Shown here in pieces: positions 1 to 64,000 of a stretch of 64,000 bases of DNA (positions within the stretch are counted from its first letter, which is position 1; each line of letters begins with the position of its first letter). This stretch comes from Geosiphon pyriformis uo1 (Eukaryota > Fungi > Glomeromycota). Under the pieces are notes generated by a model, which had not been told where the DNA came from, searched no databases, and saw nothing but the letters and a program-made list of their open reading frames with translations. The stretch covers positions 124,844 to 188,843 of the forward strand of contig JAAOMT010000639.1 in assembly GCA_016748015.1 (NCBI GenBank), in the 5' to 3' direction. The translations under genes and the position numbers were made by a program.

Positions 1-212
1 AGGAAAGTGGGGAGGCTCGAAGTCTTTTTTCAAGATATTGAGATATAAATTCAAGAAGTCGACTTTGAGTATTTCCCTCTATTAGCAGAATAAAAGTTAG
101 AGAGACACGACAATCAAGAAAAAATTGATAATTGAAGTTCTACTCAGAACTTGCCAGTTGGATTTTCGACATTCTTTGAAGAACTTAAAGGTTCGCGAGA
201 ATTAGAGGCCAT
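1..212 (-). CDS. 5' end of a host protein-coding gene: exon 1 at 212-155, exon 2 from 78 past the window edge; product unknown (MASNSREPLSSSKNVENPTE/GNTQSRLLEFISQYLEKRLRASPLS...)
   Basis: ATG at 212 directly after an in-frame TAA. Removing a 76-nt intron gives an open frame to the window edge. CpGs are retained here, unlike the rest of the window. Confidence 0.7.
79..154 (-). other. 76-nt GC-AG spliceosomal intron
   Basis: Donor G|GCAAGT, branch point CTAAC (100-96), T-rich tract, acceptor TAG|. The intron contains an in-frame TGA, and removing it restores the frame. Confidence 0.7.
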
Positions 213-779
213 TTATTAATTTACACAAGGTAGACGCGAACAAAAATGATCAATTAAAAAATACTTTAAAACAATTAAGCATTATTTTTTAATTATCAAA
301 TATTGCATTGATTGTTTTTAATAAATTATTTTTATAATTATGTAAATATTTTTAATAATATAAAAATAATTTAAACAATTCAGATATTTAATATTAAGCA
401 TAAATATATTAATGTATATTATAAGCAAACGAAAATAATAACAATAAAAATTTTTTTATTAATACCAATTTTAAAAAATAACAAGTATGATAAAAACATT
501 AATATTTTCAAATAACTAAGCATTTTTTATGCAAATTAAATTTTAAACTTAACTATTTTTAAAAAAATAAAACAAAGCAATAATATTTTAAATAATTAAA
601 ATATTATAAAAATAACAGAGCCAAATTATTTAACAATAAAAAAATTAAATAAAATACAGCAGTATATTTCAAAATATTATAAAAATAAACCATTCTAACA
701 ATTTTTGCAAAACTAAAACTTGTTTTATTTGATATTAAAATATACAGAATATTATAGTATTAAATAATGTTAAAAATTC

Positions 780-2535
780 TAATTTTTCTGGTAATACTTT
801 GATGTTTTCTGTATTAAGAGATTTGGTGTTCTATAATATTTTATGCTCACTCAGGAGGTTTGATATTGCATTTGTTGAACAATTGTATAATAAAAAAAAG
901 TTGGTTTTCGACTAGAAAAGCTTTTGTTATTGAAGAAAGCTCAATCTTAAAGGCCCAATTTCTATTTGATTTAAGATAATATGTAATTTTTTAATCTGTT
1001 TTGTATCTTATCTTGTTGCTCAGTTGTTTAATAAAAGTTCTTGGCCATTAACCATTTTAGTTGTTAATGATTTTTTTAAAACCAAGCTCTGTTTTTTTAA
1101 TATTAATTTGGATGTAATTAACATCTATACAAATAAGTTTTTGGAGAAGTTGGGTATGCATAAAATAAGATATGATGTAACTGCATTTTTTTCTGACTTG
1201 AATGTTAGTGTTAGTATTAAAGTTGGTGGTTTGATATTTTCTACAATGGCAGAGTTACAGATAATCACTTTGGCTTTGAAGTGTGTTTCAGCTTATAGTA
1301 TTATTATAGTATATTCAAACAATCAAGCTGTTTTAGATGCTTGTATTGCAAAATTATATATAAATTTACCAGATTTTTGTAATAGTTGTTGGCTAGAAAA
1401 ATGTTGTATTGTAAACTTAATTAGAAATAAGAAACTTAAAGTTTCTTAAAACAAAGCTAAAAGATATTCAGATGTGTTAAACAATAAGTATGCTAATAAA
1501 TTGGCTTATTTAGCTTTATATTCAGATTTGTTGTTTTCTTTTCTTATCAATAAAAGATATATTAGAACTAATAAGGTGGTGGTGTTTAAGAATATTTGTT
1601 ATTTTATTTGTGAAATTTTTAAGACTATTTATTACATGTACTGAAAGATTAAATTTGGATTTGATATTATTAATATAAGCATAACAGGAAATGTGAATTA
1701 AATTTAGATCTTTTTAATTTGGTGCCTTGATTTGTATATGACAGCTGGTTTTATAAATAAGTTTACTACTAGTTTATGTTTATATTTCATAAAAGCTCTG
1801 TATTATTATTTGTCAATTACTGTTTATAAACATTTATATAATAGAAGATATTCTAATGTTTTGTGCTTTTATTGTAAAAAGATAAAAACTTCCAATTATT
1901 TTTTTGTGTATCCAATAGACTCTACTGTTTGAGTTGATCTGTTTAGATTATGTTTGGTTTAATAAAGTGTTTTATTAAGTTTAAATTTGCTATTATCTTG
2001 TGTTTTATAAGTGTTTTTTTTATGTAATTCTAATAATACTGTTTATACTGCCTTGTGTAAGAGTTTTGTATTTAAAAAATAATGTTTGAAAACTGTGTCT
2101 GTTTTTGATAATATCAAGATTATCAATGGAAAGATTGTTGATTTGGTACAAAAATTGGAAGTGGTTTGCTGTGTTAAAATATGAATAATAAAAACTAAGT
2201 ATAAGACAATAATAAAAAAAAAAATCTGATTGCACATAATAATTTAATGTTTTCTAAAGTATATAGTCTGCTATTTCTGCTTTCTGTTGATGTTATTAAG
2301 TTGCTTAGAATTGTTAAAACACATGGTATTAGTTTTGGTTTTCAAAAACTTTGCAGTTTTTTTTTGGTACTAATAGTATAGTGTTTGTTAAAATAAATTT
2401 ATAATATTATTTTAACTGACTTAAATAGTTAGTTATATATAGAAAATGCATAATTTGTATCTAGTTTAAATCATTTAGTTTGATGTATTGTGCTAGATGA
2501 CATTTGGATCTTACTTATTAAATGAATAAAAAAAA
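780..2535 (+). mobile_element. LINE L4, 5'-truncated and decayed (RNase H, C-terminal CCHC, 3' UTR, A-tail)
   Basis: ORF 1024-1449 (IYTNKF..STMAELQ..YSNNQAV) aligns by eye with the RNase H of L1. CFYCKK..SNYFF matches the CCHC region. The 3' UTR is homologous to 45725-45850 and ends in AATAAA/poly-A. The 5' boundary is approximate. Confidence 0.8.
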
Positions 2536-2764
2536 TAATAATAATAAATATAATTCATAAATTTCAAATTTTTATTATATATTAATCCTAATTTTTTATA
2601 TTTAAATTTTATTTGAAATTTAAACTCTGTTTTTACAAGTAATTAAAAATAATTTTACAAATTTTACAATTTTATTTATTGTTATTTTAATATATTTATA
2701 TATTTTTAATATGTTTTAATATCAATTTATTAATACAAATATATATATTTTTATTTATATTAAT

Positions 2765-4670
2765 AAATAAAACCCAAATACTACATAATACTATAAATCA
2801 AACTAAGTAATTTAAACTAGATGCAAATTACATATTTTCTACATATGACCAGTTACTTAAACCAATCAAAATAATATTACAGATTTATTATAATACATAT
2901 ATTATTATTAATATTGGAAAAAAATATATATAATTTATGCAAACCAAAACAAATATCAAAAGTCTTAGTAATTCTAAGTAATTTAACTATAATATTTAAA
3001 AGCAAAAATAACAAACCACAAATTACAAAAGATACAAAATTATCACAACAAATTAAATTACTTTTTTTTATAATTATTTTATATTTAAATCTTATTAATT
3101 ATATTTTATTATATTAAATTATTTTTAAATTATATATAAAATTTACAATTTTATTAATAATAACTTTAGTATTAAATATAAACAAAGTTTTTTGATATTA
3201 ATTTTTAAAAACAATACTTTTATATAAAATAATATATAATATATTATCAGTTTTATAAGAAAAAAACAATTATAAAATACCAGATAATAATAAGTACAAC
3301 TTTAATAGAAATTTTTACAAAGTTATATATGAATTTAACAATTTTTTATAAACAATATAATTATTTTTATATATAAAAATATAATTAAAAAACTTGATTT
3401 TTTTGTACTAAGAACACAAAACACTAAAATATTTTTTATTATATAAATATTTATGTATAATAATAAATAAGTAATAATACAAAATTTTCATAAAATAAAA
3501 ACATAAACCAGTTATAAATTTATTTATAAACTTAAAAACTATATACAAGTTAAAATACCAAACCAAAAAAATTCAAACTCAATTAATATTTTTAATTAAA
3601 TTATTGTTAATAATACTAATATTTAGTTTAATCTTTTAATAAGTATAATAAACAACTTTAAAAATATTATACATAAAATACTAAACATTTTCAAAAACTA
3701 CTATTCTATTAATTTTAATATATTTTTTATAAATATAAACAAAAAACAATATATTTAAACAAATATAATATTAACAAGCTTATTAGTCTTTTTATTTTTC
3801 AAAATACTTAAATAATTTTTAATCTTAGATAAATTTATATTAAAATTTTTATATTTAATAATATATATTATATAATATTTTTTAAGTTAATACTTATTAT
3901 AAAAATTTAACAATATTATATTTAATTTAAATAAATAAATATTTAAAACAGTTTAATTATCTAAATATACTATTACAAAGCTAAAAGTTAACATATATTT
4001 TAAAGTCAAAACAACTACTTACAAGTTTGTCAACATAAAAAAACCAAATTTTATTTTAATAATAATAATTATGTTTAAATTTACAAAAAACACAATAATA
4101 TTATATTTTATTTCAAATATATTCAAGTTTTTTAAAAAACTATCTGTGTAAATATTGATTATTTTTAAGTTAGCATTAAATAAACTCTCTTTTATTACAA
4201 AAAAACTACATAAATTATATATATTAAAAGACTAAGATTTAACAGCTAAAAATAAAATAAATAATCAAAGATATTATAGCTTAAATAAATAATTATTAAT
4301 CTAAATTAATTGAAATAAGACTTTTAAAATCAAGTTTTTTTCAGTAATAAGACTTTTTTTAATTAAAAATTGGCTTATTTTTATGTAAAACTGCTCAATA
4401 AAAGCAATATCAAAATCTTTTAAATAAGTAAAAAATATTATATAAAAAAATAAATTTTTTAAAATAATAAATATTAAAGTATTATTAAAGAAATAAAATA
4501 CAAAAAACAAATTGTTTTTAAAAAAATATTATAATCCAAAAATATCTTAACAATTTTAGCTAAAAAATTATTTATTAAATTAAAATTAAATTTCACAAAA
4601 AATTGTAAAAAATAGTTAAAAAACTAATTTAATATTTATAGATCTGAAAATTTATATTTAAATAGCTAAT
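2765..4670 (-). mobile_element. LINE L0, 3' segment (oldest element, extremely AT-eroded; hosts the nest)
   Basis: 2770-2880 is the reverse complement of the LINE 3' UTR. 4540-4670 reverse-complements to the L2 region near 35980-36110. Confidence 0.75.
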
Positions 4671-5900
4671 TTAGACAGTTAGTCTGCTATTAATGCCTAC
4701 ATATCTAAAACATCTCTTGCTGTACCTAACTTTCATAATCAATGTTAGATTAAGAAATTGCATATAGTCAATCTTCTTAAGAATAAGGACATTTCTGTTA
4801 AATGAGTAAAAATTAAAAGACATTTTAGAGTGTTTGATAATGTTAGAGCTAATGTGTTAGCTAAAAAATCTACTTTCTCAACTCTTTTTTTTCCAGTTAG
4901 AATTAGGAAAAAATTTTTGGTTGCTGAAGAAACTGCAATATTTGGCAATATTTGTCATTTTGTTTGTAATCTGTACTGGTCTGTTTGCTGTGCTTATTGG
5001 AAGGCTGGTTCTGGTTTTAATATAGTTTCAAGTGTTATGATTAAGAAGATTGATTAAGATACCACTTTAAAGATTTGGCATTCTAATTCACATATGTTTG
5101 CTGAATTCATGAGTAGAAAATTGGCCAATTTGTATACATATTTGATGAAAGCTATATATAAACAGTTGTTAGTTGTAGTTAGGAAAAGACTGTACAACAG
5201 AGATTATTCTGGAGTGCAGTGCTTGCTTTATGGTAAGGTAGAATTGTTTGATTATGTCTTCACTTGTTCTGATGACTCTGGTCTCTGTGAAGATATTTTG
5301 GTTAAAACTGTTAAGAAATAGATGTTATTGTTTAGTTCTTTGTGTTTGTTTACTTCTACTGTTTTATAGTTGCTTTCGATGTGTTTTTTGGATGTAGGTT
5401 TTTACACAGCTATTTGCAAGAGTTTTGTGTTAAAGAATTGATACACTGAAACTGTTTTGGTCTTTGATAATAAAAGAAAAGCTGCATTGGCTTTTGTTAA
5501 ATTTATTAAGTTTGTGATAGAGTTGTATTGCACTAAGATATGAGTCATTAGATCTAAGCATAAAGTAAATATAGAGAAGACTGGGTTAGTCAAAGATAGT
5601 GGTATTGTGTTGGATTTGTTTTACTACATGAGATTAGTGTTATCAGATGGGGTAGTTCTCATGTTTAGTATTATAAACTTTTTTGCTATTAGATTTAATA
5701 GACATAAATTGTGTTGTTGTTTTTCTGGTTTGGGTAGTGATGTGTGTGTTCATATAAGTGTATAGTATAATCTTGTTTGGCTTAAATGACTAGCCACATG
5801 TAGATAGTGTATAAACTGTATTTAGTTGGTTTTACTTAGTTTGGTTTTATGTACTAGATAGCAATTAGACTTTATTTATTAATTACATAATAATAAAAAA
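4671..5900 (+). mobile_element. LINE L3, 5'-truncated (end of RNase H to poly-A), inserted in L0
   Basis: Translations VKIKRHFRVFDNVRAN, WHSNSHM and CLLYGKVELFDYVFTC; 3' UTR and A-tail. Probable TSD AATAGCT(A/G)AT at 4661-4670 and 5900-5909. Confidence 0.85.
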
Positions 5901-5917
5901 ATAGCTGATAAAACAAA

Positions 5918-6247
5918 AAAAACTTCTTTTTCTTTTTTATCCTAAATTTCCAAAAAAAGAGTCAAAAAGTTTTTTTTGAAAAAAGTTTTTACCATTTAGT
6001 ATAATAAATCAAAACTGTTTTTGTTTAATTACAAGACTACTATTGGTCCTAGTATTGCTGTTATAAAAAAGACTGTTAAAAGTTCTGGTTTTGGTGCTAG
6101 TTTTAAAACCATTTTGTTAAAAAAAAAGAGAAGAGGTAATGTTTTGGAAAATAGTGTTAGCAACAGAGACAATTTTAATAAAGTGCTAAATGGTCATTTT
6201 TGGGGTTTAGAGACAAACAACTTGACTGAATCTGATAGCATTATCAT
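5918..6247 (+). mobile_element. LINE L2, 5' end (5' UTR and start of ORF1), interrupted by E1
   Basis: AAACTTCTTTTTC...AAAGAGTCAAA matches the L1 5' end at about 39083. ORF1 (..TESDSII) resumes in frame at 31497 (IQEKCLVKKPSFDY) once a 4-bp duplication is removed. Confidence 0.85.
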
Positions 6248-7116
6248 TGTTACAGATGATTATTTGGAGTCTTAAATCAAATAACAAATCTATAACTTGG
6301 TGCTTGGTTGGTATTCTGGTGTTGATGTCTGAAGATTTTGTTGATCTGAAAGTTTTGTTGTGAAGTTCTTTGTATAATGAACAGAGATGGAATAGTTGTT
6401 TTTAATAGCCTCCCAGAATCGCAATTCTGTCGAATTTTTTTCTCAGCATAGTGGCTGGTAATTCTCCTGGTAAGCTATCCTCAAATCTATGAGTGTTCTA
6501 CTCTTGTTTCATGGGTCTTTTACCAGTCCCTATGATGTCTATATCTCAGTGCTTAATCTTTAATCAATTTAGTAAACAACAATAAAATCAAAGAAAAGAA
6601 AATAAAGAAAATAAAGTAAATAAAAAAAATAAAGTCAAATGCAATTGCAAGTTAGTATTCCATCAATAGCCATGATCAAGAGCTATTGTTCCAGTGTAGT
6701 CAAGTATCAATTATTATCAACATGAAGTGTTGATAGTAGGGAGTAAATTGAGATAGTGAATAATTATTTATTGATATTGGGAAATAGAAGGTTACTTAGA
6801 TCAAATCTAAACTGAGAGGTTTGTCTTTTCTACTTTTAATGCTATCATTATATATACATAATTTGGGTTTTATGAGATTGCTTACATTCTTAAGTGATGT
6901 GCTATAATTTCTCAAGCAATGTGCTGTATTTTCTTGACATTACTCCATATTGCTGAATAATATGCTATGATTTCTAACATTGCTTCATATTGCTAAGCAA
7001 TGTGCCATGATTTCTGACATTGCTCCATATTGCTGAGCAATGTGCTCACATGCTAACTACTACTCTCTTATTGGTCTACTAATTTTTTTATATTTGTTTT
7101 CTTTTTATGAGTAATA
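6248..7116 (-). repeat. E1 3' LTR (869 bp)
   Basis: Termini TGTTACA...GAGTAATA; homologous to 11310-12092 and 28340-29219; next to the PPT (reverse complement AAAAAGGAGGAGATAA, 7117-7132). Confidence 0.92.
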
Positions 7117-7131
7117 TTATCTCCTCCTTTT

Positions 7132-7767
7132 TTAATATTGAGCTCTGTCAAAATTTTTGTTTTGAATTAATTCTAATACTTCTTTTTTAAGTATTGTTTG
7201 TTCGACTCTGTTCCTCATGTTTTCTACTTGTGTATTGTTCATTCTTCCCTATTGGTTAATGGTTATGGTTTCCATGTCAGAGTGTAACAGTATTTCTGGA
7301 TAGTTTCGAAATATGTTGTGTAGTCAGTATATTGTTTTAACGTGTAGTGTTAAATTTGTTTTCTTTCTAATAAATTTTTCAATTTGTTGTATTATATTTT
7401 GGTTGAATATTCTCTTAGATTTGTCAATATACAACTCCTGAATATTCAACTTTTGACCTAACTGATAGTAGCAATATGATATTAAAAGTCATTCTGTCTA
7501 TTGCTTCCAATTTTTTTTTGTAAGCTTTTCTGTTGGTGCCATAACAAATATTTTCCCAAAAGTGTTCTTTACTTTTTCTATTAAGTTATCTGTCCAGTTT
7601 TTATTGTGCTTTGGTGGTTGCTGGTATGATGTATTCTTTGTCTTTCTTTTAGTGTTTCAATAGCAAATTATTTGGTTGTTAATAACAATTTCCATGTCTA
7701 ACTGTTGTTTACTTAAGGCCTGGAACAATTGTTGAGCTATAATGTGAATATGATCTGGTATTTCCAT
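7132..7767 (-). pseudogene. E1 ORF3 (212 codons, unknown accessory protein, MEIPDHIHIIAQQLFQAL...DRAQY*)
   Basis: Same length and sequence as E2 ORF3; TATATAAA starts at 7813; several nonsense transitions. Confidence 0.75.
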
Positions 7768-7824
7768 TTTTCTTGGTTGCTTTTGTCGCAAGTACTGTGT
7801 TCTTTTTTATATACTCTTTTGGTT

Positions 7825-8132
7825 GTTCAATTTGACATGTTCAGTTTAATAACTATGATTGGTTCCTGATTTCATGAAATCTCATCTGGTTGCACTAGTA
7901 TTTTTTGTACTCCCAGTTGTGGAATGTTATTGGTGGATTATGATGCTGTCTGGTGATATTGTTTCAGTTGATCACCATGTGCTGCTTTGGCTAAGATTTT
8001 GTTGTCCCATCTTAATTTATAAGCTCTATTTCCAAGAATTTCTTCTATGTGAAATGGTTCATTCCATTTGGAGTCAAATTTTCCACTCCATTGTTTTTCT
8101 GCCTTGGTGCGATGTAAAAGTACTTTGTCTCC
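7825..8132 (-). pseudogene. E1 integrase C-terminal remnant (GDKVLLHRTKAEKQWSGKFD..W..PF)
   Basis: Matches E2 27330-27630 and is fused directly to post-protease sequence. Confidence 0.85.
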
Positions 8133-11038
8133 TTCTGTTTTTCTTTGCCATTGTCATCCCAAGAGAGTATTGGTGGCAACATATTGTGGTCTTTATTGGT
8201 CCAGGAAACTTGATAAGCTTCTCAGGTAGGTTTCTTTTTTTCTTTTTCCACTTTGATAAGTAGGGCTGATGGCAGGGTGATGGGTTTGAAGTGGCTACAC
8301 ATGGCTGGTACTCGTGTGTGTTGGCTGTTTTGGCTAATTTGCAACTCTTGGGTGGTCCAGTTAAGCATTGTGTTTGTTTTGGACAGCCAGTCATTACCAA
8401 CTAGGGCTTGGTATTGGGTGGCTTCCATGATCAGTACTTTGATTGGTACAATTATGCCGTTGACTTCAATAGGGAAGTTGTCAATCTCACCAATGGGGGT
8501 TTCGGTTGTTTCATTGGTGGTTATAATTCTGGCACTGGCAGCACAATCAACTTAGTGACTTAATTGATCCAAGAGTTGTCTTGTGATAATGCTACCAGTT
8601 GATCTACTATTTAGTATTAGTTTAATGGCATGACCATTAACCTTTGCATCAGTGTACATAGTGGTGATTGGTTTGGTGTCAAGAGTGGCACCACTGAATA
8701 ATGAAACTGGTGTGGTTTTTTCAAATTCGAATGAAAAGATTGCAGCTAATAATTTGTTGTTAGTTATGGTGGCTGGAGGTATATTGCTGATAAGTGATTT
8801 GTGTTGGATGGGTTTCTGGTTGTTGGATAAGACATCTTCTGGGGTAACCAGGAGACTTAAATAGTTTTGAGAACTCGAGTTTTGAGTATACCTGGTTCCT
8901 GAACTCTGCTGTTGTGATTCTGATGGCTGGTTGGATGAACTGGGAATCAGTTGGTAAACAACCATCACTAATCTCCAGTTTTGGGTAATTCTTAATCTGG
9001 AGTTTTCTGATGTTATTTGAGCTGGGTTGGATGGTGGTGTTTGGACTATAGGTGTTTGATAAATTATTTGTGGCTGCAGTGGTTGATATATTATTGGTGG
9101 CTGTGGTTGATAAATTGGAGATTGATATATGAGTGGTTGATATATTGGTTGTTGCATTATTGGCAGATAAGTCAGTTAATATGGTGCTAGATTGGATTGG
9201 TAATTCGGAGTTGAAAACTGGTAATTAAGGTTTTGATATTGATTTTTCAATTGTTGGTTATCTATCTTTAACCTACAGTCAATCCTTAAATGTCCTTGTT
9301 TACCACAATAGTGACAAATATACATCTTTTGCTGCCATGGCTGATTGGATGATATTGATGGGTGCGACTGATTTGGGAAACAATTCATGTTTTCTTGGGT
9401 ATTGTGTTGTTGTGGAGGTTGATAAATTATGCAATTGTCAGCTAAGTATTTCTCTAATTTCTGATTTATTGATTCACTGAATTGCTTCAATTTGGAATCC
9501 AAATCAGATGATCTGTTCATCATTAGATTTACTGCTTGAGCATGGTTGGCTTCTAATTCAGTGGCTTCAAAATCTCTGACATTTGTGATGGCTGCTTGTA
9601 GATTAACTGGATGCATTGGACATACATATTGTAAAATGCTACTGCATAATCCTTGAATGAACTAATTTAGGATCTGGGCCACTGTAAAGTAATTAGCATT
9701 GATGGTTTGTATTTGGTGCAGATTCCTGTGGAAGTGTCCTAAGTAAGTGGTGACTGCTTCATTTTCTCTTTGCTTAATAGTAGTGAAGGTGTTTGCTAGC
9801 CAGTTAATGCTGTTGTTGTTGCTGAAATATCTTAAGAACTCAATTTTAAATGCATTAAAATCTTGGGATTTATTGATTAGGCTTTGATACCATAAATCAG
9901 CAGTATCCTGAAGAAAATATGAAATGGCTTGCATGGCTCTGACATTATTCCATCCATTGACCACTATGGCTTTTTTTATGTCATTAAGCCATACTTGGGT
10001 GTTATCTTCTTCACTGGTGAATTTTTCAAGTTTGGCTATTGGTGCGTATACCATTGGATCTAAGTTGGGTTGTAGTGGTTATTGAAGTGGTACTAGTGGC
10101 TGTTGAATCTGCTGGTGTGGTTGTTGTAGTGGCTGGCCAATTGGTTCAATTGGTGGTGGGTTAATGATAATAACAGGAAGTAGGTTTGGTTGATTAGTTA
10201 GATCGGAATTTTGATTGTTCTGATTGTGCTGTGTTTGAAAATTCAGAGTTTCAATTTCCAGATTTTTTAAATTTAGATTTTGCTAAGTCTGAAAGTTCAG
10301 GGTTTTGATTTCCAGATTTTCAGTGATCAGGTTCTGATAAGTAAATTCTTGATCTTTAGAGTTTTCTTCCTCTTTTTTTTGGTCTTTTTCTGATTCTGTT
10401 ACTTTCCAAGAACTCGTGGTTCCGAAATCTGGTTGGAATAATGGAGATTGGAGTTCTGATGGCATAGGCAATTGAGACTTAAATCCTTTGAAATACATGC
10501 TGTATGGTCCTAGAAGATCTTTTTTTTTTTGTTTACTCTGAAATGGAAATTGTCTAAAAGTTGATGTCATGTTTGATGTGGATGCACCTATAATATTGAT
10601 GGCACTTCTGGGTGTATAATGGTATGATAGATTAGTTGGTGATTCAACTCTTGTTTTCTTCTAAGTAGGTGGTTGTATCTTTTGAAGTGTTACTGCTGAT
10701 GTTTGTAATTTTTCTTTGCCTTTGTTTGTGTAGGTAATTTGATATCTTTGTTGAGTGTGAATTTCAATTTCTTTATTAATTTCAGTGAGGATTGCTGTGA
10801 AATTGTAATTTGTTGGTAGACTGGTATTCTGGATTAATTCATTGTAGAAGTTTCCTCTGGTTGAGTTAGTTTCTACTGATACTCATAGTAAATATGAGAT
10901 TTTCTTGTAGATGTAGAAATTGAAAACTGATTCTGCTGATAAGTGGTTGTCAGTTAATCATAAATGTTGACAGTAGTGTTGGAATAAGGATTTTGCAAAT
11001 CCTAAATAGTTTGTCTCTGTTTTTTTGGATTCTGCCAC
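8133..11038 (-). pseudogene. E1 gag (CCHC knuckle) and aspartic protease
   Basis: YAPIAKLEKF.. retrotransposon-gag-like region; CHYCGKQGHLRIDC; LILNSRSTGSII (decayed DSG) and ALVGNDWL. Confidence 0.88.
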
Positions 11039-11079
11039 TGTTTGAATGAGTGTTGGTGCTGGTTCTCTGTAGGATTATA

Positions 11080-11096
11080 CCTTACAGAGAGCACTA
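11080..11096 (-). promoter_or_regulatory. E1 primer-binding site (decayed TGGTGCTCCCTGTGAGG)
   Basis: Reverse complement TAGTGCTCTCTGTAAGG lies 2 nt inside the 5' LTR end at 11099. Confidence 0.8.
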
Positions 11097-11309
11097 AATG
11101 TTACAGATGATTATTTAAGATTTCAAATCAAATAACAAATCCGTAACTTGGTGCTTGGTTGGTATTTTGGTGTTAATGTCTAAAGGTTTTGTTGATCTGA
11201 AGGTTTTGTTATGGAGTTTTTTGTATAATAGACAGAGATGTAATAGTTGTTTTTAGTAGCCTCCTGGAATTACAATTCTGTTGAATTTCTTTCTCAGTGT
11301 GGTGACCAG

Positions 11310-12092
11310 TATTATTCATAGAAAAAAAAAACAGATATAGGAAAATAGGAGACCAATAGGAGAATAGTAGTTAGCATGTGAACATATTGCTTAGCAATGT
11401 GGAGTGATGTCAAGAAAATACAGCACATTGCTTAAGAAATTATAATACATTGCTTGAGAATGTGAGCAATTTCATAGAACCCAAATTATGTATATATAGT
11501 GGTAGCATTAAAAGTAAAAAAGACAGATCTCTCAGTTTAGATTTGATCTAAGCAATCCTCTATTCACAAATATTAATAAATAATTATTGACCATCTTAAT
11601 TTACTTTCCACTATTAACACTTCATGTTAATAGTAAGTAATACTTAACCACACAAGAACAATAGCTCTTGATTATGGCTATTGATGGGATACTAACTTGC
11701 AATTGCTTTCATTTATTTCTTTATTTTTATTTTTATTTTCTTTTGATTTGTCATTTCATTGGTTTTACTAAACTGATTAAAAATTAAGTGCTGAGTTATT
11801 GATGTTAAGAATAGCCTAGTAAAAGACCCCAAAGGAAGGGTATAGGAATTAAAAATTTAAGAATAGCTTACCAGAAAGGCATCTCTGTCAAGATTACTGG
11901 CCACTATGTTGAGAAAAAAATTTGACAAAACTGTGGTTTTGGGAGGCTATGAGAAAGACAACACTTGAATCTCTGTCTATTATACAAAAGACTCCACAAC
12001 AAAACCTTCAGATATTGACACCAGAATACCAACCAAGCACCAAGTTACAGATTTGTTATTTGACTTGAGACTCCAAATAATCATCTGTAATA
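11310..12092 (+). repeat. E2 5' LTR (783 bp)
   Basis: TATTATTCATA...CTGTAATA (decayed TG..CA); TATATATA at 11491; followed by the PBS. Confidence 0.93.
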
Positions 12093-12094
12093 TT

Positions 12095-12112
12095 TGGTGC
12101 TCCCTGTGAGGT
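12095..12112 (+). promoter_or_regulatory. E2 PBS TGGTGCTCCCTGTGAGGT
   Basis: Starts with TGG 2 nt after the LTR; complementary to a tRNA 3' end ACCUCACAGGGAGCACCA. Confidence 0.92.
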
Positions 12113-12155
12113 ATAATCCTACAGAAAACCAGCACCAACTACACTTATCTCAAAA

Positions 12156-13243
12156 GTGGCAGAATCAGAAAGTATAGGAGCAAACCATTTAGGATTTATG
12201 AAATCCTTATTTCAACACTACTGTCAACACTTAGGATTAAACCAAAATCATATATCAGTGGAATCTACCTTCAATTTCTATGTTAACAAGAAAATTGCAT
12301 ATTTGTTAGGAACACCAGTAAACACTGAATTAGCAAGAGAAACTTTTTATCACAAATTAATCCAAAACACCAGCCTACCAACAAATTATAATTTCACATT
12401 CATCATTACTGAGATTAATAAAGAAATTGAACATTATACACAACAAAAATACCCAATTACTTATACTAGTAAAGACAAAGAAAAATTACAAACACCAGCA
12501 GTAACACCAAAACAAATACAACCACCCACTTGGAAGAAAACCAGAGTTGAATCACCAACAAATCCATCATACCACTATACACCTGGAAGCACCATCAACA
12601 TTACATCAACAGGTGCATCCACATTACACATAACATTAACCTTTGGACAATTCTCATTTCAGAGTAAACAAAAAAAAGAAGATCTTTTAGGACCATATGG
12701 CGTGTATTTTGAAAGATTTAAGTCCTGATCGCCAACGCCATCAGGACTTTGATCTCTGTCATCCCAACCAAATTTTGGAACTGCAAGTTTCTGAAAAGTA
12801 ATGGAATCAGAGGAAGAACAAGAAGAAGAGGAAGAAAAATCTGAAGATCAAGAATTTACTTACCAGAACCCAATCCTAAAGAACCCAAACATTGAAATCC
12901 CAAATTTCCAGACTCAACAAAATCTAAATTTAGAAAATCTGGAAATTGAAACTCTGAATTTTCAAATGCAGCCAAATCAGAATGATTAAAACCTCGACTT
13001 AATTAATCAACAAAACTTACCTCCTGGAATCATTATTAATCAGCCACTAGCCGAACCCATACAATAACCATCCCAACAACTGCTTCAACAAATTCATTAG
13101 CTGCCTATATTACAACAACAATAACAAATGACATATGCACCAATCACGAAGCTCGATAAATTCATTGGTGAAGAAGACAACACCCAAATCTGGCTGAATG
13201 ATGTAGCTAAAGCAATTATAGCCAATAACTGGGATGATGCTAG
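12156..13243 (+). pseudogene. E2 gag, N-terminal part (interrupted by E3)
   Basis: Homologous to E5 57290-58390. WDDA|RAMQAI rejoins across the E3 insertion. Confidence 0.88.
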
Positions 13244-13923
13244 TATTACAGGTTGGAGTAACAAGCTAACAGATAGCAAGGGAGAACAAGATTGTAGGGT
13301 GATGGAAATAATCAAAGGAGAATTTAACTTTAAAAAGTGAATTGAATGAGTATGGATTCAATGTGCGAGATCAGTCTCATAAAATATCTCAGTCACTATT
13401 CTTTTCAAAAGGTAACAAGAGAATCTGAAGATAGAGGGATAGTCCGTACTGTCAACAATTGATTACTATTGGTATAATTCTATGCCTCATGTTGGCACTC
13501 TTAGAATTCAATATCAGATATCAACTTGTGCTTTTCAGTCACATTTATTCAAATAATCTTCAAATGCTACAATTATATACATTAGGAAAAGGCCAACAAG
13601 TAATCTTTTATCCTAAGATGTTTGGATACTTGAAGATAGGGAAAGGAAAATTAACAATAAGAGAGTGATTGAGATAAAAGTTGTTATTTTTATTTATTTG
13701 ATTCTTGTTTGAGAGATGATTTTCTACAGCTAAAAGACTCATCATTTATATAGCTAATGAAAGTAGTCAACGATTAGGTCAATGATCAGGTCAATAATCA
13801 GGTCAACAGTCAGGTCATTGATCAGATCAATGATCACTATCTAAAAATAGAGTGGCTAATTATATGACATCAGTGGCTAATACATGTAATAACTAATAAA
13901 AATTATGGGTTTCAATCATAACA
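13244..13923 (-). repeat. E3 3' LTR (680 bp; five 12-bp TGATCAGGTCAA units)
   Basis: Direct repeat of 20260-20963. Confidence 0.95.
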
Positions 13924-14548
13924 TCATTCTCTCCAAAGAGATTGAGCTCTGCCAAAATCAAGCTATTTATAGGGTATTCTAATTGAAAGGTTTTGTCTAA
14001 CTCAAAACTAACTAGTTTGTTGAAGTCTTTTGTGAATAGAGTATATAGTACTTGAGGTGAAATAAGCTTTGTATCCAAGAGACCAAATCTTTGTATAAGA
14101 GTTTTGGCTCTTCTTGTAATAGTCAAAACTCTTGGGACATCTAAATATATAATGCCCGAAATTTCCACTTGTATCTCTGAAGTTGTTTTCTTCATGAGCT
14201 TCATTTCTTCTATAATTCACCAAAATGACCATAGAGTTCTAGTTGTCTTCCATATGACAAGTTTTTGTCTATGGGCAAGATTTCCTTAATCGTTTTTCCA
14301 ATTGTCATAGAAGGTGTAAGTATTGCTGCTGTTATGCTTTTCAGCAAATACTTATCCATTTTGCTACCAATTCTTTCTCTTCTAGTAGTGGTTTTCTTTG
14401 GTCTAATAATAGTATGTGTTCCACTGTTATTAGTTATGGTGGTTTGTTTTCCAATGGTCAGAGTAGCATTTGGATAATTTTTGATCCAGTACTCATGGAG
14501 AGTGTAAAAAGTGTTTTGAATGTTTTGATCTAGGAAATAATTGTTCAT
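13893..14548 (-). pseudogene. E3 ORF3 (MNNYFLDQNIQNTFYTLHEYW...; one frameshift near 14215; reads through the PPT into the LTR)
   Basis: Two long ORF pieces (14644-14210 and 14204-13893); TATAAATA at 14594-14587, 46 nt upstream of the ATG at 14548. Confidence 0.65.
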
Positions 14549-14589
14549 GTCGATTGAAGATACCTCTGTTTTGGGAATAATGCATTTAT

Positions 14590-15903
14590 TTATATCTGAT
14601 TTTTGTTGATCATTTGGGTCAGTATTACTATAACAGATAACCAATCAGGTCGTTTGTGATATTTCTTGAGTTGTGTGCCATAAACAGGATGATCATTGAA
14701 GATTGTTCCATATTGATCTTGTAAGATATAAGAACTATTGTTCAAAACTTTGTTAACTATAAAGGGTCCTTTCCATCAGCTAGAGAATTTATTACCATAG
14801 ACATTGTCTCTGTCTGAATGGTATTCTAAAACTAAGTCACCAACACTTAAGAAAAGTGTTTTATATGTTTTTTTTTTCTTAAGCTTCTCTTGGAATTGTT
14901 TTATCTTTTTAAAGGCAATTATCCGTGCTTCTACTAATAAGTCAAGAATAGTACCAAGTTTTTTTTGCAAAATGTCTTTGTAATTCCCTATTGTTATTTC
15001 TTCAAAGAGTATTGTCTTAATGTCAGTTTCTATTGGTAGGGTTGCCATTTGTTCATAGAATAGATAAAAGAATTCATAACTTGTTGTGTCATGATTCACA
15101 GTTTTATAAGCAAACAAGGCTGAAGGCAGTATTTTGTCCCATAAGTTTGTTTCTTCACTGGTTTTGGCTAGGGTTTTACATAGTGTTCTATTAAAATGTT
15201 CCACTAGGCCATTTGTTTGGGGGTGATAAGAAGAAGAAAGTTTGTGACATATTCCTATTTTTCTGCAAAGTTCTTTAACAAGTGTACTAAGAAAAGCTCT
15301 TCCTCTGTCAGATAAAAGTTTTTTAGTGCAGCCATGGCGACAAATGATATCTTCATAAATGAAATTGGCTATTGAGACTGCTGTTTGGTCTGAAGTGGCT
15401 CTTGCTTCTACCTACTTTGTAAAATAGTTGGTAGCTGTGATAATGTATCTGTTGCCATCAAGAGTTATTGTTAAAGATCCAACAACATCTATACCAATTC
15501 TGTCAAAGAGTTGACCAACAGAGATTGGATGGATATCTTCTTTGCAATTGGGTTTTCCTCTTCTTTGGCAGATATCACAAGTTTTGATGTATTCAGCAAT
15601 GTTTTTTCCCAAGATAGGCCAATAATAGCAAGCTAGAGTTTTCTGAATTGTTTTTGTTTTTCCAAAGTGTCTAGCTAATGGATCAGTGTGCATATTGTAG
15701 ATCACAATTTCTCTTTCTTCAAATCTGATGACTCTCTGAGGGCAGTCAGGATCTTTTCTATTTCTTTTATAAAGTTGGTTCTGGCGAATCAAATAGAAAT
15801 TTGATTGTTTGCACAAATGTTCTCTTTGTTATCATGTGTATTTTGGTGGGTATTGTCCTTTACCCAAAAATTCCATTAAGGCAGAGTAGTTGTTCAAATC
15901 TAT
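14590..15903 (-). pseudogene. E3 integrase (HHCC zinc domain, DDE core, GPF/Y tail), separate from RT-RH
   Basis: MHTDPLARHFG..CDICQRR, GIDVVG, SDRG, VEHFNRTL and WKGPF, all in one frame. Confidence 0.9.
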
Positions 15904-15969
15904 TATTGTGTTTGTCAAAAAAGGGAATTACTAATAATTAAGTTGGTTTGGTTTGAGAGGGTTGTTCTG

Positions 15970-18686
15970 TTACTGGATGGTAAGTCTGGAGAGAGTGTCG
16001 GCATTTTGATGATTAGCTCCTTTGCAATGTTGAATATCATAGTTGAATTCATCCAAGTGGAATATTTAGCGAGTTATCCATTTGTGTTCTAGCCTCTTTT
16101 TGTTGCACAGCCAAACCAAAGCTTGGTAATCTGTTACCACCAAAAACTTCACACCAAGAAGATACTTACTCCAGTAACTGGTGGACTATACTACTGCTAA
16201 GCATTCTTGTTCAGTGACTGAATAGTTCTGTTCTGTTGGGGAAAGGGTTCTATTGGCATAGGCTATGGCATGTTCTTTGCCATCTTCATTTTTCTGGAAG
16301 AGAACAGCACCAAGTTTAAAGCCAGATGCATCAGTGTGAAGAATAAAGGGTTGATCTAGATCAGGTTGCTTGAGGATGAGTTCTGTAACCAGTTTTTCCT
16401 TTAAAGTTTCAAAGGCTTTTTGCTGATGTGTTCCCCAATGGTAATTGACATTTTTCCTGAGTAGTTGATTGAGAAGAGAGGCGATTTTGGAGAAATCCTT
16501 GACAAATTTGCGATAATAAGAGACCAAACCAAGAAAAAAGCATAGTTCATGAATGTTCATTGGTTGTTTGATGTTTTGGACTTTTTCAACTTTGGCTGGG
16601 TCAGGAAAGATTCCATCTTTTGTGATAAGATGACCAAAGAACTGGGTGGATTGTCTTCCAAAGAAAGATTTGATTGGGTTGATCTTGAGGCCAGCATTTC
16701 TGAGGAGATCAAAAACCTTTTGCAAATGTTCCAGGTGTTCATCCCAGGTTTTTGAGTATACCATTATGTCGTCCAAATAGACTAGAACAAAGTTTTCCTT
16801 GACTGATTCAAATACTTTATCCATTAAGCATTGAAAGGTGGGAGGGGCGTTGGTAAGACTAAAAAGCATGACTGTGAATTCATAGGTGCCATACTTGGTG
16901 ATGAAAGCAGTTTTCTTTCTGCTTTCTGGATCCATCTCTACTTGTCAGAATCCAGCAGTTAAGTTAATGGTTGAGAAAAAAGCAGCATCTTTGAATTGGT
17001 CTAACATTGCATCAATCTTGGGAAGTGGGTACATGTTTCTTTCAGTGATAGCATTTAATTGGCAGTAGTCAACACAGAAGTGTAGTGTTCCACTTTTCTT
17101 GGATACCACTACAACTGGGAAAGCCCATTTACTCTTAGTTTCTTGTATGAATCCAAGTTCTTTTATCCAGTTTATCTCTTTCTTGATAAACTCATCATTG
17201 TGTCAATTGGATTGATAAGGCTTCAAATGGATGGGTCGAGTTTCTCTGGTGGTAATGGTGTGTTGTATCACATGGGTATATCCAGAAGTATCACCTTCTT
17301 TGGAGATAACTGGGCTATTTCTAGCCAGCAAATTTTCAATGTCTATTTTTCTTTCTTCTGAGAAGAGTTCTTTTTGTTCTACAACCAGTAATTAGATCTC
17401 AGGTGGTTCATTCTCAAAGGACTTCTGTACTTCTTTCAATTTTTCTCTGGATATCAAACTGATTGGTTCACAATCTCTGTAATAGATCAGACATGATTTG
17501 CATTCATTGCTTGGAAAATACAAGGGTTTGTTGCACCAACACCGAACATAAGGGCCATGTCACCAAAAACTGTATTTGGCTTTCTTGCCAGGTTTTCTTT
17601 CAAAGGTTTTTCTAAGAATATCATAATAAGATCAGCAGATCAGCTTGCCATTTACAATGATTCCTTCTTTGTCTGCTTTAACATTGTCCAGTGGTTTGCC
17701 ATTGCTGGTGAAGGTGGTATAGACAAGTTCAGTAGTTTCTTCTTGCTCTTCTTGTTCTTTTTCTTTATTGCTTTTTTTATCATCTGATTCATCTGATTGT
17801 TCTTCTTCTTGGTTTTGTTTGGGTACTGGAGGAGTTGTTCAATGGCAACACTTAACCACAATGGGTTTCTTACCACATCTGATAGTTAATTCACAAAGTT
17901 CATAATCAAGCAAAGCTTTTGCTTTCTTGAGTCATTCATTGCCAACAATGATGGTGTATTCCTTGGCTTCAGAAACTTCCATGTCAGTTTCAATGCTGAT
18001 TCCATTAATGCGAACAGGAACAGCTTTGGCAATACTCAGTCCTTTTTTTTTGTCACCATGTATGTTGGTCATTGGTCTGGTAGAAGATTCATCAATCTTT
18101 CTACCAATTGCTTCTAAGAAGTGTTTGACAATGACACTAACAGATAATCTACTGTCCAGAATTAAGTCAATGAAGTATTCAGCCACTTGGGCTTTACAAA
18201 TCAGAGAGATAACATTGCTGTTGTCAGCAAGTCCAGCTTGGCAAGGGAGCTTGTTGGTTTTTGGTGTTTTCTTCTTTGGAATCAAGAATTTGCGAAAATC
18301 TTTTCTGAACTGTGGATGAGTCATTAACTGGCCAAAAATAATATGTACTGGGGTTTTCATGAGATCTTTAACAACGGAATAGGGTCCAAATTTTTGTACA
18401 ATTTCTGGGGGTTCCAACTTTGGAGAATTCTTAAAAACTTTAACCTTTGGTGGCTCATTGTTATCAGTGGCAGAAGTTGAGGCTTTGTTGGGGTCTAGAA
18501 CAAAATCAACCTTGGCTTTCTTCTTCTTTCTGGTTGGTTTTGAAATGTTGATTGCTAGTTCATCTATGTCATAGTCATCATCAGTTAAGTTAAAAGTGTA
18601 AAAGAGGTTTTCTTCTGGTTGGCTTGCACTCTCACCCTTTGAAGGTGCGCCTACCAGTTCAAAAGCTGATAAACAGTGGCTTCAAC
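15970..18686 (-). pseudogene. E3 pol: protease, acidic/Cys spacer, RT, RNase H
   Basis: LILDSRLSVSV, FCVDY, KTAFIT, YLDD, TDASG, EQECLAVV and NADTLSRLTIQ*, all in one frame. Confidence 0.92.
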
Positions 18687-20207
18687 TAGGGGATCCTCTC
18701 CAAAGAAATTGATGTTGGCATAATTGGATCTTTGATTGGGGACATTGTTGTTGTTGTTGGGTCTGTTGTTTTGGTTGTTATTGTTTCTGGAAGCTGGAGG
18801 AGACAGTGGAGGATTGTTACAATTTCTTGAATAATGTCTAGTTAATCCACAATGATAGCACACAGGTGGGCCACAATTTTGCTGTCTTTGATAAGGAGGT
18901 TGCTGGGGCTGGTTAAAACAAGGTTCATATCTAGGTCTTAGTGGTTGCTGGTTATTTCTGACTGCTTGTGCCAACAGTTCTAATAACTGGGCAAGGTTAG
19001 CTGTGAGTCTATCTATCAATTGTTCATTTGGGTCTTGGGTTTGGGTAGCAAAAGAAGTAGCAGCCACTTGAGGAGCAGGGGCCATGACAGAAACAGGAGC
19101 AAAAATTGGAAGTGTAGATCTCAGATGCATTCTTTGGTTATCTTCAATTCTTTGGGGGAGTTCAATAGCCATATCCATTATAAGGTTGTCTTTCAGAGCC
19201 AAGAGAGGCCAAAGAGCATACGATAAATCAGTTCTCAATCCTTTTGTGAAGGAGTGAATTTTTTGCTCTTCAATCCAGTTTCTACCAGAGTCTACACACT
19301 TGATGAGTTTTCTGATTGCTTTGGCATATTTGATCACAATTTCACCAAGACCTTGGGTTCTTCTTTTTAATTCTATACACCATTTGGATATTAAGATGGG
19401 GGTTCTGAATTTGTTTTCAAACCAGATAGTAAAAGAGATATTGTTTTCTCCAATATTTGCTGGGGTCTATCTAACAATTTTTTGTTGAGCACCAGTATTG
19501 GTTTCTTGTGAAAACCAGGTAGCAGAGGAGTCTTGGAGGTAGCCACCAATGATTTGGAACTTGTATTCATCATCATACTGGTTTGCAGTGGCTGCTCTTT
19601 CAAAATCATCTAACTATTCAATTAAATCTTGAGCATCACCTTTGAATAGGGGTAGTGGGGTGTTGTTTCTTTGTCCCAAAGCAGTTTGTATGCCTTAGAG
19701 GGTGGCCAGGATGTTTACTTGTATTGGATCTTGGGCTATTGGTTCAGAAGTTACTGTTTGTGTGGAGTGCTCTGATTCACTTAAGAAAAGATCAAAAATA
19801 GGGGCTGTTTAGTAGCTTTCTTCTTCTGTTTCAAAGAGAGTTACTGTTGATTGATGGGCAGTAATCCAAATGTGGATTTGATGATTTAGATATTCGAAAT
19901 CAGGGGGCTGTTGTTCAAAGGTTGTAGAATATAAAAGCTGATTGATACTGTTGTTTCTTTCTTCAAAGTTGTCTTCAAAATAAGCTTGATCAAAGTAATA
20001 GGTTGTATAAATTGTATAGGTTTCAGTTGAATGCTCATTCAGGAACCAGTTCCAAAAGTCTTGGAATTGTCTGCTAGATTGTTTTTTAATGAGAAAGCAG
20101 ATCAAGCAGGAGGGCAGAGGATTAAGTTCAATAAAATCTAGGTCATTTCTATTGTGTATTGCAAAGTGTTTTTCTGATTGCTGTGGCAGATATGAGTAAT
20201 CACCCAT
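18651..20207 (-). pseudogene. E3 gag with CCHC-type knuckle
   Basis: ATG at 20207 is in the same frame as ORF 19337-18651; PLFKGDAQD motif; CYHCGLTRHYSRNC. Confidence 0.85.
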
Positions 20208-20235
20208 ACAATGAGAGAATAAGTGAATTTTGACA

Positions 20236-20253
20236 ACCTCACAGGGAGCACCA
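20236..20253 (-). promoter_or_regulatory. E3 PBS TGGTGCTCCCTGTGAGGT
   Basis: Identical 18-mer to the E2 PBS; 6 nt from the LTR end. Confidence 0.9.
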
Positions 20254-20259
20254 CTTTTA

Positions 20260-20963
20260 TGTTATGGGTTGGAGTAATAAGCTAATGGATAGCAAAGGAG
20301 AACAGGATTATAGGGTGATGAAAATAATCAAAGGGGAATTTAACTTTAAAGAGTGAATTGAATGAGTATGAATTCAATGTGCGAGATCAGTCTTATAAAA
20401 TATCTCAGTTGTTATTCTTTTCAAAAGATAACAAGGGAATCTGAAGATAGAGGGATAGTCCATACTGTCAACAATTGATTACTACTGGTATAATTCTATG
20501 CTTCATGTTAGCGCTCTTAGAATTCAATATCAGGTATCAACTTGTGCTTTTTAGTCACATTTATTCAAATAATCTTCAAATGCTACAATTATATACGTCA
20601 GGAAAAGACCAACAAATAATCTTTTATCCTAAGATGTTCGGATACTTGAAGGTAAGGAAAGGAAAATTAGTGATAAGAGAGTGATTGAGATGAAAGTTGT
20701 TATTTTTATTTATTTGATTCTTGTCTGAGAAATAATTTTCTACAGCTAAGAGACTCATCGCTTATATAGCTAATGAAAATAGTCAATGACCAGGTCAATG
20801 ACTAGGTCAATGATCAGGTCAATGATCAGGTCAATGATCAGGTTAATGGTCAGGTCATTGATCAGGTCAATGATCACTATCTAAAAATAGAGTGGCTAAT
20901 TATATGACATCAGTGGCTAATACATGTAATAACTAATAAAAATTATGGGTTTCAACTATAACA
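20260..20963 (-). repeat. E3 5' LTR (704 bp; seven 12-bp units)
   Basis: TGTTAT...ATAACA; direct repeat of 13244-13923. Confidence 0.95.
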
Positions 20964-20967
20964 CTAG

Positions 20968-23900
20968 AGCCATGCAAGCAATTCTCTACTTTCTTCAGGA
21001 CACTGCTGATACATGATACCAAAGCTTTGCCATCAAACCCCAAAATTTTAACAAATTCAAAACCAAATTCTTAAGATACTTTAGTAACAATAATAGCATC
21101 AACAAATTAGCCAACATCTTCGCTACAATCAAACAAGGGGAAACTGAAGCAGTTACCACTTACTTGAGATGGTTCCACAGGAACCTATGCCAAATTCAAG
21201 CAATCCAAGATGACTATTTTACAGTGTCACAAATTCTAAACCAGTTCATCTGTGGGTTGCACAGTAGCATCCTCCAATGCGTACACCTAAGATACCCACA
21301 AACTCTTTAGAATGCAGTTATCAATGCACGAGATTTTAAAGCAGCTGAACTAGAAGCCAATTATGCTCAAGCCATAAACTTAGTCATGAATGGATCATCT
21401 GAATTGGATTTCAAATTGAAACAATTCAGTAATTCAATTAATTAGAAATTGGAAAGATACTTAGCTAACAATCGCGCAATATATTAACCATTACAATGAT
21501 GTAATAATTCTGGAAACACAGATCGTTTCCAGAATCAGTTGCATCCAACATCTTCAACCAATCAACAGTGGCAGTAGGAAACACATATTTGCCACTATTG
21601 TGATAGACAAGGACATTTGCAATTTGAATGTCGAAAAAAAATAAGCGACCAGAGATTAGTTAATCAGTATCAAAATTCTGATTGCTGACTACAAACTCAG
21701 AATTATGTCAGTAATTAATCAAACCCAGCTCTATATTAATAAGATTACTTACCTATGATACAGCCAATATATCAAACACCAATGATGCAGCAATTATACT
21801 TATCTCCAGTCTATCAGCCTCCAGTAGCAATTTATCAATCACAGTCCCAATCCAATTATTAGCCGCAGTCTCAGGTAAATTATCCACCCCAACAACATCA
21901 AACACTACCACAGAACTTATCTCAAAACAAAACTCAAAGACCAAGATTAATACAGCAAAGCTGGAGATTGTCAATGGTAGTCTATCAACCAATCTCCAGT
22001 TCCATGGCACAACCATCAGAATCTTGACCATGAAATTTGGGCACCAGGTACACCCAAAACCCAAATTCTCAGAACTATTTAAGTCTTCTGGTTACTCCAG
22101 AAGATGTCCCACCCAATAATCTGAAAACCAACCAAAAACAATCACTTACCAACAACATACCTCCAGCCATCATCACCAATGACGAATTACTAGTAGTGAT
22201 CTTTCCATTCGAACTTGAAGAAACTACATCAGTTTTATTATTCAGTGGAGCTGCTTTTGACACCAAACCAATTACCACTATGTACACTGATGCCAAAGTT
22301 GATGGCCACTCCATTAAACTGATCTTAGATAGTGGATCAGCTGGCAGCATTATTACAAAGCAACTTATGAACCAATTAGGTCGCCAAGTTGATTGTGCTG
22401 CCAGTGCCAGAATTATAACTGCCAATGGAGCAACCAAAACTCCCATTGGTAAGATTGATGACTTCCTTATAGAAGTCAATGGTATTATTGTACCAATTAA
22501 AATATTAGTCATAGAAGTCACCCAATACCAAGCACTCATTAGTAATAATTGGTTATCTAAAACCAACATATCGCTTGATTGGAATACACAGGAGCTTCAA
22601 ATCAGCCAGAACGGATGACACACACATGTACCAGCCACATGTGGCCACTTTACAACCACCTACTTGACAGCACCACTCATAGAGTTCGAAGAAAAAAAAG
22701 AAAAACCTACCTGGGAAGCTTATCAAGTGTCCTGGGCTGGTGAAAAACACAATGAACTGCCACCAGTACCTTCATGGGATGACAATAACAGGAAAAAAAA
22801 GAAAAGAGAAGAACTTATCTGGAATGCTGACCAAAACTGAAAAATCCATAACAATCAGGATGAATTATCAATAACCTGGAAATGGGAAGAGGATAAAATA
22901 AAAAGAAAAGGGAAAAAAAAAAAAAAAATTTCATACCAACTCTTATTTACCCTACATATACGTACACAACACTACAATCAAGCTATTGTCACCCAAAACT
23001 CATATGCATTGATTGTAACAAGAAATTATTGTCAATGGGCACGTGTTGTGATAACAATAAGGAATACTCAACAGCAACCAAATTCTATTGTTGTGCATGC
23101 ATCATAGAACACTTTGGATGTCCAAAACAAAAAGAAAAATAGGACAATGAATCATGCTTGGCTTGTGGTGAAACTTTTCTGGACAAAGAAATGTGAAATG
23201 ACATTCTTAAACAAGAAGAAATGTGTGACAAATCATGTCAATACACAATTCTCATAAGCAACTGGATAAGAAAAGGAATGTTTATAGACACTGCCTGGAG
23301 ATGAGCCATTAAACGTCTGAACAGATGTCCACATGATAATAACAAAATCTGGTAAATGGCACTTGCCAAAATTGAAGGAGCAACCCCAGAAGAAATAAAA
23401 ACAATCAAAGACAACCCATCTGAACTCATAAAACTTAACTGGGACCCAGAACCAGTCATAAATCTACTAGATCCAGAACAATTCTACAAATACTACCAGG
23501 AATTAGCACTTACTAAAAAAGAACAAGAGCAACAGTTGGAAAAAATCAATACTTGACTATGTGACCATTGTTTAATTCTCTGTGACTTCCAATATTGTAA
23601 TGAGTGTGACCTCATTTACAATCCACCACCATGCATAATCTACACAATCTCAGAGGAAGAAAAACCAATCAGCAGCTGTGCATTGGAATTGGAATCAGTT
23701 TCCAATTCCGATTCAGACTTCGACAATAATGACAACAAAAATAACAGTTCCAGCTCTATTCAAAATGGCAATAACAATAACAACAATTCCAACTCGGATT
23801 CAAACTCTGATTCAAACTATGAACAATATATTGCACTCTTTGATCTCACCAAGGAGCAGGAACTAAAATGGTTCAGCAATAATGATAAAGATATTATGCC

Positions 23901-26222
23901 AGAATGCACACATGATACTGACGCAGGATTTGATCTGAGATATCTGGGGAAAGATTCCATTAAATTGGAACCACATTCACACACTTGCATCAATAATGAT
24001 AAAGATATTATGCCAGAATGCACACATGATACTGATGCAGAATTTGATCTGAGATATCTGGGGAAAAATTCCATCAAATTGGAACCACATTCACACACTT
24101 GCATCAATCTGAAAATAGCACTGGAAATTCCAGCAACAACAATGGTTCAATTAGCATCCAGAAGTAGTTTAGCAAAAAGGGAATTAACATTAGAAGAGGA
24201 ATAATTGACACAGAATACATAGAAAATATTATTGCTATGCTACAAAATGATTCAGAAAAGACATATACCATAGATCCAAATAAAAAAATAGCACAGGCAA
24301 TATTCCTACTTCTGATGAAAATAGCTCAATTATTGTCAGTAGGAAACAGGGAGGAATTAGGGATTACAGTTAGAGGGATACAGGGATTTGGATCAATGGG
24401 TATAATAGATATACTAATCAATATGGCAGAAGAAAAAATTGTTGACAAAGAAGAAATTATCTCAACCCATCAAGCAATTTCTATTCCACTATATGACCAG
24501 TATATGTTAGCCATAAAAAGAGAAGTGAAGGATCAAGCTTAATTGTTTGAAGCAAAAGCCACCATTTGTGAATCAGGAGAGATTGGACTTACCAATCTCT
24601 ACATCTCAGCCAACAGCCCCAAAAATATTAAAATTTCCATCCACAACACAACTGGAAACATCATTGAAATACTAAAGGGAACCATTATTGGATATTTAAC
24701 CACTGAAGTTGAGGATTAACCACCAAACCATATTCCAGATTTTCCACAACTGTGTGGATATGTAAACATCACATCACAAACCATCTACAGATAAAGTGGA
24801 TGCTATCTGCTCCAACCAGAACAATTGGAACAGAAAAACATAAAAAATCTAGACCCACTCCAACAGATGTTACTCAACAATTTTAATGACATCTTTGCTA
24901 GCAAAAATGAATTTGGCCACACCAATATCATCTAGCATTAGATCAAAACTAAAGATGCAATGCCAATTAAACAAAAAGCATACAAAGTACCACCACCTAG
25001 CCATGAGATCATTTGTCAAGAAATCAATCAGATGCTTGACAATGAGCTAATTCAGCCATCAATGAGTCCATGGTTGTCACCAGTAGTACTAGTCTGGAAG
25101 AAGAATAGAAAAATTTGCTTTTGTGTAGATTACCAAAAATTGAATGGAGTAACCAAGAGAGACAGCTACCCAACTCCAAAGATCCAAGAACTATTCAACA
25201 CTTTTGGAGGAAACAAATGGTTTTTGACACTGGATTTAGATAGTGGCTACTGGCAAGTAGCTATGGATTTAGCTGAAAAAAAAAAGACCACATTTACAAC
25301 AAAAGAAGAGAATTTTGAATTTGAAATCATGCCATTTGGCTTGATAAATGCTCTAGCAACATTTCAATGGCTCATGGAAATCATATATACTGGACTACTA
25401 TGGAAATCAGTAGTCATATACTTAAATAACACCAATGTATTCTCAAAAACATTCAATGATCATCTGAATCACCTCTAGCAGGTGTTTGAAAGACTAAGAA
25501 GAGCTGGATTGAAACTAAATGCAATGAAGTGTTTCTTTAGAAAAATTGAACTCAAGTTTTTGGGACATGTTGTAAGCAAAGATGATATCAAAATGAATTC
25601 AAATAAGATTGCAATAGTAAAAAACTTTCCAGTACTAACAAACTTGCCAGAACTAAGGGCATTTTTGGGCTTCACAGATTATTATCACCACTTCATTAAG
25701 GACTTTTCCAAACTAGCTCAGCCATTTTACCAGTTACAAACTAAGAATGTAAAGTATGAATGGACTGAAGCTCAACAAAAAGCATTCGACACATTGAGAA
25801 GAAAGCTTATTCAAGCCCCAGTGTTGATGTATTCAGACCACAGCAAACCATTCATTATCACTACAGATGTATTAGGTTAAGCATTGGGAGCAGTACTATC
25901 ACAGAAAGAACCAGATGGAAGAAAACATCCAGTAGCTTATGCCAGTAAAAGCTTAAGTCCAGCTGAAAAGAACTATAGAATTTCAGCACTGAAACACTTA
26001 GCAATCTATTGAGCAGTCATGAAATGGAGAGAATACTTGAGCCAAAAGTTTGAAATATACATGGATCACAAGGAATTGACTTCAATTCAGAAACAAGAAT
26101 TTGCAGACAATTGCCATGCCAGATGAAAAATAGAACTTTCACTATTTAACTATACAGTACATTATAAAAAGGGAAAAAATAATGAAAATACTAATAGATT
26201 GTTATGAATAAAACAAATCTAA
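20968..26222 (+). pseudogene. E2 gag (C-terminal part), PR, Cys-rich domain, dUTPase, RT, RNase H
   Basis: CHYCDRQGHLQFEC; LILDSGSAGSII; AGFDL, RSSLA, KIAQAI, RGIQGFGS; FCVDYQKLN, DLDSGYWQ, YLNN (decayed YLDD); TTDVLG; stop at 26220-26222. Confidence 0.92.
23877..24104 (+). repeat. 114-bp in-frame tandem duplication inside the E2 dUTPase
   Basis: 23877-23990 is repeated at 23991-24104, with CAAT microhomology at the junctions. Confidence 0.95.
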
Positions 26223-26253
26223 AAACATTTCAACCTTAAAAATATAACAAAAG

Positions 26254-27630
26254 ATAAATATACAAAAATACCAACAATTTCAACATTATATAAATACCCA
26301 ATTGTTCAAGAAAAAATTATCTCAAAAAGAACAAAAGAACATAAAACAACAATCAAAATATTTTATTAACTATTAAAATATACTTTACCGAAAGAACAAA
26401 AAAAATCTAGATTAACTAACCAAAGTAATCACAGAACCAGAAAAAGAGAAAATATTATTCAACATGCACTCAGATCCAACAGCAGAACATTTTCATAAAA
26501 AAACAACCATGGAAAGAACCAAAAAAAGATATTATTGGCCATCAATATATTCAAATATCATCCAATATGTTCAAAATTATAATGCTTATTAGAGAAGAAA
26601 AGGAACAAGATCCAGTAAACCATTGAGACCAATCAAAGTAAAACAACTATTTGATTACATTGGAATTGACTTAGTTGGACCATTAACAATCACCAGCAGA
26701 GGCAACAGATATATTGTAGTAGCCATGAACTATCTTATCAAATGGCCAGAAGCAAAAGCCATTCAAAGAGCAGATGCAGAATCCGTTGCCAAATTCGTTC
26801 ATCAAGATTTGATTTGTTAACATAAATGTCTAAAAGAACTATTATCAGATCAAGGAACTCACTTTGTAAACAGAATACTGGCAGAATTAAGTCAAAAATT
26901 TGGAATTAAAAGACCATTATCATTGTTATATTATTTACAAACCAATAGACTAGTTGAAAGATTCAATAGAACATTGTGTGAAGCAATTGCCAAAATCAGT
27001 CAAGAAAACCAAGATAAATGGGATTTGTTCATACCATCAGTATTATTTGCTTATCGGACAATGAAGCAAGATACCACACAAGCAACACCATTTGAACTAG
27101 TATATGGTAGAAAAGCAACATTACCAGTTGAGATAAAGGTCAATACATATTCAACTGAACCAATAACAGAAGATAATTTTCAAGAAACATTGTTGAGAAG
27201 AACATATGACTTAATGAAAACACTAAAAAACAGACAACAAAAAGCAGCTGACAACATACAAAAGTCACAAGAGAAACAAAAAGAGAGACATGATAACCAA
27301 CTACCAGACAAACCAGTTGAATTCAAAATTGGAGACAAAGTACTTCTACATCATACTAAAGCGGAAAAACAATAGAGTAGAAAATTTGATCCCAAATGAG
27401 ATGAACCATTTCACATTAAAGAAATTCTTGGAAATAAAGCTTACAAATTAAGATGGGACAACAAAATTTTAGCCAAAGCAGCACATAGTGATCAACTGAA
27501 ACAATATTACCAGATAGCATTATCATCTATCAATAACATTTCACAACTAGAAGTACAAAGAATACTAGTTCAACCAGATGAGATTTTATGAGATCTGGAA
27601 CCAATCATAGTTATTAAACCAAACACATAA
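26254..27630 (+). pseudogene. E2 integrase, separate ORF (start decayed ATG>ATA), 459 codons
   Basis: MHSDPTAEHF, GIDLVGP, SDQGTHF, VERFNRTL, FKIGDKV, ..EPIIVIKPNT*; no chromodomain. Confidence 0.9.
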
Positions 27631-27648
27631 AATCAAACAATCAGAAAG

Positions 27649-27657
27649 TATATAAAG
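27649..27657 (+). promoter_or_regulatory. Putative internal TATA box for ORF3 (TATATAAAG)
   Basis: 41 nt upstream of the ORF3 ATG; positionally conserved in E1 (7813), E3 (14594) and E4 (48858). Confidence 0.6.
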
Positions 27658-27689
27658 ACACAGTATACGCAACAAAAGCAATCAAGAAA

Positions 27690-28325
27690 ATGGAAATACC
27701 AGATTATATTCACACTATAGCTCAACAACTGTTCCAGGTCTTAAGTCAACAACAGTTAGACATAGAAATTATTGTTAACAACCAAACAATTTGTTATTAA
27801 AACACTAAAAAAAAGACAAAAAACACACCATATCAGTGGATATCAAAGAATGATAAAAACTGGTCAGATAACATAATAGAAAAAGTAAAGAACACATTTG
27901 GGAAAATACCTATTATAACACCAACAGAAGAACTTACAAAAGAGAATTGGAAGCAATGGACAGAACAACTTCCAATATCATACTGTTACTACCAGTTAGA
28001 TCGGAAGTTGAATATTCAGGAGTTGTATATTGACAAATCCAATAGAATATTCAACCAAGACATAATACAACAAATTGAAGAATTTATTGAAAAAAAAATA
28101 AATTCAACACTACATATTAGAACAATGTACTAATTACACAACATATTTCGAAACTATCCAGAAATACTGTTATACTCTGACATGGAAATCATAACTATTA
28201 AACAATGAGGAAGAATGAACAATACACAAGTGGAAGATGTGAGAAACAGAGTTGAACAAACAATACTTGAAAAAGAAGTATTAGAATTAATTTAAAATGA
28301 AGATTTCAACAGAGCTCAATATTAA
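27690..28325 (+). pseudogene. E2 ORF3 (212 codons, unknown accessory protein)
   Basis: MEIPDYIHTIAQQLFQVL...YCYYQLDRKLNIQELY...FRNYPEILL...DFNRAQY*; ends at the PPT; the internal stops are explainable as C>T or G>A transitions. Confidence 0.75.
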
Positions 28326-28339
28326 AAAGAAGGAGATAA
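28324..28339 (+). promoter_or_regulatory. E2 polypurine tract AAAAAGAAGGAGATAA
   Basis: Immediately precedes the 3' LTR. Confidence 0.9.
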
Positions 28340-29219
28340 TATTACTCATAAAAAAAAAAACAGATATAAGAAAATAGGAGACCAATAGGAAAATAGTAGT
28401 TAGCATGTGAGCACATTGCTCAGCAATGTGGAGCAATGTCAGAAAGTATGGCATATTGCTCAACAATGTAGAGCAATATCAGAAATCACGGCACATCGCT
28501 CAGCAATGTGGAGCAATGTCAAGAAAATATGGCATATTGCTTAGCAATATGAGCATTGCTTGAGAAATTATAGCACATTGCTTGAGAATGTGAGTGATTT
28601 CATAGAACCCAAATTATGTATATATAGTGGTAGCATTAGAAGTAGAAAGACAGATCTTTCAGTTTAGATTTGATTTAAGCAACTCTCCATTTACAAATAT
28701 CAATAAATAATTATTCACTATCTTAATCCACTTTCCATTATCAACACTTTATGTTGATAGTAAGTAATACTTAACCATATGAGAACAATAGCTCTTGATC
28801 ACAGCTATTGACAGGATACTAACTTGTAATTGCTTTTATTTATTTCTTTGTTTTTTTTTTTATTTTCCTTTGATTTGTTATTTTGTTGGTTTTACTAAAC
28901 TGATTAAAAATTAAGTACTGAGTTATTGACATCAAGAATAGCCTGGTAAAAGACCCCAAAGGAAGGGTATAAGAATTGAAAATTTAAGGATAGCTTACCA
29001 GAAGGACATCTCTGCCAAAATTACCAGCCACCACACTGAGAAAAAAATTTGATGAAACTGCAGTTTCGGGAGGCTATGGGAAAGACAACACTTGAATCTC
29101 TGTCTATTATACAAAAGACTTTACAACAAAACCTTCAGATATTGACACCAGAATACCAACCAAGCACCAAGTTACAGATTTGTTATTTGACTTGAGACCC
29201 CAAATAATCATCTGTAACA
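28340..29219 (+). repeat. E2 3' LTR (880 bp) with an expanded ~40-bp U3 repeat array
   Basis: TATTACTCATA...CTGTAACA; direct repeat of 11310-12092. Confidence 0.95.
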
Positions 29220-29279
29220 CCAGTAATTCTCTTGGTAAGCTATCCTCAAATTTATAAGTGTTTTATTCTTGTTTTACGG

Positions 29280-29892
29280 TGTTACTAAAGATTTTTGGTC
29301 TCTTTTCTTAAATGTCATTGATGCCTGTTTGTTGTGAATTCATGTTGTCTGGATATAGTTAAACCTCCAATAACTGAATTTATCTTTAAATTATCTTCTA
29401 TAGTTTGAACTGCTGGACTTATAGTAGAATGGCCAATTCCGTGTCAGTTGCTTCATGTAGTTATGTTGTGGTAAACATCAACTCTTTCTCAGGAATTGCT
29501 CATCTGGAAGCTCACTAAAAATGTGTAGTTACTTTGCTGTGAAAGTCAACTTTTCTACAGGAATCTCGTCTGTAGGCTACCCTAATGATTATAATAAGAA
29601 AATAAATAAAAGAAAATAAAAGAATTGTAAAAGAAATAGAATTCTGTCAAGGGAAACGTTTTCTATCCAGGCCTGGAGTTACTAACAGTTTTACTGAAAT
29701 TGGTAGCTAATCAATTTCAAATGTTAGTTGGGTTTTGGGAATTTTCTAAGTGCAATAATTAAAGAATTTGGTTTTTTTGAATTATTTGATATTTATTTCT
29801 TTTTGTGTGTATAGAAATGGTTCTAAGTAATAAATCTAAGATAAGATACATTTTCTCAAAGAAAAAAGCTCTTCTTTTATACAACTTGTCAT
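29280..29892 (-). mobile_element. E6: probable LTR of a further family, inserted in the E1 5' LTR
   Basis: Begins TGTTAC exactly where E1-LTR homology stops; minus-strand TGTATAAAAG near 29875-29884; the other end is not visible. Confidence 0.5.
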
Positions 29893-30735
29893 TGTTACGG
29901 TTTAAGAATTTAGCAAAAAGAATCATAAAAATAATACAAACTATTCAATTATAATATAGCACAGTAATAATCTTAGAAAGGTAATGATTAACATAGTAGC
30001 AAACACTATCTCGTGATAGTGGCAAGCACCAGTTCACAATAGCAGCCAACACCAACTGGTGATAGCAGCAAGCACCAGGTTGAAATATCAAAAAGAAAGT
30101 ATTTTCTCGTAGAACTACAAACATATATATATACAGTAGTTTTAATATTGGGAAAGAATCAATCAAGTAATAAAAATCATAACTTATCAAGCAACAGATT
30201 CAATTTTATCCAACAAACCCCACTTTAAATCATACTTTCAAATTAAATATTCCAAGAAACCTTTAAAAATCAAAAAGAAATGAAAAAGAATATTTAAAAC
30301 GGAACTATCACAACCCAAAGTATTAAGAAACTTACTTGTATTATTTATTGAATGAAACTATCATTCATCAACTGAATCCCTTGGAAGAATAATCCTTGAT
30401 CAAGATTATTCACGTTGTTACTAATTGATAAAAGCTTTATTGTAAGAATTAGAAAAGTGCTAAAGACCATTAACATTCCGTGTTTCTAGATTAGAGAAAC
30501 ACATCAGGCAATTGCAAGGATAGCCTCAGAGAAGACCCCAGACAGTGGGTAGATTTCAGTTCAGCCTCTGAGAAGGAGTACATAAACACACACAACAATC
30601 AAGAATTAAAGAATAACTTACATCACAACAGTAAAAAGAAAGCCTTCAGTGTAACAGTGACATTATCACACAAATAGAATTGAGGAACTCATGAAAGACT
30701 GATTGCAATTAAAGCGGGATATCAGCAATTAAATA
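29893..30735 (+). mobile_element. E7: probable LTR of another family, running into the gap
   Basis: Begins TGTTACGG; short imperfect repeats at 30016-30080; TATATATATA at about 30124 followed by CAGTAG.., as in family A LTRs; end not visible. Confidence 0.45.
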
Positions 30736-30950
30736 NNNNNNNNNNNNNNNNNNNNNNNNNNNNNNNNNNNNNNNNNNNNNNNNNNNNNNNNNNNNNNNNN
30801 NNNNNNNNNNNNNNNNNNNNNNNNNNNNNNNNNNNNNNNNNNNNNNNNNNNNNNNNNNNNNNNNNNNNNNNNNNNNNNNNNNNNNNNNNNNNNNNNNNNN
30901 NNNNNNNNNNNNNNNNNNNNNNNNNNNNNNNNNNNNNNNNNNNNNNNNNN
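30736..30950. other. Assembly gap (215 N)
   Basis: Run of N. Confidence 1.
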
Positions 30951-30970
30951 CTAAAAAATAAAAAATAAAA

Positions 30971-31033
<63 letters not shown>

Positions 31034-31492
31034 AAATGCAATTGCAAGTTAGTATCTCATCAATAGTTGTGATCAAGAGCTATTGTTCCAGTGTGGTCAA
31101 GTATCAATTACTATCAACATGAAGTGTTAATAGTGGGAAGTGAATTGGGATAGTAAATAATTATTTATTGATATTGGGAAATAGAAGGTTACTTAGATCA
31201 AATTTAAACTGAGAGATCTGTTTTTTTCTACTTCTAATGCTACCACTATATATACATAATTTGGGTTTTATGAGATCACTTACATTCTTGACCAATGTGC
31301 TATAATTTCTCAAACAATGCTTACATTGCTGAGTAATATGCCATAATTTCTGACATTGCTTTATATTGCTGAACAATATGCCATGATTTCTGATATTGCT
31401 CTACATTGCTGAGCAATGTGCTTACATGCTAACTATTATTCTCTTATTGGTCTACTATTTTTTCTATATCTGTTTTCTTTTTATGAGTAACA
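30951..31492 (-). repeat. Remainder of the E1 5' LTR (U3 side)
   Basis: Homologous to 6590-7116; ends GAGTAACA. Confidence 0.85.
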
Positions 31493-34400
31493 ATATACAA
31501 GAGAAATGCTTAGTTAAAAAACCTAGCTTTGATTATGATGATAGAAATGCTCTTATTATAGGGAATCTAAATTAAATGCCTAAAGATTCATGTTTGAAAA
31601 CCAAGCAGACCATGAAAAAACCATTGAGAAAAATTAATTTTTTGAGTGATAATAATAGTGATGTTTTTTTGGATATTCTTCTAACTCTCCCTCCTTTCTT
31701 GAAAGTTTTAATTAATATTCCAATTAAAAAATCATTTGTTTTAGATATTGGTTTAGATAAAATAATCAGAAAATTCTCTCAAAAAAAGCTTGTAATAGTA
31801 AGAAGACTGTTTTCAAAAATTAATGGTTTTGGGAGGGGTCTCTACTCTCTCAAAATTTGCTGAAATTATTAAAGCAACATTCACTTCTGAATTGAGCTTG
31901 GCTTAAGCATCTGATATGACAATAGTTGCAAAGATTACAGTAAATACCAATTTCAAAAAATCTGTTGTATATTCAGATCAGGCTGTGATATTAAAAAAAA
32001 TCTCAATTGATATGTTAGTTGAGGCTGTGTATACTGCACTTTTCAAATATGGGTTGATTAAGTCAATTAAGATGCAATTAGTAAAACTGTAACAAAAAGC
32101 TGTGATGAAGTTTGACCAATCAGACCAGGCTAATTTGGTTATAACAAACTGGTTTATCTTAATTGAAAAAGATGCTGTGCATGTTGTTAGAACAGATCAA
32201 GACAAAATAACATGGAATGCAAGAGATTGTTATAGGGCACTGTTCTATATACTGCCAATAGAAATTAATGCTCATAATATTTATGATTTTATTGGTTCTA
32301 TGGGTGGGAAAACATGTGTTATCAATTATTATCCAGTTTCATATGCTTAAGCCAGATGTCCTACTGTTTACTTTAATTCTGCTAAGTTATTGAATATTGT
32401 TATAAGAACTACACCAGTTTTAAGAGATACCAATTTGTGCTGAGCCTATCTAGGTTTAGCAAAGTGTACTAAGTATAAAAAATTGGGTCATACTTTATTA
32501 GGTTGTTTTGTAAATGAAAAAACTTCTTTTGGTGGCCTATTCTGTAAAGTACTGTTAAAAGATGATAAAAGCAGACTAATATCATTTATGCTAAATATTT
32601 AGTACTAATTACCCATTCTGTTTTTTTTGGTAGTGTTTTTTGGACCAAGATTGTTGATAGATCTTCTTTTCCTTCTCTTCTTATATGAAGTGGCTTGAGT
32701 GATTCTGGTTCTTTTTCAAAATTGAAATCTACTTTATTGGTGTCTATAAAATTAAATAATAGGTTTGCTACTTTTAAGCATAGTCTTGTCAGCTTTGTGG
32801 AACATATTGACAAGTTAACTAAGAGGTTAGACACATCTAAGCCAACAGTTTCTCAGTCTAACCTTAGACATTAGTCATTGGTAACCCCCTTATCACAGAA
32901 TTAAGAGGCAAATATAGTGATGAGTAAGAGTTCAGATGTAGTTACTCATGGTAAGACTATTATGAAAATAGTGGTTTTTGATTTGTTGGTTATTTCAAAA
33001 TTAGAAGACACTTTGAACAATCTGTTAGTTACAGTTATAGGCTTATTGGCCAAAGTAAACAATACTGGTTTGGTTTTTGTTGTTTATCCTTCTCAATAAC
33101 AGATCTAATATAGAAATTTGCTATATGCAATATTTAGAATCTCAATGTTCTTGTCAAGCAGGAAAAAATTGTTTGTTGGCATAAAAAATCAGGTAGTTTG
33201 GTTTCTATTGTTATTGAGACAAAGTTAAAATCTAGCATTAGGCCATGAATTATGAATAAGTTTGATGAAGTAAGGGTCTTTTCATCTGGTTTGAACAAAA
33301 GTTTTTTAGTACTAGGGTGGCAATTATTATGAACAATTCTTTGACTTGTTATGTATCTAAAATTGAAGAAGTCCCTAATTACCTTATTTTAGTTTGGCTT
33401 CTCTTTAAAGACAAGCTTTCAGTCACGATTTTGGGTTTATATGTTGGTGTTTTAGTTGAAATCAAATTTGGTTAGACTGTAGGAATCAACTCTTTTATTA
33501 CTAAGGCTATTAACTTCAGCACTTTTGTGATTCTGAATGGAGATTTTAATAAGAATGAGTCTAAAAAGAGTACAAGTTTCAAATTCTGCTCAGATCTGAA
33601 TTTGGTCAATTTTTTTGGTAAGCATCCACTAATTAAAGCTTCTACTTAGAGCAATTCAAGAGGTGCTGAGAAAGTTATTAATTATATTTTTGTAAGTAAG
33701 AGTCTGTTATCTGTGGTGGCTGGCCATATAACTAATCTTATTTCTGAGTTTTTTGATACAGATCACAGGACTGTTTTGGTTTCAATTGGTTTGGATAGTC
33801 TTTTAAATGTTCAATTAAATAGTTTATACAAACAGACTAACAAAGATCATTAGAAGTTCAGTTTTAAGAATATAGATAATACCAAATGGGCAAGATTTAA
33901 AGATTGTGCTTTAACCAAACTTTTAATAATAAAGGCTGGATTTTTTGTGACTAGTATTTGTGGTAATTTGAATACTATATAGAAGTTGTTGAAGAAAGTG
34001 ATGATAAAGTTGGCTAATAAAACATTTTTTAAATATTGGTTCAGTAAATTTGAGTGTTCTAAAAACAAATACTCTTCAAAATTTTTTGGGTTGAAATTGC
34101 TAATTGCCAAAATTGTTAAGAAGTTGAACTCAGATAACATGTTTAGATTTAATTGTTTTGCTAAGAAATAGGCAACTTTGGATGGTAATAAGACTCTTAA
34201 GATTGTAAATATGATTTAGAATAGTGTAAGTTCAATGGTTATTCTTAAACATTTGTCAATAATTCATAAAAAATGCAGAAGGTTCAAGCTTTATAATCAA
34301 AGTTGGCTAAAAAAGTGTTTATTAAAAAAGCAATTAAAAAGCACATAGAAAGTTATTGTTTTAATAAAGAATATATGATCCAAAGTATTCTAAACCAGCT

Positions 34401-37400
34401 CTTTTGCAAGATGATTTTGAATTACTTGGTGGTAAAAGATGAATTGGTGGTTGAGTCTAATAAAGTGAAGCTTAAGATAAATAAAATTATGGAAGGGTAG
34501 ACAAAAAAACAGTCAGTGCTTCCAAAGATGTCCAACTTTTAGGCTCATTAATACATGTTCTTAAACTATGTTGATAATAATGTCTTTTCTGGTGTGATGA
34601 AAAAGATTGATATAAAGAAGCTGTTTTTGGTTGTTAATAATTTACTAAATAATAAGGCTGCTGAATTGTCAAGAATACTTAATAAACTTTAAAAAAATTA
34701 TGATAGAGAGGTGCTGGTTTGTTTTTTAAGACTATTAAATTTGTGTTTGACTTTGGATATAATTTTGATTTCTTAGAAGAGAGTGTGGGTTTTGATAATC
34801 CCAAAATCTTATGAATGGAATAGCATTTTAATAAATACTAGGCCTATTACACTGATTAAGACTGCCTAGAAGATATTATCTAAGATTTTTTTTGATAAAA
34901 TTTCATTAGTGTACAGCAAATTTGATGTTTTTTATGGTAATAACTTTTTAGTGTTAAAAAGTACTTTAACTCAGTCTCCTATTTTTGCCATTGGATTAGT
35001 CATTAAAGATGCTCTGAAGAAAAACAGATTGGTTGGTATTATAAGACATGCACAAAGCTTATGATTTAGTGGGCTGACATTATTTAAAAGTTAGTTTGTA
35101 TTGTATTAAGATATACAGCTAATTTATCAGGTTTTTTGGCAGTATTTATAAGAATTGTATCAATAAAGCTATAACAGATTTTGGACTCTCAAATGATTAT
35201 AGAGTACATGATGGCTTGAATTAGAGTGAGGTTTTTTCTCTACTTTTTTGGAGAATTTTCTATAATCTACTTTTGTGTAAAGTAAAGAGACATAAATATT
35301 TGTACAAATACCATATTAATACTAGATTTGTGGCAAAGACTAACAGAATTAAGGCTGTTGGAGAAAGAATTTTTTTTTTAGCAGCTGGTATCTTTGTCGA
35401 CAACATAATTTGGATTGGAAGTTGTCAAGCTTCTACACAATACATTTTTAATATTGTCAGTGAGTTTTTTGTTGTCAATAATATTTTTATTAATAATAAT
35501 AAGACAGTAGCTATTTTCATTAATCAAAGTATCAAGTTTGTATTACTGTTAATTAATAGTTTACTTATCTTAATTGTCAAAAAAAGTGAATTATACAGGT
35601 ACTTGGGTATTTTTTTATCCACTGAAGATTTTTCTAAACCTAGTTTGGCTTAGACTCATGTAAATGTTTGGTTTTTTTTAAATATGGTGTTAAAGAAAAC
35701 CATTACAGATAAACAATTTTCTTACTTGGTTTTGGCTGTTTTGCAGTCCATAGTTAGCTATTAAATACAATTTAGTTTTGTTTTGACAAGTGTGTATTAC
35801 AAATGGGATGTAATAGTTAGAAAGTGTCTTAAGATCAAGACTAGTTTGCTTTGTGACTTTTCCAATAAGACTTTACATCATCCATTTTTGTATGATTTAA
35901 AATCTTTTAAGCAAGTGCAATTTGAAAAGAAGTTGGCTTTATTGATTTCTTTTTTCAATGCTCACAGCATTTTTAGACATCTTTTTAAGCATAGATTTTT
36001 AAATTTGCAGATTTTGAGATGGTTTTTTTTGAATTCTTTACAGTTTTTTATCAAGTTGTATGTTAATTTAACAAATAATTTTTTGGCTGGTATGATAAAA
36101 ATCTTTTTGGAAAATAAGTTGTCTTTAATAAACAACTTGCCTACTGCTTTTTGCAAGCCAAGTAGGTTTCCAATGTTTGGTATCTTAGAGCAACTCTTGT
36201 ATTACAACTTTGTTCCTTTTTTAAAATAGTTTGGTATTGCATTTGGTGACAGATTTCTGGACAAAAAAGAGAATGTGATAGATTGGAAAACTTTTCAGTA
36301 ATGGAAAAAATTGAATCTGAAAGGCTCTGTGTTTTATTAATTTAGACTGATATCTGAGTTTATAAGAAAAAATGGTTTTTTTAAGATTAAATTTGCTGTT
36401 GTTTCTGGATTGTCTGTGCTAAATATCTTGAAATTCAAGAAGTTCTGTGATGTTTATGATTGTTTATTAAAGATTTGGTCTGATTGTATTAAGATTTACA
36501 CAGATGGGTCCTTAAAGAGTGCTGGTTCTGCTAAGGTAACAAGTGGGATGGCTGCTTATTTTCCAGCTGTTGATGTGGATGTTAAAATTAGAGTGCATAG
36601 ACTGTTGTCTTCTACTTTGGCTGAATTACAGACTGTTGTTTTGGCTTTGAAGTGTGTTTTATCTTCATGTGTTATAGTTTTGTATTTAAATAGTCAATTT
36701 GCAATTGATGCTTATGTGTCTGAAACTTCATTTGTGATACTTGATTTTTGCAATCAATGTTGGATAGAAAAATTGTATATAGTCAATTTTATTAAAGATA
36801 AAAACATTTCAGTTAAGTGGATGAAAGTTAAGAGACATTCAGGAATTTTAGGCAATATTAAGACTAATAAACTAGTTAACAAGACCATTTTTTCTTCTTT
36901 TTCTTTACATGTGGGAATTCAGAAACAGTTTTTGGTTGCTAAAAATACTGCTGTGTTTGGTAATGCTTATCATTTTGTTTGTAATCTGTACTGGTTAATT
37001 TGCTGTGCTTATTGAGAACCTGGTTCTGGTTTTGATGTTGTTTCAAGTGTTATGGTTAAAGAAATAGATTGAACTACTATTACAATGAGTTGGCATCCTA
37101 ACTTGTATATGCTTTCTGAGTTTACTAGTAGAAAATTGGCTAATTTGCATACATATATAATAAAAATAGTATACAGATAACTGTCAATAACAGTTAAGAA
37201 GAAGTTATATAACAGAAATTATCCTAGAATGTTGTGCTTGCTGTGTAACAAGATGAAATTGTCTGATTATGTTTTTACTTGTTTTGATAATATTGGTCTT
37301 TATAAAAACATTTTGGTTGAGACTGCTAAAAAATAGATATTGTTGGCAGGTTCTTTTTGTTTGTCTAATTCTGATATTTTGCACTTACTTTCAATATGTG

Positions 37401-37917
37401 TTTCAAATGTGATTTTGTACACTGCAATTTGCAAGAGCTTTGTGTTAAGAGATTGGTATATTAAAGCTGTTCTAATCTTTAAGGGGAAGAAAAAAACTGC
37501 TCTGACTCTGGTTGAATACATTCAGTTTGTAGTAGAATTGCATTGCATTAAAATGTGATTAATTAAATTCAAACATAGGATGAATATTGAAAAGACTGGT
37601 TTGGTTAAGAATGATGGTTTGATTGTGGACTTGTCTTACTGTATAATATTTATATTGTCAGATAGAATGGTTTGTATGCTTGGTATTATGGAATCTTTTG
37701 CTGTTAGTTTTGGCAAACATAAAATATGTTATTTTTTTTCTGGTTTAGATGCTGATGCTTTTATTAATATAGACATATAATGTTGTTTTAACTGGCCCAA
37801 ATAACTAGTCACATGTAGCAAATACATGAATTGTATTTAATTTAAACCATTTAGTTTGGTTTTATGTACTAGATAGCAGTTAGACTTTATTTATAAAATT
37901 TTATAATAATAAAAAAA
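31493..37917 (+). mobile_element. LINE L2, continuation: ORF1 to 33099; ORF2 33096-37780 (APE, RT, RNase H, CCHC); 3' UTR and A-tail
   Basis: Colinear with L1: ETKLK, GDFN, DTDH, RPITLIK, DMHKAYD, FVDN, IYTDGS, KVKRHSG, CLLCNK; many nonsense transitions. Confidence 0.92.
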
Positions 37918-39073
37918 TAGGTAATTAAAAATATTACATGTATTTAAAAAAATAATACTAAAGTTATTTTTTTTTTGTTTGTATTTGTTTAAATATTTTT
38001 AAGTTATACAATAATAAATAATAAATAATCTTATTTAAAAATTTTTTTGGCAATCTAATCTTTATTTTCAAGCTTTTTTTGATTAAAATATCTTATTTAA
38101 TATACATATTTTTGAAAACAAAATTGAATTAAGTTTTATAATTAACAATAAATTGCAATATAGCTAAAATTAAATAAAAAAACTGCTTATTTAAAATAGT
38201 TTTTTTTAAAACTATATTAGCAAAACTTAATATTTAAATATGTTTTAGCCAAACTAGATTTAAATAGATTATTTAATAACAAAAAAATATTCAAGTATTT
38301 ATAAGGTTTCTTTTTTTTTGTAATAAATATTAGTAAATTATTAATTATTAAATAAACATTTCTTATTTTCTAATTAATAAAAATAGTTATGGTTTTTTTA
38401 TTGTTAATAGAAATATTATTAATCATAAAAAATTTATTTATAATATTTAAAATATATTAAGTAGTAATCTAATTATTTTTTATTTAAATTGTATTATTAA
38501 CAAATATATTAATTTTTAAATATAAAGTTAATTCAGTTTGATTTTTAATTCTGTTAAACTTAATAGCAAATTTAGTATTAATTTAATAATATAAATTTTA
38601 TATTTTTTTATTTTATATAAAAAAAAATTATAAAAAATTCTTTAAAACAACAAAAAAAAAACTTTATTTTGATTTAAACTATTATATATTTAGTTTTTAT
38701 TTATTAATTTATAATTTATTATAATATAATTAATTCTATTATTATAAATGCTGCCAAAAAACTTTATAAATTTTTTATATATTTTTATTCTAATTAGACT
38801 ATTTTTTAAATAATATTAATTAACAAATTATAAGTTTTACACATATTTTACAAGACTAATTAGAGCTTATAATCTTTTTTTAATATATTTTTTATCAAAA
38901 TATTTTTTAAAATTAAAAAACTGATTTATATATTAAACAAAGATTTAAAAAATCTAAAAACATTTTTAATGTTTTTAAAGTTTATTAATGATATTAAACA
39001 AATTAGCAGTTTTTTTATTTAGTAAATTTTTAATTATATTTAATATTTTATTATATTTAATAATATTTATTAT
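37912..39073 (-). mobile_element. LINE L0, middle segment (RT region)
   Basis: The reverse complement continues exactly from 4670 (matching L2 near 35870-35985). TTTTTTGGCAGCATTTATAA (about 38745) matches L2 35132, and 39030 matches L2 34640. Confidence 0.75.
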
Positions 39074-39099
39074 TAAAAATTAAAACTTCTTTCTTTCCT

Positions 39100-41061
39100 T
39101 TGTCCCAAATTTCTGAAAAAGAGTCAAATTTTGAAAGAAGTTTTTTCTGTTTTTGCATACTGTCTTTCAATATTTCACAAGAATCAAACCCTTTTGTTGT
39201 TGGCCTGGCTGCCACTATAAGTAGTCATGATGCTAAGAAAAGGTCTGCCAGAGTTTCAACCACTAGTTCAGTTGGTGGTGGTTCAACTCAAAAAGTCAAA
39301 AAGCCTCTCAGTGGTATTAAACTTTCAGATACGGATAAGGATCTCAAAATTAGTAGACCTGTTAGTATAGACAGGCAACTTACTAGCATGGATACGGATG
39401 GAGAAGCCTTTGATGGAAAAATCACTTCTGACTCCCAAATGAATACACCCAATGTGAAGTGTTTCAATACTGGTGTGGCTATCAGTTCCCCTCTCAGCTC
39501 TATCAATTATGACATGGATGATGATGAAGAGGAAGTTTCTCTTCTTCTCCAGTTGTCTTTCTCTTTGGAAAAGATGTGAGTGGACCCCAAAATTGTTAAA
39601 ACTCAGGTAGAAGTGGCTGTGAAGAAATCTTTCACTTTGGATATCAATTTTTTGGCTGTGGAAAGGAAATCGGCAACGGCCAAGACTCATGCCATAAGGA
39701 AATTATTTTCAAGAATCAATGGTTTTGGGGGGGCCACTACCCCCTCAAAGTTTAAAGGGATCATCAGATCTACATTCACATCAGAGGAAAGCATGAGAAA
39801 AGCTGTATCATTGGCTGGAGAAAATGGGATTATTGTAAACACCGATCTTAAAAGACAAGGAGTGCGCTCAGATCGGGCTGTAGTGATAAAGAAAATTCCC
39901 ATGGATATGCCAAAAAAAATGATCGTCGCCGCAGTGTCTGAATTTGGTCAAGTGGTGTTGATCCAATTGCAACTCATTGGGCTGTAGCAAAAAGCTGTAG
40001 TGGAGTTTGCCAAATCGAGTTAGGCAGATCAGTTGGCAGCTAAGTGGTCATTTTTAATTGGGAAAGATTCAGTGCGCGTGGCTAAGACTGTGCAGAATCA
40101 TGAGACGTGGGTGTCTAAAGATCAGTATAAGGCACTTTTGTTTACTTTGCCAGTGGGAACAATGGCTCATGATCTTGGCAATTTTTTGGCAGGGGCTGGT
40201 GAGAAAACTTGTGTCATAAATCATTCTTTAGTCACTGGCAATAGGATTCGTTGTGCTGTGATTTGTTTTGAGAATAATGAGGATTTGGAGTCTGTGTTTC
40301 ATACAGAGCCTGTTTTTGGTGGGGTGAAACTTTTTTGGGCTAGATTGGATTTGGTTCGGTGTGAACAATGTAGGAAACTTGGTTATTCAGTTCTGGAGTG
40401 TGATGCTGAAGTCTCACATTCTCCTGAACTTTCCAAATCATTTAAAAAGATTGTCTCTGATAAAACCCGCTTCCAGTTGGCCAAGCTATATGCAAAAAAG
40501 AGTGTGCCTATTTCCAGACCAGCTGCATTCGGCAGCAAATTATGGGCCCAGGTTGTCTCCCTAGCGTCTTCATCTAATGGTCCTCACTTTGGTTCTGGTC
40601 CTAATTTTGGCTCTTCTTCTGGCGCCTCAGTTTTGGTTGGTAACTCATCTCTCGCGGGTCCTGTTGGTTCAATTTTGGAAACTCGTCTCGCTTCTTTGGA
40701 GCACTTTTTGGAATTTCTCATGGATAAGATATCCGGTATTATTGACAAACTTGACAGTTTAAGCTTGGTGCCCTCGGCTCTCGATTCCTCTTCTTAGCCC
40801 TTGGCTGCCCCTGGTTCAGTCAATATGAAACTTGGTTCAAATATTTTTTTGGATGAACTTAATTCTGTGGTTATTCCTCCTTCTTCGGTTTCCTCTGATA
40901 CCTCAAGTTTGGGTTCGAGTAGTTCAAAAGTTCTGACTTCAAAAGTGGGTTGCTTGGAATCAAAGTTGGTGGCTCTCGAAGCTTCGGTTAGTTCGGTATT
41001 GGAGAAGTTAGATCAGATGTGTGCTGGCTCGGGTTCTGCGGTCTTTTTTGCAACCCGATGA
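39100..41061 (+). pseudogene. L1 ORF1 (RRM-like region, CCHC-like knuckle, coiled-coil tail); exact start uncertain
   Basis: Four ORF pieces in one frame; VVIKKIPMD..FGQVV..AVVEF; CEQCRKLGYSVLEC; LETRLASLE and LESKLVALE heptads. Confidence 0.85.
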
Positions 41062-44000
41062 ATGATTTAGTATGGAAAATAGCCACATGTAATGTCAGAG
41101 GAATGAACAATTCAGCTAAACAAGAGGATATTATATGTTGGCACAAGAATATGAACAATTTAGTTTCAATTGTCACTGAGACAAAGTTAAAAGATAAGGT
41201 ACAGCCTTGGATTGCTAGCAAGTTCGATGGTGTTTGGGTCTTCATTTCTGGTTTGAATTCTGGTCATCTTGGTTCTGGTGTGGCAATCATTATAAACAAT
41301 TCTCTGGCCAAGCACGTGTGCAAAGTTTCTAAGGTCCCTGGTCGCCTTATTTCTGTCAAGTTGCTTTTTAGGAATAAATTCTCAGTTTCTTTTTTGGGTC
41401 TGTATGCTGGCGCGTCGGCTTTGGTGTGCTTCTCTCAGGCCAATGACGTGAATACTATGATTGCTAGTGCTGTGAATGAATCATCCTTTGTGGTCTTAGG
41501 TGGTGACTTCAATGAAGATAGTTTGCATAGAAGCGCCAGTTTCAGGAAGTGTGGTAGCTTGGGTCTGGTCAACTCTCTTGTCTGCAGTCTATTTGTAAAA
41601 GTCCCAACTTGGAGTAACTCCTGGGGTGTGACAAAGACAATTGATTATCTTTTCATATCTCCCAATTTGGTCAATGCTATTGTGGATCATGATGTTTTGG
41701 ATGTGTCTGACTTCTTTGATACTGACCATCAAGCTGTTTCTGCGTCAATTGGTTTAGGTGGTCTCTTAGATACACGTTTGTGTTCTGTTCGCAAGCAGGC
41801 CAATAGGGATTGTTGGAAGTACGATTTTAAGGATACTAGTGTTGCCTTGTGGTTGAGATTCAGGGAGGCCACAGCAGTGAATGCTGCCATGTTCTCTGCT
41901 GATTTCTTGGCTGCCAGGGATCTATTGGATTTGGATGCGATGTGGAATGCTGTTCAAAAAACTATGTGCTTCTCAGTGAGTGAAGTTTTCAGGAAAAAAT
42001 GGTTTAAAGGTTATAATGGCGTTTTCACTAAGCATTCATTCAGGTTCCATAAGCTAGAACTTTTAGTGTTCAAGTTGGTCAAAGCTTCCTGTTCTGTTGA
42101 TTGTGATGTGTTTGTATCGCTACTTGATACTTGAGAAGTGCTTGATTCTGCTGGTGCTGCTGTGGTAAGGTCTCTTTTTCTCTCGAAGTCTTTTTTTGAC
42201 AACATTTGTTCAGCTCTGTCCAAAACCAGGAAGTTTTATCGTGCCTCAAAGTTGTTGGAATCAAAATGTGCTGAAGAGTCACAAATCAGATCTGCTGTTG
42301 ATAAAAGGATGGAGAGCTTTGAATCTAACAAGGGTCACACTATTAGAAGCATCTTGGAGAGGCCTTTTCGCAAGGTGGTTTTGGATTATTTGGTGGTTGG
42401 TGATGAGCTGTATTTGGATCCTGATCATGTTAAAGAGAAAGTGGATGAGATTATGGAGGGGTGGACTCGTAAACATGATGTGGCTCTTAATGTTTCTGGG
42501 AATTGGTCTAACCAATATTGGCCTTTGGATTACGTATTTGATGGCACTTTTTTAAATGTAATGAGCTGTGTTAGTTTTGATGAGATGTCTGGTGTGGTCT
42601 CTGTCCTACCTAACGGAAAGGCTGCTGGTCTCTCAGGCATCTCCAATGAACTTTGGAAGCACTGTGATAAATCTGTTCTTGATATGCTCTTGGTGCTTAT
42701 TAATTCTTGTCTTCATGGTGAGTCTGTGTCTGGTGCTTAGAAGGAAGCCTGGGTGTTGATGATTCCCAAACCTTATGAATGGGAGGGTGTGCTCACAAAC
42801 ACTTGTCCTATTGCTCTGATTGAGACAGCTTGAAAAATTCTTTCCAAAATTCTCTCTGATAGGATCTCTTTGGCATGTAGCAAGTTTGATATTCTTCGTG
42901 GGGACAATTTTTCCATTCTCAAAGGCATTACAACTCAGTCTCCCATTTTTGCAATTGGTTCGGTGATTGAAGATGCTCTTGAAAAAAACCAGGAGCTCTG
43001 GCTGGTTTTACAAGACATGTGAAAAGCATATGACTTGGTCAGTTGGGATCATCTTAAAAAAAGTTTGGTTAGGATAAAAATGTGCTGCTGGTTTATAAGT
43101 TTTTTTGGAAATATTCATGGTGGTCAAACAAACTGGGTTATGACTGATTTTGGGTTGATGAATGGTTATCATGTACACAATGGCTTGGACCAAGGGGAGG
43201 TATTTTCACCTCTTCTTTGGTGTATATTTTATGATCCTCTTTTGTGCAAAGTTAAGAGGCAGGAGAGTGTATGTGGTTACAGGTTAAATTCTCATTTTGT
43301 TGCTAAGACGGGCCGTGTAGAGTCCCAGGCTGGTTTGTCGTCTTTCTTTGCTGCTGGCGCTTTTGTGAACAATATGATCTGGATGGATAGCAGTCAGACT
43401 GCCACTCAACACATTCTTGATGTGGCTAGTGAGTTTTTCCATATCAATGATATTTCAATTAATAATAATAAGACAATGGCTATTCCAATTAATAGCTGTG
43501 CCAGTGCACCTTCTCTTTTCATCAGTGGATCCCCTATTTCTATAGCTAAATCAAGCAAATCTCATCATTATCTGAGTATCTTCGTGTCTTCTGAGGGACT
43601 GTCAAAGCCCAGCCTGGCAAAAGCCCATTCAGATGTTTGTTTTTTTATCAACTTGGTTCTAAGAAAAGCCGTATTGGACAAACAATTTCTTTATTTGGTG
43701 TCAGCTGTTCTCCACTCCATCATTGGTTATAGAACTCAGTTTAGTTTTGTTTCTGTCAGTGTGTGTAATAAGTGGGATGCTATGATTCATAGGGGCTTGA
43801 AATCCAAGTCTGGATTGTCTCTTGATTTTCCTAATGACATGATCTATCACCCTTTATTCTATGGGTTGAAATCTTTTGTCTAGATTCAATCAGAGAGTAA
43901 AGTCACTTCCCTTATTTGTTTTGCAAACTCAGTGGGAATTCTGGGTTGCCTGTTCTCCCACAGGTCTCATGACTTACAGGTTTTGAGCTGGCGCCCTATT

Positions 44001-45724
44001 CATCCTTTGAGTGTTTCTGTTCATGTACAAGTCAGCCCTTTGAGTAATTTCTTAGCAGGTGCTGTTTGTGTTCTCCTCGATTGCAACTTATCTTTGAGTG
44101 GGTCTTTTGGTAGTCCATTTCGGCTTTGTGGTGGGATACCCATGTCTACTATTCTTAGTGAGTCTAAATTTGTCAAGTTCCTTCCTTCACTCCGACGATA
44201 TGACATCACCTTTGTTGACCAACTCCATGATTGTTATGGAGCTGTGTTTGACTGGTACAAATTCAAGCAGTAGAAGAGATTGGATCTCCGTAGCCCAACT
44301 CCTGAGTGGTTCACACTTTCTGTCAAGTTCCTGTCTAATACGTCTTCTCCTCGTGTCACTTCTCCTGCTTTGACTGGTGTGGGTCTTCAGAGTATTCTCG
44401 CCTCTCCTGGCTTTGTGTTGGTTCATGATCAGCTTTCCCAAGTCCTTCCTAGTAGCATTTCTGTTTATACAGATGGGTCTCTAACAAACCTTGGTACCAA
44501 GAATTGCACAGCTGGGACTGGTGTTTTTTTCAGTGACATTGATCTGGGTTTGGGCGTTGGAGTTTTGGGTCTACTGTCTTCTACATTGGTGGAAATGCAG
44601 GCCATTGTGCTGGCACTGGAGTGTGTCCCCCATTCTAGTTGTGTTTATCTGTTCTCTAACAGTCAAGCTGCTTTGGATGCCTACAAGTCGGAATTGGGTC
44701 TAGTGCATCCGAATTTTTGCAACTGTTGTTGGGTTGAACGCCTGCATATTGTAAACATTATTTGTGGCAAAAACTTAATGGTTAAATGGCACAAAGTGAA
44801 AGGCCACTCTGGTGTGATTGGAAATGAATGTGCTAATGCTATAGCTGGTGTTTCTTCTCACTCGGGCTGGTTCCTTCCTTGTTGGCGGATGGTGGGGCTG
44901 TTTCTGGCAATTTCAGGTATTTTGTTTGCGATATTTTTCGTTTTGTTAGTCATGTGCGCTGGGAGATTGGTTTTGGTTCTAAATTTCTGTCTGCCAGTTT
45001 GTTCACGGATGTAGATTGGTCCTGCTCCTCACTGGTATGGCATCCTGATTCACACATGGCTGCTGGCCACACTAGCAAGTCCACAGCAGATGTGTGCAGT
45101 TTTCTCATAAAGGCATTGCACCACCAGCTGCCTGTTGCTGTTCGTAAATGTTTGTATAACAGAAAATAGCCCAGCATATTGTGCTTATATTGTGGTGAAG
45201 TGGAGACATCAGATCATGTTTTCTCTTGCAAGGCTGATGTCTCTGCACGTCTTCAGATACTGGATACATGTTCAAAATCTTGGATGGTGCTTTCTGGCCT
45301 GTCTCACTCTTCTTCCTGCATGCTGCAATTGCTGTCTTCTTGTGCCTCTGATGTTTCTGTGTTTACGGTTCTCTCTAAAGAGTTTGTTTTTATTAAGTGG
45401 CTTCATGAAGCTATCTCTGTTTTCAAATATCACAAGGCTGCTGGTTCAACTATTGTTGAGTTCATGCGTTCCCTTAGTTTTGCTTTTAGGAATAATATTT
45501 GGTTGGTTAGGGTTAAGCATTGTGTGTTTATGGAGAGAAATAATCTCATCCCACTTGACAGTTTGGTTCCCATCTTGGTCCCTGGCTCGGCTTCTAGGTT
45601 CTCAGCTGGCGTTGTTAGGCTACTTGGTGTGGCTGAGGCTTTTGGTGTTCATTTTGGCTTTTGTAAACAATGTTCTTTCTTTTCTGGTGTCAGTGATTCT
45701 GTTTCGGTATGTATAGCTGTGTAG
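41058..45724 (+). pseudogene. L1 ORF2: APE endonuclease, RT, RNase H, C-terminal CCHC
   Basis: TCNVRG, TETK, GDFN, IDY, TDH; KAAG.SG, PIALIE, QDM.KAYD, GLDQGEVFSPLL, FVNN (decayed FVDD); VYTDGS, KVKGHSG; CLYCGEVETSDHVFSC; frameshift near 44880. Confidence 0.93.
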
Positions 45725-45861
45725 TGTTGTCCTGATTGGCCTGAGTAGCTGGTCACGTGTAGAAAAAGCATAATTCACACTTAGTTTATGTCATTTCTTT
45801 GATGTATAGCTTTAGGTAGTGTTTGGATCTCACTCATAAAATGTAATAAAAAAAAAAATAA

Positions 45862-47330
45862 TAATAATATTTATTATATCTAAAAAGCATTATTATTAAT
45901 ATAAATAAAAAATAAATATTATAAATATTATAAACCAAAAACATTATTTAAAACCATTTTTTTTATTTAATTTTTTATTATTATATATATTTTAAACTTA
46001 ATTTTATTAAAAACCAGAATTAAATTTTTTTAACAACCAAGTAATTAAAGATTACTTTATAAAATAGATGCTTTAATATATTTTTAATAATATAATCTTT
46101 ATTAACAACAAAATTTTTTATTTATTTTGTAATAACAAATTTAATTTTTAACTTTTTAGTTCTTTGCAATTTAGTAAGCTTAGATACATAATAAAATTTT
46201 TTATCTTAAATATAATAAACTTAATATTATTAAAACTTGTATCTAAATTTATTAAAATTCGAATATTTAAAGCTTTATTACTGTTGATAAACATCCAAAA
46301 ATTTATTAAAAAAACAAATTTGTTATTAAGCTTTATTTTTAAAGATTTGAAAATTTTCAAACCCAAAATTTTCAACTTATAAAATCTTGAAAAATTTTTA
46401 GTAAAAACATTATTGAACTTTTTAAACCAAGTGTTAACAAATAATTTTTTAAATAATATTTTATATTGTATTTTAATTTAATAATTTTTTTAAAACACAA
46501 AACTTATTAAAATATAATAATTAATATAGTATTTTTAAAACAAATCTACTTAAAATCATCAGTATTTTTAATATTAAACTTTTATCAGTTTTTGTTAACT
46601 TGTTTTTTAAGATTGTTTAATTGTATATTTAGTAAACTATTTAAATTTATTAAAACAAAAATTACTTAATAATTAGTATTAAAATACTTTTTAATATTTT
46701 AAATATAATAATCAACTATAATATTAATAAAATTTGTAAAGACCAATATATAATTAATTGTTTTTTAACTTTTTTGGAAATTTTTTATATAGATATCTTA
46801 ACAATTAAACTTTTTATTAAAGAATTAACAAAACCTAAATTAAAAATTTTTTGAAATTAACATTTTTTTGAAACCTATTTTTATTGAAATCATTTTTTAA
46901 AACTATAAACAAAAATTTATTTACAGTTTTAGCAATTAGTAAATTGATTTTTTTAGTTTAAATTAAATATATAACCAAAACAGCACTAACATAAAACTTC
47001 AAAATAATAATTAAAAACTTATTTTTAAAAAACAACTTAATTAATAAAAATTAATTAACAATTTTAAAAATTTTATATGTTTAGTTAAATAATTGTTTAT
47101 AATAATTATAATATTAAAATCTATATAATCAAATTTTAAACCAAAAATATAGACTTAAATACTATTAAATTTATTCTTAATTTAAGAACAAACTTTACTT
47201 TTTAGTTTTGTCTTAATAACAATAGAAATTAAATTGTTTATATTCTTATATTATTTAATAATATTTTTTTGCTTTACAAAATTGTTTATTTTTCTTATAT
47301 TATATATAACAATATTTCAAATAAAACTAG
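45862..47330 (-). mobile_element. LINE L0, ORF2 N-terminal segment; cut by E4 at the very start of ORF2
   Basis: 46010-46080 reverse-complements to L2 near 34390-34450; 47270-47330 reverse-complements to the ORF2 start of L1 (41064-41120). Confidence 0.72.
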
Positions 47331-48167
47331 TGTTACAAGTAATTATTTGGGGTCTCAAATCAAATAACAAACCCATAACTTGGTGCTTGGCTAATATTCT
47401 GGTGTTGATATCTGAAGGTTTTGTTGGAGAGTTTTTTATATAATAAACAGAAATTTAATTGATGATTTTATTCATAGCTTTCCGAAACCACAGTTTCATT
47501 AAATTTTTTTTTTAGTGTAATGGTCAGTAATTCTCCTGATAAGCTATTTCTAAATCTATAAGTGTTCTACTCTTGTTTCACAGGTCTTTTATCAGTCCCT
47601 ATGATGTCTGTATCTTAGCACTTAATTCTTAATCAATTTAGTAAAACCAAAGAAATAACAAAATAAAATAAAATAAAATAAAAAAATATAAAGAAATGAG
47701 TCAAAGCAATTACAAGTTAGTATCCTATCAATAGCCATGATCAAAAGCTATTGTTCCAGTATAGTTAAGTATCAATTACTATTAACATGAAATGCTGATA
47801 GTAAAAAATAAATTTAAGATAGAGAATAATTATTTATTGATATTTGTGAGTTGGAAGGTTGCTTAGATCAATTCTAAACTAAGAGATCTCTAACTAAAAG
47901 ATTCTGTCTTTTTTCCTTCTAATACTACTGCTATATATACATGATTGAGATTCCTCAATTTCTCAATTCCTTATACCAGAAATCCTAGAATTCCTTTTGA
48001 GAGAAATCCTGGAATTCTGGAATCTTGCGATTCCTTGTCCAAGAATTCTAAAATTCCTGGAATCCTGCAATTCCTCTAAGAGAAATCCTGGAATTTCACA
48101 TTTACTATGGTTATTTCTGATTGGCTAATTTATGCTAATATATACTTCCTATATTCTATAAGTAACA
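47331..48167 (-). repeat. E4 3' LTR (837 bp) with a GGAATTCCAGGATTC-type U3 array
   Basis: TGTTACA...GTAACA; the R/U5 part is homologous to the E1 LTR. Confidence 0.92.
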
Positions 48168-48180
48168 TTATTTCCTCTTT

Positions 48181-48819
48181 TTAATATTGAGCTCCATTGA
48201 GATCTCCCAAATTTCCTAATCATAATTCTCTATCTTTGAGTATTTTCTGAACTTCTTTTTTGAGAATTATTTGTGTTATCCTGTTTTGTAATTCTTCAAA
48301 TTGGGCATTGGTTATTTTTCCCATTTAGTTCACTGTAATAGAGTCTATTTCTAAATTAAGTAAAATTTCTGGTCTGTTTTGGAATCCAGCATGCAATTAA
48401 TAGATGGCTTTTGCTTGTGTTGTTAAATTGTTCTTTCTCATAAATTGTTCTAGTTGTTGTAGTATTATTGTGTTAAATAATTGGTTTGTTTTATTCATGT
48501 ATAAGTTTTGAATATTCAAGTGTCGTCCCAAGTAGAAATAACAAAAGTTTCTTGGAAATTTGTGTATCCACTATTTCCACGTTTTTTTGGTCAATTCTTG
48601 ATATGTGGTGACACTTGTTGGTTTTTCTATTGCTAATTTTATTTTCAGAACCATTTTGTCAATAGTGTTTTCTGTTTTTCTTTGATTTTTGTATTTGGGT
48701 ATTTTTCTGGTATCTTGGTATTAAATGGTTTATTAATTAATAGTAATTTTCATATTCTGTTGTTGAATCAGTTGGAAGATTTGTTGTGCTAGTGAGTAGA
48801 TGTTGTCAGTAATTTCCAT
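48181..48819 (-). pseudogene. E4 ORF3 (213 codons; divergent homolog of E1/E2 ORF3)
   Basis: MEITDNIYSLAQQIFQLI...FCYFYLGRHLNIQNLY...FQNRPEILL...DLNGAQY*; TATAAATA at 48858. Confidence 0.75.
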
Positions 48820-48879
48820 TTTTCTGAAGTCTTTTGTCACATCTACTATGTATTTATATCCTCTTTTTATTGTTCAATA

Positions 48880-50256
48880 TTATGTGTTTGGTCTAATAAT
48901 TATGATTAGTTCCAGATCTTGTGGAATCTCATCTAGTTGGATTAGTATTCTCTGTACTCCTAATTGTGAAATATTATTGGTAGATGGTAATACTATATGG
49001 TAATATGGTTTCAGTTGATTACCATGTGCTGCTTTGGTTAAGATTTTGTTGTTCTATCTTAATTTATAAGCTCCATTTCCAAGAATTTCTTCTATGTAAA
49101 ATGGTCTATCTCATTTGGGGTCAAATTTTCCACTTCATTGTTTTTCTACTTTAGTATGATATAGAAGTACTTTGTCTCCAATTTTGAATTCAGCTGGTTT
49201 ATCTGGTAGTTGGTTATCATGTCTTTTTTTTTGTTTTTTTTGTGACTTTTGGATGTTATCAGCTGCTCTTTGCTATTTGTTTTCTAGTGTCTCCATCAAG
49301 TCATATGTTCTTCTTAGCAACATTTTCTGAAAATTGTCTTCAGTTATTGGTTCTGTTAGATAAGTGTTAACTTCTATCTCAACTGGTAATGTTGCTGTTC
49401 TACTGTATATTAATTTAAATAATGTTGTTTGTGTAGTGTCTTGCTTTATTGTCCAATAAGCAAATAATACTGATGGTATAAACAAATTTTATTTGTTCTG
49501 GTTTTTTTGACTGATCTTGGTGATTGCTTTACACAATATTCTGTTAAATCTTTCAACTAACCCATTTGTTTGTAGATAATATAGTGATAATAATGGTCTT
49601 TTTATCCCAAATCTTTGACTTAATTCTGTCAATGTTTTATTCACAAAGTAAGTTTCTTGATCTGATAGTAGTTTTTTTGGACATCTGTATTAATAGATTA
49701 AATCTTGATAAATGAATTTGGCAATGGATTCTGCATCTGCTCTTTGAATGGCTTTTGCTTCTGGCCATTTTGTAAGATAGTCTATGACTACTGCAATGTA
49801 TCTGTTGTCTTTGCTAGTTATTGTTAACAGTCCAACTAGATCGATTCCAATATGATTTAATGGTTGTTTTACTTTGATTGGTTTCAATAGTTTATTGGGT
49901 TTTGTTCCACCTCTTCTTTGATAAGCATCACAATTTTAAACATATTAAGTGATGTCTGGATACATTAATGGCTAATGGTATCTTTTTCTGATTCTTTTCA
50001 TGATTGCTTTTTTATGAAAATGTCCTGCTGTTGGATCTGAGTACATGTTGAATAATATTGTCTCTTTTTCTGGTTTTGTGATTACTTTGGTTGGTTAATC
50101 TAGATTTTTTTTGTTCTTTCAGTAAAGTATATTTTAATGATTAATAAAATATTTTGATTGTTGTTTTATGTTCTTTTGTTACTTTTGAGATAATTTCTTC
50201 TTGAACAGTTGGATATTTATATAATGTTGAAGTTGTTGATATTTTTGTATATTCAT
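48880..50256 (-). pseudogene. E4 integrase, separate ORF with an intact ATG (459 codons)
   Basis: MNIQKYQQL.., GIDLVG, VERFNR, FKIGDKV; same length as the E2 integrase. Confidence 0.9.
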
Positions 50257-50287
50257 CTTTTATTATATTTTTAGGGTTGAAATGTTT

Positions 50288-53200
50288 TTAAATTTGTCTC
50301 ATTTATGACAATCTATTAGCATTTCCATTTTTTTTTCCTTTTTTATAATGTACTGTGTAATTAAATAGTGAAAGTTCTATTTTCCATCTGACATAATAAT
50401 TATCTGCAAATTCTTGTTTTTAAATTAAAGTTAATTCTTTGTGATTAATGTACACATCAAACTTTTGGCTCAAGTATTCTCTCCATTTTATGACTGCTCA
50501 ATAGATAGCTAAGTGTTTTAGTGCTGGAGTTCTATAGTTCTTTTCAGCTAGACTTAAGCTTCTACTGGCATAAGCTACTGGATGTTCTCTTCTATCTGGT
50601 TTTTTTTGTGATAGTACTGCTCCCAAGGCTTGGCCTGATGTATTGGTGGTAATAATGAATGGTTTGCTGTAATCTGAATATATCAATACTGGTATTTGAA
50701 TAAGCTTTCTTCTTAGTGTGTCAAACACTTCTTGTTAAGCTTTTGTCCATTCATATTTTATATTCTTAGTTTGTAAATAATGGAGTGGCTGGACCAGTTT
50801 AGAAAAGTCTTTGATAAAGCAGCAATAGTACCCTGTGAATTCCAAGAATGTTTTTAGTTCTGTAAGATTGTTTGGTATTGGAAAGTTCTTGACAACTTCA
50901 ATCTTGTCTGGATCTGTTTTGATGCTGTTTTTGCTTACAACATGTCCCAAAAACTTAAGTTCTGTTTTTTCAAAAAAGCATTTGTTGGCATTCAACTTTA
51001 ATTCTGCTCTTCTCAACCTTTCAAACACTTGCTGAAAATGATGTAGATAGTTATCAAATGTTTTGGAAAACATATTTGTGTCATCTAAGTAGACAACTAC
51101 TAATTTCCATAGTAGTCTAGTATAAACAATTTTTATGAGCTATTGAAATGTTGCTGGCATATTTATCAATCCAAATAACATAACTTTAAATTCAAAATTT
51201 CTTTCCCGTGTGGTAAAAGCTGTTTTTTCTTTATCTTCTGACTTCATGACTACTTGTCAGTAACCGCTGTCTAAATCTAGAGTTAAGAACTATTTCTTTC
51301 CTCCAAAAGCATTGAAAAGTTCTTGGATCTTTGGAGTTGAATAGCTATCTCCTTTTGTTACTCTATTCAGTTTTTGGTAATCCACACAGAAGTGGATTTT
51401 TCCATTTTTCTTATGAACTAGTACTACTGGTGATGACTATAGGCTCATTGATGACTGAATTAATCTATTGTCAAGCATTCTATTTATTTTTTGATGAATG
51501 ATTTCATGGCTGGCTGGTAGTACTCTGTATGCTCTCTGTTTAATTGGCATTGCATCTCCAGTCTTGATTTGATGTTGAATGATGTCAGTTCTACCAAATT
51601 CATTTTTGCTGGCAAAGATGTCATTGAAATTATTGAGTAACATTTTGAGCTGTATATGTTGTAGTGGGTCTAAATTTCTTAAATTCATCTGTTTTAATTG
51701 TTCTGGTTGGAGCAGATAACATTCCTTTTATCCATAGATTGTTTGTGATGTGATATCTACATATCTACACAGTTGTAGAAAATCTGGAATGGTATTTGAC
51801 AGTTGATCTTCAATTTTAGTGGTTAAATGTCCAATGATAGTTTCTTCTGATATTTCGATGATATTTCCTGTGTTGTTGTAAATGGGAATTTTGATGTGAC
51901 TGTGGTTTTTTGCTGATATGTGTAAATTGACCAATTTAATTTCTCCTAATTCACAAAGTGTTGCTTCTGTCTCAAAAATCTGTATTTAATCTTTTACTTT
52001 TCTTTCTATAACTACTATGTACTGGTCATATGGTGGAATAGAAATTGATTAACAAGTGAAGATAATTTCTCTCTTGTTAATAACTTCTTCCTTTGTTATA
52101 TTGATTGGTATATCTATTCTACTTGTGGATCCGAATCTTTGTATCTCTTTAGCTGTAATCCCTAATTCTTCCCTGTTTCTCACTGACACTAACTGAGCTA
52201 CTTTAACCAGAGGCAGAAATATTGCCTGTGCTATCTTTTCATTTGGATTTATAATGTCTTTTCTGAGTCATTTTGTAGCATTGCAATAATATTTTCTACA
52301 TATCCTAAATCAATTATTCCTTCTCTAATGTTGATTCCTTTTTTTGCTAAACTACTCCTAGATGCTAATTAAATTATGGTTGTTGTTGGGATTTTTAGTA
52401 CTATTTTGAGATCAATGCAGATGTGTAAATGGGATTCCAATTTAATGGGATTTTTTCCTGGATATCTCAAATCAAACTCTGTATTGGTATTATGCGTGCA
52501 TTTTAGCATAATACTTTCATTATTATTACTAAACCATCTGAGTTTTTGCTTCTTGAAAAGATCAGAAAGTGTGATATATGTTTCAGAGTTTAAATCAGAG
52601 CCCGAATTGTTATTAATTTTGTCCTTATGTTAAACAGAGCTGGAACTGTTATTTTTATTATTGTCATTGTCAGAGTTTGAATTAGGATTGAAAGTTGATT
52701 CCAATTCTGATGCACAGCTGCTGATTAATTCTTCTTCTGGGATTGTGTAGATTATGCGTGGTGGTGGATTGTAAATGAGGTCACACTCATTATAATATTG
52801 AAAGTCACATGAAATCAAACAGTGATCATATAGTCAAATGTTGATTTCTTCTAAGCATTGCTTTTGCTTTTTTTTTGTAAGCACTAGTTCTTGGTAGTGC
52901 TCATAGAATTGTTTTGGGTCCAAAAAATTTATGACTGGTTTTGGGTCCCAGTTGAGTTCTATGGATTTTAGTGGGTTATTTTTGATCATCTTTATTTCTT
53001 TTGGTAATGCTCCTTCGATTTTGGCAAAAGCCATTCGCCAAATTTTGTCATCATTGTGTAGACAACCATTTAAGTTTTTGACTGCTTGTCTCCAGACAGC
53101 ATCTATGGGCATTTTTTTTCTTACCCAGTCACTTATGAGAATTGTGTATTGACACGATTTATCACATGTTTTTCCTCTCTCAGAAATGTTATTCCACATT

Positions 53201-56200
53201 CTTTTATTGAGGAGAGTTTCTCCACAAGCCAAGCATAGCTTATTATCCTATTTTTCTACTCATTTTGGTCTTCCAAAGCATTCAACAAGGCATAAGTGGC
53301 AATAGAACTTAGTTGCCATCTGGTATTTCTCATTGTCACCACAGCATGTACTCATTGATGACAATTTCTTGTCACAATCGATGCATTCTAGTTTTGGGCA
53401 ATAATAATTAGACAATTGTGGTTGCATGTAAATATATGGACGGTGAATGATGGCAGTAGTTAATATTGGTTTTTCTTCTTTTTTCTTGCCTTTTCCTTTT
53501 GTATTTTCCTCCCACTTCTAATTTATTAATTTTTTCTAGTTGTTGTCAGTTTCTCAGACTTGATCAGCATTCCAGGTAAGTTCTTCCTTTTGTTTTCCTT
53601 TTCCATTGTTGTCCCAAGAGAGTATTGGTAGTAGCTCATTGTAGTTTTTGTCAGTCCAGGACACTTGATAAGCTTCTTAGGTAGGTTTTTTTTTTCTTTC
53701 TCGAATTTAATAAGTGAGGCTGATGGTGTGGTGATGGGTTTAAAGTGTCCACACATGGCAGGTACTCACATGTGTTGACTGTTCTGGCTAAGCTGTAATT
53801 CTTGCATGTTCCAGTTAAGCATGGCATTTGTTTTAACTAACCAGTCATTATCAACTAATGCTTAGTACTGCATAGTTTCTATTACCAAAACTTTGATTGA
53901 AGTAATAATACCATTTACTTTAAAGAGAAAATTATCAATCTTGCCAATAGAAGTCTTGATTGCTCCATTAGTTATTATTATTCTGGCACTGGCAGTGTGA
54001 TCAACTCAATGACCTAATTGGTTCATGAGTTGTCGTGTGATAATGCTGTCTACTGATTCACTATTCAGAATGAGTTTGATAGCATGGCCATCTACTTTGG
54101 TGTTAGTGTATATGGTGGTGATTGGTTTTTCCTCGAGTACAGCTTCACTAAACAAAGAAGTTGCTGACAGTTCTTCAATTTCGAAGAGAAATATAGCTGT
54201 GAATGACTTGTTTTCCATAATGGTGGCTGGTGATATGTTGCTAGTAGGTGACTTGTTTTGGTGGGGTTCCCAATTGTTAGGTGAAATGTCTTCTGAAGTA
54301 ACTAGGAGACTTAAATAGTGTTGAACATTTGGGTTTTGGGTGTATCTAGTGCCCAAATTCCATTGTCAAGATTCTGATGGCTGGGTTGAGGAACTGGGAA
54401 TCAGTTAATAGACTATTATTGACAATTTCTAGCTCTGTTGTGTTAGTCTCAGTTTTTGGGTTCTGTTTTGAGATAAGTTTTGGGGCAGTGTTTGAATTGG
54501 TTGGGGTTGATAGATTGCTGAAGACTGTGGCTAATAGATAGACTAAGACTGTGGTTGATAAATTACTGGTGTTGTCAACTAATAAACTGGTGGTTAATAG
54601 AGTGGCTGTTGCATCATAGATAGGTAATTCAGTTGATATGATGCTGGGTTAGGTTGGTAATTTGGAGTTTGAAACCAGCAATTGGGATTTCAATATTGAT
54701 TTTCCGATCGTTGATTATCTATTCTTAACCTGCAGTCAATCTTCAAATGTTTTTGTTTACCACAGTAGTAACAAACACATGTCTCCTGTTGTTACTATTG
54801 ATTGGTCAAAGATGATAGATGCGACTAATTCTGGAAACAATTCACATTTCCTGAATTATTGTGTTATTGTAAAGGTTAATAAATTGTTTGATTGTTAGCT
54901 AAGTATTTTTCTAATTTTTGGTTAATAGAATTACTGAATTGTTTCAACTTAGAATCCAATTCAGATGATCTGTTCATCACTAGATTGACAGCTTAAGCAT
55001 AGTTAGCTTTGAGTTTAGCTGCTTCAAAATCTCTAGCACTTGTAATGGTAGCTTGAAGATCTACTGGATGCATTGGACATATGTATTGGAAGATACTACT
55101 GCACAGGCCTCTAATAAATTGATTTAGGATTTGTGATGTTGTGAAATAATCAGCCTGTATGGCCTGAATTTGGCACAGATTTCTGTGAAAACATCTTAAG
55201 TAAATAGTGACTGCTTCATTTTTTCCTTGCTTGATGATAGTGAAAGTGTTTGCCAATTGGTTGATGCTATTATTATTGCTGAAATATTGTAGAAATGCAA
55301 GCTTGAATGCATTGAAATCTTGGAGTTTGTTAACCAAGCTTTGGTACCATAAATTGGCAGTATTCTGGAAAAAATAGGAGATGGCTTATATGGCTCTGGT
55401 GTCATCTCAACCATTGACTGTGATGGCTTTTTTCATATTATTCAGCCATACTTGGACATTGTTCTCTTCACTAGTGAACTTTTCGAGTTTTGTTATTGGA
55501 ACATAAGCCATTTGGTTCAAGTTTAGTTGTTGTGGTGGTTGAATTTGGAGTTGTGACAGTGGTTGTTATTGTGAAGCAACTGGTGGTGGGTTGATGACAA
55601 TTACTGAAGATAAGTGTTATTGATTATTAATGTCAGAATTTCAATTGTTCTGATTTTGCTAAGTTTGAAAATTCAAAGTTTTGACTTCCAAATTCTCTAA
55701 ATTTAAATCTTGCTGAATCTGAAAGTTTAGGGTTTTAATATTTAGGTTTTTTGGAATTGGGTTCTGATAGGTAAATTCTTGATCTTTGGCTTCTTCTTTT
55801 TCTTTCTCTTCTGATTCCATTATCTCCCAAAGACTTGCATTTCCGAAATCTGGTTGAGGGGGTAGTAATCAGAATCCTGATGGCATTGGTGATTGCAATT
55901 TAAATTCTTTAAAATAATTACCATAGGTTCCTAATAATTCTGTTTTCTTTTGTTTATTTTGAAATAGGAGTCATCCAAATGTTGGTGTTGCATTTGATGT
56001 GGACATGCCTACTGATGTTATGTTAATGGCACTTTTAGGTATATAGTAATAGGATGGGTTGTTTGGTGACTCAACTTTGGTTTTCTTCTAAGTGGATGGT
56101 TATATTCTTTGGAATATTACTGCTGATGTTTGCAGTTTTTTTTTTCTTTATTGGCATAGGTAATTGGGTATCTTTGTTGAATGTGATATTCAATTTCTTT

Positions 56201-56340
56201 ATTGATTTCTGTGATGATGGATGTGAAATTGTGGTTTGTTAGTAGGCTAGTGTTTTAAATTAATTTGTTGTAAAAGGTTTTTCTTGCTGACTTGGTATTT
56301 ACTGGTGTCCCTAACAGATAGGCAATTCTCTTGTTGATGT
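50288..56340 (-). pseudogene. E4 gag, PR, Cys-rich domain, dUTPase, RT, RNase H
   Basis: ORF pieces 54993-55337, 54006-54356, 52834-53232, 51437-51688, 50735-51073 and 50498-50728 are homologous to E2/E5; ends MRQI*. Confidence 0.9.
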
Positions 56341-57227
56341 TGTTACTCATAGAATATAGGAAATATAGTATTATTAGTCAGTAGATATTAACCAATCAAA
56401 GGTAAACGTAGTAAATGTGGAATTCCAGAATTCTTTTCAGAGGAATTGCAGGATTCCAATTCTCCAATGAGGAATTGCAGAATTCCAGAATTCCAGAATT
56501 CCTCTCATCAGGAATTGCAGGATTCCAGGAATCCCAGGATTCTTGTTGCAAAAAATTGAGGAATTGAGGAATTGAGGAATCTCAATTATGTATATATAGC
56601 AGTAGGATTAAAAGCTGAAAAGACAGACCTCTCAGTTTAGATTTAATCTAAGCAACATTCCAGTTCCAATCATCAAATAAATAATTATTTCATATCTCAA
56701 CCCACTTTTTACTATCAACATGAAGTGTTGATAGTAATTGATACTTAACCATGCTGGAACAATAGCTCTTGATCATGGCTATTGACGAGATACTAATGTA
56801 CCAAATTGCCTTGGCTTATTTTCTTTATTTTCTTTACTTTTATTTTCTTTATTTTATTTTCTTTCTTTTTTTGATTTTGTTGTTGTATACTAATTGATTA
56901 AAAGATTAAGCACTGAGTTATTGATGTCAAGAATAGCCTGGTAAAAGACTCAGAAATAATGGTAAGATTTTATATATTATCAGATAGCTTACTAGAAGGG
57001 CACGACTGCCAGACTAAATCCAGCCACCATGCTGAAAAAGAAATTGAGAAAACTCTTAGAAAGATACATCTACTATTGACACTATTGAATCTCTGTTCAT
57101 TATATAAAAGACTCCATCAAAACCTTCAGATACTATACTTGCAGAACCTCATCCATGGAAGTAGCTTTTGAACACCAAATTATGGGTTTGTTATTTAATT
57201 CAACAGCAGAAATATTCACCTGTAATA
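56341..57227 (+). repeat. E5 5' LTR (887 bp) with a GGAATT(C/G)CAGGA U3 array
   Basis: TGTTACTCATA...CTGTAATA; TATATATA at 56591; PBS follows. Confidence 0.92.
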
Positions 57228-57289
57228 TTTGGTGCTCCCTGTGAAGTATAATCTTACAGAGAACCAGCACCAACAAACATTATCCAAAA

Positions 57290-60200
57290 GTGGCAGAATC
57301 AGAAAATATAGAAGCAAACCATTTAGGATTCACAAAATCCTTATTTCAACACTATTGTCAATACTTGGGATTAAACCACAATCATATATCCACCAAATCA
57401 GCCTTCAATTTCTACATCAACGAAAAGATTTCTTCTTTATTAGAAACATCAGTGAATACTGAATCAGCAAGAGAAACTTTTTATAGGGAGTTAATTCAAA
57501 ACACCAACCTACCAACAAATCATAATTTCACATCTATCATCACTGAGATCAACAAAGAAATTGAACACCATACTCAACAAAGATATCCAATTACATATGC
57601 TAGTAAAGACAAGGGAAAACTACAAATACCAGCAGTAACACCCAGAAAAATACAGCCACCTACTTGAAAGAAAAACAGAATTGAATCCTCAAGCAATCCA
57701 TCTTACCACTATACACCTGGAAGCACCATCAACATATTAGCAACAAACACATTCCCATCAACTATGACATCAGCATTTGGACAATTCCCATTCCAAAGTA
57801 GACAAAAAAAAACAGAATTATTAGAACCATATGGTGAATACTTTGAGGGATTTAATTCACAATTATCAACCCCATCAGGACTTTGATCACCACCACTTTC
57901 ACCAGATTTTAGAATCTCTGATCTGTGGGAAGCAGCAGAATCAGAAAAAGAGGAAGAAGAATCAAAAAATTAAGAATTCACTTACCAGCACCCGATCACT
58001 GAAAACCCGGAAGTTGAAACCCTGAATTTTCAAACTCAGCAAAATCTAAATCTAGAAAATTCAGAAATCAAAACTCTGAATCATTAAAAGCAGAACAATC
58101 CAAACTCCAAATTAATTAATCAGCAAAACTTACCTCCAGTAATTGTCATCAATCAACTGCCAATTAATCCCATAGCCAAACCTATACAACAGCCACTTCA
58201 AGTACCACCCCAACAACCATTACCTTTTCAACAACCACTTCAACAATCACCACAACCACCCAACTTAGATCCAATGGCCTACGCACCAATTACAAAACTT
58301 GACAACTTTACCAACGAAGAGGACAATGCTCAAGTATGGCTGAATAATATAGAAAAGGCCATCACAGCCAATGGATGGAATGATGCCCGGACAATGCAAA
58401 CTATTTCCTACTTTCTCAAGGATACCACCAATTCATGGTACTAGAGCTTGATTAATAAACCATAAGATTTTGATGCTTTCAAAGTGGAATTTCTAAGATA
58501 CTTCAGCAACAATAACAGCATCAATCGCCTAGTCAACACATTTACTATCATGAAACAAGGAGAAACTGAAGCAGTCACCACTTACCTGGGATGCTTCCAT
58601 CAAAATCTGTGCCAAATTCAAGCAATTGATGCCAACTACTTCACAGTACCACAGATCCTCAACCAGTTTATCCGTGGCCTGCACAGCAGCATCTTGCAAC
58701 ATGCACATCCATTACATCCAGGCATCTTTTAAGACACAGTCACATGCACTAGAGATTTTGAATCCGCTGAGTCAGAGGCTAATCATGTCCAAGCCATTAA
58801 TCTAGTAATGAATGGATCATCTGAATTGGATTCCAAATTGGAGAAGTTCAGTGAATCAATTAATAAGAAACTGGAAGGATACTTAGCTGACAATTATCCC
58901 ATTTATTAGTCTTCACAATGATGCAATAATCAAGGAAACTCTAATTATGCCCAAAATCAACCATGTCCATCTTAATTGACCAATCAACAGTGGCAACAGA
59001 AAATGTGTATCTGCCACTATTGTGGTAAACAAAGACATATCCAAATTGACTTTTGCCAGCATTTAAATAACCAATGATCAGGAAACCAATATTGAAACTC
59101 TGATCGCCGGTTCCAAACTTCAAATCAGTATCCAAATCAAAACCAACCCGCTTACCTACCAGTGACGCAGTCATCAGTCTATTAATCTCTGGTGTATCAA
59201 GCTCCAATCTATCAACCACAGCCACAAGTAATTTATCAACAACTGCAGCCACAAATAATCTATTAGCCCCAACAAATCCAAACACCACCCCAAAGCTTAC
59301 CACCCAATGAAACCCAAAGACTGAGAATGACTCAACAGAGCTGGAGATCAGTAATAGTAGTCCATCAACCAATCCCCAGTTCTTCACAGCAACCATCTGG
59401 ATTATGCCAGCAGAATTCAGGTGCCGGTCAACCCCAAAACCCAAATTCTCAGAACTATTTAAGTCTCCTGGTCACCTCAGAAGACATCTCAACTAATAAC
59501 CTGGCATTCGCCCAAAAACAACCACTCACCAGTAATATCACATCTGCTACCATCACCAAAAATGAGTCTTTGGCTGCTATATTCCCATTCAAATTTGAGG
59601 AAACAACTGCAATGCCATTATTTAATGGAGTCACTCTTGAAGCCAAACCAATCACTGCGATGTATATTGATGCCAAAGTCGAGGGACAATCTATCAAATT
59701 GATCTTTAACAGTAGTTCAGCAGGCAGCATCATCACACGACAACTCATAGATCAATTAGATCACCAAGTTGATTGAGCTGCCAGTGCCAGAATCATTACA
59801 GCCAATGGAGCAACCAAAACTCCAATCGGCAAAATCAACAACTTCCCTTTCGAAGTCAATGGCATTGTAACTCTCATTAAAGTTCTAATTATGGAAGCCA
59901 CTCAATACCAAGCTCTCGTTGGTAATGACTGGCTATCTAAAGTCAATGCAATGTTAGACTGGAACACCCAGGAACTCCAGCTAACATATCAGGGCCAACA
60001 CATATGTGTACCAGCCACGTATGGCCATTTCAAGACTCCTTCAAGAGAGAAACTATTAATCAAACTGGAGGAAGAGAAAGAGAAACCTACCTGAGAAGCT
60101 TACCAAGTCTCCTGGGCCAACACTGACCACAACAAACTATTACCAATACTCTTGTGGAACGACAACCCTAAGGGAAAGCAAAAAGAGGAACTGACCTAGG

Positions 60201-63200
60201 AAACAGATAATTTGACCTGGACCGACAACGAACAGGAAGAACCATCAAGTTGGGAGTAGAAAGAAGAAAAGGGAAAAGTGAAAGAGAGGGAGGAAGAAAA
60301 CACTCAAGCCAACAACACTTATATCTCATACACTTATGGTCAACAACAATCATTGATCTATCACTGATCCAAACTGATATGCATTGATTGCGGCAAGAAA
60401 TTGTCATCAATGGGCGTGTGCTGTGGCGACGATAAAGAATATCAGACGGCAACCAAGTTCTATTGCCGTGCATGCCATGTTGAACATTTTAGAAGACCAA
60501 AACAAGTGGGAAAATGGGATAATACACCATGTATAGCCTGTGGAGAAACTCTTCTTGACAAAGGAATGTGGAACAACATTTTGGAGAGAAGAGGAATATG
60601 TGACGTGTTCTACCAATACACGATCCTCATCAGTGACTGGGTCAAGAAAGAAACACCCATAGAAGCTGCCTGGAGAAGAGCTGTACAGTGATTGGACAGT
60701 TGTCCACATAACAATAATGAAATTTGGAGAATGGCAATCAGCAAAATAAAAGGAGTGACACCTAAAGAGATCAAAGAAATCAAAAACAACCCACCAGAAT
60801 CCAACAAGTTTGACTGAGACGCAGAGCCAGTCATAAATTTTCTGGAACCAGAAGAGTTCCATAAACACTACCAAAACTTGGCACTCACTAGAGAAGAGCA
60901 AGAACAACAGCTAGCACAGTTGAATACAAGACTGTGTCACCATTGTTTAATTCCCAGTGACTTTGAATATTGTGACAATTGTGATTGCATTTACAATCCA
61001 CCACCATGCATGATTTACACAATCCCTGAAGAGGAAGAGCCAATCAGCAGTTGCACATCGGAGTTGGAATTGCCACTCGATCCCAATTCAAACCCTGACA
61101 ATGACGATGATGAGAATAATGGTTCTAGCTCTGTTCAAAATGGCAATGACAAGGACAACAATATCAACTCAGATTCAAACTCCGACTCAAACTATGAACA
61201 ATATATTGCACTTTCTGACCTTACTAAGGAACAAGAACTGAAATGGTTCAGTGATAATAATAAAGGTATTATGCCAGAATGCATACATGATATTGATGCA
61301 GGATTTGATTTGAGATATCCAGGAACAGAAGCCATCAAATTGGAACCACATATGCGCATCTGCATCGATTTGAAAATAGCACTGGAAATTCCAGCAACAA
61401 CAATAGTTCAATTAGCATCTAGAAGTAGTTTAACAAAAAGAGGAATTAATATAAAAGGAGGAATAATTGATGTGGAATATGTGGAAAATATTATTGCTAT
61501 GCTACAAAATGACTCAAACAAGGCCTATATAATAGAGCTGAATGAAAAGATAGCACAGACAATATTTTTACCTTTGGTTAAGATAGTTCAGTTAGTACTG
61601 GTGAGAAACAGGGAAGAGTTAGGAATAACAGCAAAAGGGATACAGGGATTTGGGTCAACGGGTAGAATAGATGTACCAGTTAATATGGCAGAGGAAAAAA
61701 TTATTGGCCAAGGAGAAATTATTTCAACTGGCCAAGCTATTTTCATTCCACCATATAGCCAGTATATGCTAGCAATAGAAAAGAAAAAAAAAGAGCAAAA
61801 ACAGATTTTTGAAGCTAAAGCAAGCCTTTGTGAATCAGGAAAGATTGGACTGATCAATCTCTACATATCAGCCAAAAGCTATAGCCACATAAAAATTCCC
61901 ATCTACAACAACACTGGCAATGTCATCAACATACCAGAAGAAACCACCATTGGATATTTAACCACAGAAATAGAAGACCAACCACCAAACCCCATTCCAG
62001 ACTTTCCACAACTTTGTGGATATGTTAACATCACATCACAAACAATCTATGGACAAGATAAATGTTATTTACTCCAACCAAAACAATTGGAACAAATAAA
62101 CATGGGAAACTTAGATCCATTCCAACATATGCAGCTCAAAATGTTGCTCAACAATTTCAAAGACATCTTTGCCAGTGAAAACAAGTTTGGCCGAACTGAC
62201 ATCATTCAGCATTAGATCAAGACTGGAGATGTAATGCCAATCAAACAAAGAGCATACAGAGTGCCGCCAGCCAGCCACAAGATCATCCATCAAGAGATAA
62301 ACCGAATGCTTGACAATGGGCTAATTCAACCATCAATAAGCCCATGGTTGTTACCAGTAGTACTTGTTCGTAAAAAGAATGGGAAAATCTGATTTTGTGT
62401 GGACTACAGGAAACTCAACAGTGTAATGCGTGGAGACAGCTATCCAACTCCACAAATACAGAAATTATTCGACACTTTTGGTGGGAACAAATGGTTTTCA
62501 ACATAAGACTTGGACAGTGGTTATTGGCAAGTAGCTATGAATCCAGCTGACAAAGAGAAGACAGTATTCACCACTAGAGAAGGGAATTTTGAATTTGAAG
62601 TGATGCCATTTGGGTTAACCAACACACCAGCCACTTTTCAACAGCTAATGAAAATTGTCTATACTGGCTTATTGTGGAAATCAGTAGTTGTATACTTGGA
62701 CAACACCAATGTATTCTCAAAAACATTTGATGATCATCTTCATCATCTTCAACAAATGTTTGAAAAACTAAGAAGAGCACAGCTAAAGTTAAATGCAACA
62801 AAGTGCTTCTTTAGCAAGACAGAGCTAAAATTCTTGGGACACATAGTCAATAAAGATGGCATCAAAACGGATCCAGAGAAAATAAAAATAGTAAAGAACT
62901 TTCCAGTACCAACCAATGTGACTAAATTGAAATCATTCTTGGGATTTGCGAGCTATTATTGACACTTTATAAAAAACTTTTCAAAGATAGCTCAACCACT
63001 CAATAATCTGCAAACCAAGAATACCAAATATGAATGGACAGAAAGTCAACAAGAAGCTTTTGATATTCTCAAAAGAAAGCTCATTCAAGCTCTAGTACTG
63101 ATCTATTCAGATCACAACAAACCATTCATCATTACTACTGATGCATCAAGCCAAGCATTGGGAGCAGTATTATCTCAGAGAGGACCAGACGGCAGAGAAC

Positions 63201-63496
63201 ATCTAGTAGCATATGCCAGCAGAGGTTTAACACCAGCTGAAAAGAACTATGGAACACCAGAACAAGAACACTTAGCAATATACTGAACAGTCATGAAATG
63301 GAAAGAATACTTGAGCCAAAAGTTTGAAGTATACACAGATCACAAGGGATTAACATCACTCCAAAAACAAGAATTTGGAGATGGAAGACAGTCAAGATAG
63401 AAAATGGCACTTACACCATACAATTATATTATACATTACAAAAAAGGAAAAGACAATGGAAATGCTGATGGTTTGTCATAAATGAGACAAATCTAA
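57290..63496 (+). pseudogene. E5 gag, PR, Cys-rich domain, dUTPase, RT, RNase H polyprotein (about 2069 codons, one frame, nonsense mutations)
   Basis: ORF pieces at 57290, 58484, 59327, 59891, 60401, 60878 and 62510 are all in the same frame as the final MRQI*. Confidence 0.92.
61240..61670 (+). pseudogene. dUTPase domain of E5
   Basis: All five trimeric dUTPase motifs: AGFDL, RSSL, GGIIDVEYVE (decayed G.ID.GY.G), EKIAQ, KGIQGFGSTG. Confidence 0.92.
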
Positions 63497-63558
63497 GAAC
63501 ATTTTAACACAAAAATATAACAAAACCAGAACAATACCAACAAAAAATGTAACAAAAG

Positions 63559-64000
63559 ATGAACATACAAAAATATCAACAACTGCAACATTATATAAAC
63601 ACTCAACAGTTCAAGGAGAATTTATCTTAAACAGAATAAAAGAGTATCAAACAACAATCAAAATATTTTATCACTCACCAAAATATACTTTATCGAAAAA
63701 ATAGAAAAAATCTAGATTAACCAACCAGAGTAGTTACAGAACCAGAAAAAGAGACAATATTATTTAACATGCACTCAAATCCAACAGCAGGACATTTTCA
63801 CAAAAAAGCAACCATGGAAAGAACCAGAAAAAGATACTATTGGCCATCAATGTATTCAGACATCATCCAATATGTTTAAAATTGTGATGCTTGTCAGCAA
63901 AGAGGGGGTATAAAACCCAGTAAACCATTAAAACCAATTAAAGTAGGACAACCATTTGACTGTATTGGAATTGATCTAGTCGAACCATTAACAATTACCA
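63559..64000 (+). pseudogene. E5 integrase N-terminus, separate ORF with an ATG (truncated by the window)
   Basis: MNIQKYQQLQHYIN..MHSNPTAGHF..YYWP..CDACQQR..GIDLV; in a different frame from RT-RH. Confidence 0.9.

Follow-up and report, generated by a model that had tools for sequence, protein, structure and literature searches.

Architecture of the locus

The window analyzed here, a 64-kb stretch of the genome of the glomeromycotan fungus Geosiphon pyriformis, was found by self-comparison to hold a nest of decayed retroelements. Pfam domains of reverse transcriptase (RT), RNase H, integrase, dUTPase and LINE endonuclease are present, and no recognisable host gene was found within the 64 kb. 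Three LTR elements are inserted into one another, E3 lying inside E2 and E2 inside an LTR of E1 (Table 1). E3 can be classified as a Ty3/Gypsy LTR retrotransposon from its TG...CA LTRs, its target-site duplication (TSD) and the order protease, RT, RNase H, integrase, the protease label being taken from a motif alone. Its frames at 17932-19466 gave no Pfam match, and in the RT/RNase H fragment (16186-16944) several conserved residues are altered as expected from C>T or G>A changes. The E3 and E2 families both have 4-bp TSDs and have one primer-binding-site-like motif in common.

Table 1. Retroelements and other features of the 64-kb window (positions within the window)
Feature	Position	Strand	Remarks
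E3 3' LTR, left copy	13244-13923	-	First TG reads TA; site of the main finding
E3 5' LTR, right copy	20260-20963	-	TG...CA ends
E3 target-site duplication CTAG, 4 bp	13240-13243 + 20964-20967	.	Flanks both LTRs
Primer-binding-site-like motif, E3	20240-20253	-	Adjoins 5' LTR; same motif after an E2 LTR
E3 gag-like and protease-like frames, broken	17932-19466	-	CCHC and LILDS motifs; labels inferred
E3 RT/RNase H fragment	16186-16944	-	YLDD kept
E3 integrase core fragment	14776-15411	-	rve E 1e-5, under Pfam cut-off
E2, dUTPase-bearing Ty3/Gypsy, interrupted by E3	11310-29219	+	LTRs 11310-12092, 28340-29219
E2 target-site duplication CCAG, 4 bp	11306-11309 + 29220-29223	.	Flanks E2 LTRs
E1, 5' LTR split by E2	6248-11309	-	LTR piece 6248-6446 vs. 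11099-11297
LTR piece paired with 6643-7112	31040-31488	-	Beyond N gap, no matching TSD seen; putative sister only
Oldest LINE, in pieces	2725-4665, 37915-38859, 45958-46159, 46531-47312 (span 2725-47312)	-	10-12% GC
L1, least decayed LINE	39064-45724	+	Endonuclease, RT, RNase H; 41% GC, CpG o/e 0.32
CpG-keeping short stretch	1-240	.	8 CpG seen vs. 7.2 expected; candidate unmethylated host DNA

The dominant LTR family, of which Geosiphon has hundreds of decayed copies, carries a dUTPase domain (PF00692) between protease and RT (60818-62215 and 23557-24204). For the dUTPase-bearing frame at 60818-62215, the 120 matches listed of 560 are all named Geosiphon pyriformis and are 62-83% identical. 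Fungal Gypsy elements bearing dUTPase are already known; a link between the domain and uracil pressure in this host is a guess. The dUTPase region of E2 also contains a 114-bp tandem duplication (23880-24107), the units of which differ by 4 transitions and 0 transversions in 112 columns. Further LTR-like sequence, for which no partner was found in the window, lies inside the split LTR of E1 (29279-30735) and ends at a gap of 215 N (30736-30950); some CpG is left in its part 29897-30735 (7 seen vs. 20 expected). When 48702-64000 is compared with 8130-27813, transversions between the families are skewed: read on the coding strand, A/C and A/T far outnumber G/T and C/G, in line with the A-rich composition of retroelements.

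Divergence between sister LTRs

The original prediction, made from the sequence, was that the two LTRs of E3 differ in their first ~300 nt by 26 transitions and by no transversion. All 26 differences were recovered in 13244-13550, including the one at 13245 (A/G), and the whole-LTR alignment has 53 transitions and 0 transversions in 674 gap-free columns (52 and 0 with the ends trimmed); a tandem unit also contains a 24-bp indel. Many of the changes were said to lie in CpA or CpC and some in former CpG, which agrees with the proportions of sites that differ (CpA 13/86, CpC 10/44, CpG 16/24); CpT sites have changed as often too (14/84). The excess outside CpG persists on the full alignment, where it comprises 37 of the 53 differences.

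The other LTR pairs show the same spectrum. The E2 pair has 72 transitions and 2 transversions in 761 columns, the E1 piece 6248-6446 differs from 11099-11297 by 25 transitions and 1 transversion in 195 columns, and 31040-31488, a putative sister only, differs from 6643-7112 by 41 transitions and 2 transversions in 433 columns. Over the 2061 columns of the three pairs (E3, E2 and both E1 pieces) the pooled count is 190 transitions vs. 5 transversions; omission of the 31040-31488 piece leaves 149 and 3 in 1628 columns, and the pairs proven by TSDs, E3 and E2, alone give 124 and 2 in 1433 columns. The pooled transition/transversion ratio (ts/tv) is 38, with a lower 95% bound of 16, or of 13.6 for E3 alone. 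Changes outside CpG make up 135 of the 189 that could be classified, and this part alone (135/5) lies above the ts/tv of wheat transposable elements (TEs) at p = 3e-11.

Runs of 70-90 bp free of differences occur near one LTR end in both E3 (13827-13915) and E2 (about 12000-12070). They may be due to chance or to gene conversion, and overall clustering is not significant.

Direction of change

Sister LTR pairs alone do not separate C>T from T>C, and outgroups are needed. When other LTRs of the window served as outgroups, all of them had C/G at 32 non-CpG sites but T/A at only 4, while 29 further sites were mixed and 17 gave no information; E3's own differences could be polarised at few places only. 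We also polarised proteins, scoring as derived each residue that differs from the commonest one in its column, over 389 of the 465 columns in an alignment of the 120 listed proteins plus the window copy. Of the 5218 derived residues, C>T or G>A accounts for 3497 and the reverse for 510; 528 need a transversion, and the rest are ambiguous (420) or need several changes (263). A strong directional C>T process acting beyond CpG, as originally proposed, is borne out by these counts together with the non-CpG share of the LTR changes. In codon-fixed non-CpG classes, where P>S and G>E represent CpC, H>Y and M>I represent CpA and R>K represents CpT, the rates ran from 10 to 18% vs. 0.3-2% for the reverse; P>S was at 10%, H>Y at 13%, M>I at 17% and R>K at 18%, these four having reverse rates of 0.5-2%.

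Assembled contigs of sequencing run X1, which may be the source sample and hence not independent, point the same way on 11000-21200. At least 858 of 1640 C positions show C>T and at least 1024 of 1941 G positions show G>A, with at least 2735 transition places vs. at least 369 for all kinds of transversion; only 38 CpGs remain in this region. Next to none of the stretch is present in runs X2 and X3. The process thus runs from C:G to T:A. Between different elements of the window ts/tv is only roughly 1-6, a figure that includes change during replication of the lineages, and the flood of transitions therefore arises after insertion.

The predicted damage to coding sequence is visible as well. Catalytic Asp is replaced by Asn in the translated frames (YLNN, FVNN, LILNS). 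Three or more homologues could be aligned to 35 in-frame stops, and at 31 of these the homologues have a Gln, Trp or Arg that C>T or G>A would turn into the stop, extending the claim that Trp and Gln codons had become stops. The 120 proteins are gene-caller products, from which stops have been filtered out.

Decay in nested layers and regional loss of CpG

Per-element loss at non-CpG sites was 36/424 (8.5%) for E3, 47/486 (9.7%) for E2 and 52/414 (12.6%) for E1, which is the order expected from nesting, the difference between E3 and E1 not being significant (p = 0.056). The LINE layers had been described as progressively richer in AT with age, and their GC content indeed falls from 0.41 through 0.27-0.32 and 0.20-0.25 to 0.10-0.12. 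The AT-richest LINE is a single copy split by both L1 and the 33-kb block 4666-37914, its ends rejoining at positions 35981-35986 of the ruler LINE, and since these two insertions interrupt it, it is the oldest. Positions with C/G in L1 read T/A in the oldest LINE in 200/308 and 237/347 cases, while the reverse occurs in 11/458 and 22/566. CpG decay by itself cannot bring GC from 41% to 11%.

Loss of CpG is regional and, as deamination of methylated repeats would have it, tied to the repeats, with 0 seen vs. 24.9 expected in 971-4668 and 2 vs. 125 in 31500-37950. Beside such CpG-free DNA, positions 1-240 keep 8 CpG (7.2 expected) at 35% GC; no open frame was found in the one frame translated. 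Host DNA free of methylation may have its border in this one short candidate stretch. The stretch bears on a second possibility, that a strong C>T bias acts genome-wide, through deficient repair of uracil or through damage that builds up with time in slowly dividing or dormant nuclei, and that only the CpG part is directed at repeats. Deamination of unmethylated cytosine is expected to give equal rates at CpA, CpC and CpT, as seen below, and genomes of arbuscular mycorrhizal fungi (AMF) are AT-rich (R. clarus, 27% GC). The implied equilibrium is near or under 10% GC, yet 1-240 has kept both its GC and its CpGs; as the stretch may be under selection, this argues weakly against a genome-wide bias, which we nevertheless regard as quite unlikely.

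Sequence context of the changes

For context counts a site was scored as C when either LTR copy carries C, and loss is given per copy. In the pooled LTR pairs the loss was 57/556 at CpA, 32/268 at CpC and 46/500 at CpT, that is, about 10% and alike in all three. Visible CpG dinucleotides number 32; just 1 of them is retained by both copies, and at 21 a CA in one copy faces a TG in its sister, giving an estimated CpG decay of 0.90 and a rate 9.6 times that at non-CpG sites. With a transversion rate of 0.0012 per site per copy, the excess over transversions computed from the pooled counts is about 100-fold for non-CpG and about 950-fold for CpG. Change at CHG (16/224) is not above that at CHH (119/1100; p = 0.11), a preference for CpA is absent (chi-square p = 0.49), and distance to the nearest CpG has no steady effect on the rate of change.

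A pyrimidine on the 5' side raises the rate about 1.6-fold (90/738 vs. 45/586; p = 0.008, uncorrected, in one of about 10 context tests). One possible explanation for this is UV damage at dipyrimidines, Geosiphon being a surface-dwelling fungus. Nevertheless, RCA sites, which are not dipyrimidines, still changed in 12/218 cases, and this largely refutes UV as the sole cause. Tandem CC>TT changes are found at only 4/270, adjacent events number 4 vs. 3.5 expected, and CpG dominates, all of which makes a UV origin very improbable.

Strand symmetry and absence of runs

Each of the 8 LTR pieces has both C>T and G>A changes, in proportion to the available sites (p 0.18-0.82). The transition-only, non-CpG changes might speak for an APOBEC/AID-like enzyme that edits the cDNA of retroelements before they integrate. 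Such editing would put clustered G>A changes on one strand of the element and is contradicted by change on both strands; moreover, damage still grows in old nested layers and LINEs are affected too. The suggestion of an APOBEC-type deaminase is accordingly not supported, such editing being scarcely credible here.

Changes that repeat-induced point mutation (RIP) makes are strand-coordinated and clustered. Outside CpG, strand runs were found neither in the LTR pairs (p 0.33) nor in an internal replicate (p 0.89), the 3831 protein events gave none either (z 1.0; also -1.1), and no clustering of changes was found at 1-25 nt in the LTR pairs. An apparent strand coordination seen at first (112/182 vs. 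91.7 expected, p = 0.002) was rejected as an artefact of the CpG class, because the null allowed a single CpG to change at its two bases and the signal was gone outside CpG and in two replicates.

Comparison with RIP and other systems

RIP depends on RID and is confined to repeats, leaving unique DNA alone. The locus has one hallmark of RIP, namely C:G to T:A change with almost no transversions (190 vs. 5). The composite RIP index, however, exceeds 0 in only 9 of 125 1-kb windows, all of them in old AT-rich LINE layers, and the strict index thresholds of The RIPper are reached in 1 of 125; TpA/ApT in the interiors of the LTR elements is 0.65-0.79. The pattern, called RIP-like in the original prediction, is therefore not RIP in the strict sense: the outcome resembles that of RIP, but there is no preference for CpA, no strand-coordinated run and no index signal. 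In Neurospora crassa and other ascomycetes RIP likewise makes only C:G to T:A changes, in repeats, inactivates TEs and leaves AT-rich DNA, but it is premeiotic and prefers CpA/TpG (PMC12543289), whereas here CpG is about 10 times hotter, CpA, CpC and CpT are equal and runs are missing. The available text of a kingdom-wide screen reports repeat-enriched RIP signatures almost only from ascomycetes, and Geosiphon is absent from 12 of its 19 supplement files (PMC12543289). For Gigaspora margarita, like Geosiphon a member of the Glomeromycotina, RIP signatures are reported as absent (PMC8647823, citing Venice 2020), an index-based claim of RIP exists for Zoophthora radicans (PMC10515909), and TEs of rusts are described as giving no RIP index signal (PMC12210899).

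The mitotic mutation dependent on Dim2 in Zymoseptoria tritici is similar in that more than 95% of changes are C>T, in methylated repeats and with no need of meiosis, and it has been argued not to be passive deamination; according to the same source, over 98% of it falls at CpA and CpG is spared (PMC8016269), while in Geosiphon changes strike CpG most and show no preference among the other contexts. An enzyme-driven repeat mutator of RID- or DIM-2-like type, a kind of context-free or mitotic RIP acting on top of ordinary CpG decay, could nonetheless be at work. The ts/tv of 38 is within the range of dedicated mutators such as that of Z. tritici with Dim2 (PMC8016269), RID and DIM-2 are both reported for AMF (PMC8298701), every one of the 120 listed copies carries damage, at an event rate of 7% or more, and the mild preference for a 5' pyrimidine would also fit. 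The missing CpA preference and the position of CpG as hottest context speak against it, as do the lack of runs and clusters and the per-copy damage loads of the 120 listed copies, which range smoothly over 7-31% without strand overdispersion, although many weak rounds could hide bursts. On balance we hold a mutator to be unlikely.

Decay linked to methylation offers closer parallels. TEs of basidiomycetes and Tuber show strong CpG loss ascribed to methylation and deamination, but these signatures are described as CpG-only or as CpG plus one dinucleotide (TpCpG in Microbotryum) (PMC4352252), unlike the mostly non-CpG changes found here. In wheat LTR retrotransposons both CG and non-CG cytosines mutate faster than elsewhere, and LTR ages call for a faster clock; their ts/tv is 431/156, or 2.8, and CHG is raised in plants (PMC2996936), in contrast to the far higher ratio and the unraised CHG of Geosiphon. 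In the mucoromycotan Phycomyces blakesleeanus TEs are methylated at CG and CHH and not at CHG, the pattern that would give the present spectrum; that methylation was measured and is low genome-wide (3.4% CG, 0.9% CHH) (PMC11258239), whereas our evidence is a mutation spectrum. In the accessible parts of PMC12994199 and PMC12344493 nothing on the Glomeromycotina lineage was found, and the literature covered, which leaves the Geosiphon genome paper outside, yielded no report of this spectrum in Geosiphon, AMF or Glomeromycotina. We regard the C>T decay in all contexts as real, and probably as a new form of methylation-linked TE decay.

Among metagenome relatives, of which 80 of 469 confirmed stretches were kept, one informative young LTR pair (L080) has 5 transitions and 0 transversions. 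Locus pairs have ts/tv of 1.9-10.7, two of them with mostly third-position changes and hence shaped by selection, and polarity at the DNA level against these distant relatives was uninformative. Two Gypsy sequences that are 96% identical, L006:1-3712 and L008, differ by 128 transitions and 12 transversions in all contexts, with CpG about twice the others; though unpolarised, they suggest that a milder form of the all-context decay may not be unique to this host.

A probable mechanism

The simplest account, which we favor and consider somewhat probable, is that repeats carry methylation at CpG and, at a lower level, in other contexts, and that they deaminate gradually with poor repair. The host would methylate its repeats densely after a retroelement has inserted. 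Near-full CpG methylation, presumably by enzymes of DNMT1/DNMT5 type, would lead to loss of roughly 90% of CpG, and a weaker, context-free methylation of putative DIM-2 type to loss of roughly 10% at CpA, CpC and CpT. Methylcytosines of either strand and of every CpN context would then deaminate gradually with little repair of T:G mismatches, and weak T:G repair, or possibly long non-dividing periods, would make transversions about 100 times rarer than non-CpG changes. The outcome would be permanent inactivation, by Asp to Asn and by Trp, Gln or Arg to stop, and a drift to about 10% GC.

Methylation, enzymes and repair deficit are what we infer for Geosiphon; the literature agrees with them but is no proof. 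AMF are reported to keep DNMT1, DNMT2, DNMT5, DIM-2 and RID, and in R. irregularis 32.5-49.5% of cytosines were methylated by LC-MS (PMC8298701), while called CG sites amount to 13.8% of cytosines (PMC8647823). From these two figures, the LC-MS and nanopore values coming from different isolates and from another genus, much of the methylation in R. irregularis would have to be non-CpG. DIM-2 works in all CpN contexts according to a review (PMC13297926).

The size of the excess over transversions is the weak point of the deamination reading: being far above that of methylated plant TEs (ts/tv 2.8), it needs an extra assumption on repair or division rate. In the human germ line the ratio of CpG changes to transversions is roughly 30-fold. 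In human cells, mutation load is reported to rise about 33-fold when T:G repair (MBD4) is lost (10.1101/180588). By analogy, the two factors multiplied would reach the observed order of magnitude. The preference for a 5' pyrimidine is not predicted by plain deamination and runs against it, as does the case of Z. tritici, where the Dim2-dependent C>T changes avoid CpG and passive deamination was argued not to be their source (PMC8016269).

Element ages and implications

The pooled Kimura distance of the LTR pairs is 0.105, or about 50 My at the fungal rate of 1.05e-9 used in PMC12210899, while their transversion divergence is 0.0024 (95% 0.0008-0.0057). If neutral change is assumed to have a ts/tv of 2, the ages would be about 6 to 44 times too old, in support of the anticipated inflation of LTR-based ages. 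Standard transposon ages of such elements would therefore come out far too old. Kimura landscapes place the LTR expansion of Geosiphonaceae among the older waves (PMC11952901); its timing may deserve re-examination. Many Geosiphon proteins annotated as 'hypothetical' are decayed retroelement fragments.

Glomeromycotina have been described as lacking RIP signatures, and, as far as the available texts go, two methylome papers give no measurement of their non-CpG methylation. The deamination reading predicts non-CpG methylation of repeats at roughly 1/10 of the CpG level; otherwise a mutator or a repair defect would be indicated. It is conceivable, though we think it improbable, that genome defence by an active mutator also exists outside Dikarya, in Geosiphon, through an enzyme of RID or DIM-2 type which turns C to T in repeats independently of context and is strong enough to have left no intact copy of the largest LTR family; if so, it would escape RIP indices based on CpA. 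The spectrum itself is an outcome of RIP strength to which CpA-based screens are blind.

Follow-up and report, generated by a model that had tools for sequence, protein, structure and literature searches.

ORF3, an accessory reading frame of the Ty3/gypsy retrotransposons in a 64,000-nt stretch of the Geosiphon pyriformis genome (the window), is a protein-coding gene under purifying selection, whose position between the stand-alone integrase ORF and the polypurine tract (PPT) is fixed. The spacer before it, ORF3 itself and the U3 repeat array behind it form one block, the history of which differs from that of the integrase and of R/U5. The gene family is real and looks undescribed; its arrangement is of a known kind, and its cassette structure was unexpected.

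A conserved gene between integrase and PPT

The window is AT-rich and CpG-depleted (CpG observed/expected 0.18) and consists of a stack of nested elements, in which E3 lies inside the gag region of E2, E2 inside the 5' LTR of E1, and E5 inside the leader of E4. As expected for Ty3/gypsy LTR retrotransposons, the host elements have the order PR-RT-RH-IN, paired LTRs, a primer-binding site, a PPT and a target duplication. LTR pairs are 90-92% identical, and the E3 pair differs by 52 transitions and no transversions. Flanking 4-bp duplications are found at E2 (CCAG, 11306-11309 and 29220-29223) and E3 (CTAG, 13244 region and 20964-20967). Families A and B have the same primer-binding site (12093-12112 and 57229-57248, plus strand; 20240-20262, minus strand), which presumably resembles the 3' end of tRNA-Ile. 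An assembly gap (215 N, 30736-30950) falls within the split 5' LTR region of E1, and a different repeat family with several minus-strand-biased ORFs occupies 34900-46000 and 2384-5913, outside the gypsy nest. The ORF3 copies and the features around the E2 copy are as follows.

27690..28325, plus strand: E2 ORF3, type A1; 211-aa frame, 4 internal stops; 79% identical to uninterrupted P0005
7132..7767, minus strand: E1 ORF3, type A1; 5 internal stops; TATA at 7813
48181..48819, minus strand: E4 ORF3, type A2; 7 internal stops; TATA at 48858
13893..14548, minus strand: E3 ORF3, family B; broken by a frameshift, extends past the PPT into the LTR; TATA at 14594
27649..27656, plus strand: E2 TATA-like box, putative internal promoter, 41 nt before the ORF3 ATG
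28312..28320, plus strand: GAGCTCAAT motif just before the PPT, common to A1, A2, B and metagenome contig L001
28326..28339, plus strand: E2 PPT
28340..29219, plus strand: E2 3' LTR, 90% identical to the 5' LTR (11310-12091), with 74 transitions and 2 transversions

The first-pass annotation had described frames of 212, 212 and 213 codons running to the PPT in family A; the lengths hold, but the frames are not open, as E1, E2 and E4 carry the internal stops listed above. Its estimate of about 215 codons to the PPT for family B has to be replaced by 218 aa, reading through the PPT into the LTR. The first 112 aa of the E3 copy are 93% identical to uninterrupted 218-aa copies, and its frame shifts near 14212-14219. 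At the positions of the internal stops the nearest uninterrupted copies have Q, R or W, which fits C-to-T decay following insertion, and the density of stops is near that of integrase and RT-RH within the same copies. The ORF3 copies in the window are dead copies of a real gene. Even E1, which has lost most of pol, retains the integrase tail, ORF3 and the LTR, as had been noted before.

All six matches to E2 ORF3 are hypothetical proteins of G. pyriformis (best 79% identity). Uninterrupted copies, which occur among the Geosiphon gene models and in metagenomes, exist for type A1 (P0005, like E1/E2) and type A2 (P0009, like E4), which are 42% identical to each other, and for family B 20 of the 87 matches have a length of exactly 218 aa. 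Searching 1.84 billion representatives with a profile yielded 90 matches; the ten that were looked up comprise eight Geosiphon gene models and two metagenome proteins of 230-234 aa, and the homologues found in this way add ORF3 types at 20-38% identity. The gene order of the unrelated metagenome contig L001 is the same, with RT-RH, integrase, a 316-nt spacer, the ORF3 homologue, PPT and LTR. On a second contig, L002, a further ORF of 128 aa without a Pfam match (425-811) lies between integrase and the ORF3 homologue. In five ORF3 pairs dN/dS is 0.12-0.41 and a sixth is saturated; the ratio is below 1 in all six pairs tested. Uninterrupted copies, constraint and shared gene order together bear out the earlier proposal of a conserved accessory gene. 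A reading of the region as non-coding or neutral filler, its frame an accident of A-rich composition, could appeal to the fact that all four window copies are broken, but is already largely refuted and extremely improbable: besides the low dN/dS, second codon positions are the least changed in 6/6 pairs, the ORF3 frame has 4-7 stops against 8-21 in the other frames, and homologues of 209-234 aa persist at about 25% identity.

The integrase upstream is encoded by an ORF of its own.

26254..27630, plus strand: E2 integrase, separate ORF (H2C2, rve, SH3 tail); ATA at the position of the E4 and E5 ATG; 7 internal stops
RNase H-integrase junctions: E2 26205-26260, plus strand; E4 50250-50310, minus strand; E5 63480-63565, plus strand; L001 772-799

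In E2, E4 and E5, a stop codon terminates RNase H and integrase starts in another frame after a spacer, the length of which varies off-frame between these copies, with the ATG kept in E4 and E5. Integrase is probably a separate ORF in E3 and L001 as well: the E3 junction contains three stops, and that of L001 a single stop together with an ATG in frame, a pattern that decay could also produce. No chromodomain was found at the integrase C-terminus of E2 and L001, the tails of which match only the SH3 Tf2-like family.

The TATA-to-ATG distances claimed previously are reproduced (E1 46, E2 41, E4 39 and E3 46 nt). The boxes are present in all four elements, but these amount to two independent cases only, since E1, E2 and E4 share one homologous, ancestral box. 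Among shuffled sequences, 2.5-4.9% have TATAWAW at 35-50 nt, a range set post hoc, and 14-27% have it somewhere in the 100 nt upstream; L001 and L002 have TATAAATA 126 and 111 nt before the first ATG, where the chance of finding it is 75-79%. The TATA box upstream of ORF3 exceeds chance by a modest margin only. At the other end of the gene, all lineages (E1, E2, E3, E4; L001 3092-3100) retain GAGCTCAAT 15-25 nt upstream of the LTR start and read it in different frames, which suggests that it is a cis element adjoining the PPT.

The exchanged block of ORF3 and U3

ORF3 of E4 and E2 is indeed more diverged than pol, with 43% amino acid identity compared to 75% for integrase and 74% for RT-RH. 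Most of the differences between the E2 and E4 integrases are transitions (16 transversions over 457 codons), with a dS of 0.33 and transversions at 5% of the four-fold sites. In ORF3 of the same two elements pS is 0.74 and 6/14 four-fold sites are changed by transversion, and this contrast indicates that the common ancestor of the two ORF3 genes is much older than that of the adjacent integrases. Diversifying selection, which had been proposed as the cause of this difference, is not supported: with synonymous sites saturated, dN/dS is about 0.12 (bootstrap 0.09-0.32, computable in 158/300 replicates), which points to the exchange of an old module under purifying selection, although a whole-gene pairwise ratio leaves room for positive selection at single sites. 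The description of ORF3 as fast-evolving stands in a weaker sense, over long distances (26% identity between L001 and E2, against 51% for integrase).

The diverged block extends from the integrase stop as far as the LTR TATA box. The share of transversions rises from 1-2% in the integrase tail to 14-18% in the spacer, 19% in ORF3 and 27-29% in U3 and falls back to 2-7% in R/U5, and these limits suggest that ORF3 was transferred together with the U3 array in a single recombined cassette. From what is established about retroelement replication, we infer that blocks with these ends would arise by a template switch at the end of integrase combined with first-strand transfer at R. The arrays and U5 blocks concerned are the following.

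28385..28615, plus strand: E2 U3 array, type 1, palindromic CATTGC/GCAATG repeats, directly upstream of the LTR TATA box (28619-28626)
about 6860-7075, minus strand: E1 U3 array, type 1
47935..48110, minus strand: E4 U3 array, type 2, GGAAT/ATTCC repeats
56410-56590, plus strand: U3 array of the E5 LTR, type 2, GGAAT/ATTCC repeats
13752..13840, minus strand: E3 U3 array, type B, CATTGACC repeats, also in the E3 5' LTR (about 20770-20880)
U5 blocks, by eye: E1 6248-6840 and E4 47331-47920, minus strand; E2 28640-29219 and E5 56600-57230, plus strand

The U3 motif changes completely with the ORF3 type while the LTR TATA box and R/U5 stay alike, and L001 has an array of TAATTT-type repeats. Among the matches listed for 196 scanned proteins (best four per protein), 22 gene models, which are spliced predictions, also contain translated U3; 20 of these are concordant with the ORF3 type (15 family B, 2 A1, 3 A2) and two are discordant, namely P0168 (an A2 end followed by a type-1 array) and P0089 (a family-B integrase preceded by a type-1 piece). 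Since the motifs were defined on these very LTRs, their presence is given by construction and the result lies in their exclusiveness between types. Within family A, including the window elements, ORF3 type and U3 motif agree in 8/9 cases among the matches listed. Adjacency alone predicts much of this pairing and is a confounder. The variable positions of the motifs show TG, CA or TA and only seldom CG, as CpG decay would leave them. The U3 motif is not repeated at the internal promoter in family A or B, and the case of L001 is borderline. In that contig the pre-ORF3 spacer (2140-2455) and U3 (3117-3330) share TAATTT repeats, five each, and also a 12-mer, which is reached in 11/200 shuffles. 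By eye, U5 variants look shuffled irrespective of the U3 type, E1 and E4 having one block and E2 and E5 another.

Possible function and rival explanations

Pfam searches with 5, 15 and 3 ORF3 sequences matched no family, and thus neither an Env nor a DNA-binding one, and ORF3 has no PDB or fold match. The highest 19-residue Kyte-Doolittle mean is 0.27-1.37 in 14/14 proteins, below the usual transmembrane threshold of 1.6, and the N-termini are polar by inspection. The assignment of ORF3 as non-Env is therefore upheld, and no chromodomain match was found in it that would make it chromodomain-type. The protein is predicted to be soluble, with an all-helical core at residues 52-195. A possible likeness of ORF3 to the ParB-type HTH (PF17762) and to DUF3102 (PF11300) consists of a helix, a G-K-[ST] turn and a further helix containing R-L, which structural and profile alignments place in the same register, but the scores are at noise level and not significant, making this a lead only. 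A sequence skeleton said to be shared by families A and B can be made out by eye, but it does not reach significance when profiles are compared: hhalign gave 0.1-0.6%, and summed global z values of 3.2-4.4 for 4/4 family-B proteins are accompanied by reversed controls that also exceed the shuffle mean. On these alignments, homology of the family A and B proteins is unproven.

We favor, at a probability of roughly 40%, that ORF3 is a helical DNA-binding regulator, made from the internal TATA promoter, that recognizes its own U3 array and activates or de-silences cognate elements. The TATA box 39-46 nt upstream would drive a short ORF3 mRNA ending in the 3' LTR, and, as the weakest step, the helical core would bind the repeats that precede the LTR TATA box in U3. 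For the earlier suggestion of an LTR-binding regulator or anti-silencing factor, as candidate roles, the pairing of ORF3 types with U3 arrays is indirect support. More tentatively, ORF3 and its array could be a lock-and-key cassette of sequence-specific regulator and operator, traded by recombination among sublineages to escape methylation silencing or cross-activation. The regulator would then belong to a helical DNA-binding family that has not been described and may descend from ParB-HTH proteins, and the elements that carry it would also express their integrase separately.

That ORF3 is a real accessory gene whose role has nothing to do with U3, such as particle assembly, movement through the coenocytic hypha or RNA export, is less probable than the favored regulator. 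Its pairing with U3 would be neighborhood, and the arrays would bind host factors. Adjacency accounts for the linkage, the block ends coincide with the last homologous stretch (the integrase end) and the strand-transfer site, one gene model is discordant, and the absence of a match to any DNA-binding family also fits; yet a shared host factor does not predict a complete change of U3 motif with each ORF3 type next to an unchanged LTR TATA box and R/U5. It is unlikely that ORF3 is a partner of the stand-alone integrase, bringing it into the particle or nucleus or, as a substitute for a chromodomain, directing insertion to repeat-rich chromatin. The separate integrase ORFs, the lack of a chromodomain and the nesting of the elements in each other would suit such a role, but a tight partner should co-vary, and the E2/E4 integrases differ by 16 transversions next to ORF3 proteins of 43% identity. 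Equally unlikely is an RNA-silencing suppressor that binds small or double-stranded RNA or Argonaute without sequence specificity. It would be a small soluble protein encoded at the 3' end, where viral accessory genes are placed. Gypsy elements of the related R. irregularis produce small RNAs, and methylation is also reported at these loci (10.1101/2021.03.30.436303, excerpts). Suppression would, however, leave the type-specific U3 arrays unaccounted for, and a BFVD fold search matched ORF3 to no viral protein.

Relation to known elements

The favored regulator would work like two known systems but, by comparison, belongs to neither. Excerpts on foamy virus Tas/BTas describe a small non-Env gene by the 3' LTR with an internal promoter and an action on the LTR (PMC4929722; PMC8670036), both of which are proposed for ORF3; ORF3 differs in its fungal host, the lack of Env, the lack of a positive sequence or fold link and a U3 motif that is not found at the internal TATA box in family A or B, and its binding is a prediction. 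Types of VANC, the anti-silencing proteins of Arabidopsis VANDAL transposons, are paired with lineage-specific tandem target repeats in a methylated host background (PMC5735166, excerpts), and ORF3 likewise varies with lineage-specific tandem repeats, with adjacency as the confounder. In contrast to the ORF3 elements, VANDALs are DNA transposons, and VANC likely derives from MAIN-like proteins (PMC13547354, excerpts), whereas ORF3 matches no Pfam family.

Conserved extra ORFs between pol and the 3' LTR are already known from plant env-like sense ORFs, maize Grande gene23 and Boty of Botrytis (PMC7264820). Gene23 is driven by a promoter of its own and its product is nuclear, but it and the Boty ORFs are antisense, unlike the sense ORF3, and the plant sense ORFs often have transmembrane stretches, whereas ORF3 is soluble and abuts or overlaps the PPT. 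Our literature searches found no account of ORF3, although genome papers, repeat libraries or supplements may hold one. The family accounts for well over a hundred gene models annotated as hypothetical proteins, which are transposon parts. In G. pyriformis, 41.2% of the genome consists of LTR elements (PMC11952901, excerpts). If true, a sequence-specific activator or anti-silencer would offer a cause for the LTR burst in this CpG-depleted genome and extend the logic of Tas and VANC to fungal retrotransposons.

The ORF3s of bdelloid LTR retrotransposons are similarly family-specific, non-Env and located in dUTPase-bearing Ty3/gypsy elements, but are recognizable enzymes (GDSL, DEDDy; PMC5408684, excerpts). 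A dUTPase has been described in fungal gypsy elements (PMC2864245, excerpts). In the window, none was seen between protease and RT in family B (E3), and family A has a Cys-rich region and a dUTPase at this position (about 23000-24540, plus strand; 51700-53600, minus strand), with a 121-nt tandem duplication in E2 at 23874-24108.

What the first reader, a model, noticed from the sequence alone, without database searches (positions are those of the whole stretch)
61240..61670. Complete dUTPase between protease and RT in a gypsy family
Seen: all five dUTPase motifs are in frame in Pol of E5, with homologs in E2 (about 23860-24410) and E4 (about 52115-52545); family B lacks it. Established: dUTPases occur in betaretroviruses (before PR), non-primate lentiviruses (between RH and IN) and ERV-L (after IN), and only sporadically in LTR retrotransposons. 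Inference: an independent capture at the PR-RT position, possibly countering uracil incorporation into cDNA.
Basis: partly seen in the sequence, partly recalled or inferred. Interest (0 to 1): 0.7.

Follow-up and report, generated by a model that had tools for sequence, protein, structure and literature searches.

The report
Dead gypsy element with doubled dUTPase
This broken copy of a jumping gene, from a family best matched in the fungus Geosiphon, carries a five-motif dUTPase between its protease and reverse transcriptase (a layout already known), which likely kept uracil out of the element's new DNA when it was alive, followed by a second, motif-less domain predicted to have the same fold.

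Summary
Confirmed: a five-motif trimeric-type dUTPase (D1, 61229-61672) lies in frame between protease and RT of a Ty3/gypsy element, with broken homologues in E2 and E4 and none in family B. The layout is not new: it is published for Postia, Tuber, rotifer and planarian elements. E5 is dead (23 stops), and two motif residues are hit by G-to-A decay. All 120 listed homologues are Geosiphon pyriformis proteins. The capture is not local: intact relatives from unnamed metagenomes share D1 (one branch, 97/99), and no bacterial, phage or viral donor above 47% identity turned up. Modelled alone, D2 matches only the dUTPase/dCTP-deaminase fold (top 22 rows, best Z 9.3), and it shows the same third-position excess of changes as D1. 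Likely mechanism: Gag-Pol brings D1 into the particle to remove dUTP during reverse transcription; D2 is a non-catalytic relic kept for a structural job. Two earlier scan notes saw the same D1+D2 pair on other DNA. Modest interest.

The parts
56341..57228 (+). 5' LTR of element E5 (end approximate), followed by a PBS-like stretch at 57230-57246
   Evidence: matches the LTRs of E1, E2 and E4 at 72-79%; ends read
58274..59056 (+). gag: capsid domain and one CCHC knuckle (59012-59056), broken by stops
   Evidence: Retrotrans_gag E 8.6e-9; translation
59651..60019 (+). aspartic protease, catalytic DSG decayed in E5
   Evidence: gag-asp_proteas E 8.5e-8
60371..61015 (+). Cys-rich insert (Cys1 60371-60817; a CxxC...CxxC segment near 60932-60988) of no known family, likely zinc-binding
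   Evidence: conserved in 5 of 5 long D2-bearing relatives tested; only LIM at E 0.015 in Pfam; nothing in PDB, PHROGs or the Atlas; 21 of 41 transversion sites at third positions
61229..61672 (+). D1: five-motif trimeric-type dUTPase, two motif residues decayed
61673..62005 (+). D2: second, motif-less domain predicted to have the dUTPase fold
   Evidence: model pLDDT 60.7; fold searches; 22 of 36 transversion sites at third positions
62216..63478 (+). reverse transcriptase and RNase H, with stops
   Evidence: RVT_1 E 2.8e-29, RT_RNaseH E 3.3e-31
63730..64000 (+). start of integrase (other frame; runs off the window)
   Evidence: the homologous E2 integrase has H2C2, core and SH3-like parts and no chromodomain
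23860..24743 (+). E2 copy of D1 (internal 114-nt duplication, frameshift) and D2
51779..52545 (-). E4 copy of D1 (frameshift, stop) and D2

Best explanation
E5 is a dead copy of a chromodomain-less Ty3/gypsy family whose Gag-Pol frame holds a five-motif dUTPase (D1) that likely hydrolysed dUTP inside the particle to keep uracil out of the cDNA, followed by a motif-less domain (D2) predicted to share the dUTPase fold and likely kept for a structural, non-catalytic job. Shown: domain order, single frame, decay of the window copies, intact motifs in relatives, one D1 branch across several element families, D2 and Cys1 confined to a sub-branch, and coding constraint on D1 and D2. Inferred: gag and pol are co-framed, so each polyprotein would carry D1 into the particle; the protease would release a D1 or D1-D2 piece; D1 would work as a homotrimer like retroviral dUTPases. 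The capture is old and precedes the split between the Geosiphon-type families and the unnamed metagenome families; the donor is unidentified. D2 most simply arose by tandem duplication of D1 and loss of its motifs (about even odds against a second, separate capture).
For: Pfam, PDB and fold matches of D1. All 13 scored motif residues are intact in 13 of 17 unnamed relative proteins that cover them (18 examined) and in 6 of 6 metagenome loci, at only 40-56% identity to E5. L005 is one open 2018-codon frame gag-PR-dUTPase-RT-RH, and P0161 is open from PR through Cys1, D1 and D2 into RT. Among E2, E4 and E5, transversion-variable sites fall at third codon positions in 14 of 20 (D1, p 9e-4), 22 of 36 (D2, p 6e-4) and 53 of 70 (RT). 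The 22 gypsy D1 rows form one branch (97/99), and the 11 D2-type rows a nested branch (95/90), in a 48-row tree. D2 modelled alone: the top 22 of 48,161 chains are all of the dUTPase/dCTP-deaminase fold (best EBV dUTPase Z 9.3, rmsd 3.5, 104 aligned; first unrelated row Z 5.1); Foldseek lists dUTPases first in the PDB (E 1e-3) and in BFVD (E 2.7e-4). Retroviral dUTPases are homotrimers needed mainly where host dUTPase is low (PMC4531489, passages).
Against: No activity, expression or oligomer state is shown. Only 7 of 119 Geosiphon copies that cover the sites keep all 13 residues, and E5 does not. Family B spread in the same genome without a dUTPase, so the enzyme is not essential for transposition in this host. 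The third-position excess also appears in the gag-PR linker (52 of 112, p 0.003), so it shows coding constraint, not catalysis. The D2 model is of middling quality (pLDDT 60.7, pTM 0.46). By sequence, D2 aligns to D1 in the expected register but without significance (HH probability about 1%, E 0.04-0.1), and a D2 profile does not prefer its own lineage's D1, so duplication is not shown. The trees lack host fungal, endobacterial, Tuber, Postia and rotifer dUTPases.
Confidence: 0.72

Rival explanations
1. D2 is not a copy of D1 but the relic of a separate, older dUTPase capture; D1 came in later, upstream, and took over the catalytic job.
For: No significant sequence link between D2 and D1; the best hit of the D2 profile among 68 dUTPases is a copia-type element's dUTPase over 32 residues (E 5e-4); the top BFVD row is a lentiviral Pol at 23% identity. 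Fungal elements acquired dUTPases repeatedly (PMC2864245, section 5).
Against: D2 is absent from all 16 relatives outside the nested branch (one of them, P0225, ends before the position), and those sit on both deeper sides of the D1 tree, so an older D2 needs at least two losses.
Confidence: 0.35
2. One reading: this family itself captured a dUTPase recently, for example from the host or from a bacterial endosymbiont.
For: Family B in the same window lacks it; the named homologues found all come from one species.
Against: At least four Geosiphon subfamilies at 44-57% identity to E5 and unnamed intact elements with 50-65% RT identity share the same D1 branch and its N-terminal flank. Best outside matches: 47% in GTDB genomes (80 of 224 loci kept), 44% among listed phage records, 43% in 9 viral contigs. 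These scans were pattern-limited and did not target fungal endobacteria.
Confidence: 0.07
3. D1-D2 acts as one unit with a job beyond dUTP removal, such as a two-domain trimer mimic or a protein-binding module like the motif-less dUTPase-related proteins of herpesviruses.
For: D2's fold matches include the EBV and pseudorabies monomeric dUTPases and the motif-less herpesvirus proteins ORF10 and pp71; D2 is under coding constraint and travels with the Cys-rich insert.
Against: D1 keeps all five motifs in the usual order, unlike herpesvirus enzymes, which rearrange them (PMC4531489, passages); the herpes rows are tied with ordinary dUTPases within about 1 Z unit; relatives without D2 have equally intact motifs.
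Confidence: 0.2
4. The dUTPase is a neutral passenger that never mattered to the element.
For: The window copies are decayed; family B lacks it.
Against: Motif residues are kept across families that differ in about half of their D1 residues; third-position excess in D1.
Confidence: 0.04

Closest known systems
PosPlaTy3-5 of Postia placenta, with the dUTPase-bearing elements of Phanerochaete chrysosporium and Tuber melanosporum Tmt1 (PMC2864245, section 5 read; the two original papers were not read)
   Same: Fungal Ty3/gypsy LTR element with a dUTPase inside Pol; PosPlaTy3-5 has it between PR and RT, and Tmt1 is cited for the same position (PMC5408684, passages).
   Different: The paper's dUTPase tree is described as of chromodomain-containing elements, and this family has no chromodomain. 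No second dUTPase-fold domain or Cys-rich insert is mentioned in what I read. Sequence kinship could not be tested.
Juno, Vesta and TelKA LTR retrotransposons of bdelloid rotifers (PMC5408684, passages)
   Same: dUTPase between PR and RT; no chromodomain; Juno also has an extra zinc knuckle in this interval.
   Different: Animal host, third ORFs, knuckle behind rather than before the dUTPase; no second fold copy reported.
Burro giant gypsy-like elements of planarians (PMC6431247, passages)
   Same: dUTPase-like domain between PR and RT in one long frame with extra domains.
   Different: Giant elements with other cargo; kinship untested.
Retroviral dUTPases of betaretroviruses, non-primate lentiviruses and ERV-L (PMC4531489, passages)
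   Same: Five-motif homotrimeric enzyme made as part of the polyprotein; the model for the inferred role.
   Different: Other positions in the genome; an ERV-L-like row (P0316) falls outside the gypsy D1 branch.
Herpesvirus two-domain dUTPases and motif-less dUTPase-related proteins
   Same: Two dUTPase folds in tandem; one fold copy without the full motif set.
   Different: Herpesvirus enzymes rearrange the motifs; here D1 has all five and D2 none. Resemblance of architecture only.

Membership tests
Trimeric dUTPase (PF00692), D1 | Profile match above the curated cut-off | tested here: met
   65.8 bits against 22
Trimeric dUTPase (PF00692), D1 | Five motifs in order I-V with catalytic residues | tested here: met
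   Order met in E5 with 11 of 13 residues; all 13 in P0161, L001-L006 and 7 of 119 Geosiphon copies. The E5 copy itself is probably impaired.
Trimeric dUTPase (PF00692), D1 | dUTPase beta-fold | tested here: met
   Top rows of the fold search are dUTPases, Z 8.1, on a low-confidence model
Trimeric dUTPase (PF00692), D1 | dUTP hydrolysis and homotrimer | not testable with these tools
   needs an assay
dUTPase-fold superfamily, D2 | Fold shared with dUTPase/dCTP deaminase | tested here: met
   model pLDDT 60.7
Active dUTPase, D2 | Motifs I-V and profile match | tested here: not met
   No Pfam or PHROG dUTPase hit; no motif residues at the aligned positions
Ty3/gypsy LTR retrotransposon | LTRs, gag, and pol order PR-RT-RH-IN | tested here: met
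   E5's 3' end lies outside the window, E2 shows both LTRs (87% alike)
Chromovirus (as described for the basidiomycete dUTPase elements) | Chromodomain behind integrase | tested here: not met
   The E2 integrase ends after an SH3-like module with no chromodomain hit at E<=5; none in the integrase tail of L005
Same capture event as Tmt1, PosPlaTy3-5 or the rotifer elements | One clade in dUTPase and RT trees | not testable with these tools
   No tool returned those sequences
Herpesvirus-type monomeric dUTPase | Motifs rearranged over two fold copies | tested here: not met
   All five motifs lie in D1 in the usual order

The most novel reading that the evidence does not exclude
One gypsy sub-lineage has evolved, independently of herpesviruses, a two-domain dUTPase in which a catalytic fold is paired with a dead fold copy that serves assembly or a new binding job, together with an uncharacterised zinc-binding insert; intact natural versions (P0161) make this directly testable.
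Probability: 0.25. Interest if true: 0.6.

Novelty: new variant of a known kind. Interest (0 to 1): 0.33.

Why it matters
The flagged layout is known, so on its own this is a further member. It adds three things. A dUTPase-bearing gypsy lineage that made hundreds of copies in a Geosiphon-type genome and has intact relatives in metagenomes. Natural intact enzymes with which the open question of what a dUTPase does for an LTR retrotransposon can be tested. And a tandem motif-less fold copy that may parallel how herpesviruses derived non-catalytic proteins from dUTPase. Many annotated 'dUTPase' genes of Geosiphon are fragments of this family, which matters for gene counts.

Tried and rejected
No whole genome was held, so copy number rests on protein hits and on 3074 contig pieces laid at 95% or more in one DNA run (possibly the window's own source, not independent). 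No RNA holder was listed. A three-copy complex job on D2 of P0161 gave no answer (score 0.00; the alignment was not used). A metagenome scan with P0161 found 0 relatives among 158 pattern matches. The RT tree (27 rows) leaves family B in an open fork and has no gypsy outgroup, so gain versus loss of the dUTPase in family B is unresolved. An apparent likeness between the PR-RT spacers of family B, L006 and the metagenome clade scored no better than shuffles and was dropped. Classical RIP was considered for the decay and rejected: TpA is depleted (0.63-0.70) and C-to-T change shows no CpA preference. The Cys-rich insert matched nothing in PDB (best E 0.74), PHROGs or the Atlas (best 0.78) and was not modelled. 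The Atlas look-up of D2 gave only unnamed clusters under 0.9. Two rows were read in the wrong frame and redone. Names were looked up for 12 of the 150 representatives (7 Geosiphon, 1 Salix, 4 unnamed); four more were already named. No named Glomeromycotina other than Geosiphon appeared, but those lists are capped or word-limited, so this is no proof of absence. Literature searches showed no paper on this family's dUTPase or on a tandem fold copy; the library lacks most subscription papers, and the dUTPase tree in the old-format supplement of PMC2864245 was not seen.

Full report
Observation. The flagged interval lies in the open piece 60818-62215 (P0001) of a Ty3/gypsy element (E5) whose gag, protease, RT and RNase H share one frame. 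It matches Pfam dUTPase at E 4.3e-18, 65.8 bits against a cut-off of 22, and 67 PDB sequences. All five motifs are in order. The copy is dead: 23 stops in 1735 codons, and G-to-A-type changes at the motif III glycine and the motif V arginine. Homologues lie in E2 (23992-24410, with a 114-nt duplication and a frameshift) and E4 (52542-52112, minus, frameshift). E1 has lost everything from just after the protease to the 3' end of pol. Family B (13251-20963) has none.

Host and family. P0001 finds 560 proteins among 7708 candidates; the 120 listed are all Geosiphon pyriformis hypothetical proteins, 62-83% identical. The window is therefore probably from that fungus or a close relative (inference). 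LTR elements cover 41.2% of the G. pyriformis genome (PMC11952901, passages). The copies decay mostly by transitions on both strands: 1477 transition sites, 405 transversion sites and 137 three-state sites among E2, E4 and E5, with CpG at 0.13-0.23 of expectation and no TpA excess. This fits deamination of methylated cytosine (inference), not classical RIP. All 13 scored motif residues survive in 7 of 119 copies that cover them, but each residue is the commonest at its site.

The capture is old and shared. The representative search and follow-ups gave intact relatives from unnamed metagenome records. P0161 is open from protease through D1 into RT. L005 is one 2018-codon frame gag-PR-dUTPase-RT-RH. 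L001-L004, L006 and the P0269 group have PR-dUTPase-RT. All 13 residues are intact in 13 of 17 such proteins that cover them (18 examined) and in 6 of 6 loci. In a 48-row tree (20 of 68 rows dropped as redundant or long; the 68-row quick tree agrees) the 22 gypsy D1 rows form one branch, 97/99, apart from bacterial, phage, plant, copia-type and ERV-L-like dUTPases. Outside matches stay low: at most 47% in GTDB genomes (80 of 224 loci kept), 43% in 9 viral contigs, and 44% among the 15 listed of 924 phage records, all under 60%. The donor is unidentified; host fungal and endobacterial dUTPases were not in the tree. The RT tree cannot say whether family B lost the gene or never had it.

Directly behind motif V lies a 111-residue domain (D2, 61673-62005) with no Pfam or PHROG match. 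Its strand pattern in the joint model repeats that of D1. Modelled alone (pLDDT 60.7, pTM 0.46), it matches only the dUTPase/dCTP-deaminase fold: the top 22 of 48,161 chains belong to it, best EBV dUTPase at Z 9.3, rmsd 3.5, 104 aligned, against Z 5.1 for the first unrelated row. Foldseek agrees (PDB E 1e-3; BFVD E 2.7e-4). D2 has none of the five motifs. A profile built from 113 copies of E5's own subfamily finds D2 behind D1 in 9 of 9 rows of the nested branch tested (E 8e-4 or better) and in 0 of 16 other relatives, one of which ends before the position. The D2-type rows form one nested branch, 95/90. The same sub-branch carries a Cys-rich insert before D1 (5 of 5 long members, 0 of 16 others, some of which start too late) that matches nothing known. 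Against a simple story: D2 aligns to D1 in the right register but without significance, and its profile does not prefer its own D1, so duplication is inferred from position and nesting only.

Selection. Among the three window copies, transversion-variable sites fall at third codon positions in 14 of 20 (D1), 22 of 36 (D2), 21 of 41 (Cys1), 36 of 44 (protease) and 53 of 70 (RT), but not clearly in the PR-Cys linker (27 of 66) or the acidic linker (4 of 11). The gag-PR linker also shows the excess (52 of 112), so the test shows coding constraint while the family was active, not catalysis.

Mechanism. Shown: one frame, order, intact motifs in relatives, constraint. Inferred from retroviral enzymes (PMC4531489, passages): the polyprotein carries D1 into the particle, the protease frees it, and a homotrimer turns dUTP into dUMP so that RT puts less uracil into cDNA, most useful where host dUTPase is low. 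Family B shows that the enzyme is helpful rather than essential. D2 cannot be catalytic by its sequence and likely has a structural or binding job. I put this reading at about 0.7.

What is known. A dUTPase between PR and RT is described for Postia PosPlaTy3-5, with Phanerochaete and Tuber elements cited (PMC2864245, passages and section 5), for rotifer Juno, Vesta and TelKA (PMC5408684, passages) and for planarian Burro (PMC6431247, passages). A vertebrate metavirus also has a dUTPase (PMC11011659, passages), and dUTPase domains are enriched with other retroelement domains in Entomophthora muscae (10.1101/2023.09.13.557621, one passage). The original Tuber and Phanerochaete papers were not read. 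This family lacks a chromodomain, so it is probably a separate lineage from the basidiomycete elements, but kinship was not testable. Searches showed no paper on this family's dUTPase or on a tandem fold copy; subscription papers and one old-format supplement were not seen. The scan's own notes list 26 findings with these words in at least 2 genomes, and two of the 8 shown describe the same second motif-less domain on other DNA. I had that reading before the look-up; the notes are not independent support.

Verdict. A real domain in a known layout, in dead copies. The new element is the D1-D2 pair with a Cys-rich insert in one sub-lineage, and the intact natural relatives that make function testable. 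New variant of a known kind; interest 0.33.

Noticed in passing
window 60371-61015 (+); P0161 residues 344-556: Cys-rich insert between protease and dUTPase, conserved across four Geosiphon subfamilies and P0161, of no known family; L005 has a different Cys-rich insert at the same place that shares only the last CxxC...CxxC segment.
   Followed up: partly
window E2, E4, E5 and the 120 Geosiphon proteins: Decay is dominated by C-to-T change on both strands in all contexts, with CpG nearly gone and no TpA excess: heavy methylation-type decay rather than RIP.
   Followed up: partly
window 47326-64000: E5 sits in the leader of E4 in opposite orientation: E4's alignment ends at 56340, where E5's LTR begins (56341).
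   Followed up: partly
window 13251-20963 (-): Family B element with both LTRs (90% alike) nested inside the gag of E2; a further broken frame follows its integrase (about 14640-14000).
   Followed up: no
window 6250-11250 (-): E1 is an internally deleted family A copy: just after the protease it jumps to the 3' end of pol (junction near 8130).
   Followed up: partly
window 39250-45730 (+): A nearly complete non-LTR retrotransposon (ORF1, then endonuclease, RT and RNase H-like parts by eye), G+C about 0.41, with few stops; related fragments near 33200-35900.
   Followed up: no
window 56900-58270 (+) and 27600-28350 (+): The long leader before gag and the stretch behind E2's integrase hold broken frames of 130-250 codons that are conserved between copies; possible accessory genes.
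   Followed up: no
L006:72-1604: In this relative the dUTPase follows the protease almost directly and about 150 residues separate it from RT, whereas in the P0269 group the spacer lies before the dUTPase: the domain's place within the PR-RT interval varies.
   Followed up: partly
L005 (whole locus): Intact gypsy element in apparent head-to-tail arrangement: integrase tail, an extra 232-codon frame, then a 2018-codon gag-pol frame and integrase in a separate frame.
   Followed up: no
proteins P0314, P0315, P0317, P0318: Copia-type polyproteins of 2200-2300 residues from mostly unnamed sources also carry an intact dUTPase, upstream of the integrase region; they fall outside the gypsy D1 branch.
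   Followed up: no
window 30736-30950: Run of 215 N (assembly gap), away from the finding.
   Followed up: no
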